Assembly (NCBI GenBank): GCA_016932785.1
Contig: JAFGCJ010000003.1
Span: 40,971-104,970, forward strand
Direction: 5' to 3'
DNA from: Candidatus Dojkabacteria bacterium
GTDB taxonomy: Bacteria; Patescibacteriota; Dojkabacteria; SC72; JAFGCJ01
DNA length: 64,000 bases
Under the pieces are notes generated by a model. It searched no databases. It worked only from the letters and a program-made list of their open reading frames with translations, and was not told the origin of the DNA. Within the stretch, counting starts at the first letter, position 1, and the number at the start of each line of letters is the position of its first letter. Made by a program: the position numbers and the translations under genes. Below are positions 1 through 64,000 of this stretch, one piece after another.

Positions 1-326
1 AGAATGAAGTTGACAACAAGTGCAGCAACAATACAAATGACAAGACCAATCAAAGCATTTGCTATACCCTTCTGTGCCTCTTCAGTCTTTGTCGTATCTC
101 CCGCTGACATCATGTACTTGAATCCATTGTAAACAAGGTAAGCAACAGCAACAACAGCAGCAAGAGTTATTGCAGTATTAAGAAGAATCCTAATCAACTG
201 ATCAAGATTGCTTGCCTTCCCAGGAAGATCTGGCATCCAAGCCTGCGCATAGGCCGCACTAGGAAAAGACATTAATGCTATAACTGCTAATGAGAGCTTT
301 GCAAATACTTTTTTTACCTTGGTCAT
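1..326 (-). CDS. VirB2/TrbC-like (T4SS-pilin-like) small membrane protein, 3' end cut by window edge
   Basis: Not in ORF track because it runs off the window. Manual minus-strand translation from ATG 326..324 gives MTKVKKVFAKLSLAVIALMSFPSAAYAQAWMPDL..., a Sec-type signal peptide (AYA|QA). This is followed by a hydrophobic helix, LVYNGFKYMMSAGDTTKTEEAQKG, and a second helix ALIGLVICIVAALVVNFI. The core matches the three ORFs upstream of it. Confidence 0.6.
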   Translation of the reverse strand, partial: MTKVKKVFAKLSLAVIALMSFPSAAYAQAWMPDLPGKASNLDQLIRILLNTAITLAAVVAVAYLVYNGFKYMMSAGDTTKTEEAQKGIANALIGLVICIVAALVVNFI

Positions 327-463
327 TTTTTTTAATAAAAATTTTATTTATACTTATTATTATCTTATAGTAATGACGGTATTATATATAAATTACCATA
401 TCTACGCAAGTATTTCCATAGTTACCCATCAAACACTATGGGACCTCTAGAGTTGTTACCGTT

Positions 464-835
464 CTACATGTACGGTAACGACAATATTGTAACAACATCA
501 CCAAGACCCAGTCTATTAGTGATAAAGTTAAAGAGAAGTCCTGTAGATACAATAATAATAAGTCCTATCAGCGAATACATGACTGTATCCGTTCCCTCTT
601 TAAACCGCTGAGGATCACCTGTCGCAAAGATAATTTTGAATCCACCATAGATAAGAAACCCCACACAGGCAACCCCAGCTATGGCATAGGCAGAAGTAAT
701 AACAGTCTTTATCATATTTGCAACCCTGGTTGAGTCCTCAGGAATATTCCCACCCCAAGCGCTCGGATCCAAATCACCGATTATCGGGTCAAATGCAAGA
801 ATTTTTTTTGTCATAAAAGCATTAAGCAGACCCAT
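464..835 (-). CDS. VirB2/TrbC-like (T4SS-pilin-like) small membrane protein
   Basis: 123-aa ORF with two hydrophobic helices flanking LIYGGFKIIFATGDPQRFKEG. This is the Y-G-G-x7-(S/T)-G-(D/E)-P loop shared by the paralog array. Family call is from pattern memory, not searched. Confidence 0.6.
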   Translation of the reverse strand: MGLLNAFMTKKILAFDPIIGDLDPSAWGGNIPEDSTRVANMIKTVITSAYAIAGVACVGFLIYGGFKIIFATGDPQRFKEGTDTVMYSLIGLIIIVSTGLLFNFITNRLGLGDVVTILSLPYM

Positions 836-837
836 TT

Positions 838-1131
838 TTATCCATATAAACTAAACCCTAATATTCCACCTACAACCCTTGTCGCAAAGTATGCAAAAAC
901 AACGATGGCCACACCGATACCGGCATTAAGCATTGTATCGGTCGCCTTCTTAATCCTCTCGGGATCCCCAGTACTAGTAAGCCAAAGAAAACCACCATAA
1001 ACAAAATACCCAAATAATGCTACCCCCAGCAATCCATAAACTATTGGCATAACTCTATTAACAATCTCACCAATGTTAGTTATGGTGCTTGGGCTAGTTA
1101 TTGTCGCTGCATGGACTGGACTGGCTAACAC
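838..1131 (-). CDS. VirB2/TrbC-like (T4SS-pilin-like) small membrane protein
   Basis: 97-aa ORF with a GTG start and an in-frame TAG two codons upstream. Core is FVYGGFLWLTSTGDPERIKKA between two hydrophobic helices. Lies 2 nt from the next paralog. Confidence 0.6.
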   Translation of the reverse strand: MLASPVHAATITSPSTITNIGEIVNRVMPIVYGLLGVALFGYFVYGGFLWLTSTGDPERIKKATDTMLNAGIGVAIVVFAYFATRVVGGILGFSLYG

Positions 1132-1158
1132 ATTCTATTCATCAAAATTTATCAATTC

Positions 1159-1521
1159 CTACGGAGCATTTAGACCTACTCCGGTAAGTTCGGAAATGTT
1201 CAGTACATTGAAACCCAAAAATTCTAGAACAAAAACTGAAAGAACAATCAAGGCCAAACCCATTATGGCATTGGTCAATATTTCCCGTCCTTCCATCAGT
1301 TTCTCAGGTTCACCACTGCTTGTCAATAACATAATGCCACCATAAATCATCAGTCCGATGGCTGCAACTCCACCTACTCCAACCCCAATACCCACAAACT
1401 TGTTTACTACTCCCTCAACAGTTGGCGTTACCTGTCCAACAGCCGTGTCAACAGGAGCAGTACTGGTCTGGGCTAATAAACTCACCTTATCTGTTAAGTT
1501 CCAAAACTTTGCAATCATCAT
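1159..1521 (-). CDS. VirB2/TrbC-like (T4SS-pilin-like) small membrane protein
   Basis: 120-aa ORF with core MIYGGIMLLTSSGEPEKLMEG between two hydrophobic helices. First gene of the four-paralog run. Confidence 0.6.
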   Translation of the reverse strand: MMIAKFWNLTDKVSLLAQTSTAPVDTAVGQVTPTVEGVVNKFVGIGVGVGGVAAIGLMIYGGIMLLTSSGEPEKLMEGREILTNAIMGLALIVLSVFVLEFLGFNVLNISELTGVGLNAP

Positions 1522-1601
1522 TAATATCCTAAAATTTCGCGTTATTCTACCACTAGACGATAAATTTTTCTATAACTCATAATCCTATAATAGCATACCA
1601 C

Positions 1602-4600
1602 TCAGACCAATGCGTAATCACAAATATTCCTGTAATCACAGAACTTACAAAGCCTACCAGGATTCGGCTCAAACTTCAGCGATCTAATATCCTCTAGGGT
1701 AGCCTTGATTTCTTTAACGGCTTTTTCTTTCAAATTGTCATCTACCAATATATCGATCTTTTTTTGTCCTTCAACATAAAGCAAACTTGCACCGACAACT
1801 GGTTCCTTATAGAGAGCCTCCGCGGCAAGGACATAGATAGCCGGCTGAAGATCTTTCTTTAAGGCTTTGATATCACTAGGAGTTTTTCCTGTTTTATAAT
1901 CTATAATCTCAATTCCCTCATCAGTCTTATCCATACGATCGATTACTCCGGTCACCCAGAAATTACCAAGACTGACCCGGAATCTTTTCTCCAATGCTAT
2001 TGGTAAATCTTTTTTTCTGTAGCACTTCTGGTAAAATTTTTCCAACGACTGTTTACCGGATTCATACCTTCTATCTTCTTGTTTTTGACTCTCATATCCT
2101 GATGACTGCCATTTCTCATCATATATCTTAAGCAGATCCTCAAGAGTAGGCTCGGATGAAACTCCCGGAAGACCACCTTTAAATCTACTCAGCCTATCGT
2201 AAAACTCCCTAAGAGTATTGTGTATTGTCATCCCAAAACTCCTTGCCGCCGACTCAGCGCCAGGAACATTTAGAATATAACGAAAATAGAACTGGTACGG
2301 ACAATTTGTATAGGACGAAATATGAGAATAGCTTAGATTCCTCTCAATATGTGAGATTGCAGTTTTCCTTATGTCAGGAGGAATTTCTACTATCGGCTTT
2401 TCCGAGACAATTGACGTCCTATCCGATAGTGATTTAGAGGGTTCTCCCTTGGACTCAACGACCAGATCAAGATCGTGCAAAAATATACTTTGTTTTTTCT
2501 TCCTAATCCCGTCACCGTAATAGTCCGCGGAAGTCAGGTAAAGACGATCCATAGCTCGAGTCATGCCAACATAGAAGAGACGTCTTTCCTCCTGAACATG
2601 CTCGTCACCCTCAGGAAGAGTTTCCTGAATCAGATCTTCCGGAATCGGTAAAACCTCAGACCTCCTCCTGGTAGGAAACCTGTCACTAACAAGGTTAACC
2701 ATGAACACAACCGGAAACTCGAGACCTTTTGCACCATGTATTGTAGATATGTTAACAGCCTCCGGATTCTCAACATCCAGAGGATCTGCTTGCGGATTCT
2801 CACCAATCTCAAGCGAATACTCCAGATAATCAAGATACTCGTGAACAGTCGCAGAATCACTCTCATTGCTAAATTTCTTGAGAAGCTCAAAGTACTTGCT
2901 GATATTACTTATCTTCCATTCATTCATAGTCGATTCTTCTTTTAGAAAATACTCAAGATATCCGATTCTAGTTACAAGTTCATAAAGAATCTCTCCTACC
3001 GGCCTTAATTCCCTGACCATGGAAAACGCTGCATCCAAAGAATTCATTAGGTCCTTCAACCAATCAATAGATTTCTTATCCAAAAGCTTCTGCGCTAACC
3101 TGGAAATACTTGCAGACTTCCCTGATTTCCCTTTCTTTTCGCCTACCTTGATCCCTAAAAGTTCCTCAACGAGCTCAAAAACTGAGATCCTCTTTTTCCT
3201 CGCCAGTCTTTGTAAATCGACATATTCCCGTGCTGAAATATCACTCATGGGCAACGTCAACACCCTATACATAGAAATATCATCCTTATAATCTACAGAT
3301 AATCTTAGTAGAGCAATCATGTCCTTTATTTCCGGACGCGAATAAAGGCCTTTAGGTCCAGTAAAAGTAAACTGAATTCCATGGTACTTCAGAGATGTGA
3401 TGAAATTCTCCGAATGGTCATTGGCACGAACCAATATTGCAATATCGGAGAGCTTATACTTAGGTTTTTTACCAGAAATAAGAGACTTAATTTCCTTTAC
3501 GACAGATTCTGCTTCCTCAACATCAGACCTAGTATGTATTCTCCTAACGGCATCATCAACTAGCGGGGTCTTTTTATCCAAATCCTCGACCTTGAGTTCC
3601 ATTTGGGAATCGGAGGACGTCTTACTTCTATGTACTTCTGATTTAGTTCCATAATCTATACCCTTTAACTTCTTATCAATCTTCTCGGTAACCTCAAGTC
3701 TATAAGGATTATTTTGCGATATTAGGCTATAGGATTTATCCAGAATTTGTTGGCGACTCCTATAGTTTTCGGTCAGCACAACTTTCTTATAGTCTGGATA
3801 AAACCTCTTAAAATCAAGGATATTTGAGATAGCTGCCCCGCGAAACTTGTAGATAGACTGATCATCGTCACCCACTACAGTTATGTTGCCATTCTTTCCT
3901 GCTAGCAACTTAACAAGTTCGTTTTGTACAAAGTTCGTATCCTGATACTCATCCACTAAATAATACTTAAACTTTTCCCGATAGCGCTTAAGAACCTCGG
4001 GCTTCCCGTGAAAGAGGCGGAGAACTGTTGGAACAAGATCAGAGAACCCCATTCGGGATTCTTGAACTTTCATCTCGCTATACTTCTCATATACATTGGC
4101 AAGTTCAGAATAATCCGCACGCTCATCCTTACTCAGCTTCTTAGCTTTAGCCGAGGCCAAATACTTCCTGTAAGCCTCAGGCCCAATGTTTTCATCTTGT
4201 AATCTAGAGAAATGCTTCAATATTTCATTAATAAACTTGGTCGGATTACCATGCGGCCGGAATCGCTTAAGAGGAAGATCAAAAAGCCTTTCGCGAAAGA
4301 AAACATACTCCTGAGAATTGCTCATCAAGGTGTAGCCGGGATCAAGCCCAATATATATGGCTTCCTGCCTGAGCACTTGATCACAAAACGAATGAAACGT
4401 TGAAATGTGAGTTTCCGTGTAACCATAAGGCATTGCTATATCCACACGTTCTGTCATCTCCTGGGCTGCCTTTTGCGTGAAGGTCAGTGCCAGAATCTCC
4501 TCAGGCTTTGCAAGCTCCCGCTCTACTAGGCTCACAATACGCTGTGTAATAACGTGTGTCTTGCCTGTACCGGCTCCGGCGATGATTAAGAGAGGGCCTT

Positions 4601-4682
4601 TGTCGTGCTGTACAGCCTTTTTTTGGGCGGGATTAAGTTGCGTTTTGGATGTATTGGTTTGAATTTTCGAAGTTTTAGCCAC
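1602..4682 (-). CDS. UvrD/PcrA-type SF1 helicase fused to a C-terminal PD-(D/E)XK (Cas4/AddB-type, 4-Cys) nuclease
   Basis: 1026 aa. Helicase motifs: Walker A AGAGTGKTH, motif II VDEYQDTN, TENYRSRQQIL, TIHGAKGLEFPVVFM, RRLFYVGMTRA. C-terminal nuclease: YTNCPYQFYF (Cys1), VIDRMD...IEIIDYKTGK (D...D/E-x-K), QPAIYVLAA (QxxxY), CKFCDYRNIC (Cys2-4). Confidence 0.88.
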   Translation of the reverse strand: MAKTSKIQTNTSKTQLNPAQKKAVQHDKGPLLIIAGAGTGKTHVITQRIVSLVERELAKPEEILALTFTQKAAQEMTERVDIAMPYGYTETHISTFHSFCDQVLRQEAIYIGLDPGYTLMSNSQEYVFFRERLFDLPLKRFRPHGNPTKFINEILKHFSRLQDENIGPEAYRKYLASAKAKKLSKDERADYSELANVYEKYSEMKVQESRMGFSDLVPTVLRLFHGKPEVLKRYREKFKYYLVDEYQDTNFVQNELVKLLAGKNGNITVVGDDDQSIYKFRGAAISNILDFKRFYPDYKKVVLTENYRSRQQILDKSYSLISQNNPYRLEVTEKIDKKLKGIDYGTKSEVHRSKTSSDSQMELKVEDLDKKTPLVDDAVRRIHTRSDVEEAESVVKEIKSLISGKKPKYKLSDIAILVRANDHSENFITSLKYHGIQFTFTGPKGLYSRPEIKDMIALLRLSVDYKDDISMYRVLTLPMSDISAREYVDLQRLARKKRISVFELVEELLGIKVGEKKGKSGKSASISRLAQKLLDKKSIDWLKDLMNSLDAAFSMVRELRPVGEILYELVTRIGYLEYFLKEESTMNEWKISNISKYFELLKKFSNESDSATVHEYLDYLEYSLEIGENPQADPLDVENPEAVNISTIHGAKGLEFPVVFMVNLVSDRFPTRRRSEVLPIPEDLIQETLPEGDEHVQEERRLFYVGMTRAMDRLYLTSADYYGDGIRKKKQSIFLHDLDLVVESKGEPSKSLSDRTSIVSEKPIVEIPPDIRKTAISHIERNLSYSHISSYTNCPYQFYFRYILNVPGAESAARSFGMTIHNTLREFYDRLSRFKGGLPGVSSEPTLEDLLKIYDEKWQSSGYESQKQEDRRYESGKQSLEKFYQKCYRKKDLPIALEKRFRVSLGNFWVTGVIDRMDKTDEGIEIIDYKTGKTPSDIKALKKDLQPAIYVLAAEALYKEPVVGASLLYVEGQKKIDILVDDNLKEKAVKEIKATLEDIRSLKFEPNPGRLCKFCDYRNICDYALV

Positions 4683-4712
4683 GAGTAGATGATACCACAG
4701 ATGTATGGAAAT

Positions 4713-5030
4713 TTACTCCCTCAGAGACTTTCTCCGCTTCTTGGAATACCTAACCGGGGAGCTGTCTTCAATCGTTATCTGTTCGTGAAGCATCTGCTTT
4801 ATCAAAGATTGATATGGGATATCACGACGATGCGCTATCACCTTCAGACGGTCCAGCATTGAACCAGGAATTCTCATTGTTATACGCTTATCAGAAAGCC
4901 TTAGGTTAGGAAAACTGGCCTTCTGGAGCTTCGAAAAATCAATATACTCTGACGAATCAGCCTCCTCCCAGAATTTTCTCTCGACTGCTTCGTTTTTAAA
5001 TTTTGGGATTCGTTTATGCTTCTTTTTCAT
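4713..5030 (-). CDS. brnA: BrnA-like antitoxin (ribbon-helix-helix type)
   Basis: 105 aa. EAVERKFWEEADSSEYIDFSKL...KRITMRIPGSMLDRLKVIAHRRDIPYQSLIKQMLHEQI matches the BrnA pattern (FWE..DS..Y, then an RHH with IPYQSLIK). Overlaps the upstream toxin gene by 17 nt. Confidence 0.7.
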   Translation of the reverse strand: MKKKHKRIPKFKNEAVERKFWEEADSSEYIDFSKLQKASFPNLRLSDKRITMRIPGSMLDRLKVIAHRRDIPYQSLIKQMLHEQITIEDSSPVRYSKKRRKSLRE

Positions 5031-5310
5031 ACTTTCTCCTTTCTTTCTTGTTAGCTATTCGGGCTGAAATTATTCTTATCTGTTTTACTCTTGTAGTAAA
5101 AACCACAAAAAGAACCCTACCATCAAAACACCTCCCAACAGCAATGTATCTTTTTTCTTTGTCTGAGTGGCCAATATCTTCACTGATTAAAAGATTGCCG
5201 TCCAAAAATACCTCCTCCGAAACGGCCGACGTAATACCATGCTTTACCTGGCTTTTCTGAAGATTTCCCTTGTCCCACTGAAAGCTGGCGTATTTTTGAG
5301 GATCTATCAT
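5014..5310 (-). CDS. brnT: BrnT-like ribonuclease toxin (DUF497 family)
   Basis: The ORF track extends to 5346, but those first 12 codons overlap a near-consensus promoter. Likely start is ATG 5310, giving MIDPQKYASFQWDKGNLQKSQVKHGITSAVSEEVF... (F-x-W-D-x-x-K...KHG-I/V, the BrnT N-terminus). Confidence 0.7.
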   Translation of the reverse strand: MIDPQKYASFQWDKGNLQKSQVKHGITSAVSEEVFLDGNLLISEDIGHSDKEKRYIAVGRCFDGRVLFVVFTTRVKQIRIISARIANKKERRKYEKEA

Positions 5311-5346
5311 TGTACATATTTTATATGTACAGGAGAGGGGTGTCAA
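5311..5346 (-). promoter_or_regulatory. brnTA promoter (TTGACA-17-TAAAAT) overlapped by a perfect 9-bp-arm palindrome
   Basis: Minus strand reads TTGACA (5346..5341), a 17-nt spacer, TAAAAT (5323..5318), 7 nt, then ATG 5310. The palindrome TGTACATAT-ttt-ATATGTACA occupies 5311..5331 and covers the -10 box and the predicted transcription start. Confidence 0.5.
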
Positions 5347-5369
5347 ATTTTTTAATGATGCATACCTAG

Positions 5370-5636
5370 CTAAACCATTTTCTGACGGGAATCTACCCTA
5401 GCCTTGAAAATAGCCGCACCAAAGGCAGCACCGAAGGCCACTATCACCTTGGAGAGAGACTATTCGTAAGGAACACCATCAATTCTACCTAACATCTTTG
5501 AATCAAAGAACGACCCGATCGTTGTCAAGATATAGATCTTCTTGTGCCGAAGAACCATCTCTTTACCTAGAAAAATTGTCACAACAATACAGGGAATCTA
5601 AAAGAAAAGCAGAAGCCACCCAAGATATGGGGCCAT
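5370..5636 (-). pseudogene. decayed small membrane-protein gene (two in-frame TAG stops)
   Basis: One minus-strand frame from ATG 5636 reads MAPYLGWLLLFF*IPCIVVTIFLGKEMVLRHKKIYILTTIGSFFDSKMLGRIDGVPYE*SLSKVIVAFGAAFGAAIFKARVDSRQKMV*. It is hydrophobic and helix-like throughout, and all 89 codons are in the same frame. Confidence 0.35.
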
Positions 5637-5761
5637 TAGTTTTTCAAATCGAACTTAAATTCAATATTTAATACAAGCAGATTAGAGAAGAAATTTAACC
5701 ACAAATTAAAAGAGGGCTTCTCAGCCCCCTTTTCACATCCAACCTACTATGAGTTGGCGGG

Positions 5762-7408
<1,647 letters not shown>

Positions 7409-7471
7409 TTATTAATATTTTAAATTCGGTAACTAGACAAGCCCGCATTGCGGGTACAATTTCGACATAAA

Positions 7472-7774
7472 CTACATTACAGCCAAGATATCAGCCTCAT
7501 CCATTATAAGGTAATCCTCACCGTCGACTTCAATTTCGTCTGGAGAATATTTTTTGAAAACAACCGTATCCCCAATCTTTACATTGAAAGGAATTTTCTT
7601 GCCATCCTCTGTGATCCTTCCTGTACCCAACGCAACTACCTTGCCCTGTTGGGGTTTCTCTTTATCGGCGGTATCCGGAATAATTAGTCCTGATTCTGTT
7701 ACCTCCTCAGCCTCGAGAGGTTTGACTAAAACCTTTCCTCCTAGAGGTTTAACGTTTACCTTAGATGAAGCCAT
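7472..7774 (-). CDS. groS: co-chaperonin GroES (Cpn10)
   Basis: 100 aa. [42 protein letters not shown]..., located directly upstream of groEL. Confidence 0.95.
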   Translation of the reverse strand: [100 protein letters not shown]

Positions 7775-7798
7775 TTTTCTAGTAAATTAACATATTAA

Positions 7799-7825
7799 TT
7801 AGCATTTATCGGGACAGTTTGCTAG
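7799..7825. promoter_or_regulatory. CIRCE-like inverted repeat (TTAGCA-N15-TGCTAg) upstream of groES
   Basis: Sequence is ttagcatttatcgggacagtttgctag. The outer hexamers and spacing match CIRCE (TTAGCACTC-N9-GAGTGCTAA). It sits 6 nt downstream of a consensus -10 box and 25-51 nt upstream of the groES ATG. Confidence 0.55.
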
Positions 7826-7831
7826 TAGCGA

Positions 7832-7860
7832 ATTATATTCATGAGCTCGGGCGCTGTCAA
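7832..7860 (-). promoter_or_regulatory. groES-groEL sigma-70-type promoter
   Basis: Minus strand reads TTGACA (7860..7855), a 17-nt spacer, then TATAAT (7837..7832). Both hexamers are perfect consensus. Confidence 0.65.
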
Positions 7861-7997
7861 GGAATTACTATCTGGTCAATACGTTGCCAAAGATTTGTTC
7901 CCTTAACTAGTGACACTGCATTATTTTTCGTATAAAATACGTTGACAAAGGAAGACACCATTCTTGTCGGTAAAATTTTCATATAAAGTAAACCAAA

Positions 7998-8477
7998 ATG
8001 GCAAGTGAAATTACGACAACAGTAGGAATTGATGAGATCCCTCGTTCATTCCAAACTGAAATAGGTATAGATGCACGCGTTCCAGTTCCAGAAGACAATC
8101 CACATTTACCGTATTGTGACACGATTTCATCGCCAACAGAGGTTGCATTACACGCCCAAACAGGCGAAGGTGGAGCTTTTATTCTTTTCATTGGGTACTC
8201 GCTAGGCGGAGACCCTTTAACGGATTTCTGGCAAAATGACGTTATCGCACAGTTACAACCCAATCTGGAATATACATCCTTTAACGAAGCCTGTTCCTGT
8301 CTGAACAGAAGTAGAGAATTGGGAGTTTTAGCAAGAAACAACAGAGAATTTGTAGTATTTCCGGGATATACGGTTCGTCCTGCAAGACAGGCTGGAGCAT
8401 ACACACTCACAGAATCTCAAGGTCCTTTCCCAATATCTTTGTGGGAGATTACAAAGAGACCTGAAGCTGTAGCCTAA
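7998..8477 (+). CDS. hypothetical protein with atypical composition
   Basis: 159-aa ORF starting at ATG. Chosen over the 143-aa antisense ORF (7979..8410), which is Ser/Leu/Cys-rich and looks like a shadow ORF. No recognisable motif and only 1 Lys in 159 aa. Confidence 0.45.
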   Translation: MASEITTTVGIDEIPRSFQTEIGIDARVPVPEDNPHLPYCDTISSPTEVALHAQTGEGGAFILFIGYSLGGDPLTDFWQNDVIAQLQPNLEYTSFNEACSCLNRSRELGVLARNNREFVVFPGYTVRPARQAGAYTLTESQGPFPISLWEITKRPEAVA

Positions 8478-8505
8478 CAAAAGAAATAGATAATCACAAC
8501 CTCCC

Positions 8506-9060
8506 TTACCGGCAATTCCAGTAACAAAGAAATATCCTATCGCTGATTGCCGATTCTTTCACTGGACCCAAGAATCTTGAATCCATAGAGTTTTTTCTGT
8601 TATCTCCCATCACAAAAACATATCCCTCCGGAACTACAGTTACTGCCATATCTCCACCACAATCCTTTCCAATAAAATCGTCACCAAACAGTGAATGAGA
8701 CTTTTCGAAATGCTCCTTAGACTCCCTGCCACCATTTATATATAGAATCCCTTCTTTGATTTCAAGTTTGTCCCCAGGCAATCCAACGACCCTATGAACA
8801 AAATCTACTCCCCTTTTACTTCTATATACAATAATGTCTCCACGTTCAATCTGATCCAGACTAACTTCCTTTCCCAAGACAAATTCTCCATCACCTAATG
8901 CAGGATCCATGGAATTACCGATCATCTGATGAGGTATTGTTATAGTGACTAATAAAACTAGTCCTCCAAAAATTACACACATCAAAAAAGCAGGAATCCC
9001 TATCACAGCAAGCAACAAGAGAGTCAACTGTTTCTTCTTCTTTTTCATTTTGCCTGGCAA
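8506..9060 (-). CDS. lepB: signal peptidase I
   Basis: 184 aa with an N-terminal TM helix. Box B is GNSMDPAL (catalytic Ser), followed by DFVHRVVGLPGD (Lys box region) and box E GDNRKNSMDSR. Confidence 0.9.
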   Translation of the reverse strand: MPGKMKKKKKQLTLLLLAVIGIPAFLMCVIFGGLVLLVTITIPHQMIGNSMDPALGDGEFVLGKEVSLDQIERGDIIVYRSKRGVDFVHRVVGLPGDKLEIKEGILYINGGRESKEHFEKSHSLFGDDFIGKDCGGDMAVTVVPEGYVFVMGDNRKNSMDSRFLGPVKESAISDRIFLCYWNCR

Positions 9061-9106
9061 AAAATTTAGTTGTTTTATTTACCAAATAATTATACTAAAA
9101 CAACCC

Positions 9107-9736
9107 TTACTCTTTTTCACCAACCACATCTACTCCATACTCCTCCACATAGATCTCAACGATTTTTCGGCCTGAGAAATCTTCACTACTGACTAAATCA
9201 ACCGCATCTGCCAAGCCCCGGGAAATCTCGCCGTTCAGCCACCCAAAACTTATATTTGCAAGTGAAAATGGACCCAGAAGAACATCGTAAACAGCAAAAT
9301 CCAGATCACCATCAGCCCTCTGCCACATCCTAACCTGAACCCACAACCCTAAACTGTTCTTAGTGTAAAAATCAAAAGCCCTCTCATGACAAATAAGATA
9401 CATCTCCCCCTCAACCCCTGCCCCTTGCTCAACCGCCTCACGAACGAGAGTCTCAAATTCTACGCAACTCAAATTCACAACTTCCCTCTGAACCTCGCTC
9501 TCGCTAAACTCCCTAAGCCTTTTATCAAGATCCTCTCTATCTACGTCTTCACCGCTTCCCTCTCTAAGGTAATCCAGGAATTCAGAATTTTCACTTTCCC
9601 AATTTCTATAAGAAATAACGACCACCAAAATAACGACACACACCGCCACCAAGCCAAGGAAAATGACCAAGACAAAGCATGAAAAACAACCTGACCTCCT
9701 TTTCTTTTCCTTGGAAATTACAGAAATCTGCTCCAT
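9107..9736 (-). CDS. hypothetical N-terminally anchored membrane protein
   Basis: 209 aa with one TM helix (CFSCFVLVIFLGLVAVCVVILVVVI) and an acidic ectodomain. No recognised motif. Confidence 0.6.
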   Translation of the reverse strand: MEQISVISKEKKRRSGCFSCFVLVIFLGLVAVCVVILVVVISYRNWESENSEFLDYLREGSGEDVDREDLDKRLREFSESEVQREVVNLSCVEFETLVREAVEQGAGVEGEMYLICHERAFDFYTKNSLGLWVQVRMWQRADGDLDFAVYDVLLGPFSLANISFGWLNGEISRGLADAVDLVSSEDFSGRKIVEIYVEEYGVDVVGEKE

Positions 9737-9765
9737 CTCAAGTAACTTAAACTAAAGAGCAGTTA

Positions 9766-11658
9766 CTAATCATTCTTAACAATAGAACCATTAAGCGAGA
9801 GGTTGCGAATCCTGAAAATACCCTTCTTCGCAAGCTCAACAAAAAAGTTAACTTCCCCAATATCTATTGCAAAGCAGGTAGCAAAGTACACCACAACGCC
9901 TACCCCCCCTACCCCCACAAACAATCCAACAATTGAAATAACAGTACTCGTGTCTATATTAAAGTTCCAAAGCTTAAACAGGAAATACATAACTGAAAAC
10001 ATAATACCCGACGCAAGTATTTTCTTAATAAGCGGCTGCCAGAAATCCTTCCAGCTAAGAATCTTAAGACGCCTGTTTAGGATGAAAAGCAGGATAATAA
10101 CCTCAATCATCAACGCGATTCCAGTACTTAGCGCTAGACCTCCAACTGCGGCAATAGAGGAATTCCTGGTAGTCAACCACCTTGCCAAATCCTGCCAAAA
10201 CTCTGACATAAAACCCTCTGGACGATTAAATACGGCATCGATAAAATCTCTCCAGTCATAATAGTGACTAAAGAAGTTTGTGAGATAAATCGATCCTACA
10301 ATATTAATAATTACTCCAATAAAAGAAACCACAACGGGCACTACCGTATCATGCATTGCAAAATATGCCCTAACAACAAGGGAAATAATCGACTGACCAA
10401 CAATAGAAACGCAAAAAAGTGCGAGAACCCAAGAGGTAATTACAGTATCCTCCCAGTCAAATTCACCAGCCCCAAGAACAAGACGAACAATTGGAAGACG
10501 TAGGACTAGTATGAAGACAACAGACGGCAAGATTAGAAATAAGATTTGCTGAAGTGATTTTAAGAATATTCTATTAAAAATCTTAAGCTTTTCATCCGAC
10601 CCTTCCCCAGATCTTCCAGAATCCTTACTACGTCCTTGATACTCTAGAGATAGAGTTGGTAAAGCCGCTTGGGAAATAGTCGCTGCCAACAACTGGACAG
10701 GTAATAAATGAAGACTGCTTCCAAATTTGTACGCACTTAAAGACCCTTCTATCAGTCCCATACTTATAACAGTATTAACAAGAACATTTATCTGTTCTCC
10801 AATCAGGCCAAACACCCTGGGAACAGCAAGCCGTACAACCTTCGCTACACCTTTCCCCCAAAACCCTGCAAGAGGATGTATCCTTAAACCCATTCGCAAA
10901 GCCATTGGCAGCTGAACAAGCAGGTGAAGAACCGAACCCAGCACAACACCCCACGCCAAACCAACAACTCCCATATTCATAACCTCTGAGAAAACCACAC
11001 CCCCTACTATAATTCCCAAATTATAGAAAAGAGGAGCAATAGCAGGAATAATAAACCTCTTGTTCACCTGTATTCCCGCAGTCAACACTCCACTTATAGA
11101 AAGTATTACTGGAGAAATAACCATTATTCTCATGAGCTGAGCCATCTGGTTAATATTCCCCTGCGTGAAATCCTTAGGATCAAAACCAAAATTGCCCAGA
11201 TCGTTTGATACCATAAATTTACAAATCTTCGGGGCAAGAATAAAAACAGCGGCACCAAGAACAACGAAGATAACAGCAAATACGTTCACAATCCTGCTGA
11301 ACAGAAGCTGCATCCGCTCCTCTCCCTTACTTCCCTTTCCCCCCAACATCTCCGCAAAGGAAGGAATCAACGCTGCATTTATACTCCCTCCGACAACGAC
11401 CGCAAATATCAGATCCGGAATAGTGAAAGCCGCCCAAAAGATATCAAGCTCTCTGGAGGCACCAAATAACCGTGCAAAGAGGTGGATTTTTACAAAACCG
11501 GCAACCTTGGTAATAGCCAATAGTACCATCATCGCAAATGCCGCAGAGATAATACTCTCCTGCCTGCCGGTAATCAGCGCCTTGCCCTTTGATATATTCT
11601 TCTTTATCAGGCTTTTAAGCATTAAGTCTGGAAGGCTAAACTGGAAGATGTCTGTCAA
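9766..11658 (-). CDS. murJ: lipid II flippase MurJ/MviN family
   Basis: 630-aa polytopic membrane protein. KVAGFVKIHLFARLFGASRELDIFWAAFTIPDLIF matches the MurJ N-terminal signature region. Confidence 0.8.
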   Translation of the reverse strand: MTDIFQFSLPDLMLKSLIKKNISKGKALITGRQESIISAAFAMMVLLAITKVAGFVKIHLFARLFGASRELDIFWAAFTIPDLIFAVVVGGSINAALIPSFAEMLGGKGSKGEERMQLLFSRIVNVFAVIFVVLGAAVFILAPKICKFMVSNDLGNFGFDPKDFTQGNINQMAQLMRIMVISPVILSISGVLTAGIQVNKRFIIPAIAPLFYNLGIIVGGVVFSEVMNMGVVGLAWGVVLGSVLHLLVQLPMALRMGLRIHPLAGFWGKGVAKVVRLAVPRVFGLIGEQINVLVNTVISMGLIEGSLSAYKFGSSLHLLPVQLLAATISQAALPTLSLEYQGRSKDSGRSGEGSDEKLKIFNRIFLKSLQQILFLILPSVVFILVLRLPIVRLVLGAGEFDWEDTVITSWVLALFCVSIVGQSIISLVVRAYFAMHDTVVPVVVSFIGVIINIVGSIYLTNFFSHYYDWRDFIDAVFNRPEGFMSEFWQDLARWLTTRNSSIAAVGGLALSTGIALMIEVIILLFILNRRLKILSWKDFWQPLIKKILASGIMFSVMYFLFKLWNFNIDTSTVISIVGLFVGVGGVGVVVYFATCFAIDIGEVNFFVELAKKGIFRIRNLSLNGSIVKND

Positions 11659-11710
11659 TAGTACCAGATTTTAACAACTTTTTCATCACCTTCAGCGATA
11701 ATTAAAAGTA

Positions 11711-12421
11711 ATGAGATTAATGCCCCCAAAACTCAATTCATTACTGTTCCCGCCTAAGTGCATCATGTGCCATACTCCAGGTACATGGCTCTGCAGATCA
11801 TGCCAGTCTAGATACCTCACAGAGAACCTTCCTGAATGTGCAGTCTGTAGAAAAGTTTCGACAGGTTTTGTAACACATCCGCAATGTAAGACAGACTTTC
11901 CCACAGACCAGGTTGTAATTCTATGGCGTTACAACAGGCTTGGAAGAGCTTTTATGAATAAACTAAAGCTCGGATTAAGATACAGAATAGTCGATCACTT
12001 CATTGGCATTGCCCAGAGTAAAATCCACGTTCTCATACCGCCAACCTCCATCTTGATTCCGGTACCCGCACACCCGCTGAGATTAAAAGAGAGAGGCTTT
12101 AATCAAAGCGAAATAATTGCCAATTCAATAGCACAAATTACCGGATGTACTACCCTCAACGCACTTTCAAGAAGTCACCTGGGAACACATCAGACAGGGA
12201 CATCGAGAAGAGAACGTCTACTCCAGAAGAGCAATGAATTCCTGATAAAGAAGGAGTTGCATTCAAGATTGAAAAACGAGAAGATCGTAATTGTAGACGA
12301 TGTTTGTACAACAGGAGCTACTCTACACAACTGCGCCTTAGCTCTCGTACCAGTCCAACCCAAATCTATCTCAGCTATTGCACTATTTAGAGGGAAAAAA
12401 ACAAAATCAAACCACGGCTAA
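11711..12421 (+). CDS. comFC: ComF-family phosphoribosyltransferase-like protein
   Basis: 236 aa. N-terminal double CxxC zinc finger (CIMC...CRSC; CAVC...HPQC) and a C-terminal PRTase loop KIVIVDDVCTTGATL. Confidence 0.75.
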   Translation: MRLMPPKLNSLLFPPKCIMCHTPGTWLCRSCQSRYLTENLPECAVCRKVSTGFVTHPQCKTDFPTDQVVILWRYNRLGRAFMNKLKLGLRYRIVDHFIGIAQSKIHVLIPPTSILIPVPAHPLRLKERGFNQSEIIANSIAQITGCTTLNALSRSHLGTHQTGTSRRERLLQKSNEFLIKKELHSRLKNEKIVIVDDVCTTGATLHNCALALVPVQPKSISAIALFRGKKTKSNHG

Positions 12422-12425
12422 ACCC

Positions 12426-12659
12426 TTAACCACACAGCGAACAAGAAGAACATGAACCTGTACACGAGTAACCTGAAGAGCCATCAGACGATTCTCCATC
12501 ACCGCCTCCAGCTGAAGACTTTATATTAGGCGACTCAAAAATCCTATCCATTTTGGAACCGCATTCCTCACATTTTGCAGAGAAATTCTCATACTCACCA
12601 ATAGACATTTCAAATTCCGACTCCAAACCACATTTTGTACACCTGAATTTGTATTTCAT
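12426..12659 (-). CDS. FmdB-family zinc-ribbon protein
   Basis: 77 aa. MKYKFRCTKCGLESEF...AKCEECGSK (CxxC...CxxC), with a Gly/Ser/Cys-rich tail. Confidence 0.7.
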   Translation of the reverse strand: MKYKFRCTKCGLESEFEMSIGEYENFSAKCEECGSKMDRIFESPNIKSSAGGGDGESSDGSSGYSCTGSCSSCSLCG

Positions 12660-12764
12660 GAAAAGAATTATATCACAGTCACTCCGGTCCCAGATCTATG
12701 CCGCATGTAAAAACTCAACATCTCTGAACGACAAGACCAGAAGCATCTGCGGTGGCAGTCAGTC

Positions 12765-12855
<91 letters not shown>

Positions 12856-13025
12856 AGTAAAAGCAACTAATTATACCAGAGAAGGCATGACAAAATCCCC
12901 TTTTCAATAGTGAAATAGCCGATTTGCCCAACACTATGATAAAATTCCAGGACATATTCAATATACTCTGAATACTCTGAGATGTAATATTTTATTATTC
13001 CAAACGTAAGTAGTAGAAATTAACC

Positions 13026-13646
13026 ATGGCAACCTCAGACAAGTCGAACAAGGAGATCAACAAGCTAGCTAACAAAGCCAAGACCAATGCTTCTGCATTT
13101 GGGGAAATATACGATCACTTTGCAGAAGATGTATATGCATTTTTCTATCACCGCACAAATAACAATCAGGGACGTGCAGAAGACTTAGTCTCCGTAACCT
13201 TCGAGAAAATCCTCAAAAATATATCCAAATACGACGAAACCAAATCAAATTTCTCTACTTGGATCTACACAATTTCCCAAAATACCCTTACTGACCACTA
13301 CAGAAAACAGAAACACAGAGATGGAATTTCGCTTGACAGTACAGGAGAAAACGACAGCAGCAGTCTGAAAGAAAAGCAAGCCAGTAATAGTTCTCCCTCA
13401 TCAGACGTAATAACAGATAGAAACAGGAAGATTATCAACTTGGCCCTTTCAAAACTACCCCAAAAGGATCAGCTCGTAATAACACTTAAATACATGAGCG
13501 ACCTGACTTATAAGGAAATCGGCCAAAACATCGGATGTTCTTCAAATGCTGTAGGAGTAAGAATAAGCAGAGCACTGAAAAAACTTACCACCCAGCTTAA
13601 AAAACAAGGCTTAGATACAAAACTCGATTTAGAAAAGCAGACATGA
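13026..13646 (+). CDS. ECF-type RNA polymerase sigma-70 factor
   Basis: 206 aa. Region 2 is AEDLVSVTFEKILKNISKYDETKSNFSTWIYTISQNTLTDHYRK. Region 4 HTH is LTYKEIGQNIGCSSNAVGVRISRALKKL. Confidence 0.85.
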   Translation: MATSDKSNKEINKLANKAKTNASAFGEIYDHFAEDVYAFFYHRTNNNQGRAEDLVSVTFEKILKNISKYDETKSNFSTWIYTISQNTLTDHYRKQKHRDGISLDSTGENDSSSLKEKQASNSSPSSDVITDRNRKIINLALSKLPQKDQLVITLKYMSDLTYKEIGQNIGCSSNAVGVRISRALKKLTTQLKKQGLDTKLDLEKQT

Positions 13647-15412
13647 CAGAAAACAAACCACACAAAGATTTAAATAACCTAGAAGAGATTCTAAAGAAAT
13701 CATTCTCTCACAAATCTAAAATGAGAGAGAATTTTGCACAAGATCTTCGTGCAAAGCTTATATCCAAATATCAATCTAATTTATTAAATAATCATAATAT
13801 GGCAGAAAGCGAAAAGACTGGAAAGAAAGGACTACTGTCCAGACTTCCATTTAAGCATCTTAATATCGCAATTGCCGGTGCCGGATTTTTCGCACTGGGT
13901 ATAATTGCTGTCCTGGGATATATGTACATCCAGGGTACTGACTCTTTACCTTTCCAAAAGAGGTTCGGAACACTTCATGTAGTCAAGGGAAGTGCAACCG
14001 TTCTCCGAGACGGGGAGGAAATCAATATCGGAAAAGACGAAGAATTCCCTCTTGCCAAAGGTGACACGGTAGAAACAGACGAGGACACTATAGCAGACGT
14101 CGAAACAGAAGACGGCAGAGTTTCAATGTCTTCAGAGACTGTTGCCAAGTTTGAAAACGATGAAGGAGATGTCTCTGTCGAAAAAGGAGATGTTTACGCA
14201 AGATCTACAGAAGACACTGAAATTAATTTAGAGACACCAGACGGAAAAGTAAAAGTCGATGACGGCGCATCCTTCACAAGTGTAAGAGACGAGGAAGGAA
14301 CAACTGCAAGAAATATTCAAGGTAAGGTCGAAGGTTCTGTCGAGAAAGATGGCGAAGAGGCCTCAAAGGAAATATCCGAGGGTAAACAGATTCGAATCAA
14401 AGACAATGAAATCAGCGATGAAGAAGAAATGGACAGAGAAGACCTGAAAGATCCCCTTTGTGAACACAACACAGATAAGGACGAGGAGGAAGGCTACGAT
14501 CCCGGTACCGCTGAAGATACTACCGCTCCAGAAATAACTGTTGTCGAACCAGAAAACGGATCGTCCACATTCTCAAGCAAGATCACAGTAAAAGCAAAAT
14601 CCAATGAGGACGGCTGGGCAAAGTACAACGGAACATGGAATGCTATCAAGGCCAACGAGGAATTCTCATACGAAGCTGAGTTAAGTAAGGGATCAAACGA
14701 TATTACAGTAACAGCAAAAGATAAGTACTACAACATCGGAACTGCTACTGTAAAGGTAATCCTCGAATCTAAGGGAGCTATTTCTCTCAACGAGGTAACC
14801 GCTAAGTCCAATGGTATCTTCTTAAGGTGGAATGCAAGTGGAATTAACTCCAATTATAAGTACATCGTAAGAAGGAGCCTCAGCACAAAGAATACCTCTT
14901 CGGATCCAACTGTACTGACAATGAAGGCAACTAAAGATGACGTGTCATGGACCGATACTTCAACAGTTTACGGAAAAACATACTATTACCATGTAATTCT
15001 CCTAGGGGAAGATGGTAAAGAGGTTGACAGAACCTATACAAAGGGTGCAAAAGCTATCAATGTAGCAACCCCACCATCCACCGGATGCTCAATCAGTCTT
15101 GCTTTACTAAGCAAATGGTCAAGCCTTTCGGGATTAATAGGATCTGAGGATAAACATCTCAACCCAAGCTCAGGAGGCTATGCAAAGGTTAGCTGGAGCG
15201 TAAGTGGAGATTGCGGCGAATACTCAGGATTCAAGGTTGTATGGAGCCAAAGTCCAAATCCGACATATCCTGGAGACAGCGCAGCATATGTGGACAAGAA
15301 CACTTCAGTTCACACAATATCCGGACTAACTTCAGGTACCTGGTACATAAGGGTTGGAACATATAATGGAGGTGTCACACACTACAGTAATCAAGTAACA
15401 GTGACCTTCTAA
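13643..15412 (+). CDS. single-pass membrane protein, putative anti-sigma factor (FecR-like plus Ig/FN3-like ectodomains)
   Basis: 589 aa. ATGA start/stop overlap with the sigma gene. About 75 cytoplasmic residues precede a TM helix (IAIAGAGFFALGIIAVLGYMYI). A FecR-like segment follows (LHVVKGSATVLRDGEEI...GDTVETDEDTIADVE), then beta-rich repeats (ITVTAKDKYYN...; TWYIRVGTYNGG). Confidence 0.6.
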   Translation: MTENKPHKDLNNLEEILKKSFSHKSKMRENFAQDLRAKLISKYQSNLLNNHNMAESEKTGKKGLLSRLPFKHLNIAIAGAGFFALGIIAVLGYMYIQGTDSLPFQKRFGTLHVVKGSATVLRDGEEINIGKDEEFPLAKGDTVETDEDTIADVETEDGRVSMSSETVAKFENDEGDVSVEKGDVYARSTEDTEINLETPDGKVKVDDGASFTSVRDEEGTTARNIQGKVEGSVEKDGEEASKEISEGKQIRIKDNEISDEEEMDREDLKDPLCEHNTDKDEEEGYDPGTAEDTTAPEITVVEPENGSSTFSSKITVKAKSNEDGWAKYNGTWNAIKANEEFSYEAELSKGSNDITVTAKDKYYNIGTATVKVILESKGAISLNEVTAKSNGIFLRWNASGINSNYKYIVRRSLSTKNTSSDPTVLTMKATKDDVSWTDTSTVYGKTYYYHVILLGEDGKEVDRTYTKGAKAINVATPPSTGCSISLALLSKWSSLSGLIGSEDKHLNPSSGGYAKVSWSVSGDCGEYSGFKVVWSQSPNPTYPGDSAAYVDKNTSVHTISGLTSGTWYIRVGTYNGGVTHYSNQVTVTF

Positions 15413-15436
15413 CAACTTTAGAAGACGTCTTGAACC

Positions 15437-15469
15437 GAGCGGGGTTCCCGGCCATGGGGGGCCCCGCTC
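15437..15469 (+). terminator. GC-rich hairpin after the anti-sigma-like gene
   Basis: GAGCGGGG-ttcccggccatgggggg-CCCCGCTC, an 8-bp stem. The downstream T-tract is weak (ctagtttgg). Confidence 0.4.
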
Positions 15470-15543
15470 CTAGTTTGGTAATGTAAAACCCTACCCTGCC
15501 AATTGGAAATAGGCCTCAGTCACCTACATGCTATAATCTCAAC

Positions 15544-16422
15544 ATGATAAGGTTCGGAACCGGAGGTACCCCGCTCTCCACAAAAATCATCACCACAAAA
15601 GACGGTGCAAAACTATCCGGAAGAGAATCCGGTATTTATAGATCAGCGGAACTCGGCCTCAACCACCTAGAAATGGAATTCGTTCACGGAGTCAGGATAT
15701 CTGAGAAAGAGGCCCTCTCAATTAAAAGCACTGCTAAAGAAAAAAACATCACACTGTCTGCTCACGGCTCGTACTACATTAATCTTGCCTCAAAGGAAAA
15801 ACCAAAATACCACGCAAGTCTTAACCGCGTAAAAAAAGTACTCTGGGCCGGAAGTCTGATTGGTGCTAAATCTATAACATTTCATCCAGCTTTTTATCAG
15901 GGAAGAAGAACCGATGAGGTCGCAAAAATAGTATACGACGCGCTGATACAAATCATAGAAGAGACCAAGGACCTAAATAACAGGCCGCTCATCTCTCCTG
16001 AAACTACAGGAAAGCCTTCGCAATGGGGTTCCTTGGAGGAAATCCTTGACGTCGCGGCAAAGATAAACAAAAAAACAGGTGACTTTTGCGTCTCAGCTTG
16101 CATAGATTTCGCTCATCTACACGCCCGTTCTAACGGTCTCTACAATTCATACGAAGAGTTTAAAGCTATACTAAAGACGATAGAGTCAAAGCTCGGGAAA
16201 AAAGCCCTTAAAACACTTCACATGCATATCTCTGGAATTAACTACGGACCCAAGGGCGAAAAGAACCACCTTCCCCTTAAGGAGTCCGACCTCAAATACA
16301 AAGAGCTCTTACAGGCTCTGCACGACCTGAAAGTCTGTGGTTGGGTCTCATGCGAGAGCCCGAATCTTGAGGAGGATGCTTTACTTTTGAAGAAAGAGTA
16401 CGAGAAGACATCCAAGACATAA
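15544..16422 (+). CDS. endonuclease IV-like / xylose-isomerase-like TIM-barrel protein
   Basis: 292 aa. SAHGSYYINLAS, ITFHPAFY, IDFAHLHAR, LHMHISG...GEKNHLPL and WVSCESP line up by eye with the Nfo metal-ligand motifs. Confidence 0.65.
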   Translation: MIRFGTGGTPLSTKIITTKDGAKLSGRESGIYRSAELGLNHLEMEFVHGVRISEKEALSIKSTAKEKNITLSAHGSYYINLASKEKPKYHASLNRVKKVLWAGSLIGAKSITFHPAFYQGRRTDEVAKIVYDALIQIIEETKDLNNRPLISPETTGKPSQWGSLEEILDVAAKINKKTGDFCVSACIDFAHLHARSNGLYNSYEEFKAILKTIESKLGKKALKTLHMHISGINYGPKGEKNHLPLKESDLKYKELLQALHDLKVCGWVSCESPNLEEDALLLKKEYEKTSKT

Positions 16423-16598
16423 GCGCTACATCTCCTCCCATCCTACAATCTCTCCTCGGTACACCTCACGAAAGTATGAAAAGCCTGCCTTTAATGACAT
16501 ATTTGTATACCCAGGCCCGTATATGTTTTCTCTTTCTACTCTGGCTTAATAAAGAGACTGTCGAGATTTTATTCTCCCGAGCAAAGAGTCAAAAATAG

Positions 16599-19500
16599 CT
16601 AATCCGTTACCTCAATTGCTCCACTCCATGTCATCCCTCCAATATCCTCAAACCCCAGAAGGTACCCCTGCGAACCTGCGCCAGAGAAAGAACCACTAAA
16701 CGTAGCCACTGCGGGAAATTCAAACGAATAGATCTTCCCGTCACTAACCTTATATTCCTCAAATGTGACATGATCCTGGGCAACATCACCATATCTATTT
16801 GTATAATCATCTGAGCCCCATCTCCACCATTTTTGCAGAAAGTCATAATCGAACCGACCGAATTCATACTGTACAGGCTCAAAACCGGCCGGAATGAAGT
16901 CGTGGACCACCAGATTATAGCCATCTCTGTCGACCTTTACCTCCGTACGTATCATAACGACTTGTCCCTTACTTATCTTAGAAACTGAGGCTCCAGTATA
17001 AAAATCCCTGATATATCGCTTAACTTCGAACTCATTGTCTTCATCGATATCGGTAGTATAGTACCGGACAGTCGCTACGGAATATAAATCACCATTCCCA
17101 CTCCTCTCTATTTCGATCCTGTTCTTCCCTTCTTTCAGAAATCTAGAATCCACCGACACATCGTACTTACCAATGGAATTCTCATCTCCACCAACATCAA
17201 ATGTTTTAACATCCTTTCCGTTAACCTTAAGCGAAACCTTATTTACTCCTTTCCTACCCGATAGGTTATCTATATTTGCAATAGTTAGGGAGTAAAATAT
17301 TCCAACGGAATCCACACTATTGCCAGACAGATATACGGGATTATCTATCAGCCAGTTTCTGGCCTTTTCACCAAGTTCTGTCTGATTATATTCATGTAAA
17401 GCAAGATAAACTACAGCTGTTGTGTACTCAACAGATTTCACTACACGAAAGTCGGACTCTTCATCCTCCCAAGTAGCGGCCCTGTCAGATTCGTTCGCAG
17501 AATCAATAAGCAGAGGAATAAGCTCACCTGCATCACCAACTCCACCGAAATTCTGAAATGCAAGCATGAGATGGGCAACACTCAAAGAAGAATCTTCCAA
17601 ACCCTCAGCATTGTTTTTAAACCAAACAGCGAATGGTATTATATCTTCTTCTCCCATACATGAAAGAGCATAGATAGCAAATGCTTTTTCATCAACTGAT
17701 TTTTCATCACCTTCCAATCCCGACTTAAGATATACCGCAAGATTTTCTGTCATAGGCCCAGGATCTAATGCACCTGAATCGATAGCGTTTCCGAGCGCCA
17801 CACCAACATACGCACTCGTCTCATAGCTAACAGCATCATAATCAAACCACCCAAATCCACCATTATCGTCCTGATTTGACCTTAGCAAATCCACTGCAGC
17901 TTCAATCCTCCGCTGATAATCACCTCTTTCCTCACTAGGATCAATCTCATCGTAATACTTATAAAGAACGCTATTGTGAATCATGCTGCTGGCTAATTCC
18001 GCAGATGAAGAAATGCTCGAGTCAACAGGCAACAAAGCATATTCATTTACGAAGCTTCGCGCAAACGAAATGGTCAAAAGCGCATCTTCCTCATTAGTTC
18101 CCTCGGGCAACTCAAACTCAAGCTGGGATTCATTTTCATCGCCAGTCATATAATCAGATATCGTTTCTCCCCTCATCAATCCTTCACCTATTACAGGTAT
18201 CTTCCATTCAACAATGTCGTAGGTTTTACTAGAAGACGTCAGCGCAGCCTTAATCCTAACCTCATCCTCCCCCTCGCTCGGATCAATTTTGACGACCTGC
18301 TCAACCCGGCGGCCAGCGGAGAGACTAACATTCTTCTCGACCTTTTCATCTTCACACCCATCGCAATCCACAATCAACTTTGCATCAATAGAAGAAGAAG
18401 AGAAATTTTTCATCTCCAGATTCATATTCCAAACATCAGAGCTTCTCAAAAACTCCGGCACTTTTGCATCCAAAGTCACATCTTTTCTTGCTATAAATTC
18501 AGTTTCAGCGCTTCCAACCAGAGTATCGGTTGTAACCCCTACTACACAGGCTACCCATGTAGTTAGATTATCAGGAAGATGGAGCTTCACCTCTGCCTTC
18601 CCAGAACTATCTGTTTTCACCTTTCCATCCCAGTGAGCAATATCTTCAAAGTCCACCCTCGTGTCATCTCCACCACTTCCTCCGGCACCAAATCCTCCTC
18701 CGGTATAGCTATAGTAATACATTGATGAATAGAGCCCAGCCCACTGATTAACAGCCTCGTAAAAGCTTCCATGGATGTCGTATGGGTTCCCGTAGTTATT
18801 TGTGCTCTCTACCAGGTCCAGTAGTGCTTTATCTATAACATCAACAGACAATTCGGCTTCCACGCCTTTTCCCCGCCCATCGGTTACTTCGAGATCCAGC
18901 ACCACCTCGTCTCCAGGTTCATACACTGACTGATCAGGAGTAATCTTTATCTCAAGCTTCTTATAATCTTTATTTACAGTTACTACCTCACAATCCTCAG
19001 TCAATATATTTGTTAAAAGCTGAGAGCCTGAACCATTATTTTGGATGTACTCGTCCACTCCCCACACGCAAACATTCATAGTTGGAGCCATACTGTCTGT
19101 AATTTCCTCCTGAATTGACACAAGTCCCGTCGAGAAATCAACAATCTTCCAGTCATAAACATCTCCTCTAGAAATCATGAAGATTCCTTTACCTTCCAGA
19201 GTGCTCTGAATGTTAATTTCAGCCTTATCACCAACGTTATATTCATCCTTGTCGAAATAAAGCCTAATCTTCTGATACTCAGAGTCCCAATCATAAAACT
19301 TTCCATCATCTGATTCCTCAAACACATAGAAGACCCCACTGAAAACTCGCGTATATCCGTTTTCATCATAATACTTCAACATCATGTCATACGATCCATA
19401 CCCAAGATCTGTTAGTGCGAAACTAGCATTTCCAGATGAATCGGTAGTAAGCTCATGGTCCTCCATAACTGTCTCTTCTCTTTTCACGATTTCATACATA

Positions 19501-22070
19501 GGATCTTCGCTCATAGTATCGGGGTTGTAGTAAGTTCCTACTTGGGTCAATTCGCTCCATGTTCTCTTTACCTTTACAACCTCAACTTTTACACCACCCT
19601 TTGAGCTGAAATCCCAGAGATTAACGGTCCTCAAATTAATAGTATTATCTTCACCCTCTCTTACCGACAGAGACTCCGCCTTCGCAAACAGTGCTGAATC
19701 AGGACCAGCAACCTCTATCCTTTCACTATCATAAGAAGAGAAATCACCCAAGAGACTAATATAGGCCGAATATCTTCCAAAGTTCGCAACACCACTATCG
19801 AAATATACCCTCAATGGATATCTTGCATGACCGTTACTGTCGAGAGTCATAGTAGTATCAACAATCGCCTCATTTCCAGAACCCCAATAGTTGCTAATAT
19901 TCTGATCATAGTCGGACGCGCTATCAAACCAATTCACATCATCAAGAGCGCGACGATCAACAGAAAGTTTCACCTTCAAACCTTGTGCCGGATCTCCAGA
20001 ATAATCCTTACCCCAAATATCAATATTCACAAGCTCTCCGCTTAAAGCCCGAGTCTTATCGAAACTAAGTTCTATCTGATACCGAGGTTTCACATACTCA
20101 GCAACTCTGAATCCGTGATATCCTATTTTTTCTCCATCTATGAGCAACTCTATTGTTTGATAATCGGTCGGTGTATTTGCAGGTAATACAAAAGATCCGG
20201 ATATGGTTCCAAAATCTCTCGAAATATTATAAGACTCTTCATATATGGGACTCTTTTGAAGATCGTTCCAGTAATAATAGCTTGTACCTACACGAACAGT
20301 AACCTCCTTATCACCGGGAAGGGAGTAAGACATATCATCCTCTCTTCTAACAATCGCTTTAAACTTGACCTCATCACCGGGTCTGTAGATGGGTTTATCT
20401 GTATACACATATGACCTAAAAGATTCATTTGCAACTCCCCAAGGACTTATTGCCATCCACCAGTCGTGTATATCATTTGGTCCCACAGCCAGATTTCCCA
20501 GATAGTCGACGATGACAAGATCTATTCCGGACCCTTCGTAATCACCATATCCGTTCCCATCGGTTTGATCAGCCGCTATTGGAGAAATCGATTTATCCAG
20601 ATCATAGAACTCAACCTCGGCCCCGCTTACTGGTTCTTTATCATTTACATCAAATACCCAAGTTCTTTGATTATTCAGACTATCCGAGACTACGGCAGCA
20701 ACCGGTGTATACACGGCATACTTATATATCGACCTTCCATACTGAGAGTTATAAGCTTCAATAAAATAAATACCATAATCGTCGAAATCCACAGTCACCT
20801 GATTTAACTGAGAGGGGCTCCTGTAGAAGGTTGACACCAGAGTAAGCTCCGAATCCGAAGGCTTTTCACTAATATCCCACTGGTAGTCCTTCACCATATT
20901 TATTAGAGCACTTTTGGTTGTTCTATAAACATTAAATTTCGTATTTGTGGTTACATCATCATATAGAACAGTTATTCTAAGGTCTTTACTGACAGAAATA
21001 ATAGGTTTGTGTTCAGACCAACTGATCATCGGGTAATCAATATACTTTCCTGAACTGTCAACACTCGATATCTTAAACTTCGAAACATGGTCTTCGGTTA
21101 ATTCGTCTCCTCTGCTGTTCTTGAAGCCTTTCTTAATCACAACCTCATATATGGTCCCCGGAACCAACCTCTTTGCTGGTCTAAATACAATCTTCTTACC
21201 ATGAAGCTCAAATTTCCCAGAAACTGAAGGATTTATTTCAAAATAGCTCTCAAACTGATCTACATCAAGATCCCTGTAATTAAATTGAACCTCAATTGTA
21301 GTGTCTACGGGTGCAGTAGTAGATCCATCTCGAGGTGTAATACCAACAACGTCAAACCGGGGCTCCGTTTGAAACACCCAGGTCATATCCTTAGCCAACG
21401 AGGAACCATCACTAAACATTGTACCTTTCCTTAGGGTTACCTGATACTCGGTACCCTCAGCAAGATCTCCGCTTGGGACAATTCTCAACTGAGTGTTATT
21501 TTCTTCAAGCTCGACATCATAGTTGAATCTTGGGGTTACGGAAACCTTATTATTAATACCAAGGGACCTAAAGGCCACATCGTCTCTAGTCGATATAAGA
21601 AATTCGTTGTCCTCAATACCAACACCATATTCTGTCTCAACCTGCTTATCCATAACAAGAACTGGTGGTCTCTTTTGAATGTCCCGAAGAATCGGAAGAT
21701 CTCCACCCCTGTACCAAATCAGTGCGAAAGCAAGCAAACCGAAAAAGACAAACACGCTCATCATACCTCCTCCTATAACAGAAATCCTGTAAGACAAAGG
21801 TCTAGCAGCAAAACCGGCAAAAAATCTCTGAAGAAAACTTGGTTTATCCTCTGTTGTCTCTGCAATCTCTCTAGCGAAATCAGAATGTCCCGCAGAATCC
21901 AACCGCTGTGCCAATTTCCCATCAATCTGAGAATCTATAGCTCTGTCCTTATCCTGCCTGGCAGCAGCCTTTTTCGCGGCACGAAACATAGAGAAAAGAT
22001 TCTTAACCAGACGATCTGCTTTTCTCATGCTTGTTTTTTTCTGTTTCTTCTCCGATTTCTTCTTTGCCAT
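16599..22070 (-). CDS. alpha-2-macroglobulin-family giant surface protein, N-terminally TM-anchored
   Basis: 1823 aa. About 95 basic cytoplasmic residues precede a TM helix (VIGGGMMSVFVFFGLLAFALIWY). SbsA/Big_5-like Ig domains follow. MG-domain hallmarks are present: VYTDKPIYRPGDEVKFKAIVR and PDQSVYEPGDEVVLDLEVTD. The A2M hallmark LPDNLTTWVACVVGVT and the TED-like NQDDNGGFGWFDYD are also present. Confidence 0.85.
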   Translation of the reverse strand: MAKKKSEKKQKKTSMRKADRLVKNLFSMFRAAKKAAARQDKDRAIDSQIDGKLAQRLDSAGHSDFAREIAETTEDKPSFLQRFFAGFAARPLSYRISVIGGGMMSVFVFFGLLAFALIWYRGGDLPILRDIQKRPPVLVMDKQVETEYGVGIEDNEFLISTRDDVAFRSLGINNKVSVTPRFNYDVELEENNTQLRIVPSGDLAEGTEYQVTLRKGTMFSDGSSLAKDMTWVFQTEPRFDVVGITPRDGSTTAPVDTTIEVQFNYRDLDVDQFESYFEINPSVSGKFELHGKKIVFRPAKRLVPGTIYEVVIKKGFKNSRGDELTEDHVSKFKISSVDSSGKYIDYPMISWSEHKPIISVSKDLRITVLYDDVTTNTKFNVYRTTKSALINMVKDYQWDISEKPSDSELTLVSTFYRSPSQLNQVTVDFDDYGIYFIEAYNSQYGRSIYKYAVYTPVAAVVSDSLNNQRTWVFDVNDKEPVSGAEVEFYDLDKSISPIAADQTDGNGYGDYEGSGIDLVIVDYLGNLAVGPNDIHDWWMAISPWGVANESFRSYVYTDKPIYRPGDEVKFKAIVRREDDMSYSLPGDKEVTVRVGTSYYYWNDLQKSPIYEESYNISRDFGTISGSFVLPANTPTDYQTIELLIDGEKIGYHGFRVAEYVKPRYQIELSFDKTRALSGELVNIDIWGKDYSGDPAQGLKVKLSVDRRALDDVNWFDSASDYDQNISNYWGSGNEAIVDTTMTLDSNGHARYPLRVYFDSGVANFGRYSAYISLLGDFSSYDSERIEVAGPDSALFAKAESLSVREGEDNTINLRTVNLWDFSSKGGVKVEVVKVKRTWSELTQVGTYYNPDTMSEDPMYEIVKREETVMEDHELTTDSSGNASFALTDLGYGSYDMMLKYYDENGYTRVFSGVFYVFEESDDGKFYDWDSEYQKIRLYFDKDEYNVGDKAEINIQSTLEGKGIFMISRGDVYDWKIVDFSTGLVSIQEEITDSMAPTMNVCVWGVDEYIQNNGSGSQLLTNILTEDCEVVTVNKDYKKLEIKITPDQSVYEPGDEVVLDLEVTDGRGKGVEAELSVDVIDKALLDLVESTNNYGNPYDIHGSFYEAVNQWAGLYSSMYYYSYTGGGFGAGGSGGDDTRVDFEDIAHWDGKVKTDSSGKAEVKLHLPDNLTTWVACVVGVTTDTLVGSAETEFIARKDVTLDAKVPEFLRSSDVWNMNLEMKNFSSSSIDAKLIVDCDGCEDEKVEKNVSLSAGRRVEQVVKIDPSEGEDEVRIKAALTSSSKTYDIVEWKIPVIGEGLMRGETISDYMTGDENESQLEFELPEGTNEEDALLTISFARSFVNEYALLPVDSSISSSAELASSMIHNSVLYKYYDEIDPSEERGDYQRRIEAAVDLLRSNQDDNGGFGWFDYDAVSYETSAYVGVALGNAIDSGALDPGPMTENLAVYLKSGLEGDEKSVDEKAFAIYALSCMGEEDIIPFAVWFKNNAEGLEDSSLSVAHLMLAFQNFGGVGDAGELIPLLIDSANESDRAATWEDEESDFRVVKSVEYTTAVVYLALHEYNQTELGEKARNWLIDNPVYLSGNSVDSVGIFYSLTIANIDNLSGRKGVNKVSLKVNGKDVKTFDVGGDENSIGKYDVSVDSRFLKEGKNRIEIERSGNGDLYSVATVRYYTTDIDEDNEFEVKRYIRDFYTGASVSKISKGQVVMIRTEVKVDRDGYNLVVHDFIPAGFEPVQYEFGRFDYDFLQKWWRWGSDDYTNRYGDVAQDHVTFEEYKVSDGKIYSFEFPAVATFSGSFSGAGSQGYLLGFEDIGGMTWSGAIEVTD

Positions 22071-22071
22071 G

Positions 22072-22629
22072 TTAAGAATAGAGCTCGTTAAGTTTATCTT
22101 TTATTTTCTTAATACTCCTATACATCGTCATCTTACAGGCACCCTCTTCTTTATCAACTATTTTAGCAATTTCTCTAAACCTCATTCCTTCTTCAAAACG
22201 CAGGGTAAGTATTTCCTGCTCCTCCTCACCTATAGACTCAAGTGCTTTACTAACATACTCCATCTTTTCTTCTTTCATAGCCTCACCAACAAAGTCTTCA
22301 AAGACACGCGTTGCAGAATCAACCTCTTCATCCTCAATTGGCCGTTTTTTCCTGTTCTTAGATTTTCGTAGATGATCTATACTCGCATTTCTTGCGACAG
22401 TATAGACCCAGGCACACATCCCTTTCTCATCACGGTTCGATACGTCATCCCATCTTTCGTAGAGCTTCATAAAAACATCGGCCGTTAAGTCCTCGGATAG
22501 CTCAGCATTGGAGATTTTTCTATAAACATACCAGTAAATTTTCTGTCGATACTTCATGTAAAACCCCTTGAACCTTTTATTCTTGGCTTCTTCATTGCTT
22601 TGTTTTTCCTCAGACTTATTCTGTGCCAA
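22072..22629 (-). CDS. ECF-type RNA polymerase sigma-70 factor
   Basis: 185 aa as tracked, with a TTG start. An alternative ATG at 22557 has an AAGGGG Shine-Dalgarno 6 nt upstream. Region 2 is SEDLTADVFMKLYERW...CAWVYTVARNASIDHLRK. Region 4 is MRFREIAKIVDKEEGACKMTMYRSIKKI. The stop codon lies 1 nt from the A2M-like start. Confidence 0.85.
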   Translation of the reverse strand: MAQNKSEEKQSNEEAKNKRFKGFYMKYRQKIYWYVYRKISNAELSEDLTADVFMKLYERWDDVSNRDEKGMCAWVYTVARNASIDHLRKSKNRKKRPIEDEEVDSATRVFEDFVGEAMKEEKMEYVSKALESIGEEEQEILTLRFEEGMRFREIAKIVDKEEGACKMTMYRSIKKIKDKLNELYS

Positions 22630-22678
22630 GCGGGTCAGTGCTAAAATAAACGTTTAGTACTGGTATAAGTAACAAGTA

Positions 22679-22873
22679 TTATTCGACAACTATCGCATTT
22701 GAGGGGCAGACGCTGGAAATTTCGTTCAGATCCTTTCCTTCAAGATTGGCATCGTCCTTAACCTTAGCCGATCCATCGGGTGCAAATTCAAAAACGTCAG
22801 GATAGACTGCAGAGCAGGTTCCACATTTAGTACAAAGCTCCTTTTTCACCTTAAGTTTCTTGTTATCACTCAT
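22679..22873 (-). CDS. small single-cluster ferredoxin
   Basis: 64 aa. CTKCGTCSAVYPDVF...VCPSNAI (CxxCxxC...CP). Confidence 0.8.
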   Translation of the reverse strand: MSDNKKLKVKKELCTKCGTCSAVYPDVFEFAPDGSAKVKDDANLEGKDLNEISSVCPSNAIVVE

Positions 22874-22892
22874 TCAATAGGAGTCAAAATTT

Positions 22893-22915
22893 ATAATTGT
22901 GATTTACACAATTAT
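22893..22915. promoter_or_regulatory. perfect 9-bp-arm palindrome upstream of the ferredoxin gene
   Basis: ATAATTGTG-attta-CACAATTAT, 20-42 nt upstream of the ATG at 22873. Confidence 0.35.
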
Positions 22916-22989
22916 TCCCCCTACCTAAAAAATTTGCAAGGATAACTGCATATACGAATAACAAAAACATCCGTAACAATGAATTTCAC

Positions 22990-23577
22990 CTAAATGAGTC
23001 TCTTCTGTTCTGAATTTACAACCTTCTGCATTTTTCCAAGATTCCAATCTATCTCGGCTTCTTTCTCAAAGCCACTCTTATCATAATACTTAATTTTCCC
23101 TGTCTCCTCACCGACCTTCCAAACCTCATAGGTTAAGCGAACATCTTCAAGACAATATTTCTCCAGCTTGTCCTTCTCCCCTTTCGCCCAGTAGTCAGTG
23201 GCATCCAAACCCGAACCAAGCTTTCCCGAACCTACATTTACCCACGCGATATCATTAAGCTTAGGTCTAAAACCTAAGGCCTCTTTCAGAGCAATCATAA
23301 GATCGATAGAAGGAAATGTTCTCGGATCAACAGAAAAATACCTTTTCAAAACACCATAATCAAACAACCAGCTGTTATAACCCACAACAGTTTCAGAACC
23401 TACCATAAGCTCCTCCAGTTTCTCAAGATCTTTTTCCCAAAAACTGTAAAACTGGTCCTTCTCGTTATCATATGCCCCAACAAAGGAAATTTCCATGGCG
23501 TCTACATTGAAGGAATCCCATATACCCGAGGTTTCCGAAGTCTTCGTTTCCACATCAAAAAACAACATATCCTCCAA
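22990..23577 (-). CDS. DEDD-type 3'-5' exonuclease (RNase H-like fold)
   Basis: 195 aa. Exo I FFDVET, Exo II GYNSWLFDYGVL, Exo III YCLEDVRLT. Confidence 0.7.
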   Translation of the reverse strand: MEDMLFFDVETKTSETSGIWDSFNVDAMEISFVGAYDNEKDQFYSFWEKDLEKLEELMVGSETVVGYNSWLFDYGVLKRYFSVDPRTFPSIDLMIALKEALGFRPKLNDIAWVNVGSGKLGSGLDATDYWAKGEKDKLEKYCLEDVRLTYEVWKVGEETGKIKYYDKSGFEKEAEIDWNLGKMQKVVNSEQKRLI

Positions 23578-23590
23578 TGCCTAACTTATT

Positions 23591-23790
23591 TCTTCCTTGC
23601 TAACAACTTCTCCGAGGTTCAGATACTATTCTTGCCGAGATTTGGAGCTCCGATCCACTCGAGGAGAGAATAGTACCGAGCCTTTCTTATCTCTTCCTTG
23701 CCATATATATCCGATGCTCATATTCTATTCTCAACGAAATCTAGAGCTTCGCTCTACTTGAGGAGAGAATAGAATATGAGCATCTCTAAC
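23591..23790 (-). repeat. tandem duplication (~101-nt period) of a hairpin-forming element
   Basis: TCTTCCTTGC recurs at 23591 and 23692. Unit B has a perfect 20-bp stem (23713..23732 pairs with 23765..23784). Unit A has a 9-bp stem (23624..23632 pairs with 23667..23675). The loop sequences are alignable and end in GAGGAGAGAATAG. Confidence 0.7.
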
Positions 23791-24181
23791 AAAAGTCACA
23801 CGGTTCATCATCACCATCCTCAATAGCCCGTTTCACAGCTTCAAGCGAGAGTGTAGCACATTTAACTCTTGGAGAATTTTTCTCTATCCCCATAAGGCTG
23901 AGGGAAAATGAACCATCAAGCTTCTTTACCTTGTCGATTGACATCCCAATGATTTGTTCACTTAACATAGATGCTCCAGCAAGACTTATTGCACAACCAG
24001 AACCTTGGAACCCGACATCTTGAATCACATTGTTTTTCACCTTCAGATAAACCGTTACCTCATCCCCACACACAGAATTGTTTATATGACGCTTGTAATC
24101 TGCATGTTTAATCTCTTTGAAATTCCGCGGATTCTTGTAGTGATCAATTATTTTACTTTTATATAGCGAACGGTTTGACAC
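23786..24181 (-). CDS. sufU: SufU/IscU-type Fe-S cluster scaffold (NifU N-terminal family)
   Basis: 131 aa. YKNPRNFKEI, SVCGDEVTVYLKV, GSGCAISLAGASML and a third Cys in PRVKCATLSLEAV. Confidence 0.85.
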   Translation of the reverse strand: MSNRSLYKSKIIDHYKNPRNFKEIKHADYKRHINNSVCGDEVTVYLKVKNNVIQDVGFQGSGCAISLAGASMLSEQIIGMSIDKVKKLDGSFSLSLMGIEKNSPRVKCATLSLEAVKRAIEDGDDEPCDFC

Positions 24182-24363
24182 AATATCACAACGAACTTAA
24201 TTTTAATCAAGAAAGATTTTAGTTTATGAGAGCTCTATTATCAACTAATCATCTCAAGGCTCTAGTTCAAAACTAGATTTTCCCAAGAAAATAAAGCAAG
24301 ATCACATCTGAATTTATCCGGGATATGGTATACTTAATTTGAATAATTTCGCACCAAAATCCA

Positions 24364-24969
24364 ATGCCTCACTCTTACACCCAAGTCAAAAACCGCAACA
24401 AAGTAGCCTTAATCTCCATGACCATGATCACATCTGCGCTACTGCTTACAATGACTGGAGTCATCGATATTTTCGGAAACAACATTGATGATAACAAGGA
24501 CTACAATTCAGAAGTCCTCGGGGCAGAAAGCGAGTCACCGGAAAAGACTACAAAGATAACACTCGAAGACAATGGGCAGGGCAATCTTGATATATTTATG
24601 AACTTACCCTATCCTACCAGAATTGCTGGATTTAAGCTTTTTCTTGAGGCTAAAGGATCAGATATCTCGCTAACTGACCTCAAGATCAAGAGCCTTTCCT
24701 GCTCAGAAGATTTCGATTGCTCAGCAAAAGTAACATCCGAGAACATTATCCATGTGTCCGGAGCTATTACTTCAGAAAACACTGAAGAGTACCTCAGAGA
24801 CAAGGTCAAACTTATAACGGTAACCTACGATCCTCTTACAGACGGCAAGCTCGTACTTAATGGTATACGCACAGATAAATCAGAAATTATAGAAGCAGAA
24901 AACGGCACAAATATTTTGGATATGGAACCAATGTTTTACGAAGTTGGGGAGGTATTTATTCCTATTTAG
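24364..24969 (+). CDS. hypothetical N-terminally anchored secreted protein (beta-rich, possibly cohesin-like)
   Basis: 201 aa with a TM/signal helix (VALISMTMITSALLLTMTGVI). No firm motif. Confidence 0.55.
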   Translation: MPHSYTQVKNRNKVALISMTMITSALLLTMTGVIDIFGNNIDDNKDYNSEVLGAESESPEKTTKITLEDNGQGNLDIFMNLPYPTRIAGFKLFLEAKGSDISLTDLKIKSLSCSEDFDCSAKVTSENIIHVSGAITSENTEEYLRDKVKLITVTYDPLTDGKLVLNGIRTDKSEIIEAENGTNILDMEPMFYEVGEVFIPI

Positions 24970-24992
24970 TAAGTTTATTCCTATTTAGTAAG
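24955..24992 (+). repeat. perfect 19-nt tandem duplication across a stop codon
   Basis: TTTATTCCTATTTAGTAAG occurs twice (24955..24973 and 24974..24992). The first copy contains the TAG stop of ORF 24364..24969. Confidence 0.8.
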
Positions 24993-25026
24993 ACTCGGTG
25001 GTCTAAAGGTTAGAGATCCAGACGCC

Positions 25027-26259
25027 TTACTTCAAGAATGTCGACCTGGCATTTTTTAGAGCCTCAACAAATGCATCGATATCTTCCTTTGTATTATAAA
25101 CAGCAAAGCTTATCCTTGCTGTAGCGGGAGTCCCAAGCTTAATGTGCAATGGCATTGCACAATGGTGACCGGCCCGAATAGCGACTGCCTCATCATCAAG
25201 AAGACTCGATAAATCGTGAGGATGAACTCCGTCCACAGTAAAGGAAATCACCCCCATTCTACTAGCTAAATCCTGAGGTCCATAAATCTTCACCCAACCA
25301 AGACCCTGCAGTTTACCCATGGCATAAGATATCAGTTGACGCTCATGCTCAGCTATAGAATCCAGTCCTATTTCTTGAATAAACCTTATTGCTTCGGTAT
25401 AAACAACACCATCAGCAATATTTGGAGTCCCAGCCTCAAACTTCCACGGCAAATCTGCCGGCTCGAATTCCTCATTGGTAACACGTCTTACCATATCACC
25501 CCCCCCCATCCACGGATCCATCTCTTCCATAAGATCACGTCCGGCATACAAGACCCCTATACCGGTAGGTCCGTACATTTTATGAGAGGATAGCGCGAGA
25601 AAGTCGACCCCCATAGCCTCAACATTAATCTTCACTCTCGCAGCACTCTGTGCTGCGTCAAGCATAAACAGAGCACCGATGTCATGCGCCATCTCTGACA
25701 ACTGTTTCACAGGGTTAACCGTACCTAAGACATTCGACACATGGACGATAGATAAAAGTTTCACGCGGCGGCGGTTTTTTGTCAGTATTCTGTAACACTC
25801 GTCCAAGTCAAGTTTTCCATAATTATCCACAGGTATCCGTTCTATTCGAATTCCAAGACTTTTTCCAAGAATCATCCATGGAATAATATTACTATGATGC
25901 TCCATTTCCGATATAACAACTATATCGTTTTTCCTCAGAACCTTCCTTCCCCACGCATTTGCAACCAAATTTATCGACTCTGTAGTATTTCTGGTAAAAA
26001 CAACCTCTTCACGTCCCTTTGCGCCTATGAACTCAGCCGCAACATCATGTGCCCCTTCATACAAATCTGATGCCTCAACACTTAAAGTGTGCAAGCCTCT
26101 GTGAATATTGGAATTATGCCGAGAATAAAAAACCTTCAGTGCATCGATAACCCGATCAGGCTTCTGTGTAGTAGCGGCATTATCAAGATAGACAAGGCGT
26201 TTTCCGTTTACCTTTCTTTTCAATATCGGAAACTGACTGTTAATTTTTGTCTGGTCCAT
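25027..26259 (-). CDS. sufS: cysteine desulfurase SufS (class V aminotransferase)
   Basis: 410 aa. YLDNAATTQKP, SSHKMYGPTGIGVLY (PLP Lys), RAGHHCAMPL (catalytic Cys). Confidence 0.92.
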   Translation of the reverse strand: MDQTKINSQFPILKRKVNGKRLVYLDNAATTQKPDRVIDALKVFYSRHNSNIHRGLHTLSVEASDLYEGAHDVAAEFIGAKGREEVVFTRNTTESINLVANAWGRKVLRKNDIVVISEMEHHSNIIPWMILGKSLGIRIERIPVDNYGKLDLDECYRILTKNRRRVKLLSIVHVSNVLGTVNPVKQLSEMAHDIGALFMLDAAQSAARVKINVEAMGVDFLALSSHKMYGPTGIGVLYAGRDLMEEMDPWMGGGDMVRRVTNEEFEPADLPWKFEAGTPNIADGVVYTEAIRFIQEIGLDSIAEHERQLISYAMGKLQGLGWVKIYGPQDLASRMGVISFTVDGVHPHDLSSLLDDEAVAIRAGHHCAMPLHIKLGTPATARISFAVYNTKEDIDAFVEALKNARSTFLK

Positions 26260-26360
26260 AACGAGATTTTATCATAACTATTACTTACAGAAGTAACCAC
26301 ACAATCCCAGCTGGTTATGCTTCAATATTCAGTAGTATAATCAACCTGTCATTCAAAATC

Positions 26361-27806
26361 ATGAAAATACTCTACATATTATCATTTGAAGAAAACTCAG
26401 GCGGCGGCGAAGGCCAGATATCATATGAACTTGCTGAGAACATGGCCAAGAGACAGCAGGTTTCAATCATCTCACCCGGAAAAACTAATAAGATCCAAGA
26501 GGCCTCCACGGGATACACAAAATGTACGGTGAAGAGCACCATGGGACCAGATTCTTTCTATTACATCCCCGTCTTCAGCAAGCATAATTTAGACTTCATT
26601 CTTGAATTTATCGACAATTTTTCACCAGACATCATCCACTCACAAACCCCGGTCGGTATCGGCCTAGTAGCTCAAATCTGGGCGATAAACAACAATATTC
26701 CCTTTATTTATACCGCACACATACTTCCAACAAAGGCTTTATCTTTTGGAATACCCCTAGATACCAAACGTTTCGAATTTGTATACGACATGTTCAACAA
26801 ATGGGTCACGGACAAGTATTTAGAGAACTTCTACAGACACTGCACAAATGTAATTGCTCTCAATCAGACCGCTCTACACGATATTCAGGAGTTTGGCTAC
26901 ACTGGAGAGACGGCCATCATTCCTAACGGTAGAAATCTTGACCTCTACGATGGATGCAGGATCTCCGATATGGCAGCCAAAGAAAAACAACTGGTTTTTA
27001 TTGGAAACCTAAACGTAAGAAAAAACCAAGCCTACTTAATTGAAGTTACAAACCTGTTACCAAAGAACTACAAACTCCATTTGGTAGGAAAACCTTACAC
27101 AAAAGCATTCGAGAAAAAACTTCAGACTTTCGTAGATGATGACCACAAGGAAAACGTAATATTCCACGGCGGAGTTAAGCACGAGCAGATCCCGGGTATA
27201 CTTGAGCAATCCCACCTCTTCGTCTCAGCGTCAAAAACAGAAGTCCAAAGTCTTGTAATAATCGAGTCCCTCGCCTCCGGCACGCCCATAGTTGGTCTTT
27301 CAAACGAAACGGTTGATGAATTCGTAGACGAAAACGTCGGATTCAGATTTCCAAAAGACGCCTCCCCGAAAGAATTCGCCCAAAAAATTGAGGAAATATG
27401 CAATTTGGATCAGGAGAGCTACAACCGATTATGCGCAACTGCAAAAGAAAGAGTCCAGCACTTAGATTGGCCTAATGTAATAGACCAAATCGAAAATCTA
27501 TACTTCAAATACCTTGGAAAAACCGTCCCCTATGATCAAAAAGATGCCCAGAGCTTCACAGAAGGCCTGATCAACTTAATTCCCTCCAAGAGAATACAGG
27601 AGAACCTCAAAAAAAGTCTCGAGGATTTAGGAATTGCAAGCACCTCCAAAAAAGAAATTGGTATATCAAAGGCCATGCAAAAGGTCCCACAAAACACAAA
27701 ACACATGCTCCTTATAACCGCACTTATTTCCCTGGTGATTTTTGGGGCGTGGAAACTCACAACTATCGGAAAAAATAAGAAAACCAGCAGAGCCTCAAAT
27801 AAATAA
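26361..27806 (+). CDS. GT4-family (Glycos_transf_1) glycosyltransferase with C-terminal TM helix
   Basis: 481 aa. E-x7-E region FVSASKTEVQSLVIIESLASGTPIVG. C-terminal helix MLLITALISLVIFGAWKL. Confidence 0.75.
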   Translation: MKILYILSFEENSGGGEGQISYELAENMAKRQQVSIISPGKTNKIQEASTGYTKCTVKSTMGPDSFYYIPVFSKHNLDFILEFIDNFSPDIIHSQTPVGIGLVAQIWAINNNIPFIYTAHILPTKALSFGIPLDTKRFEFVYDMFNKWVTDKYLENFYRHCTNVIALNQTALHDIQEFGYTGETAIIPNGRNLDLYDGCRISDMAAKEKQLVFIGNLNVRKNQAYLIEVTNLLPKNYKLHLVGKPYTKAFEKKLQTFVDDDHKENVIFHGGVKHEQIPGILEQSHLFVSASKTEVQSLVIIESLASGTPIVGLSNETVDEFVDENVGFRFPKDASPKEFAQKIEEICNLDQESYNRLCATAKERVQHLDWPNVIDQIENLYFKYLGKTVPYDQKDAQSFTEGLINLIPSKRIQENLKKSLEDLGIASTSKKEIGISKAMQKVPQNTKHMLLITALISLVIFGAWKLTTIGKNKKTSRASNK

Positions 27807-27829
27807 CCTCTACCCTGCTCACCCCAAAA

Positions 27830-28582
27830 TTACTCTTTTCCCATAAGAAATCCCCGAATATAAAGCTTTTCGGCAACATCTACAGACAAACCCCTACTTC
27901 TGAAATAGGTCATAGCACCTTGTGGCACTCTCCCAACAGAAAAACCATGTTTTGCCAAAACATCTCGGTTCATAACCTCTAACTGCGGCCTTCCGTGAAC
28001 CTCACCTCCGGAACCGATCTGCAAAACCTTAGAGTCAAACCCACATGATGATCCTGATGTCTTACTTCCAACATGACCCAATGTATTTACCATTAAATCA
28101 GATCCCGGAAAACACACAAACCTGCAGACAAGATCAAAGTGAGACTCTTTGGCGACCTGCTCATCCTTAAGATCTATTGAAAGTCTATCTCCCTCCCCGA
28201 GAATACCCATGACCTTAAGCCCAAATCTGCTTTTTTCCTTAAGCCTGAAACCCAGTTTAAGATTAAAATCCAGCCTCTTTTTACTAGATCCATTTATTCT
28301 AATTTGAGCTGCTCTCACAAGAGATTTTTCTAGCAAAACATTCCGGGAAAAATCCTTTTTTCGAGATCTTCTACCCTCCCCTTTTTTACCACCTCCAGAA
28401 ACACTTGTATCACCTAAACTATATATCAAGCAACAACCATCATCCCTCTTTCCCTCTAACTCGCCCCAAAATTTATCCCACTCAGCACTACCCTCAAATC
28501 TCCTGGCCTTCTGGCAAGGATTTCCCATTAAGTCAAAGTCTTGTTGCAGCATTTTTTCTAATTCACTTGGAGCCATCACCAA
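27830..28582 (-). CDS. sufD: short SufD-like Fe-S assembly protein
   Basis: 250 aa. C-terminal SufBD-type end FSVGRVPQGAMTYFRSRGLSVDVAEKLYIRGFL. Overlaps sufB by 20 nt. Shorter than typical SufD. Confidence 0.7.
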   Translation of the reverse strand: MVMAPSELEKMLQQDFDLMGNPCQKARRFEGSAEWDKFWGELEGKRDDGCCLIYSLGDTSVSGGGKKGEGRRSRKKDFSRNVLLEKSLVRAAQIRINGSSKKRLDFNLKLGFRLKEKSRFGLKVMGILGEGDRLSIDLKDEQVAKESHFDLVCRFVCFPGSDLMVNTLGHVGSKTSGSSCGFDSKVLQIGSGGEVHGRPQLEVMNRDVLAKHGFSVGRVPQGAMTYFRSRGLSVDVAEKLYIRGFLMGKE

Positions 28583-29987
28583 TTTCTATATCAATTAATC
28601 TCGAAAATTCAACTGAATACTCAAGCGGTAGTGCCTCGGTAAAGCTCTCAATGAAACCTCCAACTATGATTCCCCGCGACGCCTCCTCAGTAAACCCGCG
28701 TGATCTCAAATACCTCAACTGCTCCTCCCTTATACGAATAACTGAAGACTCATGTTCTACCTGAGACATAGGATTTTCAATGTTTAGAACGGGATATGTG
28801 TCAGCCCTACAACCGCCTTCCATTAAAAGCGAAATACATTCAACTCTTGACTGACTATCCGCAGCATTTTCTGAGATAGTAACTTCACCACGAAAAGTCG
28901 ACCTTCCGCCTTTTCTCAGAAGGCTTCTTGCCTCCACTACCGATTTTGTGTCTGGAGCATTATGAAAGACCTTTGCACCAGCATCAATTATCTGATTACT
29001 ACCAGCAAAAGCCAAAGATTTAATCTTCGCCCTCGCTGATTTCCCCTCAAGCCGTACAGTTGGATATTTCATAGTTAAACCACTGCCAACATTGCCGTCA
29101 ATCCACTCTACCGATGCACCATTACCAACAATTGCCTTTTTTGTAACTAGATTCAATACGTTCTTGCTCCAGTTCTGCATGGTAGAAAACTTAACTTTAG
29201 CCTCATCTTCGACAAAAATCTCAACTACACCTGAGTGTAAAGAAACATCTGAATAAAGCGGCGCAACACATCCTTCAATAAACTCCAGACTACTGCCCTT
29301 ATCCACAACAATGATAGTTCTTTCAAACTGTCCCTGACTGGGTGTCTCCATCTGGAAGAAATTGTGCAACGGAGACGTTATATATACCCCTGGGGGTATA
29401 TAAATAAAGCTACCTCCACTCCATATTGCCGCGTTCAGTGCCGCAAACATGTTATTTTCTGGACTAACAAGCTTTCCAAAGTACTTTCTTACAAGATCAG
29501 GATATTCTATGATTGCCTCACTGGTGGTCAGAAATATTACACCTTTTGCCTCCATGTCGGCCTTTATTGAATGATACACCATCTCACTCTCCAACTGAGC
29601 TCCAAGACCAGCCAGAAATTTCTGCTCTACTTCAGGAATACCAAGTTTATAGTATTTTTGACGTATTTCGTCAGGCAAATCCTCCCACTTATCACTTGTT
29701 CCCTGAACGGGCCGTATGAAATAGTTAAGTTTATCAAAGTCTAGTCTGTTTAAGGCGCCAGAAGGGACCCACTCGGGTAATTTTGACGATTTGAAGACTC
29801 TATATGCCATTAACCGATAATCTCGCATCCAGGAAGGTTCTGCTTTTGCATCAGAAATCTCATTAATCAACTGTTCGGAAAGCCCTCCACTCGAATTTCT
29901 GGCTACCGGATTGTGAGCCGAAGAACTGCCTACCTTGTTTTTTCCCTTTTTAGAATCTGTCATACCCTCTTTTTGAGACATCATCAA
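28563..29987 (-). CDS. sufB: Fe-S cluster assembly protein SufB
   Basis: 474 aa. PEWVPSG..., WSGGSFIYIPPGV, GRSTFRGEVTI, YLRSRGFTEEASRGIIVGGF. Confidence 0.92.
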   Translation of the reverse strand: MMMSQKEGMTDSKKGKNKVGSSSAHNPVARNSSGGLSEQLINEISDAKAEPSWMRDYRLMAYRVFKSSKLPEWVPSGALNRLDFDKLNYFIRPVQGTSDKWEDLPDEIRQKYYKLGIPEVEQKFLAGLGAQLESEMVYHSIKADMEAKGVIFLTTSEAIIEYPDLVRKYFGKLVSPENNMFAALNAAIWSGGSFIYIPPGVYITSPLHNFFQMETPSQGQFERTIIVVDKGSSLEFIEGCVAPLYSDVSLHSGVVEIFVEDEAKVKFSTMQNWSKNVLNLVTKKAIVGNGASVEWIDGNVGSGLTMKYPTVRLEGKSARAKIKSLAFAGSNQIIDAGAKVFHNAPDTKSVVEARSLLRKGGRSTFRGEVTISENAADSQSRVECISLLMEGGCRADTYPVLNIENPMSQVEHESSVIRIREEQLRYLRSRGFTEEASRGIIVGGFIESFTEALPLEYSVEFSRLIDIEIGDGSK

Positions 29988-30696
29988 TCAATTCGTTACC
30001 ACCGCTTTTCACAATTTTTCCCTCCTTCATAACATAAACCTTGTCAAACTCACGAATATCTAACCTCTCAGGATTATGGGAAATAATCAGAACAGAAGTC
30101 TTCGAAGGCAAAAGGTCTAGACCTCTCCCTACAATCTTAACTGAATCGGCATCAAGGCCTGAATCAGGTTCATCCAAAATCACATATTTTGGCTCAAGCA
30201 CAACCATTTGAAGAAGTTCCATCTTCTTTCTCTCGCCCCCTGAAAACCCTTTATTAATATCACGCTCCAAAAGAGACTCCGCTATACCAAGTTTTTGCGC
30301 CGTTTTCGTGATTCTTTCGAAAAACTTCTCCATTTTCGTCTTCTTTGCCTCTTCTGGATGGAGCTCAATATACGAGTAAAACATCATGTCGTAGAAATTA
30401 ACACCTGGAATCTCCACAGGACCCTGGAATCCTATAAAAACACCCTTTTTCGCCCTGCCTTCAATGCTAAGTTTCGATAAATCAACAGTCTTACCGTTTT
30501 CTATCAGTTTGATACTGCCCGATTTGGCCTTGGCGTTACCGCAACCTACAATTGCCATTGCCAATGTTGTTTTCCCCGAGCCGTTTGGTCCCATCAGCAA
30601 GTATTTTTTTCCTTCCTCAAGGTCCAAGGATACCCCTTTTATTAGGTTTTTTCCCTCAATGCTCGCGCTAAGGTTCTTAATTTTTATCATCTTCAA
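29950..30696 (-). CDS. sufC: Fe-S cluster assembly ATPase SufC
   Basis: 248 aa. Walker A GPNGSGKTT, ABC signature FSGGERKK, Walker B ILDEPDSGLD. The tracked start is TTG, with an ATG two codons further in. Confidence 0.93.
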   Translation of the reverse strand: MKMIKIKNLSASIEGKNLIKGVSLDLEEGKKYLLMGPNGSGKTTLAMAIVGCGNAKAKSGSIKLIENGKTVDLSKLSIEGRAKKGVFIGFQGPVEIPGVNFYDMMFYSYIELHPEEAKKTKMEKFFERITKTAQKLGIAESLLERDINKGFSGGERKKMELLQMVVLEPKYVILDEPDSGLDADSVKIVGRGLDLLPSKTSVLIISHNPERLDIREFDKVYVMKEGKIVKSGGNELIDDVSKRGYDRF

Positions 30697-30746
30697 AAGG
30701 TTTTTCTTATTTCCACAAGTTTACAATGGTTTTTAAGATGGTTCAA

Positions 30747-30879
30747 TGGGGGTCTGACCCGGATTAGGTCTGTCCCCGCTTCATACACAAAATAGCCTCT
30801 TTTTTAATGAAAATTTGATTAAAACATTGACACAATAAAGTTTTTGTGAGGGACACACCTAACGGGGGTCAGACCCCCA
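30747..30879. repeat. GC-rich ~30-bp imperfect inverted repeats flanking a 72-bp AT-rich core
   Basis: The left arm is tgggggtctgacccggattaggtctgtcccc (30747..30777). The right arm is gggacacacctaacgggggtcagaccccca (30850..30879). Each arm contains a GGGTC-N-GACCC palindrome. The element lies between the hsp20 terminator and a TTGAAC-17-TAAACT candidate sufC promoter. Confidence 0.6.
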
Positions 30880-30890
30880 ACTATAGGATC

Positions 30891-30923
30891 AAAAAAAGCG
30901 AGCGGCACTGCCCGGCCGCCCGC
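30891..30923 (-). terminator. rho-independent terminator of hsp20
   Basis: Minus strand reads GCGGGCGGC-cgggcagt-GCCGCTCGC followed by TTTTTTT. The stem is 9 bp with 1 mismatch. Confidence 0.75.
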
Positions 30924-30949
30924 TTACTATTTCCTAACCAGTAAAACTG

Positions 30950-31363
30950 TTAAGAAACATCTACCTTAATCTTCTTTGGTTTCGCCTCCTCACTCTTTGG
31001 AAGAGTAATTGTTAAAACTCCATCCTCAAAATTAGCATTTGCCTTATCAGGAACAACATCTACAGGTAACACACAAGACCTCGTGAAAGAGGACTTAGAA
31101 ATCTCCTTCCTGTAGTACTTTCTCTTCTTGTCCTCCTCTTCCTTTTCTTGCTGCGCATTACCGACTACCGTGACTTTTCCTGACTCTACAGAGACATCAA
31201 CCTCATCCTTCTTGAATCCGGGAGCTTTAACTTTTACAACAACCTGATCGCCTTCCTCGTAAACATCCATTTCTATATCGCTCATTGCCTCCCATTCTTC
31301 ATCAAGATCCAAAAAGCCCTTTGGTAGCATGCCCCAGGGATTCCAAACAGATAATCTTCTCAT
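30950..31363 (-). CDS. Hsp20/alpha-crystallin small heat-shock protein
   Basis: 137 aa. MDVYEEGDQVVVKVKAPGFKKDEVDVSVE...FTRSCVLPVDV...ANFEDGVLTITLPK. Confidence 0.9.
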   Translation of the reverse strand: MRRLSVWNPWGMLPKGFLDLDEEWEAMSDIEMDVYEEGDQVVVKVKAPGFKKDEVDVSVESGKVTVVGNAQQEKEEEDKKRKYYRKEISKSSFTRSCVLPVDVVPDKANANFEDGVLTITLPKSEEAKPKKIKVDVS

Positions 31364-31412
31364 GTTTCTCAGGGTTTACAAGTTAAATATGTTCCAGACA
31401 GCCTCAGGCGTG

Positions 31413-31439
31413 TTAGCAAACATCGCCCAAGACTGCTAA
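31413..31439. promoter_or_regulatory. CIRCE-like inverted repeat (TTAGCA-N15-TGCTAA) upstream of hsp20
   Basis: Sequence is ttagcaaacatcgcccaagactgctaa, with the same hexamers and spacing as the groES element. It sits 4 nt downstream of a -10 box. Confidence 0.55.
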
Positions 31440-31443
31440 TTTA

Positions 31444-31471
31444 AGTATATCACGGAAGAGTGAATTGTCAA
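31444..31471 (-). promoter_or_regulatory. hsp20 sigma-70-type promoter
   Basis: Minus strand reads TTGACA (31471..31466), a 16-nt spacer, then TATACT (31449..31444). Confidence 0.55.
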
Positions 31472-31574
31472 GAATTTGTCATAAAATTTTTGGTAGACTC
31501 TATAACAGATCGAAAAATACGGTACTCAGCCGTATTTTATTTGTGCCAAATTTTACTTAAATATAAGAGTTTTC

Positions 31575-32957
31575 ATGAACATTTCAATCGTAGGAACAGG
31601 ATACGTCGGGCTTACAACCGGTGCTCTACTCGCAGCAGCTGGTAACAAGGTCTACTGCATAGATGTAGATCCTAACAAGATAAACGTTGTCAAAAAAGGG
31701 AAATCCCATTTTTACGAACAAGGCCTCGACCAATTTGTAAAAAAGACGGTTGATGAAGGTTCTCTAATACCCACTCTGTCATATGAAAAATCAATCCCAG
31801 ACTCGGAGGTAGCAATAATATGCGTTGGAACACCCTCAAAAGGAGATGGCAGCGTGGATCTTTCATACGTATACAACTCAACAGAGTCCATAGCACGGAA
31901 TATGAAAAATGGCACAATAATAGTTCAAAAAAGTACAGTCCCTGTTGGAACAGGAAGAAGACTTCAGAAAATAATTTCCCGCGTCGGTAAGAAGGGTTCC
32001 GTAGTCTCATGCCCCGAATTTTTGGCCGAAGGATCTGCTGTTTTCGACTCTCTCAACATGGACAGATTTGTAATTGGCAGTGAATCTGAACCCGCAAAAC
32101 AAAAGGTAATAAAGCTATTCCAGTCCCTAGACGACTACTCTAGAACCCTCGATCTGGAAAGTTTTGATGAATTCGCAACCATATACAACAAAAAACTCTC
32201 CAAGTTCACCGATATACCTTTTGAAGACCGAATATATTCCATGTCTTTAGAAAGTGCTGAACTCGTAAAGGTGTCCGCTAACTCTTTCCTAACAACGAAA
32301 ATCTCATTTGCAAACTCGATAGCAAAAATCTGTGACAAAGTTGGTGCCGACATAAACGAGGTTATGGATGGTATCGGAGCCGATCACAGAATCGGGAGAG
32401 CATTCCTTTACGCAGGTCTTGGCTGGGGCGGTGGATGTTTTCCAAAAGATACTGCAGGATTAGTATATTCAGCTGAAGAGCAAGGCGTTGACTTCAAACT
32501 CCTCAAATCTGTTGTAGATGTTAACAATGCACAAATCCTTTACGTTGTAAGAAAAGCAAAGGAAATGCTTAAAGGCGAACTGGAAAACAAAATCATTACC
32601 GTGCTTGGACTGTCTTTCAAGCCGGGTACAAGCGATATAAGGATTTCACCATCAATTAAACTAGTGAAAAACCTGACCTACAACCACGCAAAAATTAGGG
32701 TATACGATCCGAAAGCCATGGAAAATACAGAACAGGAGCTTAACAACGACGTTTATTTCGCAAAGGACATCGAAGATGCCCTAAGAGGTACTGAGCTGGC
32801 CATCCTGGCTACAGAATGGCCTGAGTTTATAGAGATGGACTTCTCATCATTGAAGAAATTCTTTAAAACGCCAAATCTACTAGATGCAAGAAACCGCTGG
32901 CCAAAAGAAAAAGTTAAGAAACTGGGCTTCAGCTACTCGGGAATCGGAAGATCCTAA
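31575..32957 (+). CDS. ugd: UDP-glucose/GDP-mannose dehydrogenase family (likely UDP-glucose 6-dehydrogenase)
   Basis: 460 aa. NISIVGTGYVGLTTGA (NAD fold), catalytic-Cys motif GWGGGCFPKD, and GLSFKPGTSDIR. Confidence 0.85.
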   Translation: MNISIVGTGYVGLTTGALLAAAGNKVYCIDVDPNKINVVKKGKSHFYEQGLDQFVKKTVDEGSLIPTLSYEKSIPDSEVAIICVGTPSKGDGSVDLSYVYNSTESIARNMKNGTIIVQKSTVPVGTGRRLQKIISRVGKKGSVVSCPEFLAEGSAVFDSLNMDRFVIGSESEPAKQKVIKLFQSLDDYSRTLDLESFDEFATIYNKKLSKFTDIPFEDRIYSMSLESAELVKVSANSFLTTKISFANSIAKICDKVGADINEVMDGIGADHRIGRAFLYAGLGWGGGCFPKDTAGLVYSAEEQGVDFKLLKSVVDVNNAQILYVVRKAKEMLKGELENKIITVLGLSFKPGTSDIRISPSIKLVKNLTYNHAKIRVYDPKAMENTEQELNNDVYFAKDIEDALRGTELAILATEWPEFIEMDFSSLKKFFKTPNLLDARNRWPKEKVKKLGFSYSGIGRS

Positions 32958-33042
32958 ACCTGTAATGGTTGGCTGAAAATCCTGTTACGAAATTAAACCC
33001 AGATACCAAAAATTCTCATCTTTGATAAAATGATGACCACAT

Positions 33043-33519
33043 ATGGATGAAACTCAAAGAACCAACTCCTGGCTTGCCGAAATGATGTACGAAATATGGG
33101 AAGATAACTTCTCAGACATTCCAAGGAAAAACTTCGTACTTATAAAATTCGGCCGCTCTTCCAAAAGACAACTCGGCTCTATTAAATGGTCCTCCCCCAG
33201 AACCAAGATCAGATCTTTAATGAAGAAAAGGGCCATTCGCGAGCAATACGAAGCACAAGATGACAAAAGAGTAACAGTTATAACAATTACTAAAAAATTC
33301 CTAAACACTGAAATACCCGAGTACGTTGTGAAAGCAACAATAGCCCATGAATTGTGCCACTATACGCATGGATTCAGCTCACCCCTTAAGCAAACCTACC
33401 GCCATCCGCACCAAGGTGGAATTATTCGTAAAGAACTCGAATCCAGAGGACTAGGAGAACTCCGAAAAAAAGCAAAGCGCTGGCTCAAAGAAAACTGGCA
33501 GGACTACGCCTTATCCTAA
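33043..33519 (+). CDS. SprT-like / DUF45-like zinc metalloprotease
   Basis: 158 aa. FGRSSKRQLGSIKW...VITITKKFL...ATIAHELCHYTHG (HExxH), followed by HPHQGG. Confidence 0.5.
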   Translation: MDETQRTNSWLAEMMYEIWEDNFSDIPRKNFVLIKFGRSSKRQLGSIKWSSPRTKIRSLMKKRAIREQYEAQDDKRVTVITITKKFLNTEIPEYVVKATIAHELCHYTHGFSSPLKQTYRHPHQGGIIRKELESRGLGELRKKAKRWLKENWQDYALS

Positions 33520-33520
33520 G

Positions 33521-34306
33521 TCACTTCCATTTATTTTGAGGCATACTGACCCACGACCAATCTCCCTTTACAACATTGTTTCTCTCAGCCTGGTCCTTGG
33601 AGAAATCTTCCAAACCAGGCCTTCCCTTTATCGGAATTGATACAAGCCCTGTTTTGGGGTGAACAGAGAATGGGGACCTTATATTTCCATTTTCATGCAG
33701 GATATTCGCATCGATAAGAACCGAATTGTTACATCTAGTATCCTGAGAATTTGTAAGCGTGAATGGGCAGGATGTTCCTACAGCCTTTCTTAATTTCCCT
33801 GCAACGATAGCGTTATCTTGAAGCCTCTCCTCAAGCAGATCCCTGTACTTGCAAACCAACCTCTTTCCCTCATCCCACCTATTTTTACCTTTCAGGCTTA
33901 CACCGCTCATGTCCCATGCCCACATAAAATGAAAGCCTCTATTTCCAGAATATTTCAACAAATACTCAAGACCCAGATCGTCGAAAACCTCACACATAAC
34001 ACCGGTAACTTTGCCTACCAACTCGATATTTAGGCTTTCTCCCCTCCCATCAATATCAATGACAAACCACCAGTCTTTCCTGCCTTCAATGTGTGGATGA
34101 AAAGACCAAGCATGCTTGTCTGCCCAGTCCACAACCTCCTCAACTTCATCAATATATATCCATCTTTCCTTCTGTGACTTAGGGTGACGATGATACATTA
34201 CTACATCATCAAACTTCTGCTCAATCGCAATTTTTCTACCCACGAGAAAAGGCAGTACCTCATCCGCCATTTTTTCCCAATAATCCAGGACCTTATCCAC
34301 CCCCAC
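33521..34306 (-). CDS. archaeo-eukaryotic primase superfamily protein (LigD polymerase-domain-like primase-polymerase), stand-alone
   Basis: 261 aa. Motif I WWFVIDIDG (DxD), motif II YSGNRGFHFMW (SGxRGxH), motif III IRSPFSVHPKTGLVSIPI. The N-terminus LPFLVGRKIAIEQKF resembles LigD-Pol. Confidence 0.7.
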   Translation of the reverse strand: MGVDKVLDYWEKMADEVLPFLVGRKIAIEQKFDDVVMYHRHPKSQKERWIYIDEVEEVVDWADKHAWSFHPHIEGRKDWWFVIDIDGRGESLNIELVGKVTGVMCEVFDDLGLEYLLKYSGNRGFHFMWAWDMSGVSLKGKNRWDEGKRLVCKYRDLLEERLQDNAIVAGKLRKAVGTSCPFTLTNSQDTRCNNSVLIDANILHENGNIRSPFSVHPKTGLVSIPIKGRPGLEDFSKDQAERNNVVKGDWSWVSMPQNKWK

Positions 34307-34328
34307 TTTCTTTATTTAGTTATTTAAA

Positions 34329-34529
34329 TTAAGTTTTCTCTTTCTCCAAGCCCACCTCAGATTCAGCACTTCCCTCAAGACTATCCAGTAACACCCTACA
34401 TTCCTTCACTAAGGACAGGATTTTTTTCATCCTGTTCTTATCTTCATCATACAGAATTTTAGAAATTTCGTACAACCTGTCCAGAAGTTCTGAAAGATAT
34501 TCCATCGGAGATTCTTTTTCATCTCTCAT
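34329..34529 (-). CDS. small helical hypothetical protein
   Basis: 66 aa with a coiled-coil-like sequence. Lies 22 nt upstream of the AEP gene on the same strand. Confidence 0.4.
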   Translation of the reverse strand: MRDEKESPMEYLSELLDRLYEISKILYDEDKNRMKKILSLVKECRVLLDSLEGSAESEVGLEKEKT

Positions 34530-34715
34530 GATTCTGATATGAAATTTTAACTATCATCGCAGATTATTCAGAAATCTTGTATCATCTGAGCTAGATACCT
34601 TATAAAGACCAAACAATCGCAATGCTCAGGGGTTTTCGACGGGGGAAATTGTTACTTTTATTGTACTATTTTTCCATATATTCCATCATCACCACCCAAG
34701 AAATCCTGATTCATA

Positions 34716-34731
34716 AACAAGAACTCTTGTT
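34716..34731. promoter_or_regulatory. palindrome AACAAGA-ac-TCTTGTT upstream of the XRE regulator
   Basis: 7-bp perfect arms, 42 nt upstream of the ATG at 34773. Candidate auto-operator. Confidence 0.3.
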
Positions 34732-34772
34732 CTATTTTTCATATACTAAATATCTAATACACTTGTAAATAC

Positions 34773-35330
34773 ATGAACCTCAAACAAATTGGCCTTACCA
34801 TAAAGCACATCCGACAAACCAAGGGCCTGACTCAAAAGCAACTTGCAGAGCAAATAGGCACCACCTGGGAGATGGTTTCCAGATACGAAACCGGAAGAAG
34901 CTCCCCCATGGGAAGAATAGACGCCATAGCATTAGCACTCGAGGTACCGGTACACAAAATACTTCAGTCTTCCATCGTTGAAGAAGAGACACCAAGATAC
35001 AACCGCAATCTGGTACCACATGTTAAAACATTAAATACAAACCTGGAGGAAGAAATCAATTCCACAAAATCTTTTTATACCGCTCCAGATTGGATCGTTC
35101 AAAAATTTCTACACCCCTTTGCAATAGACGCTGAAAATCTAGTCTTCGACACGACTCAGGTCGAGAAATCAGGTCTATTGTTTGCCACTCTAGACAAACC
35201 CAAATCCGAACGTAATCTTGTTATTACTTCAGATAAATCAGGAAATCTTTCTGTTACTTCAACCGGAAATATAAAGAAAAACACAAAGATATTAGCAACT
35301 ATTATTGCCTGGGAAAAAAGATTCGCATAA
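34773..35330 (+). CDS. XRE-family HTH transcriptional regulator with a C-terminal beta-rich domain
   Basis: 185 aa. HTH_3 is IRQTKGLTQKQLAEQIGTTWEMVSRYETGRSSP. The C-terminal ~100 aa resembles an S24/LexA-like fold but has AENL where GDSM would be. Confidence 0.75.
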   Translation: MNLKQIGLTIKHIRQTKGLTQKQLAEQIGTTWEMVSRYETGRSSPMGRIDAIALALEVPVHKILQSSIVEEETPRYNRNLVPHVKTLNTNLEEEINSTKSFYTAPDWIVQKFLHPFAIDAENLVFDTTQVEKSGLLFATLDKPKSERNLVITSDKSGNLSVTSTGNIKKNTKILATIIAWEKRFA

Positions 35331-35366
35331 AAAGATTCCACTGCGAACTAAGTAAAACTCCAAAAG

Positions 35367-35732
35367 CTAGAATAGCAAGTCTCCAACACCTTTCTTCTCT
35401 AATTCTTTTAGTAGCTCATCGTTGTCGTCACCGGCAACACGATTTTTGCTGACATAGCCACAACTCTGACACTGATGAACAATCATTAATTCACCATCTT
35501 TTTTCCGATACACTCCCACAGGCTTCATCATGCCTCTACAGTTCGATTTCCGGTCACCGATGCCAATATCAACATGTCTTGAGTACAAACAGAAGGGACA
35601 ATGGTTTCGATTTTGAGTTCCAGGCGCATCGATAGGAACCTTTTTACCACAATTCCTACATACAAAAGAGGTTACCCTAGAGGGCTTACCGTCTTCTGCT
35701 TTCTGGTACTGTGATTGTCTTGCTTGAGCCAT
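35367..35732 (-). CDS. RNHCP-domain zinc-ribbon protein
   Basis: 121 aa. CRNCGKK...GTQNRNHCPFCLYSRHVD...CQSCG. Contains the literal RNHCP signature. Confidence 0.8.
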   Translation of the reverse strand: MAQARQSQYQKAEDGKPSRVTSFVCRNCGKKVPIDAPGTQNRNHCPFCLYSRHVDIGIGDRKSNCRGMMKPVGVYRKKDGELMIVHQCQSCGYVSKNRVAGDDNDELLKELEKKGVGDLLF

Positions 35733-35759
35733 ACTTTTTCACTACAAAATATAAGCGAA

Positions 35760-36368
35760 CTATCTTCGCCTCGATGGACTCTTCGCTGCTCTTCTCTTAG
35801 CCGGTCTAGCTCTGGTCCTTGTCGAAGAGGAAGACCCATTGGAACTCCTCGATCTAACACTCTTTTCTGTCTTAAACAGCAAAGACTTCGCATGGTTTTC
35901 AATAGGAATGAAATCATCGCAAACATCTATTAGTGCCTTAGAGGTAGTCTTACCAAATGCAACTACTTCCACCAGACACCCCAGTGACTGCTGAAGGTAA
36001 TTTACTACCGGAACATAGTCTCCATCCCCACTCACCAAAACAACCGAGTCAACCTTGGCACCAATTCTTACAGCATCCATCGCAATTCCAACATCCCAAT
36101 CGCCTTTTTTGGCTCCTCCAGGGAATACCTGCAGCTCCTTCTCTTTCACTTCAAATCCAGCCTCGTGAACCGCATTAAAGAATTCTTTCTCGGAAGTATC
36201 AGACTGAATAACATAGGCTATTGCCCTTGTTAAAACGCGGTCCGCAACAGCAATCTTTAACAGATTTTTAAAGCTTATTCTCGAATTATAAAAATTCCTA
36301 GCCGAGTAATATAGGTTCTGAACATCGACAAGAACTGCAACTCTTTGGTCTTTATTTCTTACTATCAT
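35760..36368 (-). CDS. NYN-domain (LabA-like) putative RNase with Arg/Ser-rich tail
   Basis: 202 aa. VAVLVDVQNLYYSAR, KKGDWDVGIAMDAV, VVLVSGDGDYVPVV. The tail is SRSSNGSSSSTRTRARPAKRRAAKSPSRRR. Confidence 0.8.
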   Translation of the reverse strand: MIVRNKDQRVAVLVDVQNLYYSARNFYNSRISFKNLLKIAVADRVLTRAIAYVIQSDTSEKEFFNAVHEAGFEVKEKELQVFPGGAKKGDWDVGIAMDAVRIGAKVDSVVLVSGDGDYVPVVNYLQQSLGCLVEVVAFGKTTSKALIDVCDDFIPIENHAKSLLFKTEKSVRSRSSNGSSSSTRTRARPAKRRAAKSPSRRR

Positions 36369-36472
36369 CTTTCTGATATTTAATCATAATTTAACTTAGG
36401 AAACATTTTACCACGAGAACGCCAATTTATACTTCACATAGAATTCTTCGTGTTAATCCGCACTAGATCTTT

Positions 36473-36997
36473 CTAGCTAAAAGACCCAACTTTTTCCCAC
36501 ATTCCATCATCTTCGCAGGAATACAAATCAAACCCTTTTACCTTCCAACTAACCTCATACTCAATCTTCTCCATTTGCTGTTTTACAGCCAGGAACTTCT
36601 TTATCGGCATCCGCTTATCTATCATGACGTGAGGAACAAATTCGCTGCGAAAAAGCTGACCCGGACCATAGCCACGGCGTGCATTGTCGTCTTCAAGCAA
36701 GTTTCGAAACCGTAGGTAAAGCTGGGTCAGCATATTACTCGGAACAACCTTCAAAATAATGATTCCTCTTTTCCTGGACCAAAAATCCAAACCAGAGATT
36801 ACAGCTTTAAAAGCATTAAACTTGATTTGGGAAATCTTCTCTATAAGTATCTCCTCAGCATAGTCTACTTTAAACGGAGGAACCATTGTTATATGAGGCT
36901 CAAGGACACGCTCTTGTTTCAGGCTGTACTTTTCACGAAGTCCTAAAACAAAAGCCTTGGTTTCCTCAGGAATATCAAGAGTTATTAGATACTGCAT
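36473..36997 (-). CDS. 2H phosphoesterase superfamily (LigT / 2'-5' RNA ligase-like)
   Basis: 174 aa. The first H-x-T motif is EPHITMVPPF. The second is non-canonical, FVPHVMIDKR (H-x-M). Confidence 0.6.
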   Translation of the reverse strand: MQYLITLDIPEETKAFVLGLREKYSLKQERVLEPHITMVPPFKVDYAEEILIEKISQIKFNAFKAVISGLDFWSRKRGIIILKVVPSNMLTQLYLRFRNLLEDDNARRGYGPGQLFRSEFVPHVMIDKRMPIKKFLAVKQQMEKIEYEVSWKVKGFDLYSCEDDGMWEKVGSFS

Positions 36998-37145
36998 ACC
37001 TAAATGCTACCACAACAGGACAATAAGCAAAATTGCATCTAAAAACTCCGCAGGAGTATTGGTTTCACAATATTTACAGATCACCAACAGAGGGTTATTA
37101 TCGAAATGCCAAGGGAGAAAATTCACGGAATCAGGGAGGTAAACC

Positions 37146-37271
37146 ATGGAAAGAATTCTTTCTCAAGGGGCTCCTCTGAGTGGCGCCGAGATAGCATTTA
37201 TTATACTAGGACTTATCTGCCTAGTAATGGCTTTCGTCGGATGGTTTCTGGCCCGGCGGGCCAGAAAATAA
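37146..37271 (+). CDS. unannotated 41-aa small membrane protein
   Basis: Below the ORF-track cutoff. GGGAGG Shine-Dalgarno sits 6 nt upstream of the ATG. Translation is MERILSQGAPLSGAEIAFIILGLICLVMAFVGWFLARRARK, one TM helix plus a basic tail. A hairpin follows. Confidence 0.45.
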   Translation: MERILSQGAPLSGAEIAFIILGLICLVMAFVGWFLARRARK

Positions 37272-37282
37272 CTCAGAGGACC

Positions 37283-37324
37283 GGCACGGACCGCATTTAG
37301 TTTTTTCAACTCGCGGTTCGTGCC
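37283..37324. terminator. bidirectional hairpin between convergent genes
   Basis: GGCACGGACCGC, an 18-nt loop, then GCGGTTCGTGCC. The stem is 12 bp with one G-U pair, and the downstream sequence is T-rich. Confidence 0.5.
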
Positions 37325-37339
37325 TTCTCTTTTCGCTAA

Positions 37340-38293
37340 CTATAGACTGACCTGATTTACCTTTTTACCTTCTAACATCCCTATCACCCCTTCAACAAAC
37401 ATCTTATCCATCCTATCAGCGGCCTCCCAGGTCATCCACGCATACGCTCCAGGAAAAAAGACGTTTATACCCTTAGTGTCAGGCTCCTTCCACCCCTTCT
37501 TGTGTTCATTCTCTGCGCTCATCCCCGCCAGTTTTCCCTTCCTTACAATTTCTATTAGATAGTCATCATCCTCCACACCCCATCCTGCTCCACCAAGGAC
37601 ACTCACAAAATAAGCACTACTTTTCATTAAGCCCAACCTCTCTTTATTCAGAAAACCTTTCGTCTCATCGCATGTCTCCAGACAATTAAAAACAAAATCA
37701 GACCTTTTTAATACATTTTCAACAGTATCATATTCATATGGGACGTCTTTATCTGATCTATTCCAATACAGGACCTTCATTCCCATACCCTCACCCAGTT
37801 TCGCAATCCTTGAGCCAATATTACCAAGACCAATAACTCCCATCGTCTTACCAGTTACCTCAGTTTGAGTATGTTCATCGTCACGAAATGTTTTAAAACC
37901 ATCCTCCATCTGGAGAGGAAGTTTCCTGGTAAGGCACAGCAGCTGCCATATCGCGTACTCTGAAACCGACTGTGAGTTAGCAACAGGAGTATGCGAAATC
38001 GGTATATTATTTTCCCGGCAATAGTCCTTATCAATATAGTCTGTCCAGGCAGACCGGGTTGCTATACCCTTAAGGTTCTTAACCTTCTCAAGAAATCCTC
38101 TAGGCAAAGTCCACTCGATTATATTTGGCATATAGACACCTAAGATCTTTTCATCCACATCATCAATAATCTCAGAATACTTATCAACATCATTTTCCTC
38201 CTTATCGAGAATGACTACTTCAGCATGCTTCTTTATTTCCTCGAAAATATCCGTTCGTGCATCCTTGGTTGTGATTATGAAAACCTTCATCAT
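37340..38293 (-). CDS. D-isomer-specific 2-hydroxyacid dehydrogenase-like protein (catalytic residues apparently lost)
   Basis: 317 aa. The NAD fold GKTMGVIGLGNIGSRIAKL is intact. By-eye alignment puts VSVLGGAGW where NTARGxLVD would be (Arg to Gly) and FFPGAYAWMTWEA where TPHIGxATxEA would be (His to Ala). Confidence 0.7.
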   Translation of the reverse strand: MMKVFIITTKDARTDIFEEIKKHAEVVILDKEENDVDKYSEIIDDVDEKILGVYMPNIIEWTLPRGFLEKVKNLKGIATRSAWTDYIDKDYCRENNIPISHTPVANSQSVSEYAIWQLLCLTRKLPLQMEDGFKTFRDDEHTQTEVTGKTMGVIGLGNIGSRIAKLGEGMGMKVLYWNRSDKDVPYEYDTVENVLKRSDFVFNCLETCDETKGFLNKERLGLMKSSAYFVSVLGGAGWGVEDDDYLIEIVRKGKLAGMSAENEHKKGWKEPDTKGINVFFPGAYAWMTWEAADRMDKMFVEGVIGMLEGKKVNQVSL

Positions 38294-38368
38294 ATTTACT
38301 ATTAAATATTAACACATGTATCAATAAGATGAACACATGTTGAACATATTTTACAACTATGGGATTAA

Positions 38369-39208
38369 ATGATAAACTTGTTGTTCATTATGATGAACAC
38401 TACAATTACTAGCCAACTTAAGAAATTTGGTCTAGAGGAAAAAGAAGCCCAAATTTATCTCTCATTATTAAAGGAGGGAAGCCAAACCCCACTTGAAATA
38501 TCCAGAAATACTGATATCAACAGAACTACCATATATAGACAACTTGAAACCCTGCAAACATCGGGCCTTGTTGAAGAAGTTTTAGACGACAAATCTACTC
38601 GCTACACTGCCTCTGACCCTGATAAGCTAAACTTTCTCATAGAGCAAAGGGAGAACTCCATTAGGTCTCTCAAAAGGTCCCTTCCCGATCTAACGGCTCA
38701 GCTGTCGGCACTAAAACAGGAATCGATATCACACTCAAAAGTCGTTTTCTTCCGCGGGATTAAGGGTCTAAAACAACTCCTCTGGAACACAACAAAAGCT
38801 AAGGGTAAACAAATCGTAAACTATGGCTACCTAAGCTGGAATGAGGTCGTAGGAAATGAATTCGCGGAGAAATTAAGAGAGGAACACGTCGTACAAAAAA
38901 TTCATGGCAGAGAGGTCACAAACCACAAAGAAGACGGAACTCAATGGACAGACAATATAACTCGTGTTCGTCAGTACTACAAAGAAAAATTCATCCCAAA
39001 ATCGGTACTGGAAATTAACCATGATCAGTACATTTACGACGATATTCTTGCCTACGCCCATATTTATAAAGAGGAATATTTCGGAATCGAGATCCACAAC
39101 CCAGAAATAGCCAAAACCCAAAAGCAGATATTCGAAATAATCTGGGAAATCGGAGAAGAAATGACTCCATTCGAACCATTCAAATCAAAAAAATGGAAGG
39201 GAGAATAA
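38369..39208 (+). CDS. TrmB-family transcriptional regulator
   Basis: 279 aa. LKKFGLEEKEAQIYLSLLKEGSQTPLEISRNTDINRTTIYRQLETLQTSGLVEE. The real start may be the downstream ATGATG at about 38389. Confidence 0.75.
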   Translation: MINLLFIMMNTTITSQLKKFGLEEKEAQIYLSLLKEGSQTPLEISRNTDINRTTIYRQLETLQTSGLVEEVLDDKSTRYTASDPDKLNFLIEQRENSIRSLKRSLPDLTAQLSALKQESISHSKVVFFRGIKGLKQLLWNTTKAKGKQIVNYGYLSWNEVVGNEFAEKLREEHVVQKIHGREVTNHKEDGTQWTDNITRVRQYYKEKFIPKSVLEINHDQYIYDDILAYAHIYKEEYFGIEIHNPEIAKTQKQIFEIIWEIGEEMTPFEPFKSKKWKGE

Positions 39209-39383
39209 AACGGATCAGACTTAACCAGGTAACTTCTTTTTCGCCTCGACCCTGTTCAGCCATAAAACGCGGAAACAGGTACATGGCTGCCCAAATAAAC
39301 GACACTGTAACCAAGGCTGTGAGGCCCTTCTGTCGATCAGCGTTTTTCTTAGTTTTTTCTCTCATGCAACTTAACAATTAATC

Positions 39384-40232
39384 TTACTTTTCTCTTACAA
39401 CTCTGAACCCCTGAGCTGAATACCTGTCACTAGGGTTATCCGCAAACCGAAAAGCACATCTACAATAAGTCTCACCACGTGAATAGGAACCTCCCCTGCC
39501 AACTCTCCTCGAATTTTTATCCATCATATCCTCTCGTCCATCGTCTGAAATATAGGGATACCTGTACTTGGCAGGCCAAGGATCCTCAATTCCGATACTC
39601 GTGGAAGTCCATTCGAAAACGTTTCCGCACATATCTGCACATCCAAAAGGACTATCAGAATCCGGGGAAAATTGACCTACAGGAGTAGTGTCTTTTATCC
39701 GGTATTCACTATTACAGATGCTGGAATCCCATCGGTTTCCCCAGGGGAAAATTCTCCCATCATTTCCACGCGCTGCCGCCTCCCACTCAACCTCAGACGG
39801 CAATCTATACCTCGACTCTTTTTCATGGCTTAACCATGCACAAAACTCAACTGCATCAAACCAAGACACCTGAACCACAGGATGAAGATCCTTATCCTTA
39901 ATTGATGTTTCAGGTCCTTGGGGATGCCACCAGTCAGCTCCTTTAATAACCTCAAAGCCAGGAGTAAAAACAAAGCCAGTACCCTTCTTCTCCGCCTCTG
40001 TTTTATATCCAGTATCATCCACGAATTCCCTAAATTGCAAATTCGTGACAGGATATTTTGAAATTTCAAAGTCAGCAATATGAACTGAGTGTTGAGGAAT
40101 CTCCCTCTCCAATAACCTCCTATCAATATCTGGAAATTTATCTGTAATCTCTTCAAATTGAGTCTCTGTTGACCCGATAGTATAGTCCCCATCAGGAATT
40201 GTTATTAGTTCAATATTCTTCATAATCTTCAC
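39384..40232 (-). CDS. formylglycine-generating-enzyme (FGE-sulfatase/SUMF1) domain protein
   Basis: 282 aa. YPVTNLQFREFVDDTGYKTEAE, HPVVQVSWFDAVEFCAWLS, RLPSEVEWEAAARG, GNVFEWTS, RVGRGGSY. Confidence 0.85.
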   Translation of the reverse strand: MKIMKNIELITIPDGDYTIGSTETQFEEITDKFPDIDRRLLEREIPQHSVHIADFEISKYPVTNLQFREFVDDTGYKTEAEKKGTGFVFTPGFEVIKGADWWHPQGPETSIKDKDLHPVVQVSWFDAVEFCAWLSHEKESRYRLPSEVEWEAAARGNDGRIFPWGNRWDSSICNSEYRIKDTTPVGQFSPDSDSPFGCADMCGNVFEWTSTSIGIEDPWPAKYRYPYISDDGREDMMDKNSRRVGRGGSYSRGETYCRCAFRFADNPSDRYSAQGFRVVREK

Positions 40233-40239
40233 ACCTAAG

Positions 40240-41133
40240 TTATCTAAGCCAACCCAAACCTACAGCAAGAACAATTATAAGACTACATCCGGCTGCAACA
40301 AACCTCAATAGATAAACCCACCAGGGATTATTCTCAATATAACCAGGTTTAAATATAGTTATAACTGTAGCCAAAACAAGAGAAAGGGGCAAAGAGATTA
40401 TTGCTGTTACAACAGCAACATTTCCAGCCAAAGCCACAACCTGCAACACACTCCCAGCCAGTGATACTATACCCAAAATCGAAATGGGTAGTAATAATTT
40501 TTTTGGCCGTCCTACTATCTTTTTGATGTCGCCAAATACCCATGGAAGAAAAGACAGATTCAAAATCACAACCACCAATATCGACCAGAAGGAAAAATCT
40601 ACAAAATCCATTCTTAACTGACCACGATTGGTAAGAATAGAAATGACAGCCAAAGAAAAATACTCTACCATCAAATAAGCAATCCCCGGATTCAAGAAGT
40701 TTTTCAATTTAAAATCTTTCTTCATTGAAATAAGAATCGCTAGCGGAAGCAACAAAAATATCAGCACATACTCCAAAAGACTATATGTTTCTATACCAAG
40801 AATATAAACCAGCACCACTGAAAAAACTGTTCTCATTGAGAAAAGCGGAGATGACACCGAGACATCAACCTTCTCCATACCCTTGAAATAGAATATATCG
40901 CCTACAACAAAAAACAACCCGTAAAGTAGAAAAACTATCAGCTCGTTCCTGCCCGGAATATTAATGCCATGCCCAAATATGAAAACATATGACGCTAGAA
41001 GCGTCAGCCTTACAACATTCTTTATTAAACTTATCGAAACTGGGTTCTTTGCCTTGTATTTTATTACAATCTTCGAAAACAGATTCAGCAAGGCAAACAT
41101 TATCGAAGAAAGAAAGGCATACAGAATATACAT
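40240..41133 (-). CDS. EamA/DMT-superfamily transporter
   Basis: 297 aa with about 10 TM helices in two similar halves. Lies 7 nt upstream of the FGE-like gene. Confidence 0.6.
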   Translation of the reverse strand: MYILYAFLSSIMFALLNLFSKIVIKYKAKNPVSISLIKNVVRLTLLASYVFIFGHGINIPGRNELIVFLLYGLFFVVGDIFYFKGMEKVDVSVSSPLFSMRTVFSVVLVYILGIETYSLLEYVLIFLLLPLAILISMKKDFKLKNFLNPGIAYLMVEYFSLAVISILTNRGQLRMDFVDFSFWSILVVVILNLSFLPWVFGDIKKIVGRPKKLLLPISILGIVSLAGSVLQVVALAGNVAVVTAIISLPLSLVLATVITIFKPGYIENNPWWVYLLRFVAAGCSLIIVLAVGLGWLR

Positions 41134-41319
41134 TGGTCCGGTTTTTAAATTTTATGTCTAAATTAAAACTTTGGTCGATTCATTTCCTCCTTAAAATCTA
41201 CTGTCTCAAGCTCTGAATTCGGGGCCAAATTCTTAAAGAACATTACAATTTTATAGGTCTATTTCGTATTCGTCAAAGTTGACGGTTACTTCCGACAGTG
41301 CTATACTTCACTACAACCT

Positions 41320-42219
41320 ATGAAAGCAAGCCAAACAGTAAAAACCCTTAAGAAATTCGGACTTTCTGAGAATGAGATCGCGGTATATCTAGAGTGCTTA
41401 AAAGAAGAAGATCTTACACCCTATAGGATTTCAAGGTTGACTAAAATTCCACGTACAACGGTCTACGATGTACTTATGGATCTATCCTTAAAGGGACTTG
41501 TCGAACTTCAGCAAAGCGATGGCTTCACCAAACAACAGACTTTGGTAAAAGCAAAGAATCCCTCTGCCCTTCGGAACGTCCTCCGACAGAAGAGAAAAGA
41601 TCTTCTTTCACTCGAAATAGACATTATTGACATCCTACCTCAGCTTAAAGGTGACTACCACGAAAAACAAGCCAACGCTGATTTCAAATTCTACCCCGGA
41701 ATAGAAGGCGCCAGAAAAATGTTATATAACGAGGAAATTGCAGAAATAGATCTTCCGGTATATATATGGACAGACCGAATGCCCGTGGACATTTTCGGTT
41801 ATGAAAAACTCGATCCCATAATTTCCAGATGGACCCGTCTCATGGAGAAACACAAAAGAAAATCAAAGGAAATAATCTTTCTTGGCGACTGGACAAGACA
41901 TGTACTCAGCTATCAATTGGAAAGAGATCCGGACTTCCTAAAGACAAGAGAATTCCGTTATCCAGATTATCCAGATACAAATATAGCTCAACAGATAATA
42001 ATTAAAGGAAACCATGTCGGAATGGCCTGCGTTCATGAAGAGGAGGTCTGGGGACTACATATTACCAGCCCTGCCCTTGCACATAGCCTTACAACAATTT
42101 TCAATGCCCAGTGGATGAGCTCAAATCCGCTCACGCCGGAGATTATAAGATCATGGGGCCCGAGTGAATACTTAAAAGCTCAAATAAAGAAAGGTCAAAT
42201 CAAGAAAAAGAAATACTAG
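41320..42219 (+). CDS. TrmB-family transcriptional regulator (paralog of 38369..39208)
   Basis: 299 aa. LKKFGLSENEIAVYLECLKEEDLTPYRISRLTKIPRTTVYDVLMDLSLKGLVE. Confidence 0.75.
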   Translation: MKASQTVKTLKKFGLSENEIAVYLECLKEEDLTPYRISRLTKIPRTTVYDVLMDLSLKGLVELQQSDGFTKQQTLVKAKNPSALRNVLRQKRKDLLSLEIDIIDILPQLKGDYHEKQANADFKFYPGIEGARKMLYNEEIAEIDLPVYIWTDRMPVDIFGYEKLDPIISRWTRLMEKHKRKSKEIIFLGDWTRHVLSYQLERDPDFLKTREFRYPDYPDTNIAQQIIIKGNHVGMACVHEEEVWGLHITSPALAHSLTTIFNAQWMSSNPLTPEIIRSWGPSEYLKAQIKKGQIKKKKY

Positions 42220-42235
42220 TCGAATTAAAACCAGA

Positions 42236-43168
42236 TTGACGATAAACAGACCAGAATTAGCCCAAGAGACTAGAAGTAAAACCATGGAAATCAAACCCGT
42301 ACAAGCCAAAACCCTCCTTGCCACACACACCAAACCCGATTCCTGGTTCGGGTGTAAATACAACATGAATCTATACCGCGGTTGTCAGCATAAATGTATC
42401 TACTGCGACACAAGAAGCGAATGCTATCAGATTGAAAACTTTGAAAAAGAAATTCTATACAAAGAAAACGCTATCGAACTCTTGAAAGATGAACTCCCAC
42501 GAAAGAGAGTCAAAGGAACCATTTGCTTTGGTTCGATGAACGATGAATACATGCCGATAGAAAAAGACCTTCGGCTAACACGGCAAGCGCTTGAAGTCAT
42601 AGTTCAGCATCGATTTCCTGTTCATATGATGACCAAGAGCGATCTTATTCTTAGAGACCTAGATCTGCTTAAGAAAATCAGCAGTATTTATGTAGCGGCA
42701 ACATTCACCATAACTGCATCGGATGATGAGCTTTCTAAAAAGGTTGAGCCAGGTGCCCCACCCTCTTCTGCACGATTTGAGGCTATAAAAAAACTTTCTG
42801 ACCAAGGGATTTACACAGGAATAACCATGATGCCAATTTTACCCTTCATCGAGGATACTGACGAAAATATTACATCATTAATAGAAAAAGCTCACGAAAG
42901 CGGAGCCAAATACATACTTGCGTGGTTTGGACTGACTATGAGAGATAGACAAAGAACGCATTTCTACAAGAAACTGGACGAACTATTTCCGGGAATGAAG
43001 ACAAAATACCGGAAGGCTTTCGGCGAGAATTATGAGTGTAACAGCACAAGAATTGCCGAACTTCAATCGTTATTTGAAAGCCTATGCCTAAAGTACGGAA
43101 TAGAAACAAAAATGAAATTTTACGAGCCGGAGAAACCGGCAAAGCAGCTTGACCTGCTACAAAGCTAA
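42236..43168 (+). CDS. radical SAM protein (SplB / DNA-photolyase-like family)
   Basis: 310 aa. CQHKCIYCD (CxxxCxxC). The likely true start is MEIKPVQAKTLL, 16 codons in. Confidence 0.75.
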   Translation: MTINRPELAQETRSKTMEIKPVQAKTLLATHTKPDSWFGCKYNMNLYRGCQHKCIYCDTRSECYQIENFEKEILYKENAIELLKDELPRKRVKGTICFGSMNDEYMPIEKDLRLTRQALEVIVQHRFPVHMMTKSDLILRDLDLLKKISSIYVAATFTITASDDELSKKVEPGAPPSSARFEAIKKLSDQGIYTGITMMPILPFIEDTDENITSLIEKAHESGAKYILAWFGLTMRDRQRTHFYKKLDELFPGMKTKYRKAFGENYECNSTRIAELQSLFESLCLKYGIETKMKFYEPEKPAKQLDLLQS

Positions 43169-43217
43169 ATATCTCAGCAGTGTGACGCATACAAAAGCAA
43201 TACGTTGAAATATATAC

Positions 43218-44372
43218 ATGCCAATTCGAAGCAAGCTAAACAATTTTCTAAAGAGATTTGAAAGAAAATTTCAAACGCTCAATCTCATTGAAATATCAAG
43301 ATCAAATCTTCTTCACAACTATGATCTTTTTTCATCGCTACTACCCGGATACTCAATATTTCCTGTATTAAAGGCAAATGCTTACGGCCACGGAATAGCC
43401 CAGATAACAGAGATCCTCAAAGAAAGGCAGCCTGATTATTTCATAGTGGATGGATACTTCGAAGCATTGAGGGTATGGGAAATATCCAAGCAACCAGTCC
43501 TCCTAATAGGTTATGTGCACCCCTCAAACCTAAAAGATCTAGACTTCCATAATCTTGCCTTAACTGTCTATGACATGGAAACGATTAAAGAGCTTGAACG
43601 TCTGGGAAGAAAAGTTCGAATCCATCTTAAAATTGATACCGGGATGAATCGCCAAGGCATAGAAAACAAAGACATCCCGCACTTTATTAAAGAAATCAAC
43701 AAAGCGCAAAACCTTGAACTAGAAGGTGTTCTCTCACACCTTGCTGATGCCGATTCAACAGACAACTCATATACCCAGAAACAACTCGAGTATTACAGAA
43801 AAGCCCACAAAATTGTCGAGGAAATGAGCGGAGAAATTCGGCACTCACACCTTTCCGCCTCCGCCGGAGCAATCAAGACGAAGGACCCAACTACAAACTC
43901 GGTCAGAATTGGAATGGGACTCTATGGAATAAACCCATATGAACCAAAAGACCCTTTCTACAAAAAACTCGAAGATTTAAAGCCTGTTCTGACACTCAAA
44001 TCCACAATCATCCACACAAAGGAAATCAAAAAGGGAGACGCCGTTAGCTACAACTGTACATTCAAGGCCAAAAGAAAAACCAGAATTGGCCTTCTTCCAC
44101 TTGGATACTACGAAGGAATACCTAGAAACCTTAGTAACAAGGGCTTTGTTAGATGGGAAAAAAAATATCTGCCGATAATCGGAAGGGTATGTATGAACCT
44201 CACAATAGTAGACCTTACCGACACCGCGGCAAAGAAATTCGACAAGATTACAGTCGTAAGCCCCGTCGCTTCAGACAAAAATTCAATACAAAGCATCGCT
44301 AACCAAAGCGCAACAATACCTGACGATATCTTCGTCCACTTAAATGAAAACATTAGAAGAGCGATCTCCTAA
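43218..44372 (+). CDS. alr: alanine racemase
   Basis: 384 aa. PVLKANAYGHG (PLP Lys), HLKIDTGMNRQG, GLLPLGYYEGIPR, IGRVCMN. Confidence 0.9.
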   Translation: MPIRSKLNNFLKRFERKFQTLNLIEISRSNLLHNYDLFSSLLPGYSIFPVLKANAYGHGIAQITEILKERQPDYFIVDGYFEALRVWEISKQPVLLIGYVHPSNLKDLDFHNLALTVYDMETIKELERLGRKVRIHLKIDTGMNRQGIENKDIPHFIKEINKAQNLELEGVLSHLADADSTDNSYTQKQLEYYRKAHKIVEEMSGEIRHSHLSASAGAIKTKDPTTNSVRIGMGLYGINPYEPKDPFYKKLEDLKPVLTLKSTIIHTKEIKKGDAVSYNCTFKAKRKTRIGLLPLGYYEGIPRNLSNKGFVRWEKKYLPIIGRVCMNLTIVDLTDTAAKKFDKITVVSPVASDKNSIQSIANQSATIPDDIFVHLNENIRRAIS

Positions 44373-45325
44373 CAAGGAAGCTCCATTATCGATGGCACTT
44401 TCTCCAGAATTTCACAGTCAAACCCACCAAAAATATCCCCATACCCATCAATCGCTTCTTTTACCCCTTGTTTAAATTCACCCTTCATTAAAACCCCGGC
44501 AATACTGTCCACTTCTAACCCATTAGTTCCACCAATCATTATCCCCCAATTCTCAATAGGAATTGCCTTTTTCACATCCCAATCCATCTCACAGGCAGTG
44601 TATATTCCATCAACGACAACCCGCAAATCGAATAACGATTGATATATTCTGTGAACATCAAGAATGCTGCGACCCAGATACTCATCATTTTCGCCATGAT
44701 AAGTAGCAATACGATGCGGATCTGGAATCAGCCCAAATAGATTCTTGATTCCAAGAGAAAGTCCATAGAAAGTATCTCTCTTAGCCTTGGCCAGACTTAC
44801 AAGGTTCGATCCCTTAAGATCAAAGAGTTTCTTAGGAACATAACCGTACATCTCCGGAAGACGCACAGGGCCATACTTCCTCTCCACCATGTCCTTAATT
44901 TCTTCTTTATCAGCAACATTACCCTCCCAAACCTCGTTGGTAATATTGACATACTCCACATCATGTTTTTCCAGAACCTTATCTATACCTTCGCTTTCAA
45001 GAAACCACTTATCCTGTTTTTTAAAATGATCCCAATGTTGACGCCCGGCCTCAAGGCCTGCTTCCTTTGATGAAAAATAGTCTCCAGATCCATCCTTGAT
45101 CTTATCGGTACGCCAGAAAGTGTAACTCTCAATGATCGTGGCCGGTTTGTTCAATGCCGTAAGGAACATGTCAAGGACATCGGCCTCAATATGACTTGCA
45201 CGCATGCCATCGACCCAATTAGGCTTTATCAAAACATGGTCACTCGTAATATCAAGACCCCGAACAAGGCTGTCCATATCTTTTTGATCGGAAATCTCGA
45301 GAATGGTTGTTGTGCCAATTACCAT
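44369..45325 (-). CDS. DUF362-like protein
   Basis: 318 aa. HVLIKPNWV resembles the DUF362 N-terminal motif. Otherwise unassigned. Confidence 0.45.
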   Translation of the reverse strand: MVIGTTTILEISDQKDMDSLVRGLDITSDHVLIKPNWVDGMRASHIEADVLDMFLTALNKPATIIESYTFWRTDKIKDGSGDYFSSKEAGLEAGRQHWDHFKKQDKWFLESEGIDKVLEKHDVEYVNITNEVWEGNVADKEEIKDMVERKYGPVRLPEMYGYVPKKLFDLKGSNLVSLAKAKRDTFYGLSLGIKNLFGLIPDPHRIATYHGENDEYLGRSILDVHRIYQSLFDLRVVVDGIYTACEMDWDVKKAIPIENWGIMIGGTNGLEVDSIAGVLMKGEFKQGVKEAIDGYGDIFGGFDCEILEKVPSIMELPC

Positions 45326-45397
45326 ATACTCATTTTACCACCCACTAACTTATAGTCAAATGCTACAAAAAGTAAAATATCCGAGGCAAAATATGAA

Positions 45398-46801
45398 TCA
45401 ATCCTTTCTCTTAACCAACATGAATGTCGTGATGTTCTCACTGTCATCCTGGAGATCTTTGTCTACAACTTCAAGATCAAATAAATCGCTCAATCCTTCA
45501 GGGCCAAGAATGGCAACATTTGTAGAAATCAGACCCTTCGAAAGAGCTCTAGCCGCCGCAGCTGTATCAATAAGATCATGCTTTCCGCTTTTTTGTTTCA
45601 GATCAGGATATTTTTTTCTAAGGGTCTCCTCACACTGCTTCAATACCTGTGGATGGGCCATTATAGTATCTATACTAGCCCAATCAGTTTCTCGCCTTTT
45701 CATCAGGAAGTGCCTAATTGGAGTAGGAATTTCCTCAACAATATCAAAAGTATAGTCGGATATTGCATCTACCGATTCTTTCACAATTCCTCCAGCCTTA
45801 TTGAAAATCGCAAACAGCCCGAAGTCTATACTCCCCACATGAAGGTTCCTGAGAACAGATTCTGTCGTATAAAGGTATTTGAGTTTATAATCCTTGATCC
45901 CGCGATCAGCGGTATATTTCGTTATCACCTGATGGTTAAAACTTCCCACCCCGCCCTGTATTCCATAAACAACAAAGTTTGGATCTATCCTTTCGGGCAG
46001 AAGTTTGTTGTAGATACTGTCGTACGCATTTCCAAGCCTTATTCTCATCTGCTTCGTATATGAATTGTAATTCTGAAGATTCAAGAAAAGTTCCCAGGTA
46101 TCATTAATGGTAAATTCTTTAATCCTATGTAAATATTGTGTTCCTACTGTATCAATAGGTGTTTCATCAAATCCAAATTCATTAAGAAGTCTACCGATAA
46201 AATGCGTCACACCCATTGAATTTGCAGCAATTCTGTCATGGTCTTTTGCTGAGAACTCCTCGATACGAATTCCCTTACTCTTAAAATAGTTTTTCCAGAA
46301 TGCATACTCATTCTTAGTTGCCACAAATCTATCCATTACAAGAGGAAGACCCTCGAACCCATCTTTTGAACTGTCCGGCCCAAACATTGGATGAGTAAGT
46401 ATTGCCCTTGCCCTTGTACCCTTAAGATACTTCTCAAAGACTCTTTTGGGATGTTCCTTGACCGAACAAGTATCAATCAGCAGATTATCACAGAAGAAAC
46501 GTTTATGCTTCGAAATTACTTCCTCAAAAGAGGCTATAGAAATACAATAAATTACAACGTCAGCATTATAAATTTCTTTCTCACTCGCAGCGATTTCAGT
46601 TTCCTTCCCAATCTCAATTTCATCATATCGCTCTTTGGATCTATTAAATAAAATTAGAGGAAAGTCATCCTTGAGCATCCGGTATATAACCTTTCCAAAC
46701 CTCCCAAGCCCAACAATGGCAACGACTGGCTTGGAGGATTTTTTCTTTTTACTCAGTTTCTTTCGAGTTTTTCGGGTAGTTTTAGCTCCTTTTTTTTGCA
46801 T
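45398..46801 (-). CDS. fusion of prephenate dehydrogenase (TyrA-like) and prephenate dehydratase (PheA-like), no ACT domain
   Basis: 467 aa. The N-terminal half is VAIVGLGRFGKVIYRML (Rossmann fold) ...ILTHPMFGP. The C-terminal half is VVYGIQGGVGSFNHQV, SIDFGLFAIFNKAGGIVKESVD, MAHPQVLKQCE, NITTFMLV (TRF-like). Confidence 0.7.
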   Translation of the reverse strand: MQKKGAKTTRKTRKKLSKKKKSSKPVVAIVGLGRFGKVIYRMLKDDFPLILFNRSKERYDEIEIGKETEIAASEKEIYNADVVIYCISIASFEEVISKHKRFFCDNLLIDTCSVKEHPKRVFEKYLKGTRARAILTHPMFGPDSSKDGFEGLPLVMDRFVATKNEYAFWKNYFKSKGIRIEEFSAKDHDRIAANSMGVTHFIGRLLNEFGFDETPIDTVGTQYLHRIKEFTINDTWELFLNLQNYNSYTKQMRIRLGNAYDSIYNKLLPERIDPNFVVYGIQGGVGSFNHQVITKYTADRGIKDYKLKYLYTTESVLRNLHVGSIDFGLFAIFNKAGGIVKESVDAISDYTFDIVEEIPTPIRHFLMKRRETDWASIDTIMAHPQVLKQCEETLRKKYPDLKQKSGKHDLIDTAAAARALSKGLISTNVAILGPEGLSDLFDLEVVDKDLQDDSENITTFMLVKRKD

Positions 46802-47542
46802 TTATGTGCTGTAAATTTTATAGATTCGATTCATGAGTATACCAAAGTCCTCAGTGGATATCGTTTGGTCCCTATCAACCTGTTCAACCTCGGGGTCTAC
46901 ACTGGTCTCAACAATAATACCGTCGGCACCTGCCGCGATTCCTGCGCAAGCAAGATGACCCACCATATCTCTCCTTCCAGCGGTATGAGATGGATCTACA
47001 ATAACCGGGACACCGTAGTCGTGCTTGGCCACAAGCATGGCATTAAGATCCAACGTGAACCTCATAGCATCAGCACCAGTTCTCACCCCTCTCTCGCAAA
47101 GTATCACTTTATCCAGACCCATATAGGTAGCCGCTCCTAACCATTCCTTTATCGTAGAGATAAATCCACGCTTAAGAATCACAGGCCGAGGATCCTCACC
47201 TATCTTCTTCAATAATTCGAAATTCTGCATATTCCGAGACCCCACCCAAAGTATATCGGACACATCTCTAACCAAATCAACTTGCTGAGAGTCCTGAATT
47301 TCTACGGTTACAAGAAGTCCAGTCTTTTCTTTTATCTCCATCAGCCACTTTAGGCCTTTATCCCCAACACCTTGAAAAGAATCCGGACATGTTCTAGCCT
47401 TCCATAAGCCAGCGCGGAAAACCTGCGCCCCCATTTTCTTTACCTCGTATGCTGTTTTCAACAATTCCTCCCTTGAAGACGCAGAGCATGGACCAGCAAT
47501 AACAAGAGGTTTATTTTCCAGTAAGTTATCTCTTGTAATCAT
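46802..47542 (-). CDS. aroF: 3-deoxy-7-phosphoheptulonate (DAHP) synthase, type I-beta (KDO8P-synthase-like)
   Basis: 246 aa. LVIAGPCSASS, VFRAGLWKARTCPDSFQG, WVGSRNMQNFELLK, VILKRG, ILCERGVRT, VIVDPSHTAGRRD. Confidence 0.85.
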   Translation of the reverse strand: MITRDNLLENKPLVIAGPCSASSREELLKTAYEVKKMGAQVFRAGLWKARTCPDSFQGVGDKGLKWLMEIKEKTGLLVTVEIQDSQQVDLVRDVSDILWVGSRNMQNFELLKKIGEDPRPVILKRGFISTIKEWLGAATYMGLDKVILCERGVRTGADAMRFTLDLNAMLVAKHDYGVPVIVDPSHTAGRRDMVGHLACAGIAAGADGIIVETSVDPEVEQVDRDQTISTEDFGILMNRIYKIYST

Positions 47543-47560
47543 CTTATTAAAAATAAAAAT

Positions 47561-47854
47561 TTATTCTTTAGAAATGTTCTCTTCTAAATCCAGGGCATAT
47601 GAATGCATCAGCTCCCAAATTTGCCTTACAATCTCACCCTTAAGACCAAGCATCTCTGCTTTGGAGATCCTAGAGTTAATAACTTGATCCCACCTGTTCT
47701 CATCAAGAGGGGGAATATCATTCCGTGCTTTATATTCACCAATCTTTGCTACTAGCTTCATCCTTTTGGAAATAAGAACTATCAGCTGTTCATCAACTTC
47801 ATCTATTGCCTGCCTAAGATAATTTAGATTTTTGTCATTTGGTACTTTTTCCAT
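47561..47854 (-). CDS. AroQ-class chorismate mutase
   Basis: 97 aa. LRQAIDEVDEQLIVLISKRMKLVAKIGEYK...DENRWDQVI. Confidence 0.85.
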   Translation of the reverse strand: MEKVPNDKNLNYLRQAIDEVDEQLIVLISKRMKLVAKIGEYKARNDIPPLDENRWDQVINSRISKAEMLGLKGEIVRQIWELMHSYALDLEENISKE

Positions 47855-47883
47855 TTTTCTATCAATAAAAAATTAACCACAAC

Positions 47884-47903
47884 AAAAAACCGCCTCTCGG
47901 CGG
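47884..47903 (-). terminator. short GC hairpin plus U-tract
   Basis: Minus strand reads CCGCC-gaga-GGCGG followed by TTTTTT. Confidence 0.4.
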
Positions 47904-48065
47904 CCTTCAACACTAAGAATACTCCTAGAAAATCAGCCGCCGGCAGCGGTAAAGTAAAAGAAAAAGCTAAATTTGTTCGGTTTCATAAGCATTTCTGCTC
48001 AGGCTGATTTAAATTATTGAAAATTATAGCGATTCAACAGCAAATTGTACAGAGAGGCATGGAAT

Positions 48066-48581
48066 TTATTCCACAATATATTGCGAAAGAAGATCCAGAT
48101 CCTCATAATGGTGATCCGCGCCTTCAACCTTTACCAGCTCATATTTTTCCATTTTTGTTTCCTCAACGAGCTTCTTAAGATCATCAAAATTACATGCCGG
48201 ATCAAACTCCTTCTGAAGAAAGACTACGGGAACAGTACAACCGGCAAGCCATGTTTCTATATTGCATCCAAGCCTTTTGCTGAATTTTACAGCGGTACCG
48301 GCAAATACCATTCTAGCAGGATAAATCTTACCTTCGTAAACCCCCTTAAAGGCAAGAAGAGTCCCTGCAGATTTCGCGAAAATGACATAATTGCCTAATC
48401 CCGAGGCAATATTAACCATTCGTTCAAACTCTTTATCCATATCGAGTAAATTCCCCCCACTCTTCCAATGGTCGTAATATAGAATCTCGGTTGAAGCAAA
48501 ACCGTGACGCACTTTGGCTTCGACAGCCTCTATCCACTCTTCGTTCTTTGAACTGTTGCCCGGGAGTAGTAGTAAATCCAC
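48066..48581 (-). CDS. small alpha/beta-fold hydrolase
   Basis: 171 aa. LLLPGNS, a nucleophile elbow-like FAKSAGT, and late Asp/His candidates (EFDP, GADHHY). Confidence 0.55.
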   Translation of the reverse strand: MDLLLLPGNSSKNEEWIEAVEAKVRHGFASTEILYYDHWKSGGNLLDMDKEFERMVNIASGLGNYVIFAKSAGTLLAFKGVYEGKIYPARMVFAGTAVKFSKRLGCNIETWLAGCTVPVVFLQKEFDPACNFDDLKKLVEETKMEKYELVKVEGADHHYEDLDLLSQYIVE

Positions 48582-48599
48582 GTTTTTATTATATCACTC

Positions 48600-49061
48600 T
48601 TATTCCGAGTCCGTCTTCTGACGAAACACTAGAACAAAACCATCAGGATCTTTTACAACCAATTCCGTCATTCCCCAGGGATACTCCTTCCTGGGTGCTA
48701 CAATCTTATAATTATTATTTCTACATACTTTCTCAACTACATCCAGCGACTCCACATCTACCATAGCAGAAATCTTTGAACTGGTAACTACTTCTTTAAA
48801 AACTTCTGGCTTCACTGCCACATGACCATCTGCAATTTCAAGAATTGCATCTCCCACTTGGAAAGAAACCCCACGATAATTTTCTTTGGCTGTAGGTATA
48901 CTCCCATCCAGACCTCGCAAAAACTCCTCAGGACCATATGCAAAAACTTCTTTAAAGCCGAAATTCCTATAGAAGGCATATGAGCCATCAAAATCTTGAC
49001 ATTTAATATGTATCCCAAAGCTAACTGGACTATTAGTATTTTTCATTAAAACTTGTCTCAC
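48600..49061 (-). CDS. VOC (glyoxalase/bleomycin-resistance) family protein
   Basis: 153 aa. FYRNFGFKEVF...GVSFQVGDAILEI...LVVKDPDGFVLVF. Confidence 0.6.
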   Translation of the reverse strand: MRQVLMKNTNSPVSFGIHIKCQDFDGSYAFYRNFGFKEVFAYGPEEFLRGLDGSIPTAKENYRGVSFQVGDAILEIADGHVAVKPEVFKEVVTSSKISAMVDVESLDVVEKVCRNNNYKIVAPRKEYPWGMTELVVKDPDGFVLVFRQKTDSE

Positions 49062-49139
49062 AACTTATATACGTATTAACTGTTGATTATATTCAAAAAT
49101 TCTTTTAAAATAAACCAATTTAAATACGTACATACGTAT

Positions 49140-49703
49140 ATGAAAGTATTCTACACAGCATCGTACTACGGTAAAGAAAAATATCAAAAATATTACGACA
49201 AGGTCCTTTCGGCAATCGAGGAGACAAAGGTTGATCTTATATCTCCTGAAAAAGGAAACTACATGAACATTCTGAAGCCTCACGATAAAGACAAAATCAA
49301 GGATAAATTACTGCTCCACTACAAAGCCATAAAACAAGGTATCCTATGGTCCGATGCTGTAATTATCGAAATTAGCAATGAAGATTTTCAGCTTGGACAC
49401 GAGGCTACACTTGCTATCCAGAATAAGAAACCCGTCCTATGCTTATCTATACACGAAGATTTTGGAAAGAAAATTAAGAGCAGATTCTTTTTCGGTTCAA
49501 AATACAATCAATACAACATAAAGTTTATTGTTCAAGAATTTATTAATAGAGTGAGAAAAGGAGTTCTTACCGAAAGGTTTAACTTTTTCCTTTCTCCCGC
49601 CCAACTTCAACACCTAAAAATCTCCTCACAAAAAACAGGTATTACAAAATCAGAGTACTTACGAAGCCTGATTGAAAAAGATCTCATGCTCCAGAAACAC
49701 TAG
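49140..49703 (+). CDS. nucleoside 2-deoxyribosyltransferase-like domain fused to a C-terminal ribbon-helix-helix
   Basis: The ORF track starts at 49083, but the likely start is ATG 49140 (MKVFYTASYYGK...). An NDT-like layout follows (SDAVIIEISNEDFQLGHEATLAIQNKKPVLCL). The C-terminus ERFNFFLSPAQLQHLKISSQKTGITKSEYLRSLIEKDL is a CopG/RHH pattern. Confidence 0.45.
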   Translation: MKVFYTASYYGKEKYQKYYDKVLSAIEETKVDLISPEKGNYMNILKPHDKDKIKDKLLLHYKAIKQGILWSDAVIIEISNEDFQLGHEATLAIQNKKPVLCLSIHEDFGKKIKSRFFFGSKYNQYNIKFIVQEFINRVRKGVLTERFNFFLSPAQLQHLKISSQKTGITKSEYLRSLIEKDLMLQKH

Positions 49704-49770
49704 AACAAACCCATTGCTAGTCCAACCTCAAACAACTATACTGAAAATAATAAGTTAATAACCCTCTACC

Positions 49771-50859
49771 ATGTCAGGATGCATAAAAGCCTTCCGCTGG
49801 ACCATTTCTGTTTTCCTAATACTACTAATTATTCCAACAATAACCATCGGTGTGCCTCTAGTATCTGTTTCAACCTACCTTGCAAACCGGGAAACCCCCA
49901 AGAGATGGCTCAAAGAGATCGAACTTTACGATAATGCCTTGGATATAGCTCTGGATGTACTTGAAAAACAAAAGGAAGGCTCATACTTTATTGATTTAAA
50001 GGACAGAATAGATGATGAAGATAGCGACGTAAGTGAGGCCGTTCACAGACTGGCAGATCCGGATTTCCTTGAGGAAAGCATAGAAACTGTGATAGATGCC
50101 TACTACGATTGGTTCGAAGGCGAAACAGATAAACCTGAATACAGTATACCCATAGCTGAGGACAAGGAGACACTGGTGGTACTTCTCTCAGCAGGTTTTA
50201 AGGAAAAGGTCAGAGGTCTTCCTGTTTGCGAAGAAGGATTCGTCATCACCGATGATTTCAACCCGATTGAGACAGAATGCCAACCTGAAGGATATGACTT
50301 CGATGAAATCACAAGATACCTGGAGGACAACGCTGACTCGGATGAATTCGAGGAACTTCTCAGCAAAGCAAACATTTCTTCTGACGAAATAGAATTAAGT
50401 GACGAGACAACTGAGCAGGCACAACTTCTATACAATAAAATCAAAATCTATCCAATAATATTCCTGTCAGGAACTATTATTCTTGTGCTCTTATTAATAC
50501 TACTAATTCCTGGTGTCAAAACATCCTTCATGACTACAGGGATTGTACTTATCGTTTCATCAGTGTTTACTACCATAACCGGCTTGATAATAAAGATCAT
50601 TATCAACTTTGGATCGCAAAAAGGACTCGATGAAATCAAAGACAAAAATTATGAGGAGCTCGAAAAAATACTTGGAGAGCTAATTAGAGTAGTATCGGCA
50701 GATATAACAAGGAGAACCCTACTCATAGCGCTTACAATTCTTGTCATAGGAGTACTTTTGACAATAATCGGCGCGGTTATAAAAAAAAAGAAGGATAACG
50801 CGGGAGAAGACTCCACTAAGCCTTCGAAAAGTGAAGAGAAAAAAGCAGACAAGAGTTAG
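49771..50859 (+). CDS. hypothetical polytopic membrane protein with acidic ectodomain
   Basis: 362 aa with about 4 TM helices and a Lys-rich tail. Confidence 0.6.
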   Translation: MSGCIKAFRWTISVFLILLIIPTITIGVPLVSVSTYLANRETPKRWLKEIELYDNALDIALDVLEKQKEGSYFIDLKDRIDDEDSDVSEAVHRLADPDFLEESIETVIDAYYDWFEGETDKPEYSIPIAEDKETLVVLLSAGFKEKVRGLPVCEEGFVITDDFNPIETECQPEGYDFDEITRYLEDNADSDEFEELLSKANISSDEIELSDETTEQAQLLYNKIKIYPIIFLSGTIILVLLLILLIPGVKTSFMTTGIVLIVSSVFTTITGLIIKIIINFGSQKGLDEIKDKNYEELEKILGELIRVVSADITRRTLLIALTILVIGVLLTIIGAVIKKKKDNAGEDSTKPSKSEEKKADKS

Positions 50860-51524
50860 CCCAAAATCTCCACTCCGCCGAATATAGCATCCCCGTCTAT
50901 TGTCAGCACGGGAAGTTTCTTATCATTTCTACTTGTAAACTTATCCTCCCATGCACCAAGTGCCGCCGATCCAAGAGATACTACTCTACACTTATCCGGT
51001 ACCCATATTTTTACTCCTCCAAAAATAGCCGACACATCAATTTTGGCACCAGACTTAGAGATTTTCGCGCTTCTAAGATCCAGTTCAACAGCACCAAATA
51101 CAGCCGAAACATCACCCCCTTTATAGTTTTCAGACACTATATTCTTCTTAACACCGGTACAAACAGCCGAGGCCTCAACGCTTTCTCTATCTACAGCGTC
51201 AGACGAAACACCTTTATACTTAAAGACATCACCCAGCAGAATTGAAAGCCCAAGGAAAATAATTATGGAAGGCCAGAGCACCGTCCAAAAGCTCCAACCA
51301 AACCAAGCGGATACCGTAAACAAAAAGCCGAAGAAGATGATCCAAAGGCCCGTCATTGTGTTCCCCTTAATTAGAATGGATGTCCCCAAAACAATCACCA
51401 ACAAAGGCCATATTTTCCCCAAAAGCCCTCCCCCGGCAAAGCCCAAAGATTCCAGAAGAAGAACACTGCCTACAATTACAACTATTGCACCAAAAATCGG
51501 CCTTCTACTACCTTTACCCTTCAT
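50856..51524 (-). CDS. LiaF-like / toastrack-domain membrane protein
   Basis: 222 aa. The N-terminal 4-TM block resembles the LiaI-LiaF type. The C-terminal repeats are AVFGAVELDL, AIFGGVKIWVP, AIFGGVEILG. Confidence 0.6.
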   Translation of the reverse strand: MKGKGSRRPIFGAIVVIVGSVLLLESLGFAGGGLLGKIWPLLVIVLGTSILIKGNTMTGLWIIFFGFLFTVSAWFGWSFWTVLWPSIIIFLGLSILLGDVFKYKGVSSDAVDRESVEASAVCTGVKKNIVSENYKGGDVSAVFGAVELDLRSAKISKSGAKIDVSAIFGGVKIWVPDKCRVVSLGSAALGAWEDKFTSRNDKKLPVLTIDGDAIFGGVEILG

Positions 51525-51574
51525 GAATAATTTTGTTAAATTTAGTTACTGGAGAAGCCTTCTTTAGAGAAATA

Positions 51575-52786
51575 CTAGTCCCTCTTTATGACAAAGCTCC
51601 CCACTCCGACATCAACAGTAATTTCTATCCGATGCTCGGCATCATTATAGTTATCAGACTCATAGGTTTTACTGTCTCCTCCTATACCGGAAATCTTCTT
51701 CCCCGGCATATTAATTGAACCAACCCCCAACTCGTAATTCAAATTGAAGCCAACCCCTTCTGGAATCACAAGGATCATTGATCCTGCTCCAACTTCTACT
51801 TTGACCTCACCTTCGGGCACTGTATCCCCCACCATCTTGACCTCCAGACTACCAGCACCTACATCTAGATCCATCGAATCAATAACCAAATCATCCAGCA
51901 CAACCTCAAGCACACCGGCTCCAACATCTATCTTGAGATCTTCCAAAGTTACTTCGTTAAGATCTATTTTGCCCTTTCCAGCGCCAAGATCAATGTCTAA
52001 TCTTGTTTTAACATCTGGCATCCCAAGAACAAAATCATAACTTGGTCCCCTCGACGGAATATCCCACAGACCAGACGGGCCATCAGTACTGAACGAAATC
52101 TCAAGAGATCTTTCTTTCAGCTTTTCTGTAATATTGGGCTCCCCAAAATTGTCAAAATATTTAGCATCAAGAAACATATAATTGCTACTATCGTCGTCTT
52201 TTATCGTAAACTCTGCAGCGTCTAGATCAAGCTTCAACGTCCTGCTGTCAATATTTTCGTCTTCATATTCAATTCTATACGTTTGGGATTCACTCTTCCC
52301 AACGTACAACGTCACATTTTCACTTAAGCTGTTAAGCCAGGATGGAACAGAAAAGTTGATTCTATCAAGAAAATCATGACCAGATATAACAAATGAAACC
52401 GCGACAATGAGAGAAAAAACTGAAAAAGCCAACAAACCCGAAACACATCCGCCAAGCTTCGATCTGCCAAATATCAGCTGAATACCCCAAATCACAATAA
52501 ATACAGGCCAGAATCGCCAAAGTATGCCCCAGACACCCCAGGATAACAGACCTGTTGTATTTAGCAGTAGAATAACACCCACAAATATCCAAAATACCGC
52601 CCAAACAAAACGCCCACCGTCATATCTCTTTTCATCGTAACGTCGAAAAACACTTTCACTTTTTTCCACAGATGGCTCAGAACCTTTTACAACATCTTCC
52701 TGAACCTTCTTCTCCTTTATCTTAACCGGACTCGAGCTTTTACTTTTGCTCTTACTTTTACCTGATTTTCCCTTAGAACGTGCCAT
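51575..52786 (-). CDS. toastrack (DUF4097/LiaF-like) membrane protein
   Basis: 403 aa. Lys/Ser-rich N-terminus, 4 TM helices, then five (D/E)-(L/V)-G-(A/V)-G beta-repeats (IDLGAGKG, IDVGAGVL, LDVGAGSL, VEVGAGSM, YELGVGSI). Confidence 0.6.
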   Translation of the reverse strand: MARSKGKSGKSKSKSKSSSPVKIKEKKVQEDVVKGSEPSVEKSESVFRRYDEKRYDGGRFVWAVFWIFVGVILLLNTTGLLSWGVWGILWRFWPVFIVIWGIQLIFGRSKLGGCVSGLLAFSVFSLIVAVSFVISGHDFLDRINFSVPSWLNSLSENVTLYVGKSESQTYRIEYEDENIDSRTLKLDLDAAEFTIKDDDSSNYMFLDAKYFDNFGEPNITEKLKERSLEISFSTDGPSGLWDIPSRGPSYDFVLGMPDVKTRLDIDLGAGKGKIDLNEVTLEDLKIDVGAGVLEVVLDDLVIDSMDLDVGAGSLEVKMVGDTVPEGEVKVEVGAGSMILVIPEGVGFNLNYELGVGSINMPGKKISGIGGDSKTYESDNYNDAEHRIEITVDVGVGSFVIKRD

Positions 52787-52842
52787 AGCAGTATTCTGAC
52801 AAATTAGTACACCACCTCATCGACTTCCCAATTAGACAAGGG

Positions 52843-53073
52843 CTATTTCTCTCCAACTTTTGTTGCTCCTTTAACGTCAGACTCAGTCGGGATAACAATC
52901 CAAAGGATAATATAAACTAATATTCCTGACCCACCAAACAACACAACAAGAACCCATATGATCCTAACAATTGTAGGATCAACATCGAAATACTCACCTA
53001 TACCACCACACACTCCAGCAATCATTCGATTACTCTCTGAACGATATATCCTTTTATTTTCTTTAGACATCAA
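52843..53073 (-). CDS. pspC: PspC-domain protein
   Basis: 76 aa. RIYRSESNRMIAGVCGGIGEYFDVDPTIVRIIWVLVVLF. Confidence 0.85.
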   Translation of the reverse strand: MMSKENKRIYRSESNRMIAGVCGGIGEYFDVDPTIVRIIWVLVVLFGGSGILVYIILWIVIPTESDVKGATKVGEK

Positions 53074-53208
53074 GCTATTGGCTAATAAATAAATTAGAAG
53101 AACAACATAATTTCATTTTACCAAAAATGCTCACAGTCACCAATATTTAAGGGAAAAACATTCAAAATCGAAGCGGTCTTCACCGACTTACTGTTTTACC
53201 CAGAAAGA

Positions 53209-54345
53209 CTATTTAAGCATGTAACCACGCCCATGAACAGTCTTAATAAGATCACCCTCCACCCCAAGACTTCTTAACTTCTTCCTCAGCCTCTTTATTA
53301 ACTGTGTAATAGCCCAATCCGAGTAGTTCTCTAGACTTTCACCAGGCCAAATAGCTTCCGCAATTTGCTCTTTACTTACAAGCTTTCCCCTCATTTTTGC
53401 CAGTAACGTCACAGCGTTATACTCGGCCGGAGAAAAAGAATGAACAACGCTTACTCCCTCAACAAAAAGGTCTCCAGTATTTGGATCAAACGCAAAATTC
53501 TTCTTTCCATCGAGCCTAGAGACAATATCCTGTACTACGGCATTCTTATTCAAAAACTCCATAAGATCTACATCCTCCGGCCTATTCTCCAGCGACATTG
53601 CCGCATACTTAATCAAGTATGGATATCCTCTACTAACTTTTTTGATAGCTTCCTGCTCATCCCTCGTAAATTTCTTATCGAGGATATAGCCCCACCTGGT
53701 AACAAGATAATCGACATCCCGAGAAGGAAGCGATCCAAACTCAACAATGTTTTCCTTCATAAGATCCCTTATCAAAGCAAATTTCTCGCTATTCATCTGG
53801 TAAGGAGCTTCTTCATAGACGAGAAACAAAAATCGTACACGTGAAGGATTCATATCAGCCTCCCTAAGAGACCTAATATTCCCCCACATAAACTTATAAG
53901 CAAACTCCAAGAACCCAATACCTCGCAAAACAAATATGATCTCATACTTCTTCTGACACTTTGATACTTCTCTTCGCACCTCATCAAGAAGCTCGGAATA
54001 TGAAGAAAATGCTTTTGGTTTTCTCCCTGGACAGCATTTTTCCAGTAATTTCCGGTATATAAGGTTCATGTAGGAATGCTTGCTGTCTTCCGACATTTCA
54101 TTGGGATCAATTATGATTATCTTCTGGTCGTTCGTAGAAATGTTTACTTTATTTGACTTGGCAAGCTTATCGACCTCAGAGACCAAAAAGCGTATAAGTG
54201 ATATGCCCCCGCCAAAACGATACGCAACTCGCACGGTAACATTGTGACCAGATGCTAGTGGCCTGAATATCTTCCTAAAAATGTCGTTTGTCGTCTTCTC
54301 TGTCAGGGGGTAGTAATATTTTGAATTTCTCGAAATTCTTTTCAC
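53209..54345 (-). CDS. OmpR/PhoB-type winged-helix DNA-binding protein with an N-terminal degenerate NTPase-like domain (no receiver domain)
   Basis: 378 aa. The C-terminus is FSPAEYNAVTLLAKMRGKLVSKEQIAEAIW...ITQLIKRLRKKL...IKTVHGRGYMLK. The N-terminal ~270 aa are alpha/beta, with AYRFGGGISLI where a P-loop would sit. Confidence 0.65.
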   Translation of the reverse strand: MKRISRNSKYYYPLTEKTTNDIFRKIFRPLASGHNVTVRVAYRFGGGISLIRFLVSEVDKLAKSNKVNISTNDQKIIIIDPNEMSEDSKHSYMNLIYRKLLEKCCPGRKPKAFSSYSELLDEVRREVSKCQKKYEIIFVLRGIGFLEFAYKFMWGNIRSLREADMNPSRVRFLFLVYEEAPYQMNSEKFALIRDLMKENIVEFGSLPSRDVDYLVTRWGYILDKKFTRDEQEAIKKVSRGYPYLIKYAAMSLENRPEDVDLMEFLNKNAVVQDIVSRLDGKKNFAFDPNTGDLFVEGVSVVHSFSPAEYNAVTLLAKMRGKLVSKEQIAEAIWPGESLENYSDWAITQLIKRLRKKLRSLGVEGDLIKTVHGRGYMLK

Positions 54346-54589
54346 AAGCGGAATTATACCAATTTCTTGATTTGCGGGCAGCTCTGGTCGAATACTAAAT
54401 TCCGCTGTAACGGGGTTCGACCTTATTTAAGTCTAAATATTTCTGCGTACTAACTCTCTATTTGCTAACGATCAGCGCCAAAACAATGATGCCAATCGTA
54501 AGAATCATAGGTGCACGATTAAATAATAAAATTAAAAATTTTCCGGGCATCTAGATATATTTAAAATTTATTTATAGTCTAATAATAAA

Positions 54590-55048
54590 TTAGCTAATTT
54601 CAACAACGCTGTACTCAATGTTCCCTGAGGGTGTCTTAACAATAACCTTATCGCCTACTCTTTTTCCCATTATGGAACTACCCAAGGGTGAAACTTCCGA
54701 TAATCTTCCCTTTGATGGGTTTGCCTCAATTTCCTCCACAAGTTGAAAACTGTGACAAATTCTATGATTCACCAGTTTGACCTGGGATCCGACTATGACC
54801 TTAGATGAACTAACAGAGTGATTGACTGAGGCATTGGTTATTACAGCATTTATCTGAGCCAGTTCATTGATTAAATCGAGTCTTTCCTGACGAAGCTGCC
54901 CAAACGTATAGTCCTCCATGGTACTTTCTCCAAGCGAAGATTCTTGAATAAGGTCTTCCACTTCAATGATCCTATCTTCAATCGACTTCTTTCTAAGTTT
55001 TAACTCATGAAGGCCAGTACTCGTTAAATTGTATTTCTGCTCGGTCAT
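54590..55048 (-). CDS. greA: transcription elongation factor GreA
   Basis: 152 aa. N-terminal coiled coil and C-terminal VSPLGSSIMGKRVGDKVIVKTPSGNIEYSVVEI. Confidence 0.85.
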   Translation of the reverse strand: MTEQKYNLTSTGLHELKLRKKSIEDRIIEVEDLIQESSLGESTMEDYTFGQLRQERLDLINELAQINAVITNASVNHSVSSSKVIVGSQVKLVNHRICHSFQLVEEIEANPSKGRLSEVSPLGSSIMGKRVGDKVIVKTPSGNIEYSVVEIS

Positions 55049-55136
55049 CTTACTTTCGCTAAATTTAATAATTTATTAAGAGCAGCTGTCAGTATGGATA
55101 TTAGACTTAAATATATGACAGCGCTTGATAAGTTTG

Positions 55137-55233
55137 TGACAGAATTATGACAAAAACAGTATTACTAGGTGTTAAATTTTATCAACAATCTAATATATAG
55201 TGACCGGTCTCAAAGATTGACAACAAATTGACA
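55137..55233 (+). repeat. two pairs of TGACA direct repeats at 11-bp phasing
   Basis: TGACAgaattaTGACA (55137..55152) and TTGACAacaaaTTGACA (55217..55233). An additional TGACA lies at 55116. Confidence 0.6.
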
Positions 55234-55252
55234 CAATTCTGCAACATACCAG

Positions 55253-56338
55253 TCAACAACAAATATAAGGCTCTATCTTATTAATTTGGACGCGCTGATT
55301 ATGTAATTCAAAGATCGATCTAATACATGATGATGATCTTTGACTGATCACCTTCTTCGCTGTCACAGGCCCCATCCCGGGCACCCTCAGTAATCTCCAG
55401 TATGAAGCGGTGTTGATATTAACCGGAAAGAACTCCGGATGATTCTGTGCCCAAATAGTCTTCGGATCAACATCGTCAAATAGATTACCATCAGAACCCA
55501 AAGGTATATCTTTTGGCCTAAATCGATAGAATCTCATGAGAAAATCAACCTGATAAAGTCTGTGCTCTCTGGTCAATGAGGCAGGAGGCATATCCTCAAG
55601 AGGAGTACCGTGAACAGGCCGAAACGCCGAATAAAAAACCCTCGACAGCCCAAAATTCTTATACAAAAAAGATGTTGAATTAATAATGTCCCGATCACGC
55701 TCCTCACCGGCTCCAACAACAAACTGGGTAGTTATACTCGGTACCTTTTCCCCAAGTCTTTTTTGTTTCCTTATCTCATCCTTAATCAAAGACATAGTAT
55801 GATAAAAACCGCTTCTGAGATCCTTGCACGGAGAAAGTCGAGTTAGGTCCTCCTCGGTCGGAGCTTCAATATTAAGGGATACACGACTAGCAAGTCGTAT
55901 AGCCTCACTAATACAGCTAGAAGAAGTTCTTGGCATAATCTTTAAATGAAGATAGCCCCTATAACTCATCTTATCACGAAGAATATGTGCTGTATCAAGC
56001 ATTCTGGTCATCGTGGAGTCAGGACTACCATCAAGGCCCGATGATAGAAAAAGTCCATCCACAAGCCGCCTCGAATATGCAGACTCAAAGGCTGTTGCCA
56101 TCTCATCTGATGTAGCAACAGCTCTAGTAGTCGAACGATCCCTACGAAACGCACAGTAATTACAGCTGTTAACACACTCGTTAGTCTGCAAAACCTTGAA
56201 TAACCGGCACACCCTGCTGCCTCCAACTTTGGCGTGATACACACCAGGAATATCGGTAGTTGTACCAAAGTCTTTTGGACCACAAGTGTCATACTGTGCA
56301 CTCGGACCTAAAATTGAAATCTTCTTATACAAATCCAT
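55253..56338 (-). CDS. radical SAM protein with C-terminal helix-hairpin-helix (putative DNA modification/repair family)
   Basis: 361 aa. CVNSCNYCAF (CxxxCxxC). The C-terminus is LLRVPGMGPVTAKKVI (HhH). Confidence 0.7.
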   Translation of the reverse strand: MDLYKKISILGPSAQYDTCGPKDFGTTTDIPGVYHAKVGGSRVCRLFKVLQTNECVNSCNYCAFRRDRSTTRAVATSDEMATAFESAYSRRLVDGLFLSSGLDGSPDSTMTRMLDTAHILRDKMSYRGYLHLKIMPRTSSSCISEAIRLASRVSLNIEAPTEEDLTRLSPCKDLRSGFYHTMSLIKDEIRKQKRLGEKVPSITTQFVVGAGEERDRDIINSTSFLYKNFGLSRVFYSAFRPVHGTPLEDMPPASLTREHRLYQVDFLMRFYRFRPKDIPLGSDGNLFDDVDPKTIWAQNHPEFFPVNINTASYWRLLRVPGMGPVTAKKVISQRSSSCIRSIFELHNQRVQINKIEPYICC

Positions 56339-56460
56339 ACACTCAGCATAACCGAATAAAACCCGAAGTTCAATCCCGACCTAGAAGATTCCGTGCCAAC
56401 AACATGTTTTACATTCCAGAACTACAAGACCTTAAGTATATTTTGTATAATTTGTAGCAA

Positions 56461-57072
56461 ATGGCAGTATCAAAACGAAAAAATAGAATTAAATGCAGAA
56501 GCCTGGGAGTCATTGCCGGAATTATCGCCCTTGCCGCAACCATTATCTCAATTCTTTTCTATGAAGAATTCAGCATCTTTAATGACAATCTAAGTACACT
56601 CGGAAACTACTCCGTCTCCAAGGCCGCACCAATTTTCAACCTGGGATTACTAACCTCATCCATTCTTAATTTTGCATTCATAAAACAAGCAAAAAGCGAC
56701 CTACTCGGAAACCCTAAGCAGACTAAAATCATGAAATTTCTCCTTCTCTCTTCCTCGGTAGGACTTGCTCTAACTGGACTCGTACCAACATCAGACAATT
56801 TATTGCTCAAGAATTCCCATAGACTATTCGGTTACGGCTCAGTGCTGATCTATCTTACCGGAAGCTTGTACTTAGGGTATATATTGTATAAAAAGAGGGA
56901 TAGATTCTTTACAATTCATGCCTTTTGTATACTGGCACCACTAGTTGTTCTTGCCTTCTTCGCAGAGGACAGGTCCAGATGGGGAATTCCTGAAACATCA
57001 GGGCTTATGTCTTTAACAATATGGAACACGGCAGCAACAAGGCGTCTCTACCCAAGACTTCAGACATTATAA
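56461..57072 (+). CDS. hypothetical 6-TM membrane protein (possibly DUF998-like)
   Basis: 203 aa and hydrophobic throughout. The family call is weak. Confidence 0.5.
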   Translation: MAVSKRKNRIKCRSLGVIAGIIALAATIISILFYEEFSIFNDNLSTLGNYSVSKAAPIFNLGLLTSSILNFAFIKQAKSDLLGNPKQTKIMKFLLLSSSVGLALTGLVPTSDNLLLKNSHRLFGYGSVLIYLTGSLYLGYILYKKRDRFFTIHAFCILAPLVVLAFFAEDRSRWGIPETSGLMSLTIWNTAATRRLYPRLQTL

Positions 57073-57094
57073 AAACCCCCAAGGTTACATTACT

Positions 57095-58513
57095 CTAGCA
57101 CTTAACTACCACCACAGGCCTCAATCTTACAACCTTTTTTGCAATCCCAGCACTATCCACGACATCGACTACATTATGTATATCTTTATACGACTCTGGA
57201 GCCTCCTCAATAAATCCTCGAGTCGAGCCAGACACTACGACAATACCTAACTCTCTCATACGTTTCAGTAACTCCTGAGGTTGAACGGTCATTCTTGCCT
57301 TCCGGCGAGACATGCTACGCCCAGCACCGTGACACGTTGAACCAAAAGTCTTCTCCATTGCAGTCTCTTGCCCAACAAGTACATATGAAGATGTTGCCAT
57401 AGTTCCAGGAATTAGGACTGTCTGACCAGGGAAAGAACGAGTTGCGCCCTTTCTGTGAACAATAAGTTTTTTCTTTTTGCCATCAACTTCATACTCCTCT
57501 ATCTTCGCAATGTTGTGAGCAATATCATAAACAAGATTTAATCGGTCACTCCCTCCTCCAAATACCTGGTCCCATGCCTGACGTAACTCCCACATTATAA
57601 ACTGTCTATTACACCAAGCAAAATTAGCACCGGCACACATAGCTCTCCAGTATTGCTGTCCCTCCTCTGAACTCAGCGGCACACAGGCTAACTCCCGATC
57701 CGGCAATTCTATTCCATATTTAGACATCGCTTTCATGTGCAGCCTGACATAGTCAGTCGCTATCTGGTGCCCCAAACCCCTCGACCCTGTATGAATCAAG
57801 GAAACCACCTGATTCTCATAAAGGCCCATTTTCTCAGCGTTCTTATCGTCAAACACCTTATCGACATAGCAAACATCCAGAAAGTGATTACCTGCACCTA
57901 AAGTTCCGAGCTGATCTTTACCCCTTTTTTTGGCATTTAGCGAGACATCTCTAGGATCCGCATCGCTCAGAACCCCGCCGGACTCGGTATGATCAAGATC
58001 ATCCTCAGTAGCATAGCCTTTCTTTACAATCTCCGGAACCCCATTTTTTAATACGTCATCCATATCACTACCCTTAAACGTAATCCTTCCGCCCTTGCCC
58101 ACTCCCGAAGGGACCCATTCAGATATAGCCTGAGCAAGATCCTCAAGTTTATCTTTTACATCATTAAAACTCTTATCTGTCCCAACCAGCCGCACTCCAC
58201 AATTAATATCATAACCTATACCACCCGGTGAAATAACACCATCCTTAATGTCAAAAGCCGCAACACCTCCAACCGGAAATCCATAGCCTTGATGGACATC
58301 AGGCATGGCAAGAGCATATTTTTGTATACCGGGAAGTGTTGTCATATTAACGAGCTGCCACATGGATTTATCACCAAGAACGGAATCTATCATTTCCTCA
58401 GAGGTATACACCTGAGCAGGAACCCTCATGTCCTTCCTAAAGGATTTTGGAATTTCCCACAGCCAATCTTCCATTTTTCTTAAATCTGATCTTTGTGGCA
58501 CTACTTGATCCAT
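57095..58513 (-). CDS. rtcB: RNA 3'-phosphate/5'-OH ligase RtcB
   Basis: 472 aa. MPDVHQGYGFPVG, GYDINCG, GAGNHF, HTGSRGLGHQ, CHGAGR. Confidence 0.93.
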   Translation of the reverse strand: MDQVVPQRSDLRKMEDWLWEIPKSFRKDMRVPAQVYTSEEMIDSVLGDKSMWQLVNMTTLPGIQKYALAMPDVHQGYGFPVGGVAAFDIKDGVISPGGIGYDINCGVRLVGTDKSFNDVKDKLEDLAQAISEWVPSGVGKGGRITFKGSDMDDVLKNGVPEIVKKGYATEDDLDHTESGGVLSDADPRDVSLNAKKRGKDQLGTLGAGNHFLDVCYVDKVFDDKNAEKMGLYENQVVSLIHTGSRGLGHQIATDYVRLHMKAMSKYGIELPDRELACVPLSSEEGQQYWRAMCAGANFAWCNRQFIMWELRQAWDQVFGGGSDRLNLVYDIAHNIAKIEEYEVDGKKKKLIVHRKGATRSFPGQTVLIPGTMATSSYVLVGQETAMEKTFGSTCHGAGRSMSRRKARMTVQPQELLKRMRELGIVVVSGSTRGFIEEAPESYKDIHNVVDVVDSAGIAKKVVRLRPVVVVKC

Positions 58514-58555
58514 GGAATTCGAAATCTGAAATTATTTACGGTGCCCGGAACACGC

Positions 58556-58960
58556 TTATATATCGAAGATTATTTTTGTACTCCATTTACCATCCTTATC
58601 CTGAACGACATCGGCTTCATGATATGTAACTGCTTTTATGTCCTCTGAAAAGGTCTCAATTGGACGACCTGCAAGTACCACCTCTACACGGTTTTCATTC
58701 ATAAATTGGATCTTCTCGACTTCATAGTACTCATTATTAATCTCAGACAACGCCAGTACTTCACTCAAAAAATCTATAAGCAAAGCTGTTAGATCTATTG
58801 AGCCTATGGAAACCGTACGGTTTGTGGACTTATCGCCTTTCTTTTCCGGACCCATAATTTCAACCATTGCATCAAGAGAATCACAAAACAAAGACTCAAG
58901 AGAATCTGCCTCAACAAGGACTTCAACATCAGCGGTGTGTTCAAGGCGTTTGTACGACAT
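58556..58960 (-). CDS. archease (RtcB activator)
   Basis: The ORF track starts at 58993. The likely start is MSYKRLEHTADVEVLVEA... (E-H-T-A-D archease N-terminus). Confidence 0.85.
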   Translation of the reverse strand: MSYKRLEHTADVEVLVEADSLESLFCDSLDAMVEIMGPEKKGDKSTNRTVSIGSIDLTALLIDFLSEVLALSEINNEYYEVEKIQFMNENRVEVVLAGRPIETFSEDIKAVTYHEADVVQDKDGKWSTKIIFDI

Positions 58961-59049
58961 ACTAATACCATGGTAACAGAACGCTGAGCACAATTCTATA
59001 ATGACAGAATAGAATTGACACAGTTACCATCAACGCCTAAACTTTAAAT

Positions 59050-59484
59050 ATGGAAAAACAGGAATCAATCCCAGACCAACCGCAAAAGGAGAAACGGAAA
59101 ATCGACTGGAAAAAGCTTATCAACTACTTTGTCCTCGTTATAATTACCGGTACAACAGTCTATCTTGTTCTTTTCACTAAAATGCAGCTGGACAAAACTG
59201 TCGAGGTTGTAACAGATCCAGAAAAAGCAAGTGAAGTCTGTGCGGACGATGAATGCATAGTGTTTGACGCAAAGTATTCTGAGGGGTGGGTGAACTGGGA
59301 GATCAGTAAGATCGTTCCTCTACTCCGTTTATCAATATCAACGGAAACTGACTACGAAGAAGATGAAAATGTCCAAATAGTTTGCCCGATAGAAACGGAG
59401 AGACCTTCGATGGACTATCTGTTTGATAAATTTCTTTTTGTGTTCGACAAAAAGAATACGAAGAATTGTAGTATAGAAAAATAA
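59050..59484 (+). CDS. hypothetical N-terminally anchored protein
   Basis: 144 aa with one TM helix (YFVLVIITGTTVYLVLF). Confidence 0.5.
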   Translation: MEKQESIPDQPQKEKRKIDWKKLINYFVLVIITGTTVYLVLFTKMQLDKTVEVVTDPEKASEVCADDECIVFDAKYSEGWVNWEISKIVPLLRLSISTETDYEEDENVQIVCPIETERPSMDYLFDKFLFVFDKKNTKNCSIEK

Positions 59485-59523
59485 CCCTCTTCCGGGGATA
59501 AAGAGGGTCACTTTGACACCGTT

Positions 59524-59784
59524 TTACTGCTCCATAAGCTTGCGCAATATTTCTTCTTTATCGACAGTGTCAGGACATAAGACCTCTAGCGCGGCCCTCA
59601 GAGTTTCCTCAACCAGTTTTGCGCCATAGGTCAAAGTAACAGCCCGCTGACCAAGAATTAACATCTTTGGCATCGCCTTGGTGTGATAGTCAACTCTCAG
59701 TTCCCACACCTTCCCCGCCGGGCCGTACATCACGGTAACTTGAGTGCCTGTGACAATTTTCATGTTTCTCACCTCCTCAAGCAC
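59524..59784 (-). CDS. hypothetical small protein
   Basis: 86 aa with no recognisable motif. Confidence 0.4.
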   Translation of the reverse strand: MLEEVRNMKIVTGTQVTVMYGPAGKVWELRVDYHTKAMPKMLILGQRAVTLTYGAKLVEETLRAALEVLCPDTVDKEEILRKLMEQ

Positions 59785-59829
59785 AATAGAATTGAGTTAC
59801 CTGGGCACATTATACCATTATAGAATATA

Positions 59830-60672
59830 CTATACACCCACTGGTTCATACTCGAACCCACTTCTACTCCAAAACCAAAGCGGGGAATGGACATCAATCG
59901 GATCAATCTCGGTCCCTTTAAGAACATCTCTCCAGACAGCCGAAATCTCTTCTCTGCTCAAGTTCTGAGCCTCCTTACTAGAAATAACACCAAGCCTCAC
60001 AGACGACTGAATCACATGAGTATCAGGCGCTATTTCAATGCAACTCCTATTCTTCAGATCCACCTCCCCGTACTCACTCATAATAAATATCCAGTAATTA
60101 AAAATTTTTGGACCTGAGAGATATGGGAGCCCCTTCTTTTGTTTCCCTTGTATCATTTCTTTGAGATTAAGATAATCAGAATCATTCTGGTCTATCATCT
60201 CCGTCAGACTTCCCCATTTTTCGAAAATTGTCCTTGAAACTCTTGACCATGTATCAATATGTTTATTTGGCTGAAGCGCAAGCTTATATTTAGTTAATTT
60301 TTCCCTTAGCGAATCAAGATTCAGATTATTCACAGCAGACAAACTAAATACTTCCCGAGTTTCTTCATCTTCATATGTGGCCTTCGCCGACTCCCACAGC
60401 TTATAGCTGTTTCTCTGATAGTTTAGAGCCATCGGAAGCGTATAGTAGATCCTCTTAGCTTCTAGACTAGTAAACCCCGGGTGTGTATCTTCGGGCATAG
60501 TTGTATCACCAAGTTTTCCTGATTGGTACGCCGTCAACAGATGTCTTACAGAGCACACAATTTTTTCTTCCATAAGCAGATTATAGATAATCAACGGCAA
60601 CTGTTCGAGTCTAGGAATCGAAGGCACAAATAATTTATTCTTCCCAGAACAAAAACCGCACATACCCAACAT
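59830..60672 (-). CDS. hypothetical protein (weak resemblance to HhH-GPD-type DNA glycosylases)
   Basis: 280 aa. LPYLSGPKIFNYWIFIM...IEIAPDTHVIQSSVRLGVI resembles an HhH-GPD core. The resemblance is not secure. Confidence 0.5.
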   Translation of the reverse strand: MLGMCGFCSGKNKLFVPSIPRLEQLPLIIYNLLMEEKIVCSVRHLLTAYQSGKLGDTTMPEDTHPGFTSLEAKRIYYTLPMALNYQRNSYKLWESAKATYEDEETREVFSLSAVNNLNLDSLREKLTKYKLALQPNKHIDTWSRVSRTIFEKWGSLTEMIDQNDSDYLNLKEMIQGKQKKGLPYLSGPKIFNYWIFIMSEYGEVDLKNRSCIEIAPDTHVIQSSVRLGVISSKEAQNLSREEISAVWRDVLKGTEIDPIDVHSPLWFWSRSGFEYEPVGV

Positions 60673-60939
60673 ACCTCAACCTGAAATACCATCGTTAGGA
60701 GAGATCAGATAGCCTCTAGGTCAAAGCAGAGGCTACCTGTCGCCCACGGTATCATAAAACTAACGTTCCTTCCTGGTAATCAGCACATGGGAGGTAATAA
60801 ACCATGTTATCATGGAGACAAAAGCCTAACAGCAAAAAAGTTTGTCATGACACCGTAAGACCTTCTGACATGATATTCTCTTTTGCAAACAGTCAATCAT
60901 GGCTCCGCTAATGCAACAATTTTAGAACTTTTTTTCTAC

Positions 60940-61794
60940 CTAACTCACCAAAAGTACACCGATAATTGCCAAAATCATACCAATAATTTTCCTGCGCAAA
61001 AAGTCCTTCTCTTTCAAAAAAACTATTCCCATCAACACTACCCAGAGAGACTTCGTTTCATAGATAGGATTAACCAAGCTTATTTCTCCGCTTAGCTGAT
61101 AAGCTTTAAATAGAGTGTAATATCCGCCACCAACAAATGCCGAAGACAAAACTATATTCCTTGCCCTTTTATCTACAAAAAAATATTTAAGTTCTTTTGC
61201 CCTCTTATAGAAGTACCCCAATATCAGTATGGAGGGTAGTCCAAAAGATAAAACTTGATAACTTAATGTTGGCAGATAATCAAGCAAATACTTGTCCGTC
61301 ATGTATGCACCAGCATATAAAGCGCCGGATACTAAACCCAAAGTATGATAACCACTCCATCTTTTTACCCCCTTGTAACGAAACGTAACAAATAGCCCTG
61401 CAATCAAAAATAAAACACCAATAAACTTATTCCAAGTTAATGATTCTCCCAAGAATAGTACTGATCCAAACAACACCCATAACGGAGTAGTACTTTCGAG
61501 TAGTGTTATTTCACTTATAGGTACATGCTTCATTGCTGTAAAAAATCCCCACATAGCAAAAGCATACAAAACAGACATTAATAACAACACCAAAATCACA
61601 CTAGGGCTAAACATTTGCACCATAAGTTTGTCTGATATTAAAGCAAATGGTAAAGTTAAAAGGGCAACCAGTATTCCATAAGCTCCTGCAAAAACTCCTC
61701 CGTGGACTTTATCATCGCTCACCACAACCTTCTGGGTGATGTTACCCAAAGCCATTAAAACTGGAGAGGCTAAAGCAAAAAAAAGATAACTCAT
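60940..61794 (-). CDS. EamA/DMT-superfamily transporter
   Basis: 284 aa with 10 TM helices in two halves. Confidence 0.6.
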   Translation of the reverse strand: MSYLFFALASPVLMALGNITQKVVVSDDKVHGGVFAGAYGILVALLTLPFALISDKLMVQMFSPSVILVLLLMSVLYAFAMWGFFTAMKHVPISEITLLESTTPLWVLFGSVLFLGESLTWNKFIGVLFLIAGLFVTFRYKGVKRWSGYHTLGLVSGALYAGAYMTDKYLLDYLPTLSYQVLSFGLPSILILGYFYKRAKELKYFFVDKRARNIVLSSAFVGGGYYTLFKAYQLSGEISLVNPIYETKSLWVVLMGIVFLKEKDFLRRKIIGMILAIIGVLLVS

Positions 61795-61851
61795 AAGAAT
61801 ATTATACCAAGAGGGAAGGATACTTATCTATCGGGGTTGCTACTATCTCTT

Positions 61852-62214
61852 CTAGCCTAGGCTAGAAATTTCTTCTACCTTAACTACAATTGCTCCTTTT
61901 GCAGCAAAGCCTTTATTTTCTTTCATCCCTTTAACATATTCCGCCCATTTCCCACTTGTTTTATATTCTGCTTTGCCAGCAAATTTATATCCTTCTTTCC
62001 AGTCTTTATCCCAAACGCATAAACAAATCCTCGGATCTCGCTGAACGTTCCTATTTGTGACTTTCATAAAGTTATCTGTTATCACAACTTTATCTACACT
62101 AACCACCCTGGCGTAAGCAATAGCAATTACATTGGGACTACCGTCTTTGTTAACGGTCCCTACTGCAACTGCCTCCTTTTCTAGAAGTTTTTTTTGTCTC
62201 TTGTTAATTTCCAC
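61852..62214 (-). CDS. pyridoxamine 5'-phosphate oxidase-like FMN-binding split-barrel protein
   Basis: 120 aa. VAVGTVNKDGSPNVIAIAYARVV...VVITDNFMKVTNRNVQRDPRICL. Confidence 0.65.
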   Translation of the reverse strand: MEINKRQKKLLEKEAVAVGTVNKDGSPNVIAIAYARVVSVDKVVITDNFMKVTNRNVQRDPRICLCVWDKDWKEGYKFAGKAEYKTSGKWAEYVKGMKENKGFAAKGAIVVKVEEISSLG

Positions 62215-62282
62215 TTCCCTGTTTTACCCAAAAAAGAAATTTATTTTATTCATAGAGGGGCGATCCTCGATCTTTTAGTGAA

Positions 62283-62354
62283 ACTCCGCGGGCAGGACTC
62301 GAACCTGCAACCAATCGGTTAACAGCCGATCGCTCTACCATTGAGCTACCGCGG
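62283..62354 (-). tRNA. tRNA-Asn (anticodon GUU), CCA not encoded
   Basis: Minus strand reads TCCGCGG-TA-GCTCAATGGTAGAGC-G-ATCGG-CTGTTAA-CCGAT-TGGTT-GCAGG-TTCGAGT-CCTGC-CCGCGGA-G, a 72-nt cloverleaf. Confidence 0.9.
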
Positions 62355-62483
62355 ATCTCTACAGCGGCCCTTGCCGCCTTTTCGGCACGACAATATTACT
62401 ATATATCAAGCCCTGTGTTAATCCTAACACAAGAGCACTATTCAAATAATCCCGGGAAATAGAAGCCCGATTTAACCCGTAAT

Positions 62484-63980
62484 CTACCTCTTCAGAAATT
62501 TCCGGCGCTCCTCCAAAATCTCACGTCCCCTCTCTGCCACAGCCTTACGGACAAGAGCATTCTTCAGCTCTGAGGCCTTGGTAAATAAGTCATAGGCGTG
62601 AGCCCAACGAACTGCTTTTTCACTAAGACCATACCTTTCGGAGATATCCTCGGGGCTCATATTGTTATAAGCATTTCGCAGGAATTTAATAAGACAAATA
62701 TCTGCAAATTCTCTCCCATGCCACTTCGTAATATCATTGTGGACAACAATATATTCCTCCCAAACACTACGAATACTGAGCGGCCCGCTGTCATCGGTCG
62801 AAATAACTATCCTGGGAAACGTATTGTCATACAGGATACCATCGATCAATGCAGGATTTTTGAGAAGAAACGGGCTTACCGGTTTATGCATAGATCCAAG
62901 AACCCGCGTACTTGTCTGACACAGCGCCATCTCATGACCGGCAGACTCGATCTCCGCTAACATAGGTAAATCCTTCGGCCAATAGGCCATATGTATAAAA
63001 CGAGCATTTTTTATCCTCAATTCATCCAACATTTCCACTACGTAATCAAGTTCCCGATAGCGATTCTGTCCTTTGCATATAAATCGCTTATCTACCATTT
63101 CTTCCAAAAGATGTACGTGAGCAGACGCTCCAAGATTCTTTGCCTCTCTATAGAAGGTCTTTGTGTGATTACCCCTTTTCCGGTCATGCTTCGATCCAAA
63201 GAGCGGATTCTCACTGGCAATATCTACTACATCAACATAGACTCCTATCTTGTTTGAAACCTTACTTTGCTTAAGAGCGGTAACAAGCTCAAGGCTCTTC
63301 AAATATGGATAATCCACATCACTCAGCCACGGATTGTTCTTCTCTGATACATTTTTGGTCAAGAGAAATCTCTTCACAGAAACCCCGATTTCTGTTGGTC
63401 CAAGAATTTGCTCCTTACTAAGAGAATCCTCAACTGCCTGGACAAAGGCGCCAATATTCTTGCTATAAGAAAGGCCCATTTCCTTCCAAACCAAAGGTAC
63501 AATCTCTCTTGAAAATCCAGCATGAATTTTAAGTTCATGTTCTATCTGCGCCCTGGTAAGATCATAAAGAATTTGAGGAGAACTTGCCTCTGCCATTTTC
63601 ATAATATAAAGCCAAGGCAGGAAATGCTTCTTGAAATCGAGTTTCTCTCTTGAATCTCCCCAGGATTCAAGTCTATCCAAAAACTTCAGAATCTCCTCAG
63701 GAGTAACTCCGGTAACATCGTAGAATCTCTTACTCAACTTTGGGTCTTGGTTATAAAGATCACCCGCTCGACGAATAATCCTTGCGAGTTTGGATGTTAT
63801 AGAGGTACCTTCAAAATGACCATGCCCGCAAACCCCCTTGGTTAGCAGAACATTGACAGACGAATCATACGGCAAAGGCTCCTTCTTTTTACCTTTCTTC
63901 ACGACTACGCTTCTGGACTCCAGTGGATAGAGCTTCCAAATCTTCCTTAATTCCCCACGCACTATATCCTCTTTCTTCAC
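62484..63980 (-). CDS. adenosine/AMP-deaminase-like metal-dependent hydrolase (tentative)
   Basis: 498 aa. SAHVHLLE (HxH-like), ARFIHMAYW, SAGHEMALCQTS, VISTDDSGPL (TDDP-like) are spaced as in the amidohydrolase/ADA family. Aligned by eye only. Confidence 0.45.
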   Translation of the reverse strand: MKKEDIVRGELRKIWKLYPLESRSVVVKKGKKKEPLPYDSSVNVLLTKGVCGHGHFEGTSITSKLARIIRRAGDLYNQDPKLSKRFYDVTGVTPEEILKFLDRLESWGDSREKLDFKKHFLPWLYIMKMAEASSPQILYDLTRAQIEHELKIHAGFSREIVPLVWKEMGLSYSKNIGAFVQAVEDSLSKEQILGPTEIGVSVKRFLLTKNVSEKNNPWLSDVDYPYLKSLELVTALKQSKVSNKIGVYVDVVDIASENPLFGSKHDRKRGNHTKTFYREAKNLGASAHVHLLEEMVDKRFICKGQNRYRELDYVVEMLDELRIKNARFIHMAYWPKDLPMLAEIESAGHEMALCQTSTRVLGSMHKPVSPFLLKNPALIDGILYDNTFPRIVISTDDSGPLSIRSVWEEYIVVHNDITKWHGREFADICLIKFLRNAYNNMSPEDISERYGLSEKAVRWAHAYDLFTKASELKNALVRKAVAERGREILEERRKFLKR

Positions 63981-64000
63981 GAATCTATATCCTAGCGATT

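What the first reader, a model, noticed from the sequence alone, without database searches (positions are those of the whole stretch)
16599..22629. ECF sigma factor translationally coupled to a 1823-aa membrane-anchored alpha-2-macroglobulin-like protein: a possible protease-sensing sigma/anti-sigma pair
The sigma gene stop (22072..22074) is 1 nt from the start codon (22068..22070) of the giant ORF.

The giant protein has the topology of a single-pass anti-sigma factor. About 95 basic, helix-prone cytoplasmic residues come first, then one TM helix, then a huge ectodomain. That ectodomain carries clear A2M/MG hallmarks (TDKPIYRPGDEV, LPDNLTTW, a TED-like region).

The other ECF sigma in this window (13026) is coupled in the same way (ATGA overlap) to a single-pass FecR-like protein. 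The architecture sigma followed by N-in single-pass protein therefore recurs.

Bacterial A2Ms as I know them are periplasmic lipoproteins paired with PBP1c, not sigma-coupled. An A2M whose bait cleavage or conformational change releases a sigma factor would be a new signalling logic. The N-terminal tail has no HxxxCxxC zinc anti-sigma motif, so the anti-sigma role is inference from synteny and topology only.
Basis: partly seen in the sequence, partly recalled or inferred. Interest (0 to 1): 0.7.

Follow-up and report, generated by a model that had tools for sequence, protein, structure and literature searches.

The report
Sigma factor paired with membrane macroglobulin
In this uncultured Dojkabacteria genome, and in several other lineages of ultra-small (CPR) bacteria, a stress-type sigma factor gene always sits directly in front of a giant membrane-anchored relative of the protease trap alpha-2-macroglobulin, whose conserved cytoplasmic tail occurs only when the sigma is present, so the trap probably also acts as the sensor that holds and releases the sigma.

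Summary
An ECF sigma gene (22072..22629, -) ends 1 nt before the ATG of a 1823-aa ORF (16599..22070, -). That ORF has a 95-aa basic helical N-tail, one TM helix and an alpha-2-macroglobulin (A2M) ectodomain. Five Pfam A2M-type domains pass their thresholds, and a family profile hits E. coli YfhM at 3e-48.

The thioester is absent (SSAEL in place of GCxEQ). There is no lipobox and no PBP1c neighbour.

The sigma-to-A2M pairing is conserved in 12 Dojkabacteria-type loci and 7 distant CPR loci in different neighbourhoods. It is absent from every A2M locus sampled outside CPR. Long tails go with a sigma upstream (8/9 versus 1/58). Tail type changes together with sigma clade.

A conserved ECF-style promoter (GTTDC-N16-CGTWTA) precedes the sigma. 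It occurs only twice in the 64-kb window, both times in this operon.

Best reading: an autoregulated ECF sigma with an A2M-like anti-sigma sensor, probably responding to proteases. It is a new variant of a known signalling kind, and I found no description of it in the literature searched.

The parts
22951..22977 (-). ECF-type promoter-like element (GTTAC-N16-CGTATA) upstream of the ferredoxin gene
   Evidence: One of only two matches to GTTDC-N16-CGTWTA in the 64-kb window (expected 0.10). It was not found at this position in the four orthologous loci scanned for it (L001, L002, L003, L007).
22911..22939 (-). Sigma-70-like promoter match (TTGCAA-17-AATAAT) upstream of the ferredoxin gene
   Evidence: Consensus scan. 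This is weak evidence: such matches were fewer than expected from shuffles.
22679..22873 (-). Small 4Fe-4S ferredoxin gene (64 aa), the conserved upstream neighbour of the sigma in the Dojkabacteria-type clade
   Evidence: Pfam Fer4_13 4.5e-8 and Fer4_15. A ferredoxin lies directly upstream of the sigma in the window, L001, L002, L003, L007, L086, L087, L088, L089, L090 and L091, even where genes further upstream differ.
22647..22673 (-). Conserved ECF-type promoter-like element (GTTAC-N16-CGTTTA) 18 nt upstream of the sigma start codon; presumed autoregulatory promoter
   Evidence: TGTTWC-N16-CGTWTW matches exactly in the window, L001, L002, L007, L010 and L090. It matches with 1 mismatch in L086, L088 and L091, and with 2 in L089. 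The element always lies just upstream of the sigma.
22072..22629 (-). ECF sigma factor (185 aa from TTG; sigma2 residues 23-91, sigma4 residues 125-176)
   Evidence: Pfam and NCBIfam hits. The best solved relative is sigma-BldN, 6dxo, at 2e-15. Its family comprises 24 proteins at >=44% identity, then a gap down to 26-29%. Residues before Met25 (RFKGFY) are conserved in orthologues, so translation starts upstream of Met25.
21786..22070 (-). Cytoplasmic N-terminal tail of the A2M-like protein (residues 1-95): a basic low-complexity start followed by 3-4 helices; candidate anti-sigma domain
   Evidence: Alignment of 16 tails. AF2 predicts helices 6-59, 63-73 and 79-89 at pLDDT 60-73. A tail of this kind accompanies an upstream sigma in 8/9 loci against 1/58 without one. 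The tail profile finds only this family among 1.84 billion proteins.
21888..21917 (-). KLAQRLDSAG motif (residues 52-61), the most conserved stretch of the tail
   Evidence: L53, Q55, L57, D58 and G61 are invariant. Mean pairwise conservation of residues 48-62 is 0.69, against 0.47 for the whole protein.
21714..21785 (-). Single transmembrane helix (residues ~96-119) with a conserved GGG at its cytoplasmic end, followed by the conserved WYRGxDIPILRNF juxtamembrane motif (21681..21716)
   Evidence: Hydrophobicity scan, AF2 helix 92-121, and conservation of G101, Y120, R121, G122 and P126.
21075..21554 (-). Bacterial Ig-like (Big_5) domains, residues ~173-332
   Evidence: Pfam PF13205, 1.2e-16, two stretches.
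20103..20414 (-). MG2 macroglobulin domain (residues 553-656)
   Evidence: Pfam PF01835, 9.8e-12.
18813..19262 (-). A2M bait-region domain (residues 937-1086)
   Evidence: Pfam PF07703, 1.2e-14.
18651..18812 (-). Candidate bait segment (residues 1087-1140): a hypervariable stretch plus a Gly-rich loop (GGGFGAGGSGG, 1124-1134) between the BRD and A2M domains
   Evidence: Conservation falls to 0.0-0.2 at residues 1086-1096 and is 0.36 for the segment. Calling it the bait is an inference from its position in bacterial A2Ms.
18378..18635 (-). A2M domain (residues 1146-1231) including LPDNLTTW
   Evidence: Pfam PF00207, 3.7e-13. The motif lies at 18555..18578.
17151..18050 (-). TED-like region (residues ~1341-1640) with a degenerate thioester site, SSAEL (17994..18008), and the conserved GGFGWFDYD
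   Evidence: Aligned with GCAEQ of P0015 and P0016. The profile matches the YfhM C-terminal fragment 4ziu at 4e-20. None of the 14 orthologues has CxEQ.
16668..16985 (-). Bacterial MG10 domain (residues 1696-1801)
   Evidence: Pfam PF17973, 2.5e-10.
16561..16580 (-). Terminator-like hairpin 19 nt after the A2M stop codon
   Evidence: Consensus scan. The count of such sites does not exceed that in shuffles.

Best explanation
The region is a ferredoxin-sigma-A2M gene cluster (about 22977 down to 16561, minus strand). Its core is a cognate ECF sigma and membrane anti-sigma pair.

Shown:
- The 1823-aa protein is a true member of the alpha-2-macroglobulin superfamily.
- It is anchored N-in by one TM helix and carries a 95-aa basic, helical cytoplasmic tail.
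- Its gene is the +1 neighbour of an ECF sigma in every relative that has such a tail, across at least two deep CPR clades.
- Tail type changes together with sigma clade.
- A conserved ECF-style promoter precedes the sigma.

Inferred:
- The tail binds and sequesters the sigma at the membrane.
- The extracellular A2M body is the sensor.
- When the ectodomain is attacked (bait cleavage and conformational change) or otherwise consumed, the anchor is destabilised and degraded, probably by regulated intramembrane proteolysis.
- The freed sigma transcribes from its own GTTAC-N16-CGTTTA promoter. This replenishes sigma and A2M and possibly activates other targets.

On this reading the inhibitor of the threat is also its receptor, as in RsiV/sigma-V with lysozyme.

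This clade has lost the thioester, so trapping, if it occurs, is non-covalent. The stimulus could also be something other than a protease.
For: A2M identity:
- Five Pfam domains pass their thresholds.
- The family profile hits YfhM at 3e-48, Salmonella A2M at 6e-47 and human A2M at 2e-25.

ECF identity.

Gene coupling: the stop-to-start gap is 1 nt here. In relatives it ranges from -29 to +30 nt, counted from the annotated or first ATG start; L007 and L010 fall within that range only with an upstream non-ATG start.

Conservation of the pair:
- Dojkabacteria-type clade: window, L001, L002, L003, L007, L010, L086, L087, L088, L089, L090 and L091.
- Second clade (Peregrinibacteria, Gracilibacteria and Peribacteria; A2M 22-27% identical; other neighbours such as DnaJ): L004, L011, L012, L015, L023, L025 and L027.
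- None of about 58 A2M loci with short N-termini has a sigma. These include other CPR paralogues and all sampled Chloroflexota, Armatimonadota, Acidobacteriota and Bacillota loci.
- Fisher p = 1.2e-8 for long tail against upstream sigma.

Sigma side: the sigma family is compact (24 members, then a gap in identity), and 4 of 4 look-ups that started from the sigma lead to an A2M with this tail.

Covariation: D-type tails occur with D-clade sigmas and P-type tails with P-clade sigmas. The two sigma clades are only 22-28% identical, and the two tail types are not detectably homologous.

Tail constraint: KLAQRLDSAG is more conserved (0.69) than the protein average (0.47).

Promoter: GTTDC-N16-CGTWTA occurs twice in 64 kb (expected 0.10), both times in this operon, and is conserved before the sigma in 10 of 12 D-clade loci. 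The P clade has its own conserved TGTAATAC...TGTTT element.

General rule: anti-sigmas are typically at +1, single-pass, group-specific and without a Pfam match (PMC7826278).

Weak hints:
- The P-type tail hits NCBIfam 'antisigma' NF052375 at E = 0.024.
- The P-type tail resembles the tail of the window's other sigma partner (hhalign P = 4e-4).
Against: - No sequence or fold similarity links the tail to any known anti-sigma domain: Pfam at E<=10, NCBIfam, a PDB profile search and Foldseek at E>=2.
- The tail has no zinc motif.
- The tail alone is modelled only as loose helices (pLDDT 68, pTM 0.27).
- The sigma-tail complex could not be predicted.
- The tail was not found on any other ectodomain, so there is no domain-shuffling support.
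- The conserved pairs fall into two clades, so the statistical association rests on few independent evolutionary events.
- The thioester is lost in this clade. Protease trapping, and therefore protease sensing, is unproven.
- No site-2 protease was seen in the window.
- Co-transcription and promoter activity are inferred from sequence only.
Confidence: 0.55

Rival explanations
1. The sigma is a dedicated transcriptional activator that is co-expressed with its main target, the A2M-like surface protein, but the A2M is not its anti-sigma. Sigma activity is set in some other way, for example by transcription, by the neighbouring ferredoxin or redox state, or by an unlinked regulator. The cytoplasmic tail has a different job, such as localisation, membrane insertion of a giant protein, or docking to a cytoplasmic partner.
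For: The tail has no similarity to known anti-sigma domains. Some ECF groups lack anti-sigmas and use other regulators, and one group (ECF54) neighbours a 4Fe-4S protein (PMC7826278). A ferredoxin gene is conserved directly upstream of the sigma in 11 of 12 D-clade loci. D-clade sigmas carry an invariant Cys in region 4 (EGACKM).
Against: This reading does not explain why the long conserved tail exists only when a sigma is upstream, or why tail type switches together with sigma clade. The second clade has the sigma-A2M pair without any ferredoxin. A +1, single-pass, N-in partner is the typical anti-sigma arrangement.
Confidence: 0.25
2. The A2M-like protein is the anti-sigma, but the ectodomain does not sense proteases. 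In these episymbiotic bacteria it acts as a surface adhesin or contact sensor, or simply as an envelope-integrity reporter. The sigma is released on host contact, mechanical load or envelope damage.
For: The thioester is lost in the whole Dojkabacteria-type clade and in L023. Giant A2M-like surface proteins of Patescibacteria have been discussed in the context of host interaction (PMC9793634). The N-terminal Big_5 Ig-like domains are typical of surface and adhesion proteins.
Against: The bait-region domain, a hypervariable Gly-rich segment at the bait position, and the A2M, TED-like and MG10 domains are all retained under constraint. Most members of the second sigma-linked clade keep CxEQ, which points to an ancestral protease-trap function.
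Confidence: 0.3
3. The adjacency is inherited gene order without functional coupling.
For: Within Dojkabacteria the wider neighbourhood (SufS-NifU-exonuclease upstream, AP endonuclease downstream) is also syntenic.
Against: The pair persists where the neighbours differ (L001, L003, L091, L010 and the whole second clade). The genes overlap or nearly abut. The tail-sigma co-occurrence and the compact one-to-one families also argue against mere synteny.
Confidence: 0.03

Closest known systems
RsiV / sigma-V (Bacillus subtilis, Enterococcus, Clostridioides) (from my knowledge of the literature, not tested here)
   Same: A single-pass, N-in anti-sigma is encoded directly after an autoregulated ECF sigma. 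Its ectodomain binds the attacking host enzyme (lysozyme) directly, so the receptor recognises the threat itself. The sigma is released by proteolysis of the anti-sigma.
   Different: The RsiV ectodomain is small and unrelated to A2M. The ligand is lysozyme, not a protease. The cytoplasmic domain is of a recognised anti-sigma type. Here the ectodomain has about 1700 aa of A2M fold and the tail is an orphan sequence family.
RsgI / sigma-I of Clostridium thermocellum (from my knowledge)
   Same: Membrane anti-sigma factors whose modular extracellular domains, borrowed from other protein families, act as sensors. Sigma and anti-sigma are encoded as pairs.
   Different: Those sensors are carbohydrate-binding modules, the sigma is sigma-I type, and the N-terminal RsgI domain is a recognised family. 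Here no known N-terminal family is detected.
E. coli ECAM/YfhM and Salmonella A2M (PDB 5a42, 4rtd, 4u48)
   Same: The same superfamily and domain order (MG domains, bait-region domain, A2M domain, TED, MG10). The profile hits them at E = 3e-48 and 6e-47.
   Different: Those proteins are periplasmic lipoproteins with a CLEQ thioester and are usually encoded with PBP1c. This protein has a 95-aa cytoplasmic tail plus a TM anchor, no thioester (SSAEL), no pbpC neighbour, and an ECF sigma upstream.
Thioester-less bacterial A2Ms (YfaS / Pseudomonas MagD type) (from my knowledge)
   Same: A2M architecture without CxEQ, associated with the cytoplasmic membrane.
   Different: MagD belongs to a six-gene mag operon and has no cytoplasmic tail and no sigma. 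No mag-like genes flank this locus.
Sigma-BldN / RsbN of Streptomyces (PDB 6dxo)
   Same: The closest solved sigma by sequence (2e-15), and the best NCBIfam model is the BldN family. From my knowledge, RsbN is a single-pass anti-sigma whose anti-sigma domain was not recognisable from sequence.
   Different: The score is well below the family cutoff (107 against 206 bits), so this sigma is not a BldN orthologue. RsbN has no A2M ectodomain.
A2M-like giant surface proteins noted in Patescibacteria (Vampirococcus, Absconditicoccus, Gracilibacteria)
   Same: The same phylum-level group and the same protein family. They were proposed to protect the epibiont from host proteases (PMC9793634).
   Different: The passages of those reports that I read with the term search mention neither a linked sigma factor nor a cytoplasmic tail.

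Membership tests
Alpha-2-macroglobulin superfamily (bacterial A2M) | Ordered array of MG domains, a bait-region domain, an A2M domain and a C-terminal MG10 | tested here: met
   Pfam MG2, A2M_BRD, A2M and bMG10 are all above their gathering scores. The profile hits YfhM at 3e-48 over about 1100 positions.
Alpha-2-macroglobulin superfamily (bacterial A2M) | Thioester-domain (TED) homology | tested here: met
   The region 1341-1640 aligns with the TED of P0015 and P0016 and keeps GGFGWF. The profile matches the YfhM C-terminal fragment 4ziu at 4e-20. Pfam TED_complement itself is not hit.
Thioester-containing bacterial A2M (ECAM/YfhM type) | CxEQ thioester motif | tested here: not met
   SSAEL lies at the aligned position. 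No CxEQ occurs in this protein, in 13 orthologues, or in L007, L010 and L088-L091.
Thioester-containing bacterial A2M (ECAM/YfhM type) | Lipoprotein signal peptide (lipobox) at the N-terminus | tested here: not met
   The N-terminus is a 95-aa basic tail followed by a TM helix at 96-119. The tail contains no Cys.
Thioester-containing bacterial A2M (ECAM/YfhM type) | Adjacent PBP1c (pbpC) gene | tested here: not met
   The neighbours are a ferredoxin and sigma upstream and an AP endonuclease downstream. The same holds in orthologous loci.
Thioester-less A2M (YfaS/MagD type) | Membership of a mag-like multigene operon | tested here: not met
   No such genes flank the locus.
A2M superfamily | Protease-triggered bait cleavage and trapping | not testable with these tools
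   Only a candidate bait segment (1087-1140, hypervariable and Gly-rich) can be pointed to.
ECF (group IV) sigma-70 factors | Only sigma2 and sigma4 regions, about 180-200 aa | tested here: met
   Sigma70_r2 at 23-91 and Sigma70_r4_2 at 125-176. TIGR02937 scores 96 bits against a cutoff of 42.9.
ECF (group IV) sigma-70 factors | Assignment to a described ECF group | tested here: inconclusive
   The best model, TIGR02952 (BldN family), scores 107 bits against a cutoff of 206. The ECF Hub classification was not available. The main text of the classification paper mentions neither CPR nor A2M.
ECF (group IV) sigma-70 factors | Conserved ECF-style promoter upstream of its own gene (autoregulation) | tested here: met
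   The sequence motif GTTDC-N16-CGTWTA is conserved before the sigma in 10 of 12 D-clade loci and occurs twice in 64 kb against 0.10 expected. Activity was not tested.
Membrane-bound anti-sigma factors | Encoded at +1 of the sigma, on the same strand, overlapping or abutting | tested here: met
   The gap is 1 nt here and -29 to +30 nt in relatives, counted from the annotated or first ATG start; L007 and L010 fit that range only with an upstream non-ATG start.
Membrane-bound anti-sigma factors | Single-pass, N-in topology with a 50-100 aa cytoplasmic N-domain | tested here: met
   A 95-aa basic helical tail, one TM helix and a large ectodomain.
Membrane-bound anti-sigma factors | Recognisable anti-sigma domain (zf-HC2/ZAS, RskA, RseA_N, FecR-type and others) | tested here: not met
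   No hit in Pfam at E<=10, NCBIfam, the PDB profile search or Foldseek. No HxxxCxxC motif. Most predicted anti-sigmas likewise lack a Pfam match (PMC7826278).
Membrane-bound anti-sigma factors | Phylogenetic co-occurrence and co-variation with the cognate sigma | tested here: met
   Long tail in 8/9 sigma-linked loci against 1/58 others, p = 1.2e-8. Tail type tracks sigma clade. Four of four sigma-first look-ups reach an A2M with this tail.
Membrane-bound anti-sigma factors | Physical binding and inhibition of the sigma | not testable with these tools

The most novel reading that the evidence does not exclude
An alpha-2-macroglobulin acts as a transmembrane signalling receptor. Protease attack on its bait, or consumption of the trap, is converted into release of an ECF sigma held by its cytoplasmic tail. 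These minimal-genome epibionts would thus get a direct protease-sensing, self-replenishing defence circuit. The module is ancient enough to be shared, with co-evolved sigma and tail pairs, by Dojkabacteria and by Peregrinibacteria, Gracilibacteria and Peribacteria.
Probability: 0.3. Interest if true: 0.85.

Novelty: new variant of a known kind. Interest (0 to 1): 0.65.

Why it matters
A2Ms are known as protease traps. In animals their conformational change is read by receptors. In bacteria they have been treated as passive periplasmic guards linked to cell-wall repair.

A conserved ECF sigma and A2M pair would add a new sensory domain to the anti-sigma repertoire. It would be the first case in which an A2M itself transduces a signal across a bacterial membrane.

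It would also identify one of the very few dedicated signalling circuits in CPR/Patescibacteria. These organisms have tiny genomes and live attached to hosts, so sensing host or neighbour proteases could be central to that lifestyle.

The sigma, tail and promoter are short. The hypothesis can therefore be tested in E. coli or B. subtilis without culturing the organism.

Tried and rejected
- Pfam and NCBIfam scans of the tails at E<=10 gave no anti-sigma family for the D-type tail. The only hit was a weak one (E = 0.024) of the P-type tail to NF052375 'antisigma'.
- A PDB sequence-profile search with the tail returned only designed helical repeats, which are compositional matches.
- AF2 of tail plus TM (residues 1-137) gave helical segments but no confident fold. 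Foldseek against the PDB gave nothing below E = 2.
- A tail profile search against 1.84 billion representative proteins found only this A2M family plus two short fragments and some repetitive proteins. There is therefore no evidence that the tail is reused on other ectodomains.
- A word-indexed search with P-type tails returned one fragment and was uninformative.
- hhalign of D-type against P-type tails aligned KLAQRLDSAG with RQLNQDLDSGK in register, but the result is not significant (P = 0.009, probability 4%). Common origin is left open.
- A regulon search found a third TGTTWC-N16-CGTWTW match at 54214..54241. It lies inside a coding region and fails the refined motif, so I rejected it as chance.
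- A search for a site-2 protease in the window (HExxH in membrane ORFs) found none. Only a signal peptidase S26 is present, at 8506..9060.
- Literature searches combined anti-sigma or ECF terms with macroglobulin, thioester, CPR or Patescibacteria. None returned a description of this pairing.
- The 'FecR-like' label for the 13643..15412 protein is not supported by any profile.

Full report
**1. What is in the sequence**

On the minus strand, a 185-aa ORF (22072..22629) ends with TAA at 22074..22072. One base later, the ATG at 22070 opens a 1823-aa ORF that runs to 16599.

The small protein is an ECF sigma factor. It has Sigma70_r2 (residues 23-91) and Sigma70_r4_2 (125-176), and TIGR02937 scores 96 bits against a cutoff of 42.9. 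Its best specific model is the BldN family, but at 107 bits it is far below that family's cutoff of 206. The closest solved structure is sigma-BldN, 6dxo.

The large protein passes Pfam thresholds for Big_5, MG2, A2M_BRD, A2M and bMG10. A profile of its family hits E. coli YfhM/ECAM at 3e-48, Salmonella A2M at 6e-47 and human A2M at 2e-25. An identical protein is deposited for a Candidatus Dojkabacteria MAG, annotated only as 'Ig-like domain-containing protein'.

- residues 1-95 are basic (24 K+R against 12 D+E);
- a single hydrophobic helix follows at about 96-119;
- everything after that is ectodomain.

**2.

- The TED-like region has no thioester. SSAEL (1355-1359) aligns with GCAEQ of more distant relatives, and none of the 14 orthologues has CxEQ.
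- There is no lipobox and no PBP1c neighbour.
- The window's other sigma (13026..13646) does overlap its single-pass partner (13643..15412) by ATGA. No profile recognises that partner as FecR; only Glucodextran_B and fn3 are found.

**3. Is the adjacency conserved?**

Orthologues of the A2M-like protein (40-53% identical, about 1840 aa) all lie directly after a sigma of the same family. This holds for L001, L002, L003, L007 and the metagenome loci L086 and L087.

The pairing also holds far outside this family.
- A scan of one genome per GTDB species used conserved ectodomain motifs and returned 79 A2M loci from many phyla.
- An HMM search for sigma factors in all of them found a sigma in only nine of these loci (L007, L008, L010, L011, L012, L015, L023, L025, L027), always immediately upstream on the same strand. 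The same search re-found it in L001-L004.
- These loci belong to two groups. The 'D clade' is the Dojkabacteria type and includes the divergent L010. The 'P clade' comprises L004 and L011, L012, L015, L023, L025 and L027, from Peregrinibacteria, Gracilibacteria and Peribacteria MAGs.
- P-clade A2Ms are only 22-27% identical to the window protein. Their neighbours differ; DnaJ is often upstream.
- No A2M locus sampled from Chloroflexota, Armatimonadota, Acidobacteriota or Bacillota has a sigma. Neither do the CPR paralogues with short N-termini.

I also worked from the sigma side. The sigma family is compact: 24 proteins at >=44% identity, then a drop to 26-29%. All four context look-ups from that side (L088-L091) show ferredoxin, then sigma, then a giant ORF with the same tail and no CxEQ.

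**4. The tail goes with the sigma**

Of the loci ascertained through the ectodomain, 67 have complete N-termini.
- The first TM helix lies at residue 55 or later in 8 of 9 sigma-linked proteins. The ninth, L010, aligns with the D-type tail if a non-ATG start is used.
- It does so in only 1 of 58 others, and that one has an uncertain start codon.
- Fisher p = 1.2e-8.

The caveat is that the sigma-linked loci form two clades, so there are few independent events.

Within the D clade the tail has a variable basic start followed by three or four helices. The motif KLAQRLDSAG (residues 52-61) has invariant L, Q, L, D and G. Its conservation is 0.69, against 0.47 for the whole protein, so it is one of the best-conserved stretches of this mostly extracellular protein.

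P-clade tails are a different sequence family (KKIRQL..LDS....AP..AR..F...LR..LL). P-clade sigmas are no closer to D-clade sigmas (22-28%) than either is to the window's second sigma. Tail type and sigma clade therefore change together. That is the pattern expected of cognate, co-evolving sigma and anti-sigma pairs, and it is hard to explain if the tail has nothing to do with the sigma.

An in-register resemblance between the two tail types (LAQRLDSAG against LNQDLDSGK) is not statistically significant.

**5. A conserved ECF-type promoter**

Just upstream of the sigma start, the D-clade loci share TGTT(A/T/G)C-N16-CGT(A/T)TA.
- It matches exactly in the window (22647..22673), L001, L002, L007, L010 and L090.
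- It has one mismatch in L086, L088 and L091, and two in L089.
- The surrounding intergenic sequence is otherwise not conserved.

The refined pattern occurs only twice in the whole 64-kb window (expected 0.10). Both copies are on the correct strand in this operon: one before the sigma and one before the ferredoxin gene.

The layout is a -35 element ending in C, a 16-nt spacer and a CGT-containing -10 element. From my knowledge of the literature, this is the layout of well-studied ECF promoters such as B. subtilis sigma-W (TGAAAC-N16-CGTA).

P-clade loci have their own strongly conserved element, TGTAATACTTTTT followed by TGTTT, before every sigma.

This argues for positive autoregulation of the sigma-A2M operon. 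A terminator-like hairpin follows the A2M stop (16561..16580).

**6. What could not be shown**

- The tail has no detectable relationship to known anti-sigma domains. Pfam at E<=10, NCBIfam, a PDB profile search and Foldseek on an AF2 model all returned nothing relevant.
- Against 1.84 billion representative proteins, the tail profile finds only this A2M family. The tail is therefore family-specific, and I have no domain-shuffling evidence.
- This is not unusual. The large ECF classification reports that predicted anti-sigmas are usually at +1, usually single-pass, mostly group-specific and mostly without any Pfam anti-sigma match (PMC7826278).

Two weak hints support an anti-sigma nature for the P-type tail. 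It hits the NCBIfam 'antisigma' model at E = 0.024. It also shows similarity (hhalign P = 4e-4, 33% identity over 58 columns) to the tail of the window's other sigma partner.

**7. Mechanism**

*Shown:*
- an A2M-superfamily ectodomain on an N-in single-pass anchor;
- a +1 position after an ECF sigma;
- conserved pairing and co-variation;
- a conserved promoter motif.

*Inferred:*
- The tail sequesters the sigma.
- The A2M body is the sensor.
- Attack on it removes the anchor, probably by regulated proteolysis, and frees the sigma. The attack would be bait cleavage in the hypervariable, Gly-rich segment 1087-1140, followed by the large conformational change typical of A2Ms, or simply consumption of the trap.
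- The freed sigma then drives its own operon and replenishes the trap.

The conserved GGG at the cytoplasmic end of the TM helix and the invariant WYRGxDIP motif just outside the membrane are candidate determinants for such processing. This is speculation.

The closest functional analogy is RsiV/sigma-V, where the anti-sigma is the lysozyme receptor.

The loss of the thioester in the D clade is the main reason to keep a non-protease stimulus as a serious rival. Most P-clade members retain the thioester.

**8. Novelty**

A2M-like giant proteins have been noticed in Patescibacteria and proposed to protect epibionts from host proteases (PMC9793634). I found no paper that links a bacterial A2M to a sigma factor or to anti-sigma function. 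The main text of the ECF classification mentions neither A2M nor CPR.

The signalling logic, ECF sigma with a membrane anti-sigma, is well known. The sensory module and the idea of an A2M as a transmembrane signal transducer are new. I therefore rate this as a new variant of a known kind.

Interest is 0.65. The genomic evidence for functional coupling is strong and spans deep CPR lineages, but binding and stimulus are untested.

Noticed in passing
window 22679..22873 (-); L001, L002, L003, L007, L086-L091: A 64-96 aa single-cluster 4Fe-4S ferredoxin gene sits directly upstream of the sigma in 11 of 12 Dojkabacteria-type loci. It stays there even where insertions or different genes lie further upstream (L001, L003, L091). 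In the window it has its own copy of the ECF-type promoter motif (22951..22977). It may be a third member of the module or merely the tail end of the suf/NifU cluster. The second clade has no ferredoxin.
   Followed up: partly
window 22072..22629 (-), sigma residues ~160-165 (EGACKM): All D-clade sigmas carry an invariant Cys in region 4.2 (EGACKM), where the P-clade sigmas and the window's second sigma have ESNVG or SSNAVG. Together with the adjacent ferredoxin, this might hint at a redox layer of control.
   Followed up: no
window 13026..15412 (+): A second ECF sigma (206 aa) overlaps by ATGA a 589-aa single-pass protein with Glucodextran_B and fn3 domains and an acidic, repeat-like juxtamembrane region. 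Its cytoplasmic tail (…RENFAQDLRAKLISKY) resembles the tails of the P-clade sigma-linked A2Ms (hhalign P = 4e-4). This suggests a wider family of CPR anti-sigma tails.
   Followed up: partly
L004, L011, L012, L015, L023, L025, L027 (about 80-110 nt upstream of each sigma): The element TGTAATACTTTTT followed by TGTTT about 10-12 nt later is almost invariant upstream of the sigma in Peregrinibacteria, Gracilibacteria and Peribacteria loci, although their sigmas are only 40-85% identical. It is probably the cognate ECF promoter of that clade.
   Followed up: partly
L006 4001..14009: A metagenome contig carries two tandem thioester-containing A2M paralogues (2002 and >=2009 aa) with ordinary signal-type N-termini and no sigma. 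This shows a different expansion mode of the family.
   Followed up: no
window 50856..54345 (-): Two adjacent LiaF-like membrane proteins (222 and 403 aa) lie next to a 378-aa protein that has only a C-terminal OmpR-type DNA-binding domain (Trans_reg_C) and an unrecognised N-terminal 300 aa. This may be an unusual envelope-stress module without a visible histidine kinase.
   Followed up: no
window 1..64000: GC skew is negative in all but one of the 2-kb windows (slightly positive only at 14001..16000), with a cumulative value of -6.5. Most genes are on the minus strand, so the whole window lies on one replichore with the plus strand as the lagging-strand template.
   Followed up: no
L023 (P clade) and all D-clade loci: The CxEQ thioester has been lost at least twice among sigma-linked A2Ms: in the whole D clade and in L023 within the otherwise thioester-positive P clade.
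   Followed up: partly

What the first reader, a model, noticed from the sequence alone, without database searches (positions are those of the whole stretch)
50856..54345. PspC plus two toastrack/LiaF-like membrane proteins headed by a receiver-less winged-helix protein with a dead NTPase-like domain
Four co-oriented genes make up the cluster.

The 378-aa regulator has an OmpR/PhoB-type C-terminal wHTH (…IKTVHGRGYMLK). In place of a receiver domain it has a ~270-aa alpha/beta N-terminal domain, with AYRFGGGISLI at the P-loop position.

PspC (76 aa) follows.

Next is a 403-aa protein with 4 TM helices and five (D/E)(L/V)G(A/V)G beta-repeats.

Last is a 222-aa LiaF-like protein with three A(V/I)FGG(V) repeats.

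PspC with toastrack domains is a known envelope-stress association. Here no histidine kinase, LiaR/S or PspA/F is present. The signal route to the wHTH protein is therefore unexplained and possibly direct, through membrane partner sequestration.
Basis: partly seen in the sequence, partly recalled or inferred. Interest (0 to 1): 0.55.

Follow-up and report, generated by a model that had tools for sequence, protein, structure and literature searches.

The report
PspC–Toastrack module beside unrelated pseudo-ATPase regulator
The four genes are real and correctly identified, but comparison with related genomes shows they are two separate units that sit side by side only in this Dojkabacteria genome: an ordinary PspC/LiaF-like membrane module, and an uncharacterised regulator whose ATPase-like sensor domain has lost its catalytic motifs.

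Summary
Observation confirmed. Four co-oriented minus-strand genes in a Candidatus Dojkabacteria (CPR) window encode:
- a 378-aa Trans_reg_C protein;
- a 76-aa PspC;
- two LiaI-LiaF-TM + Toastrack proteins (403 and 222 aa).

No histidine kinase, receiver, PspA or PspF is found among the 59 ORFs scanned across the 64 kb (nearly all of at least 120 aa).

The regulator's N-domain folds like Orc1/Cdc6- or STAND-type AAA+ proteins. It belongs to a family of about 207 cluster representatives of "STAND-like NTPase + C-terminal OmpR wHTH". Distant members keep canonical Walker A/B motifs. This clade has AYRFGGGIS and IIFVLRG instead, so "dead NTPase" is right.

The functional reading is not supported. 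In 0 of 32 loci encoding relatives of the regulator is a PspC or LiaF-like gene nearby. In 6 of the 8 close-clade loci the regulator follows greA, with its own TATAAT-type promoter 7–9 nt from the start codon. The PspC/LiaF-like module recurs in four other gene contexts with no transcription-factor domain detected next to it, and pspC has its own promoter-like element.

Best reading: chance juxtaposition of a known-type PspA-free PspC/Toastrack module and a separate one-component regulator. The pseudo-ATPase regulator family itself is mildly novel.

The parts
54590..55048 (-). greA (152 aa). It is the neighbour immediately upstream of the regulator in 6 of the 8 close-clade loci.
   Evidence: Pfam GreA_GreB E=2.6e-18 and NCBIfam GreA. 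A GreA homolog lies immediately upstream of the regulator in L001, L002, L004, L007, L008 and L009.
54353..54361 (-). Extended -10 element TGGTATAAT, 7 nt before the regulator's GTG start. It is the regulator's own promoter, and the mRNA is probably leaderless.
   Evidence: TGGTAWAAT occurs 8 times in the window against 1.58 expected, and 0 of 100 shuffles reach 8. The same T(G/T)NTATAAT lies 7-9 nt before the start codon in L001, L002, L004, L007, L008 and L009.
53500..54345 (-). Regulator N-domain (residues 1-282): an AAA+/STAND-like base plus helical lid, catalytically degenerate (a pseudo-NTPase).
   Evidence: AF2 model with pLDDT 84. Foldseek hits: Orc1/Cdc6 2v1u (E=2e-9), archaeal AAA+ 2fna and 2qen, and CED-4 2a5y. 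A profile search finds 207 cluster representatives, including members with intact Walker A/B motifs. Those members match AAA_22, AAA_16, NACHT and nSTAND1.
54199..54225 (-). Walker A remnant AYRFGGGIS (residues 41-49). The Lys and Ser/Thr of GxxxxGK[ST] are missing.
   Evidence: In the family alignment this segment aligns with GxxGxGK[ST] of P0163, P0176, P0180, P0185, P0197, P0201, P0219 and P0220. In the model it sits between strand 36-40 and helix 47-56.
53920..53940 (-). Walker B remnant IIFVLRG (residues 136-142). Arg-Gly replaces the acidic residues.
   Evidence: It aligns with hhhhD(E) of distant members and with GEFDEL of the intermediate clade. R141 and G142 are nearly invariant in the close clade.
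53209..53499 (-). Regulator C-terminal OmpR/PhoB-type winged helix (residues 283-378, plus the stop codon).
   Evidence: Pfam Trans_reg_C, 60.7 bits. PDB sequence hits to response-regulator and ToxR DNA-binding domains.
53115..53123 (-). Extended -10-like element TGGTAAAAT, 42 nt before the pspC start. It is a candidate separate promoter for the pspC module.
   Evidence: Motif enrichment. Sequence. It lies in the 135-nt gap between the regulator's stop codon and pspC.
52843..53073 (-). PspC-domain membrane protein (76 aa, one TM helix).
   Evidence: PF04024, 101.8 bits. It falls below the equivalog cut-off for E. coli-type PspC, at 63 bits against 104. Homologs of 54-58% identity precede LiaF-like genes in L013-L016 and L041.
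51575..52786 (-). 403-aa LiaI-LiaF-TM + Toastrack protein. It has a disordered K/S-rich N-tail, a TM bundle at about residues 58-135, and a beta-helix at 165-403.
   Evidence: Pfam. AF2 model with pLDDT 81. Foldseek hits to 4qrk (E=1.2e-13, TM-score 0.71 normalised by target length) and 4opw, the Toastrack reference structures (PMC11237479). 60 homologs.
50856..51524 (-). 222-aa LiaI-LiaF-TM + short Toastrack paralog.
   Evidence: Pfam. Homologs of 38-40% identity sit in the same position after the long paralog in L011-L016.
49771..50859 (+). Convergent 362-aa 4-TM protein. It is listed as context and is not claimed as part of the module.
   Evidence: A 35%-identical homolog occupies the same convergent position after the LiaF-like gene in L010. 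It is absent from the other module contexts.

Best explanation
The interval contains two independent genetic units that are adjacent only in this genome.

Unit 1 is pspC plus two LiaI-LiaF-TM/Toastrack genes. It is a PspA-free, kinase-free membrane module that recurs in Dojkabacteria and other Patescibacteria. By analogy with the described PspC/Toastrack systems, the small PspC protein and the 4-TM bundles would sense membrane perturbation. The cytoplasmic Toastrack beta-helices would provide a sub-membrane docking surface. This step is inferred, not shown. The module appears to be transcribed from its own extended -10 promoter.

Unit 2 is a one-component transcription factor. Its OmpR-type winged helix is driven not by a phospho-receiver but by a STAND/AAA+-derived domain that has lost its Walker A lysine and Walker B acidic residues. 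That domain most likely acts as a ligand-binding or oligomerisation scaffold that sets the wHTH dimer or oligomer state. This is also inferred. The gene has its own conserved promoter, giving a probably leaderless mRNA, and in 6 of the 8 close-clade loci it follows greA.

Nothing ties the regulator specifically to the Psp/Lia genes.
For: - Domains and folds.
- Regulator family and the gradient of P-loop decay. Whole-library E-values to members with intact Walker motifs run from 7e-14 to 7e-7.
- Synteny of the regulator: 8 close-clade loci and 24 intermediate-clade loci contain no PspC or LiaF-like ORF by tblastn or HMM. greA lies upstream in 6 of the 8 close loci.
- Module contexts without this regulator, and with no transcription-factor domain detected in any adjacent gene: L013-L016 (cupredoxin <> PspC-336-224 >< UDG), L011/L012 (99 aa-366-222), L010 (404 alone) and L041-L043 (164 aa TM-PspC-411).
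- L010 shares the window's far-side synteny (tm362 homolog, CM_2, PDH/PDT, TrmB, 2-Hacid_dh) but lacks greA and the regulator.
- Separate promoter-like elements: TGGTAWAAT is about 5-fold enriched, and 7 of its 8 copies precede minus-strand genes or a tRNA.
- A PspC + LiaF-TM fusion protein (P0025) supports a functional PspC-LiaF link inside unit 1.
- The literature places PspA-free PspC/LiaI-LiaF-TM/Toastrack neighbourhoods as a known theme (PMC11237479).
Against: - The four genes are co-oriented with short gaps (135, 56 and 50 nt), and no convincing intrinsic terminator follows the regulator. Read-through co-transcription and locally acquired regulation therefore cannot be excluded.
- Only 8 close-clade loci could be examined, and several sit on short contigs.
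- The regulator's target sites are unknown.
- Only 64 kb of the genome is visible, so the real regulator of the module (if any) is unidentified.
- The biochemical roles of the Toastrack and pseudo-ATPase domains are inferred from homology alone.
Confidence: 0.7

Rival explanations
1. The regulator heads a four-gene envelope-stress operon. Its N-domain is held or released by the cytoplasmic Toastrack/PspC surfaces (partner sequestration), giving a kinase-free signalling route to the wHTH.
For: - Adjacency, co-orientation and a 135-nt gap without a clear terminator.
- No kinase, receiver, PspA or PspF in the window.
- Toastrack has been proposed as a docking platform that can couple to diverse transcription factors (PMC11237479).
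- A pseudo-ATPase domain is a plausible protein-interaction module.
Against: - 0 of 32 regulator-family loci have Psp/Lia neighbours.
- The module occurs in four other contexts without this regulator and with no transcription-factor domain detected next to it.
- The boundary coincides with a synteny break.
- Each unit has its own promoter-like element.
- The two promoter regions share no operator-like motif beyond AT-rich chance.
Confidence: 0.12
2. The regulator is functionally coupled to greA, for example as a greA-regulator transcription unit or as a regulator acting on the greA region or on general transcription. On this reading the Psp/Lia genes are irrelevant to it.
For: greA lies immediately upstream and co-oriented in 6 of 8 close-clade loci and in the window.
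Against: - The adjacency is confined to one shallow clade (39-51% identity).
- It is replaced by an AF_1845-like gene in L003 and L005.
- It is absent from the intermediate clade, apart from one greA 3.6 kb away in L031. Inherited gene order explains it equally well.
- The regulator has its own promoter between the two genes.
Confidence: 0.15
3. The STAND-like wHTH protein is a remnant or component of an anti-phage or conflict system (Avs/nSTAND-like) rather than a housekeeping regulator.
For: Intact family members give weak hits to NACHT, nSTAND1, nSTAND2, nSTAND3 and nSTAND6 models.
Against: - No PADLOC hit for the window protein. There is only one marginal Avs2 hit, for P0219 (E=0.004), covering just the P-loop.
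- No effector domain.
- The protein is small (about 380 aa).
- It sits in a stable position next to housekeeping genes (greA, ribosomal protein S20), with no defence-island neighbours.
Confidence: 0.03

Closest known systems
PspA-free PspC / LiaI-LiaF-TM / Toastrack neighbourhoods (Ravi et al. 2024, PMC11237479), e.g. Bacillus subtilis yvlB (Toastrack) - yvlC (PspC)
   Same: - A stand-alone small PspC-domain gene sits next to genes encoding a 4-TM LiaI-LiaF-TM domain fused to a C-terminal Toastrack beta-helix.
- No pspA is present in the neighbourhood.
- The Toastrack fold matches 4QRK and 4OPW.
   Different: - Here there are two tandem LiaF-TM/Toastrack paralogs (403 and 222 aa).
- No two-component system, PadR/HAAS, LytTR, GntR or sigma-factor gene adjoins the module in any of the five contexts seen.
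- The host is a reduced CPR genome.
Bacillus subtilis LiaF (inhibitor of the LiaS kinase in LiaFSR) / Staphylococcus aureus VraT
   Same: The same two-domain architecture: an N-terminal LiaI-LiaF-TM bundle plus a C-terminal DUF2154/Toastrack domain.
   Different: - No LiaS/LiaR-type kinase or response regulator anywhere in the 64-kb window.
- Scores fall below the NCBIfam LiaF_C_term equivalog cut-off, at 34.3 and 21.6 bits against 57.
- These are therefore LiaF-like in architecture, not LiaF orthologs.
STAND / AAA+ NTPase-HTH transcription regulators (MalT/LAL family, AfsR/SARP) and Orc1/Cdc6-type AAA+ + winged-helix proteins
   Same: - A P-loop NTPase alpha/beta core plus helical lid, with a GxP-like motif (GYPYLIK), coupled to a DNA-binding winged helix.
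- The best structural matches are Orc1/Cdc6, the archaeal ATPases 2fna and 2qen, and CED-4.
- Distant family members hit AAA_16, AAA_22, NACHT and nSTAND1.
   Different: - The wHTH is OmpR/PhoB-type and C-terminal. In SARP/AfsR it is N-terminal with a BTAD domain, and MalT/LAL regulators use a LuxR-type HTH.
- There is no TPR or other sensor repeat array.
- Walker A and B are both lost in this clade, so nucleotide-driven switching is unlikely.
OmpR/PhoB-family response regulators
   Same: The C-terminal Trans_reg_C winged helix, including the conserved ...TVHGRGY... strand.
   Different: There is no receiver domain and no phospho-acceptor. The N-terminal 282 residues have an AAA+-like fold.

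Membership tests
PspC domain family (PF04024) | Match to the PspC domain model above Pfam's gathering score | tested here: met
   101.8 bits against a cut-off of 25, covering residues 7-64 and the whole model.
E. coli-type PspC (equivalog TIGR02978 / NF007973) | Score above the equivalog cut-off | tested here: not met
   63 bits against a cut-off of 104, and 48.5 against 136. The match covers only the first half of the model.
E. coli-type PspC (equivalog TIGR02978 / NF007973) | Genomic partnership with pspA/pspB | tested here: not met
   No PspA or PspB in the window.
LiaF (LiaFSR system) | N-terminal LiaI-LiaF-TM domain plus C-terminal DUF2154/LiaF-like_C domain | tested here: met
   Both proteins hit PF22570 and PF18917. 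Both hit PF09922 above its gathering score, at 33.5 and 30.1 bits against 29.
LiaF (LiaFSR system) | Equivalog-level similarity to the LiaF C-terminal domain | tested here: not met
   NF040535 scores 34.3 and 21.6 bits against a cut-off of 57.
LiaF (LiaFSR system) | Genetic linkage to a LiaS-type histidine kinase and a LiaR-type response regulator | tested here: not met
   No HisKA, HATPase_c or Response_reg hit in any of the 59 window ORFs scanned. None is adjacent in the four other module contexts.
Toastrack fold (DUF2154/DUF4097/DUF2807) | [quoted passage not shown] | tested here: met
   AF2 model of the 403-aa protein (pLDDT above 90 over most of residues 180-403). Foldseek hits to 4qrk (E=1.2e-13, target-normalised TM-score 0.71) and 4opw (E=7e-5). 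The 222-aa protein was not modelled.
OmpR/PhoB response regulators | C-terminal Trans_reg_C winged helix | tested here: met
   PF00486, 60.7 bits, residues 304-377.
OmpR/PhoB response regulators | N-terminal receiver (REC) domain with a phospho-acceptor Asp | tested here: not met
   No Response_reg hit. All NCBIfam response-regulator matches cover only the C-terminal ~90 residues. The N-domain has an AAA+-like fold.
STAND / AAA+ P-loop NTPases | P-loop NTPase alpha/beta core followed by a helical lid | tested here: met
   Foldseek probability 1.00 to Orc1/Cdc6, archaeal AAA+ ATPases, CED-4, RFC and RuvB. The profile search links it to members that hit AAA_22, AAA_16, NACHT and nSTAND1.
STAND / AAA+ P-loop NTPases | Walker A motif GxxxxGK[ST] | tested here: not met
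   AYRFGGGIS at the aligned position. The Lys and Ser/Thr are absent throughout the close clade.
STAND / AAA+ P-loop NTPases | Walker B motif hhhhD[DE] | tested here: not met
   IIFVLRG at the aligned position. R141-G142 is conserved in the clade.
STAND / AAA+ P-loop NTPases | Nucleotide binding or hydrolysis | not testable with these tools
   This needs biochemistry (ITC, DSF or an ATPase assay).
SARP / AfsR regulators | N-terminal OmpR-type wHTH followed by a BTAD domain | tested here: not met
   The wHTH is C-terminal and there is no BTAD hit.

The most novel reading that the evidence does not exclude
The P-loop-dead STAND-wHTH proteins could be an uncharacterised class of one-component regulators, so far seen in a Dojkabacteria genome and in unclassified metagenome contigs. 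In this class a fossil NTPase domain has become a pure ligand or protein sensor. In this particular Dojkabacteria lineage the regulator may have been newly recruited, by gene juxtaposition, to read out the cytoplasmic Toastrack platform of the PspC/LiaF-like module. That would be a kinase-free envelope-stress circuit caught at its origin.
Probability: 0.1. Interest if true: 0.65.

Novelty: new variant of a known kind. Interest (0 to 1): 0.3.

Why it matters
The practical message is cautionary. In compact CPR genomes, co-orientation and short gaps do not make an operon or a pathway, and a modest synteny survey dissolved an attractive signalling hypothesis.

Two smaller points have value.

First, this window, from a genome with little visible regulatory machinery, encodes a family of STAND-derived regulators with an OmpR-type winged helix. 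About 207 clusters at 50% identity were found. The family documents stepwise loss of the Walker motifs (GxxGxGK[ST]/hhhhD, then AGRR/GEFDEL, then FGGG/VLRG). That makes it a clean natural series for asking how an NTPase switch becomes a nucleotide-independent sensor or scaffold.

Second, the PspC + tandem LiaF-TM/Toastrack module persists in these reduced genomes with no kinase, PspA or transcription factor detected nearby. This suggests that the Toastrack/PspC proteins have an intrinsic membrane function that does not need a dedicated transcriptional output.

Tried and rejected
- A GTDB species-representative scan with the full-length regulator alignment gave only one locus, matching the wHTH alone (L006). 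It is uninformative for synteny.
- A metagenome scan with the all-clade N-domain alignment failed for lack of conserved stretches. With the close clade it found no confirmed relative. Only the intermediate clade gave loci.
- Generic sigma-70 and terminator consensus scans over 50.6-55.3 kb gave fewer hits than shuffles and none that was useful. RNA folding of the regulator-pspC spacer was no more stable than shuffles (z=-0.85).
- A search for shared k-mers or operator-like repeats between the regulator's upstream region and the pspC upstream region found only AT-rich matches within the shuffle range.
- The small ORFs downstream of the regulator in L007 and L008, and the 220-aa gene in L001, were tested as possible PspC/LiaF proteins. 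They are unrelated.
- The 99-aa gene ahead of the module in L011 is not a PspC.
- PADLOC gave no defence-system match.
- Rfam found only two tRNAs in the window and nothing in the intergenic regions of the cluster.
- A literature search for STAND NTPase + OmpR + winged helix returned nothing.
- Sequence-only search of the PDB detected only the wHTH. The N-domain needed structure prediction and a profile search.


Full report
**1. What is in the sequence**

The window is from a Candidatus Dojkabacteria (CPR/Patescibacteria) genome. The regulator is 100% identical to an NCBI protein of that name on a 171,676-bp contig.

Four co-oriented minus-strand ORFs occupy 50856-54345, exactly as reported. 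The gaps between them are 135, 56 and 50 nt.

Pfam and NCBIfam confirm every domain call:
- The 378-aa protein has Trans_reg_C at residues 304-377 (E=1.4e-16). There is no significant hit for residues 1-280, only faint AAA_35 and NACHT-associated matches.
- The 76-aa protein is a PspC-domain protein (PF04024, 101.8 bits). It scores below the equivalog cut-off for E. coli PspC.
- The 403-aa and 222-aa proteins both have LiaF-TM/LiaI-LiaF-like_TM1 and LiaF-like_C, just above Pfam's gathering score. Both are below NCBIfam's LiaF equivalog cut-off.

The repeats are real. The 222-aa protein has three A(V/I)FG(G/A)V units.

An AF2 model of the 403-aa protein (pLDDT 81) shows a disordered K/S-rich tail, a helical membrane bundle (about residues 58-135) and an all-beta solenoid (165-403). 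Its best PDB matches are 4QRK (E=1.2e-13) and 4OPW. These are the structures used to define the Toastrack domain (PMC11237479).

**2. The regulator's N-domain**

An AF2 model built on ten family members (pLDDT 84, pTM 0.68) gives an alpha/beta core, a helical lid and the C-terminal winged helix.

Foldseek against the PDB returns Orc1/Cdc6 (2v1u, 2qby), the archaeal AAA+ ATPases 2fna and 2qen, CED-4, RFC and RuvB, all at probability 1.00.

A profile of the N-domain alone, searched against 1.84 billion cluster representatives, finds 207 proteins at E<=1e-3 and 113 at E<=1e-10. Most are 350-460 aa. Nearly all of the 132 long enough to align (at least 300 aa) end in the OmpR-type ...(T/S)(V/I)(R/H)G(R/K)GY... 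strand.

The alignment shows a gradient:
- Distant members keep a canonical Walker A (e.g. GLPGSGKT, GLAGMGKS, GIGSVGKS) and Walker B (hhhhD). They hit AAA_22, AAA_16, NACHT, nSTAND1 and AAA_35 plus Trans_reg_C.
- An intermediate clade has AGRRxxNKF and GEFDEL.
- The window's clade has (R/K)FGG(G/A) and hh(V/I)(L/I)RG.

In the window protein, AYRFGGGIS (residues 41-49) and IIFVLRG (136-142) replace the two motifs. R141-G142 and F44-G45-G46 are conserved within the clade. A GxP-like lid motif, GYPYLIK, is retained.

It is a catalytically degenerate offshoot of a STAND-like NTPase + C-terminal OmpR-wHTH regulator family. PADLOC gives no defence-system match.

**3. Is the regulator linked to the Psp/Lia genes?**

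Eight close relatives (39-51% identity) were located on contigs.
- Six have greA immediately upstream and co-oriented (L001, L002, L004, L007, L008, L009). The L009 fragment is a GreA C-terminus.
- Two have an AF_1845-like gene upstream instead (L003, L005).
- Downstream there is a convergent gene (L002, L004, L009), an unrelated 220-aa protein (L001), or short low-complexity ORFs (L007, L008).

A further 24 loci of the intermediate clade were fetched from metagenomes.

HMMs built for PspC, the long LiaF-like protein and the short LiaF-like protein were run against six-frame ORFs of all loci. They hit only the window and the loci fetched through the LiaF-like protein itself. None of the 32 regulator loci is hit.

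Recurrent neighbours of the intermediate clade are an unknown 620-770-aa protein, a Na/Ca exchanger, an ATP-dependent DNA ligase and a Fic protein. None is related to Psp or Lia.

**4. The PspC/LiaF-like genes as their own module**

The 403-aa protein has 60 relatives, mostly 330-410 aa with the same architecture. One of them (P0025) is a PspC + LiaF-TM fusion.

Five distinct contexts were seen:
- The window: PspC-403-222.
- L013-L016, Dojkabacteria: divergent cupredoxin/Cu-ATPase, then PspC-336-224, then a convergent UDG.
- L011/L012: an unrelated 99-aa protein, then 366-222.
- L041-L043: a 164-aa TM protein, then PspC-411.
- L010: the 404-aa protein alone.

 None of the four non-window contexts has a transcription-factor domain detected in an adjacent gene.

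L010 encodes the closest homolog (44% identity). It shares the window's far-side gene order: the convergent tm362 homolog, chorismate mutase, PDH/PDT, TrmB and 2-hydroxyacid dehydrogenase. It has a peptidase M32 gene where the window has PspC, the regulator and greA. The regulator|pspC junction is therefore a synteny breakpoint.

**5. Promoters**

The generic consensus scan was uninformative. However, the extended -10 sequence TGGTAWAAT occurs 8 times in the window against 1.58 expected, and 0 of 100 shuffles reach 8.

Seven copies are on the minus strand, just upstream of:
- a tRNA-Ser gene (13 nt);
- the NYN gene;
- the DUF362 gene (6 nt);
- the EamA gene (6 nt);
- a small ORF with a Shine-Dalgarno sequence;
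- pspC (42 nt before its start);
- the regulator (7 nt before its GTG).

All six greA-linked relatives carry T(G/T)NTATAAT 7-9 nt before the regulator's start codon. This argues for a conserved private promoter and a leaderless mRNA.

So pspC and the regulator each have their own promoter-like element. Read-through cannot be excluded, because no convincing terminator follows the regulator. The two upstream regions share no motif beyond AT-rich chance.

**6. The rest of the window**

Pfam scans of 59 ORFs across the window, nearly all of those of at least 120 aa, found no HisKA/HATPase_c, Response_reg, PspA/Vipp1, PspB or sigma-54 activator.

Two ECF-type sigma factors are present:
- 13026-13646, overlapping a 589-aa gene.
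- 22072-22629, directly upstream of an 1823-aa alpha-2-macroglobulin.

These show that the genome has other envelope-type regulators, though nothing links them to the module.

**7. Interpretation**

The best-supported reading (about 0.7) is chance juxtaposition of two units.

(a) The first is a PspA-free, kinase-free PspC + tandem LiaI-LiaF-TM/Toastrack module of a kind already catalogued (PMC11237479). It would work as a membrane-embedded sensor or scaffold whose cytoplasmic beta-helices offer docking surfaces. The architecture, fold and module conservation are shown. The function is inferred by homology.

(b) The second is a one-component regulator in which a fossil STAND NTPase domain, rather than a receiver, controls an OmpR-type wHTH. 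It probably does so through ligand- or partner-dependent oligomerisation without nucleotide hydrolysis. The fold, family and motif loss are shown. The mechanism is inferred.

The rivals are:
- a functional greA-regulator coupling (about 0.15), which is not exclusive of the main reading;
- a defence-system origin (about 0.03).

**8. Novelty and score**

The Psp/Lia part is a new member of a known kind. The regulator is a new variant of a known kind: STAND/AAA+-HTH regulators, here with a C-terminal OmpR wHTH and both Walker motifs lost. It belongs to an uncharacterised family without a Pfam model for its N-domain.

The headline idea, a novel kinase-free envelope-stress pathway, is not supported. 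Overall interest is modest (0.3).

Noticed in passing
window 54353-54361, 45332-45340, 61801-61809 (all minus strand); also 12870-12878, 36405-36413, 53115-53123, 59809-59817: The extended -10 element TGGTAWAAT is about 5-fold enriched. In three cases it lies only 6-7 nt before the start codon (the regulator, the DUF362 gene at 44369-45325 and the EamA gene at 60940-61794). This implies leaderless mRNAs in this Dojkabacteria genome. Another copy lies 13 nt before tRNA-Ser (12764-12856). The same spacing is conserved before the regulator gene in six related loci.
   Followed up: partly
window 13026-13646 (+) with 13643-15412 (+); 22072-22629 (-) with 16599-22070 (-): There are two ECF-type sigma-70 genes. 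One overlaps a downstream 589-aa protein with a Glucodextran_B-like domain, which may be an anti-sigma or target gene. The other sits directly upstream of an 1823-aa bacterial alpha-2-macroglobulin.
   Followed up: no
window 49771-50859 (+); L010 8238-9362 (-): A 362-aa 4-TM protein with a large acidic loop converges on the 222-aa LiaF-like gene and overlaps it by 4 nt. A 35%-identical homolog lies in the same convergent position after the LiaF-like gene in L010. It has no Pfam family.
   Followed up: partly
window 57095-58513 and 58556-58993 (-); 36473-36997 (-): An RtcB RNA ligase sits next to its activator archease. A LigT-like 2'-5' RNA ligase lies elsewhere in the window. Together they form an RNA-repair gene set.
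   Followed up: no
window 55253-56338 (-): A radical-SAM protein of the 'rSAM_link_UDG' type (TIGR03916, E=5.6e-87, below its cut-off) with a C-terminal HhH lies just upstream of greA. No adjacent UDG-family partner is visible. In L013-L016 a UDG gene happens to flank the PspC/LiaF module.
   Followed up: no
window 49083-49703 (+): A 206-aa protein combines a weak nucleoside 2-deoxyribosyltransferase-like N-domain with a C-terminal ribbon-helix-helix (RHH_3). This is an unusual fusion.
   Followed up: no
window 464-835 and 1159-1521 (-): Two small T4SS-pilin-like proteins (PF18895).
   Followed up: no
window 45398-47854 (-): An aromatic amino-acid pathway cluster is present: fused prephenate dehydrogenase/dehydratase, DAHP synthase, and a 97-aa ORF that was not scanned but occupies the position of the chorismate mutase gene (CM_2) in the syntenic locus L010. 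This is notable in a CPR genome, which is usually biosynthetically poor.
   Followed up: no
L017-L037 (e.g. L025 9360-11645, L017 9307-11469): Intermediate-clade (AGRR/GEFDEL) STAND-wHTH regulators are flanked immediately downstream by a 620-770-aa protein with no Pfam match in 14 of 24 loci. The orientation is convergent in 8 loci and co-oriented in 6. This protein is a possible functional partner of that branch of the family.
   Followed up: partly
L003 2026-2550, L005 1903-2427: In the two most divergent close-clade loci the gene upstream of the regulator is a 174-aa AF_1845-like (PF27226) protein instead of greA.
   Followed up: no
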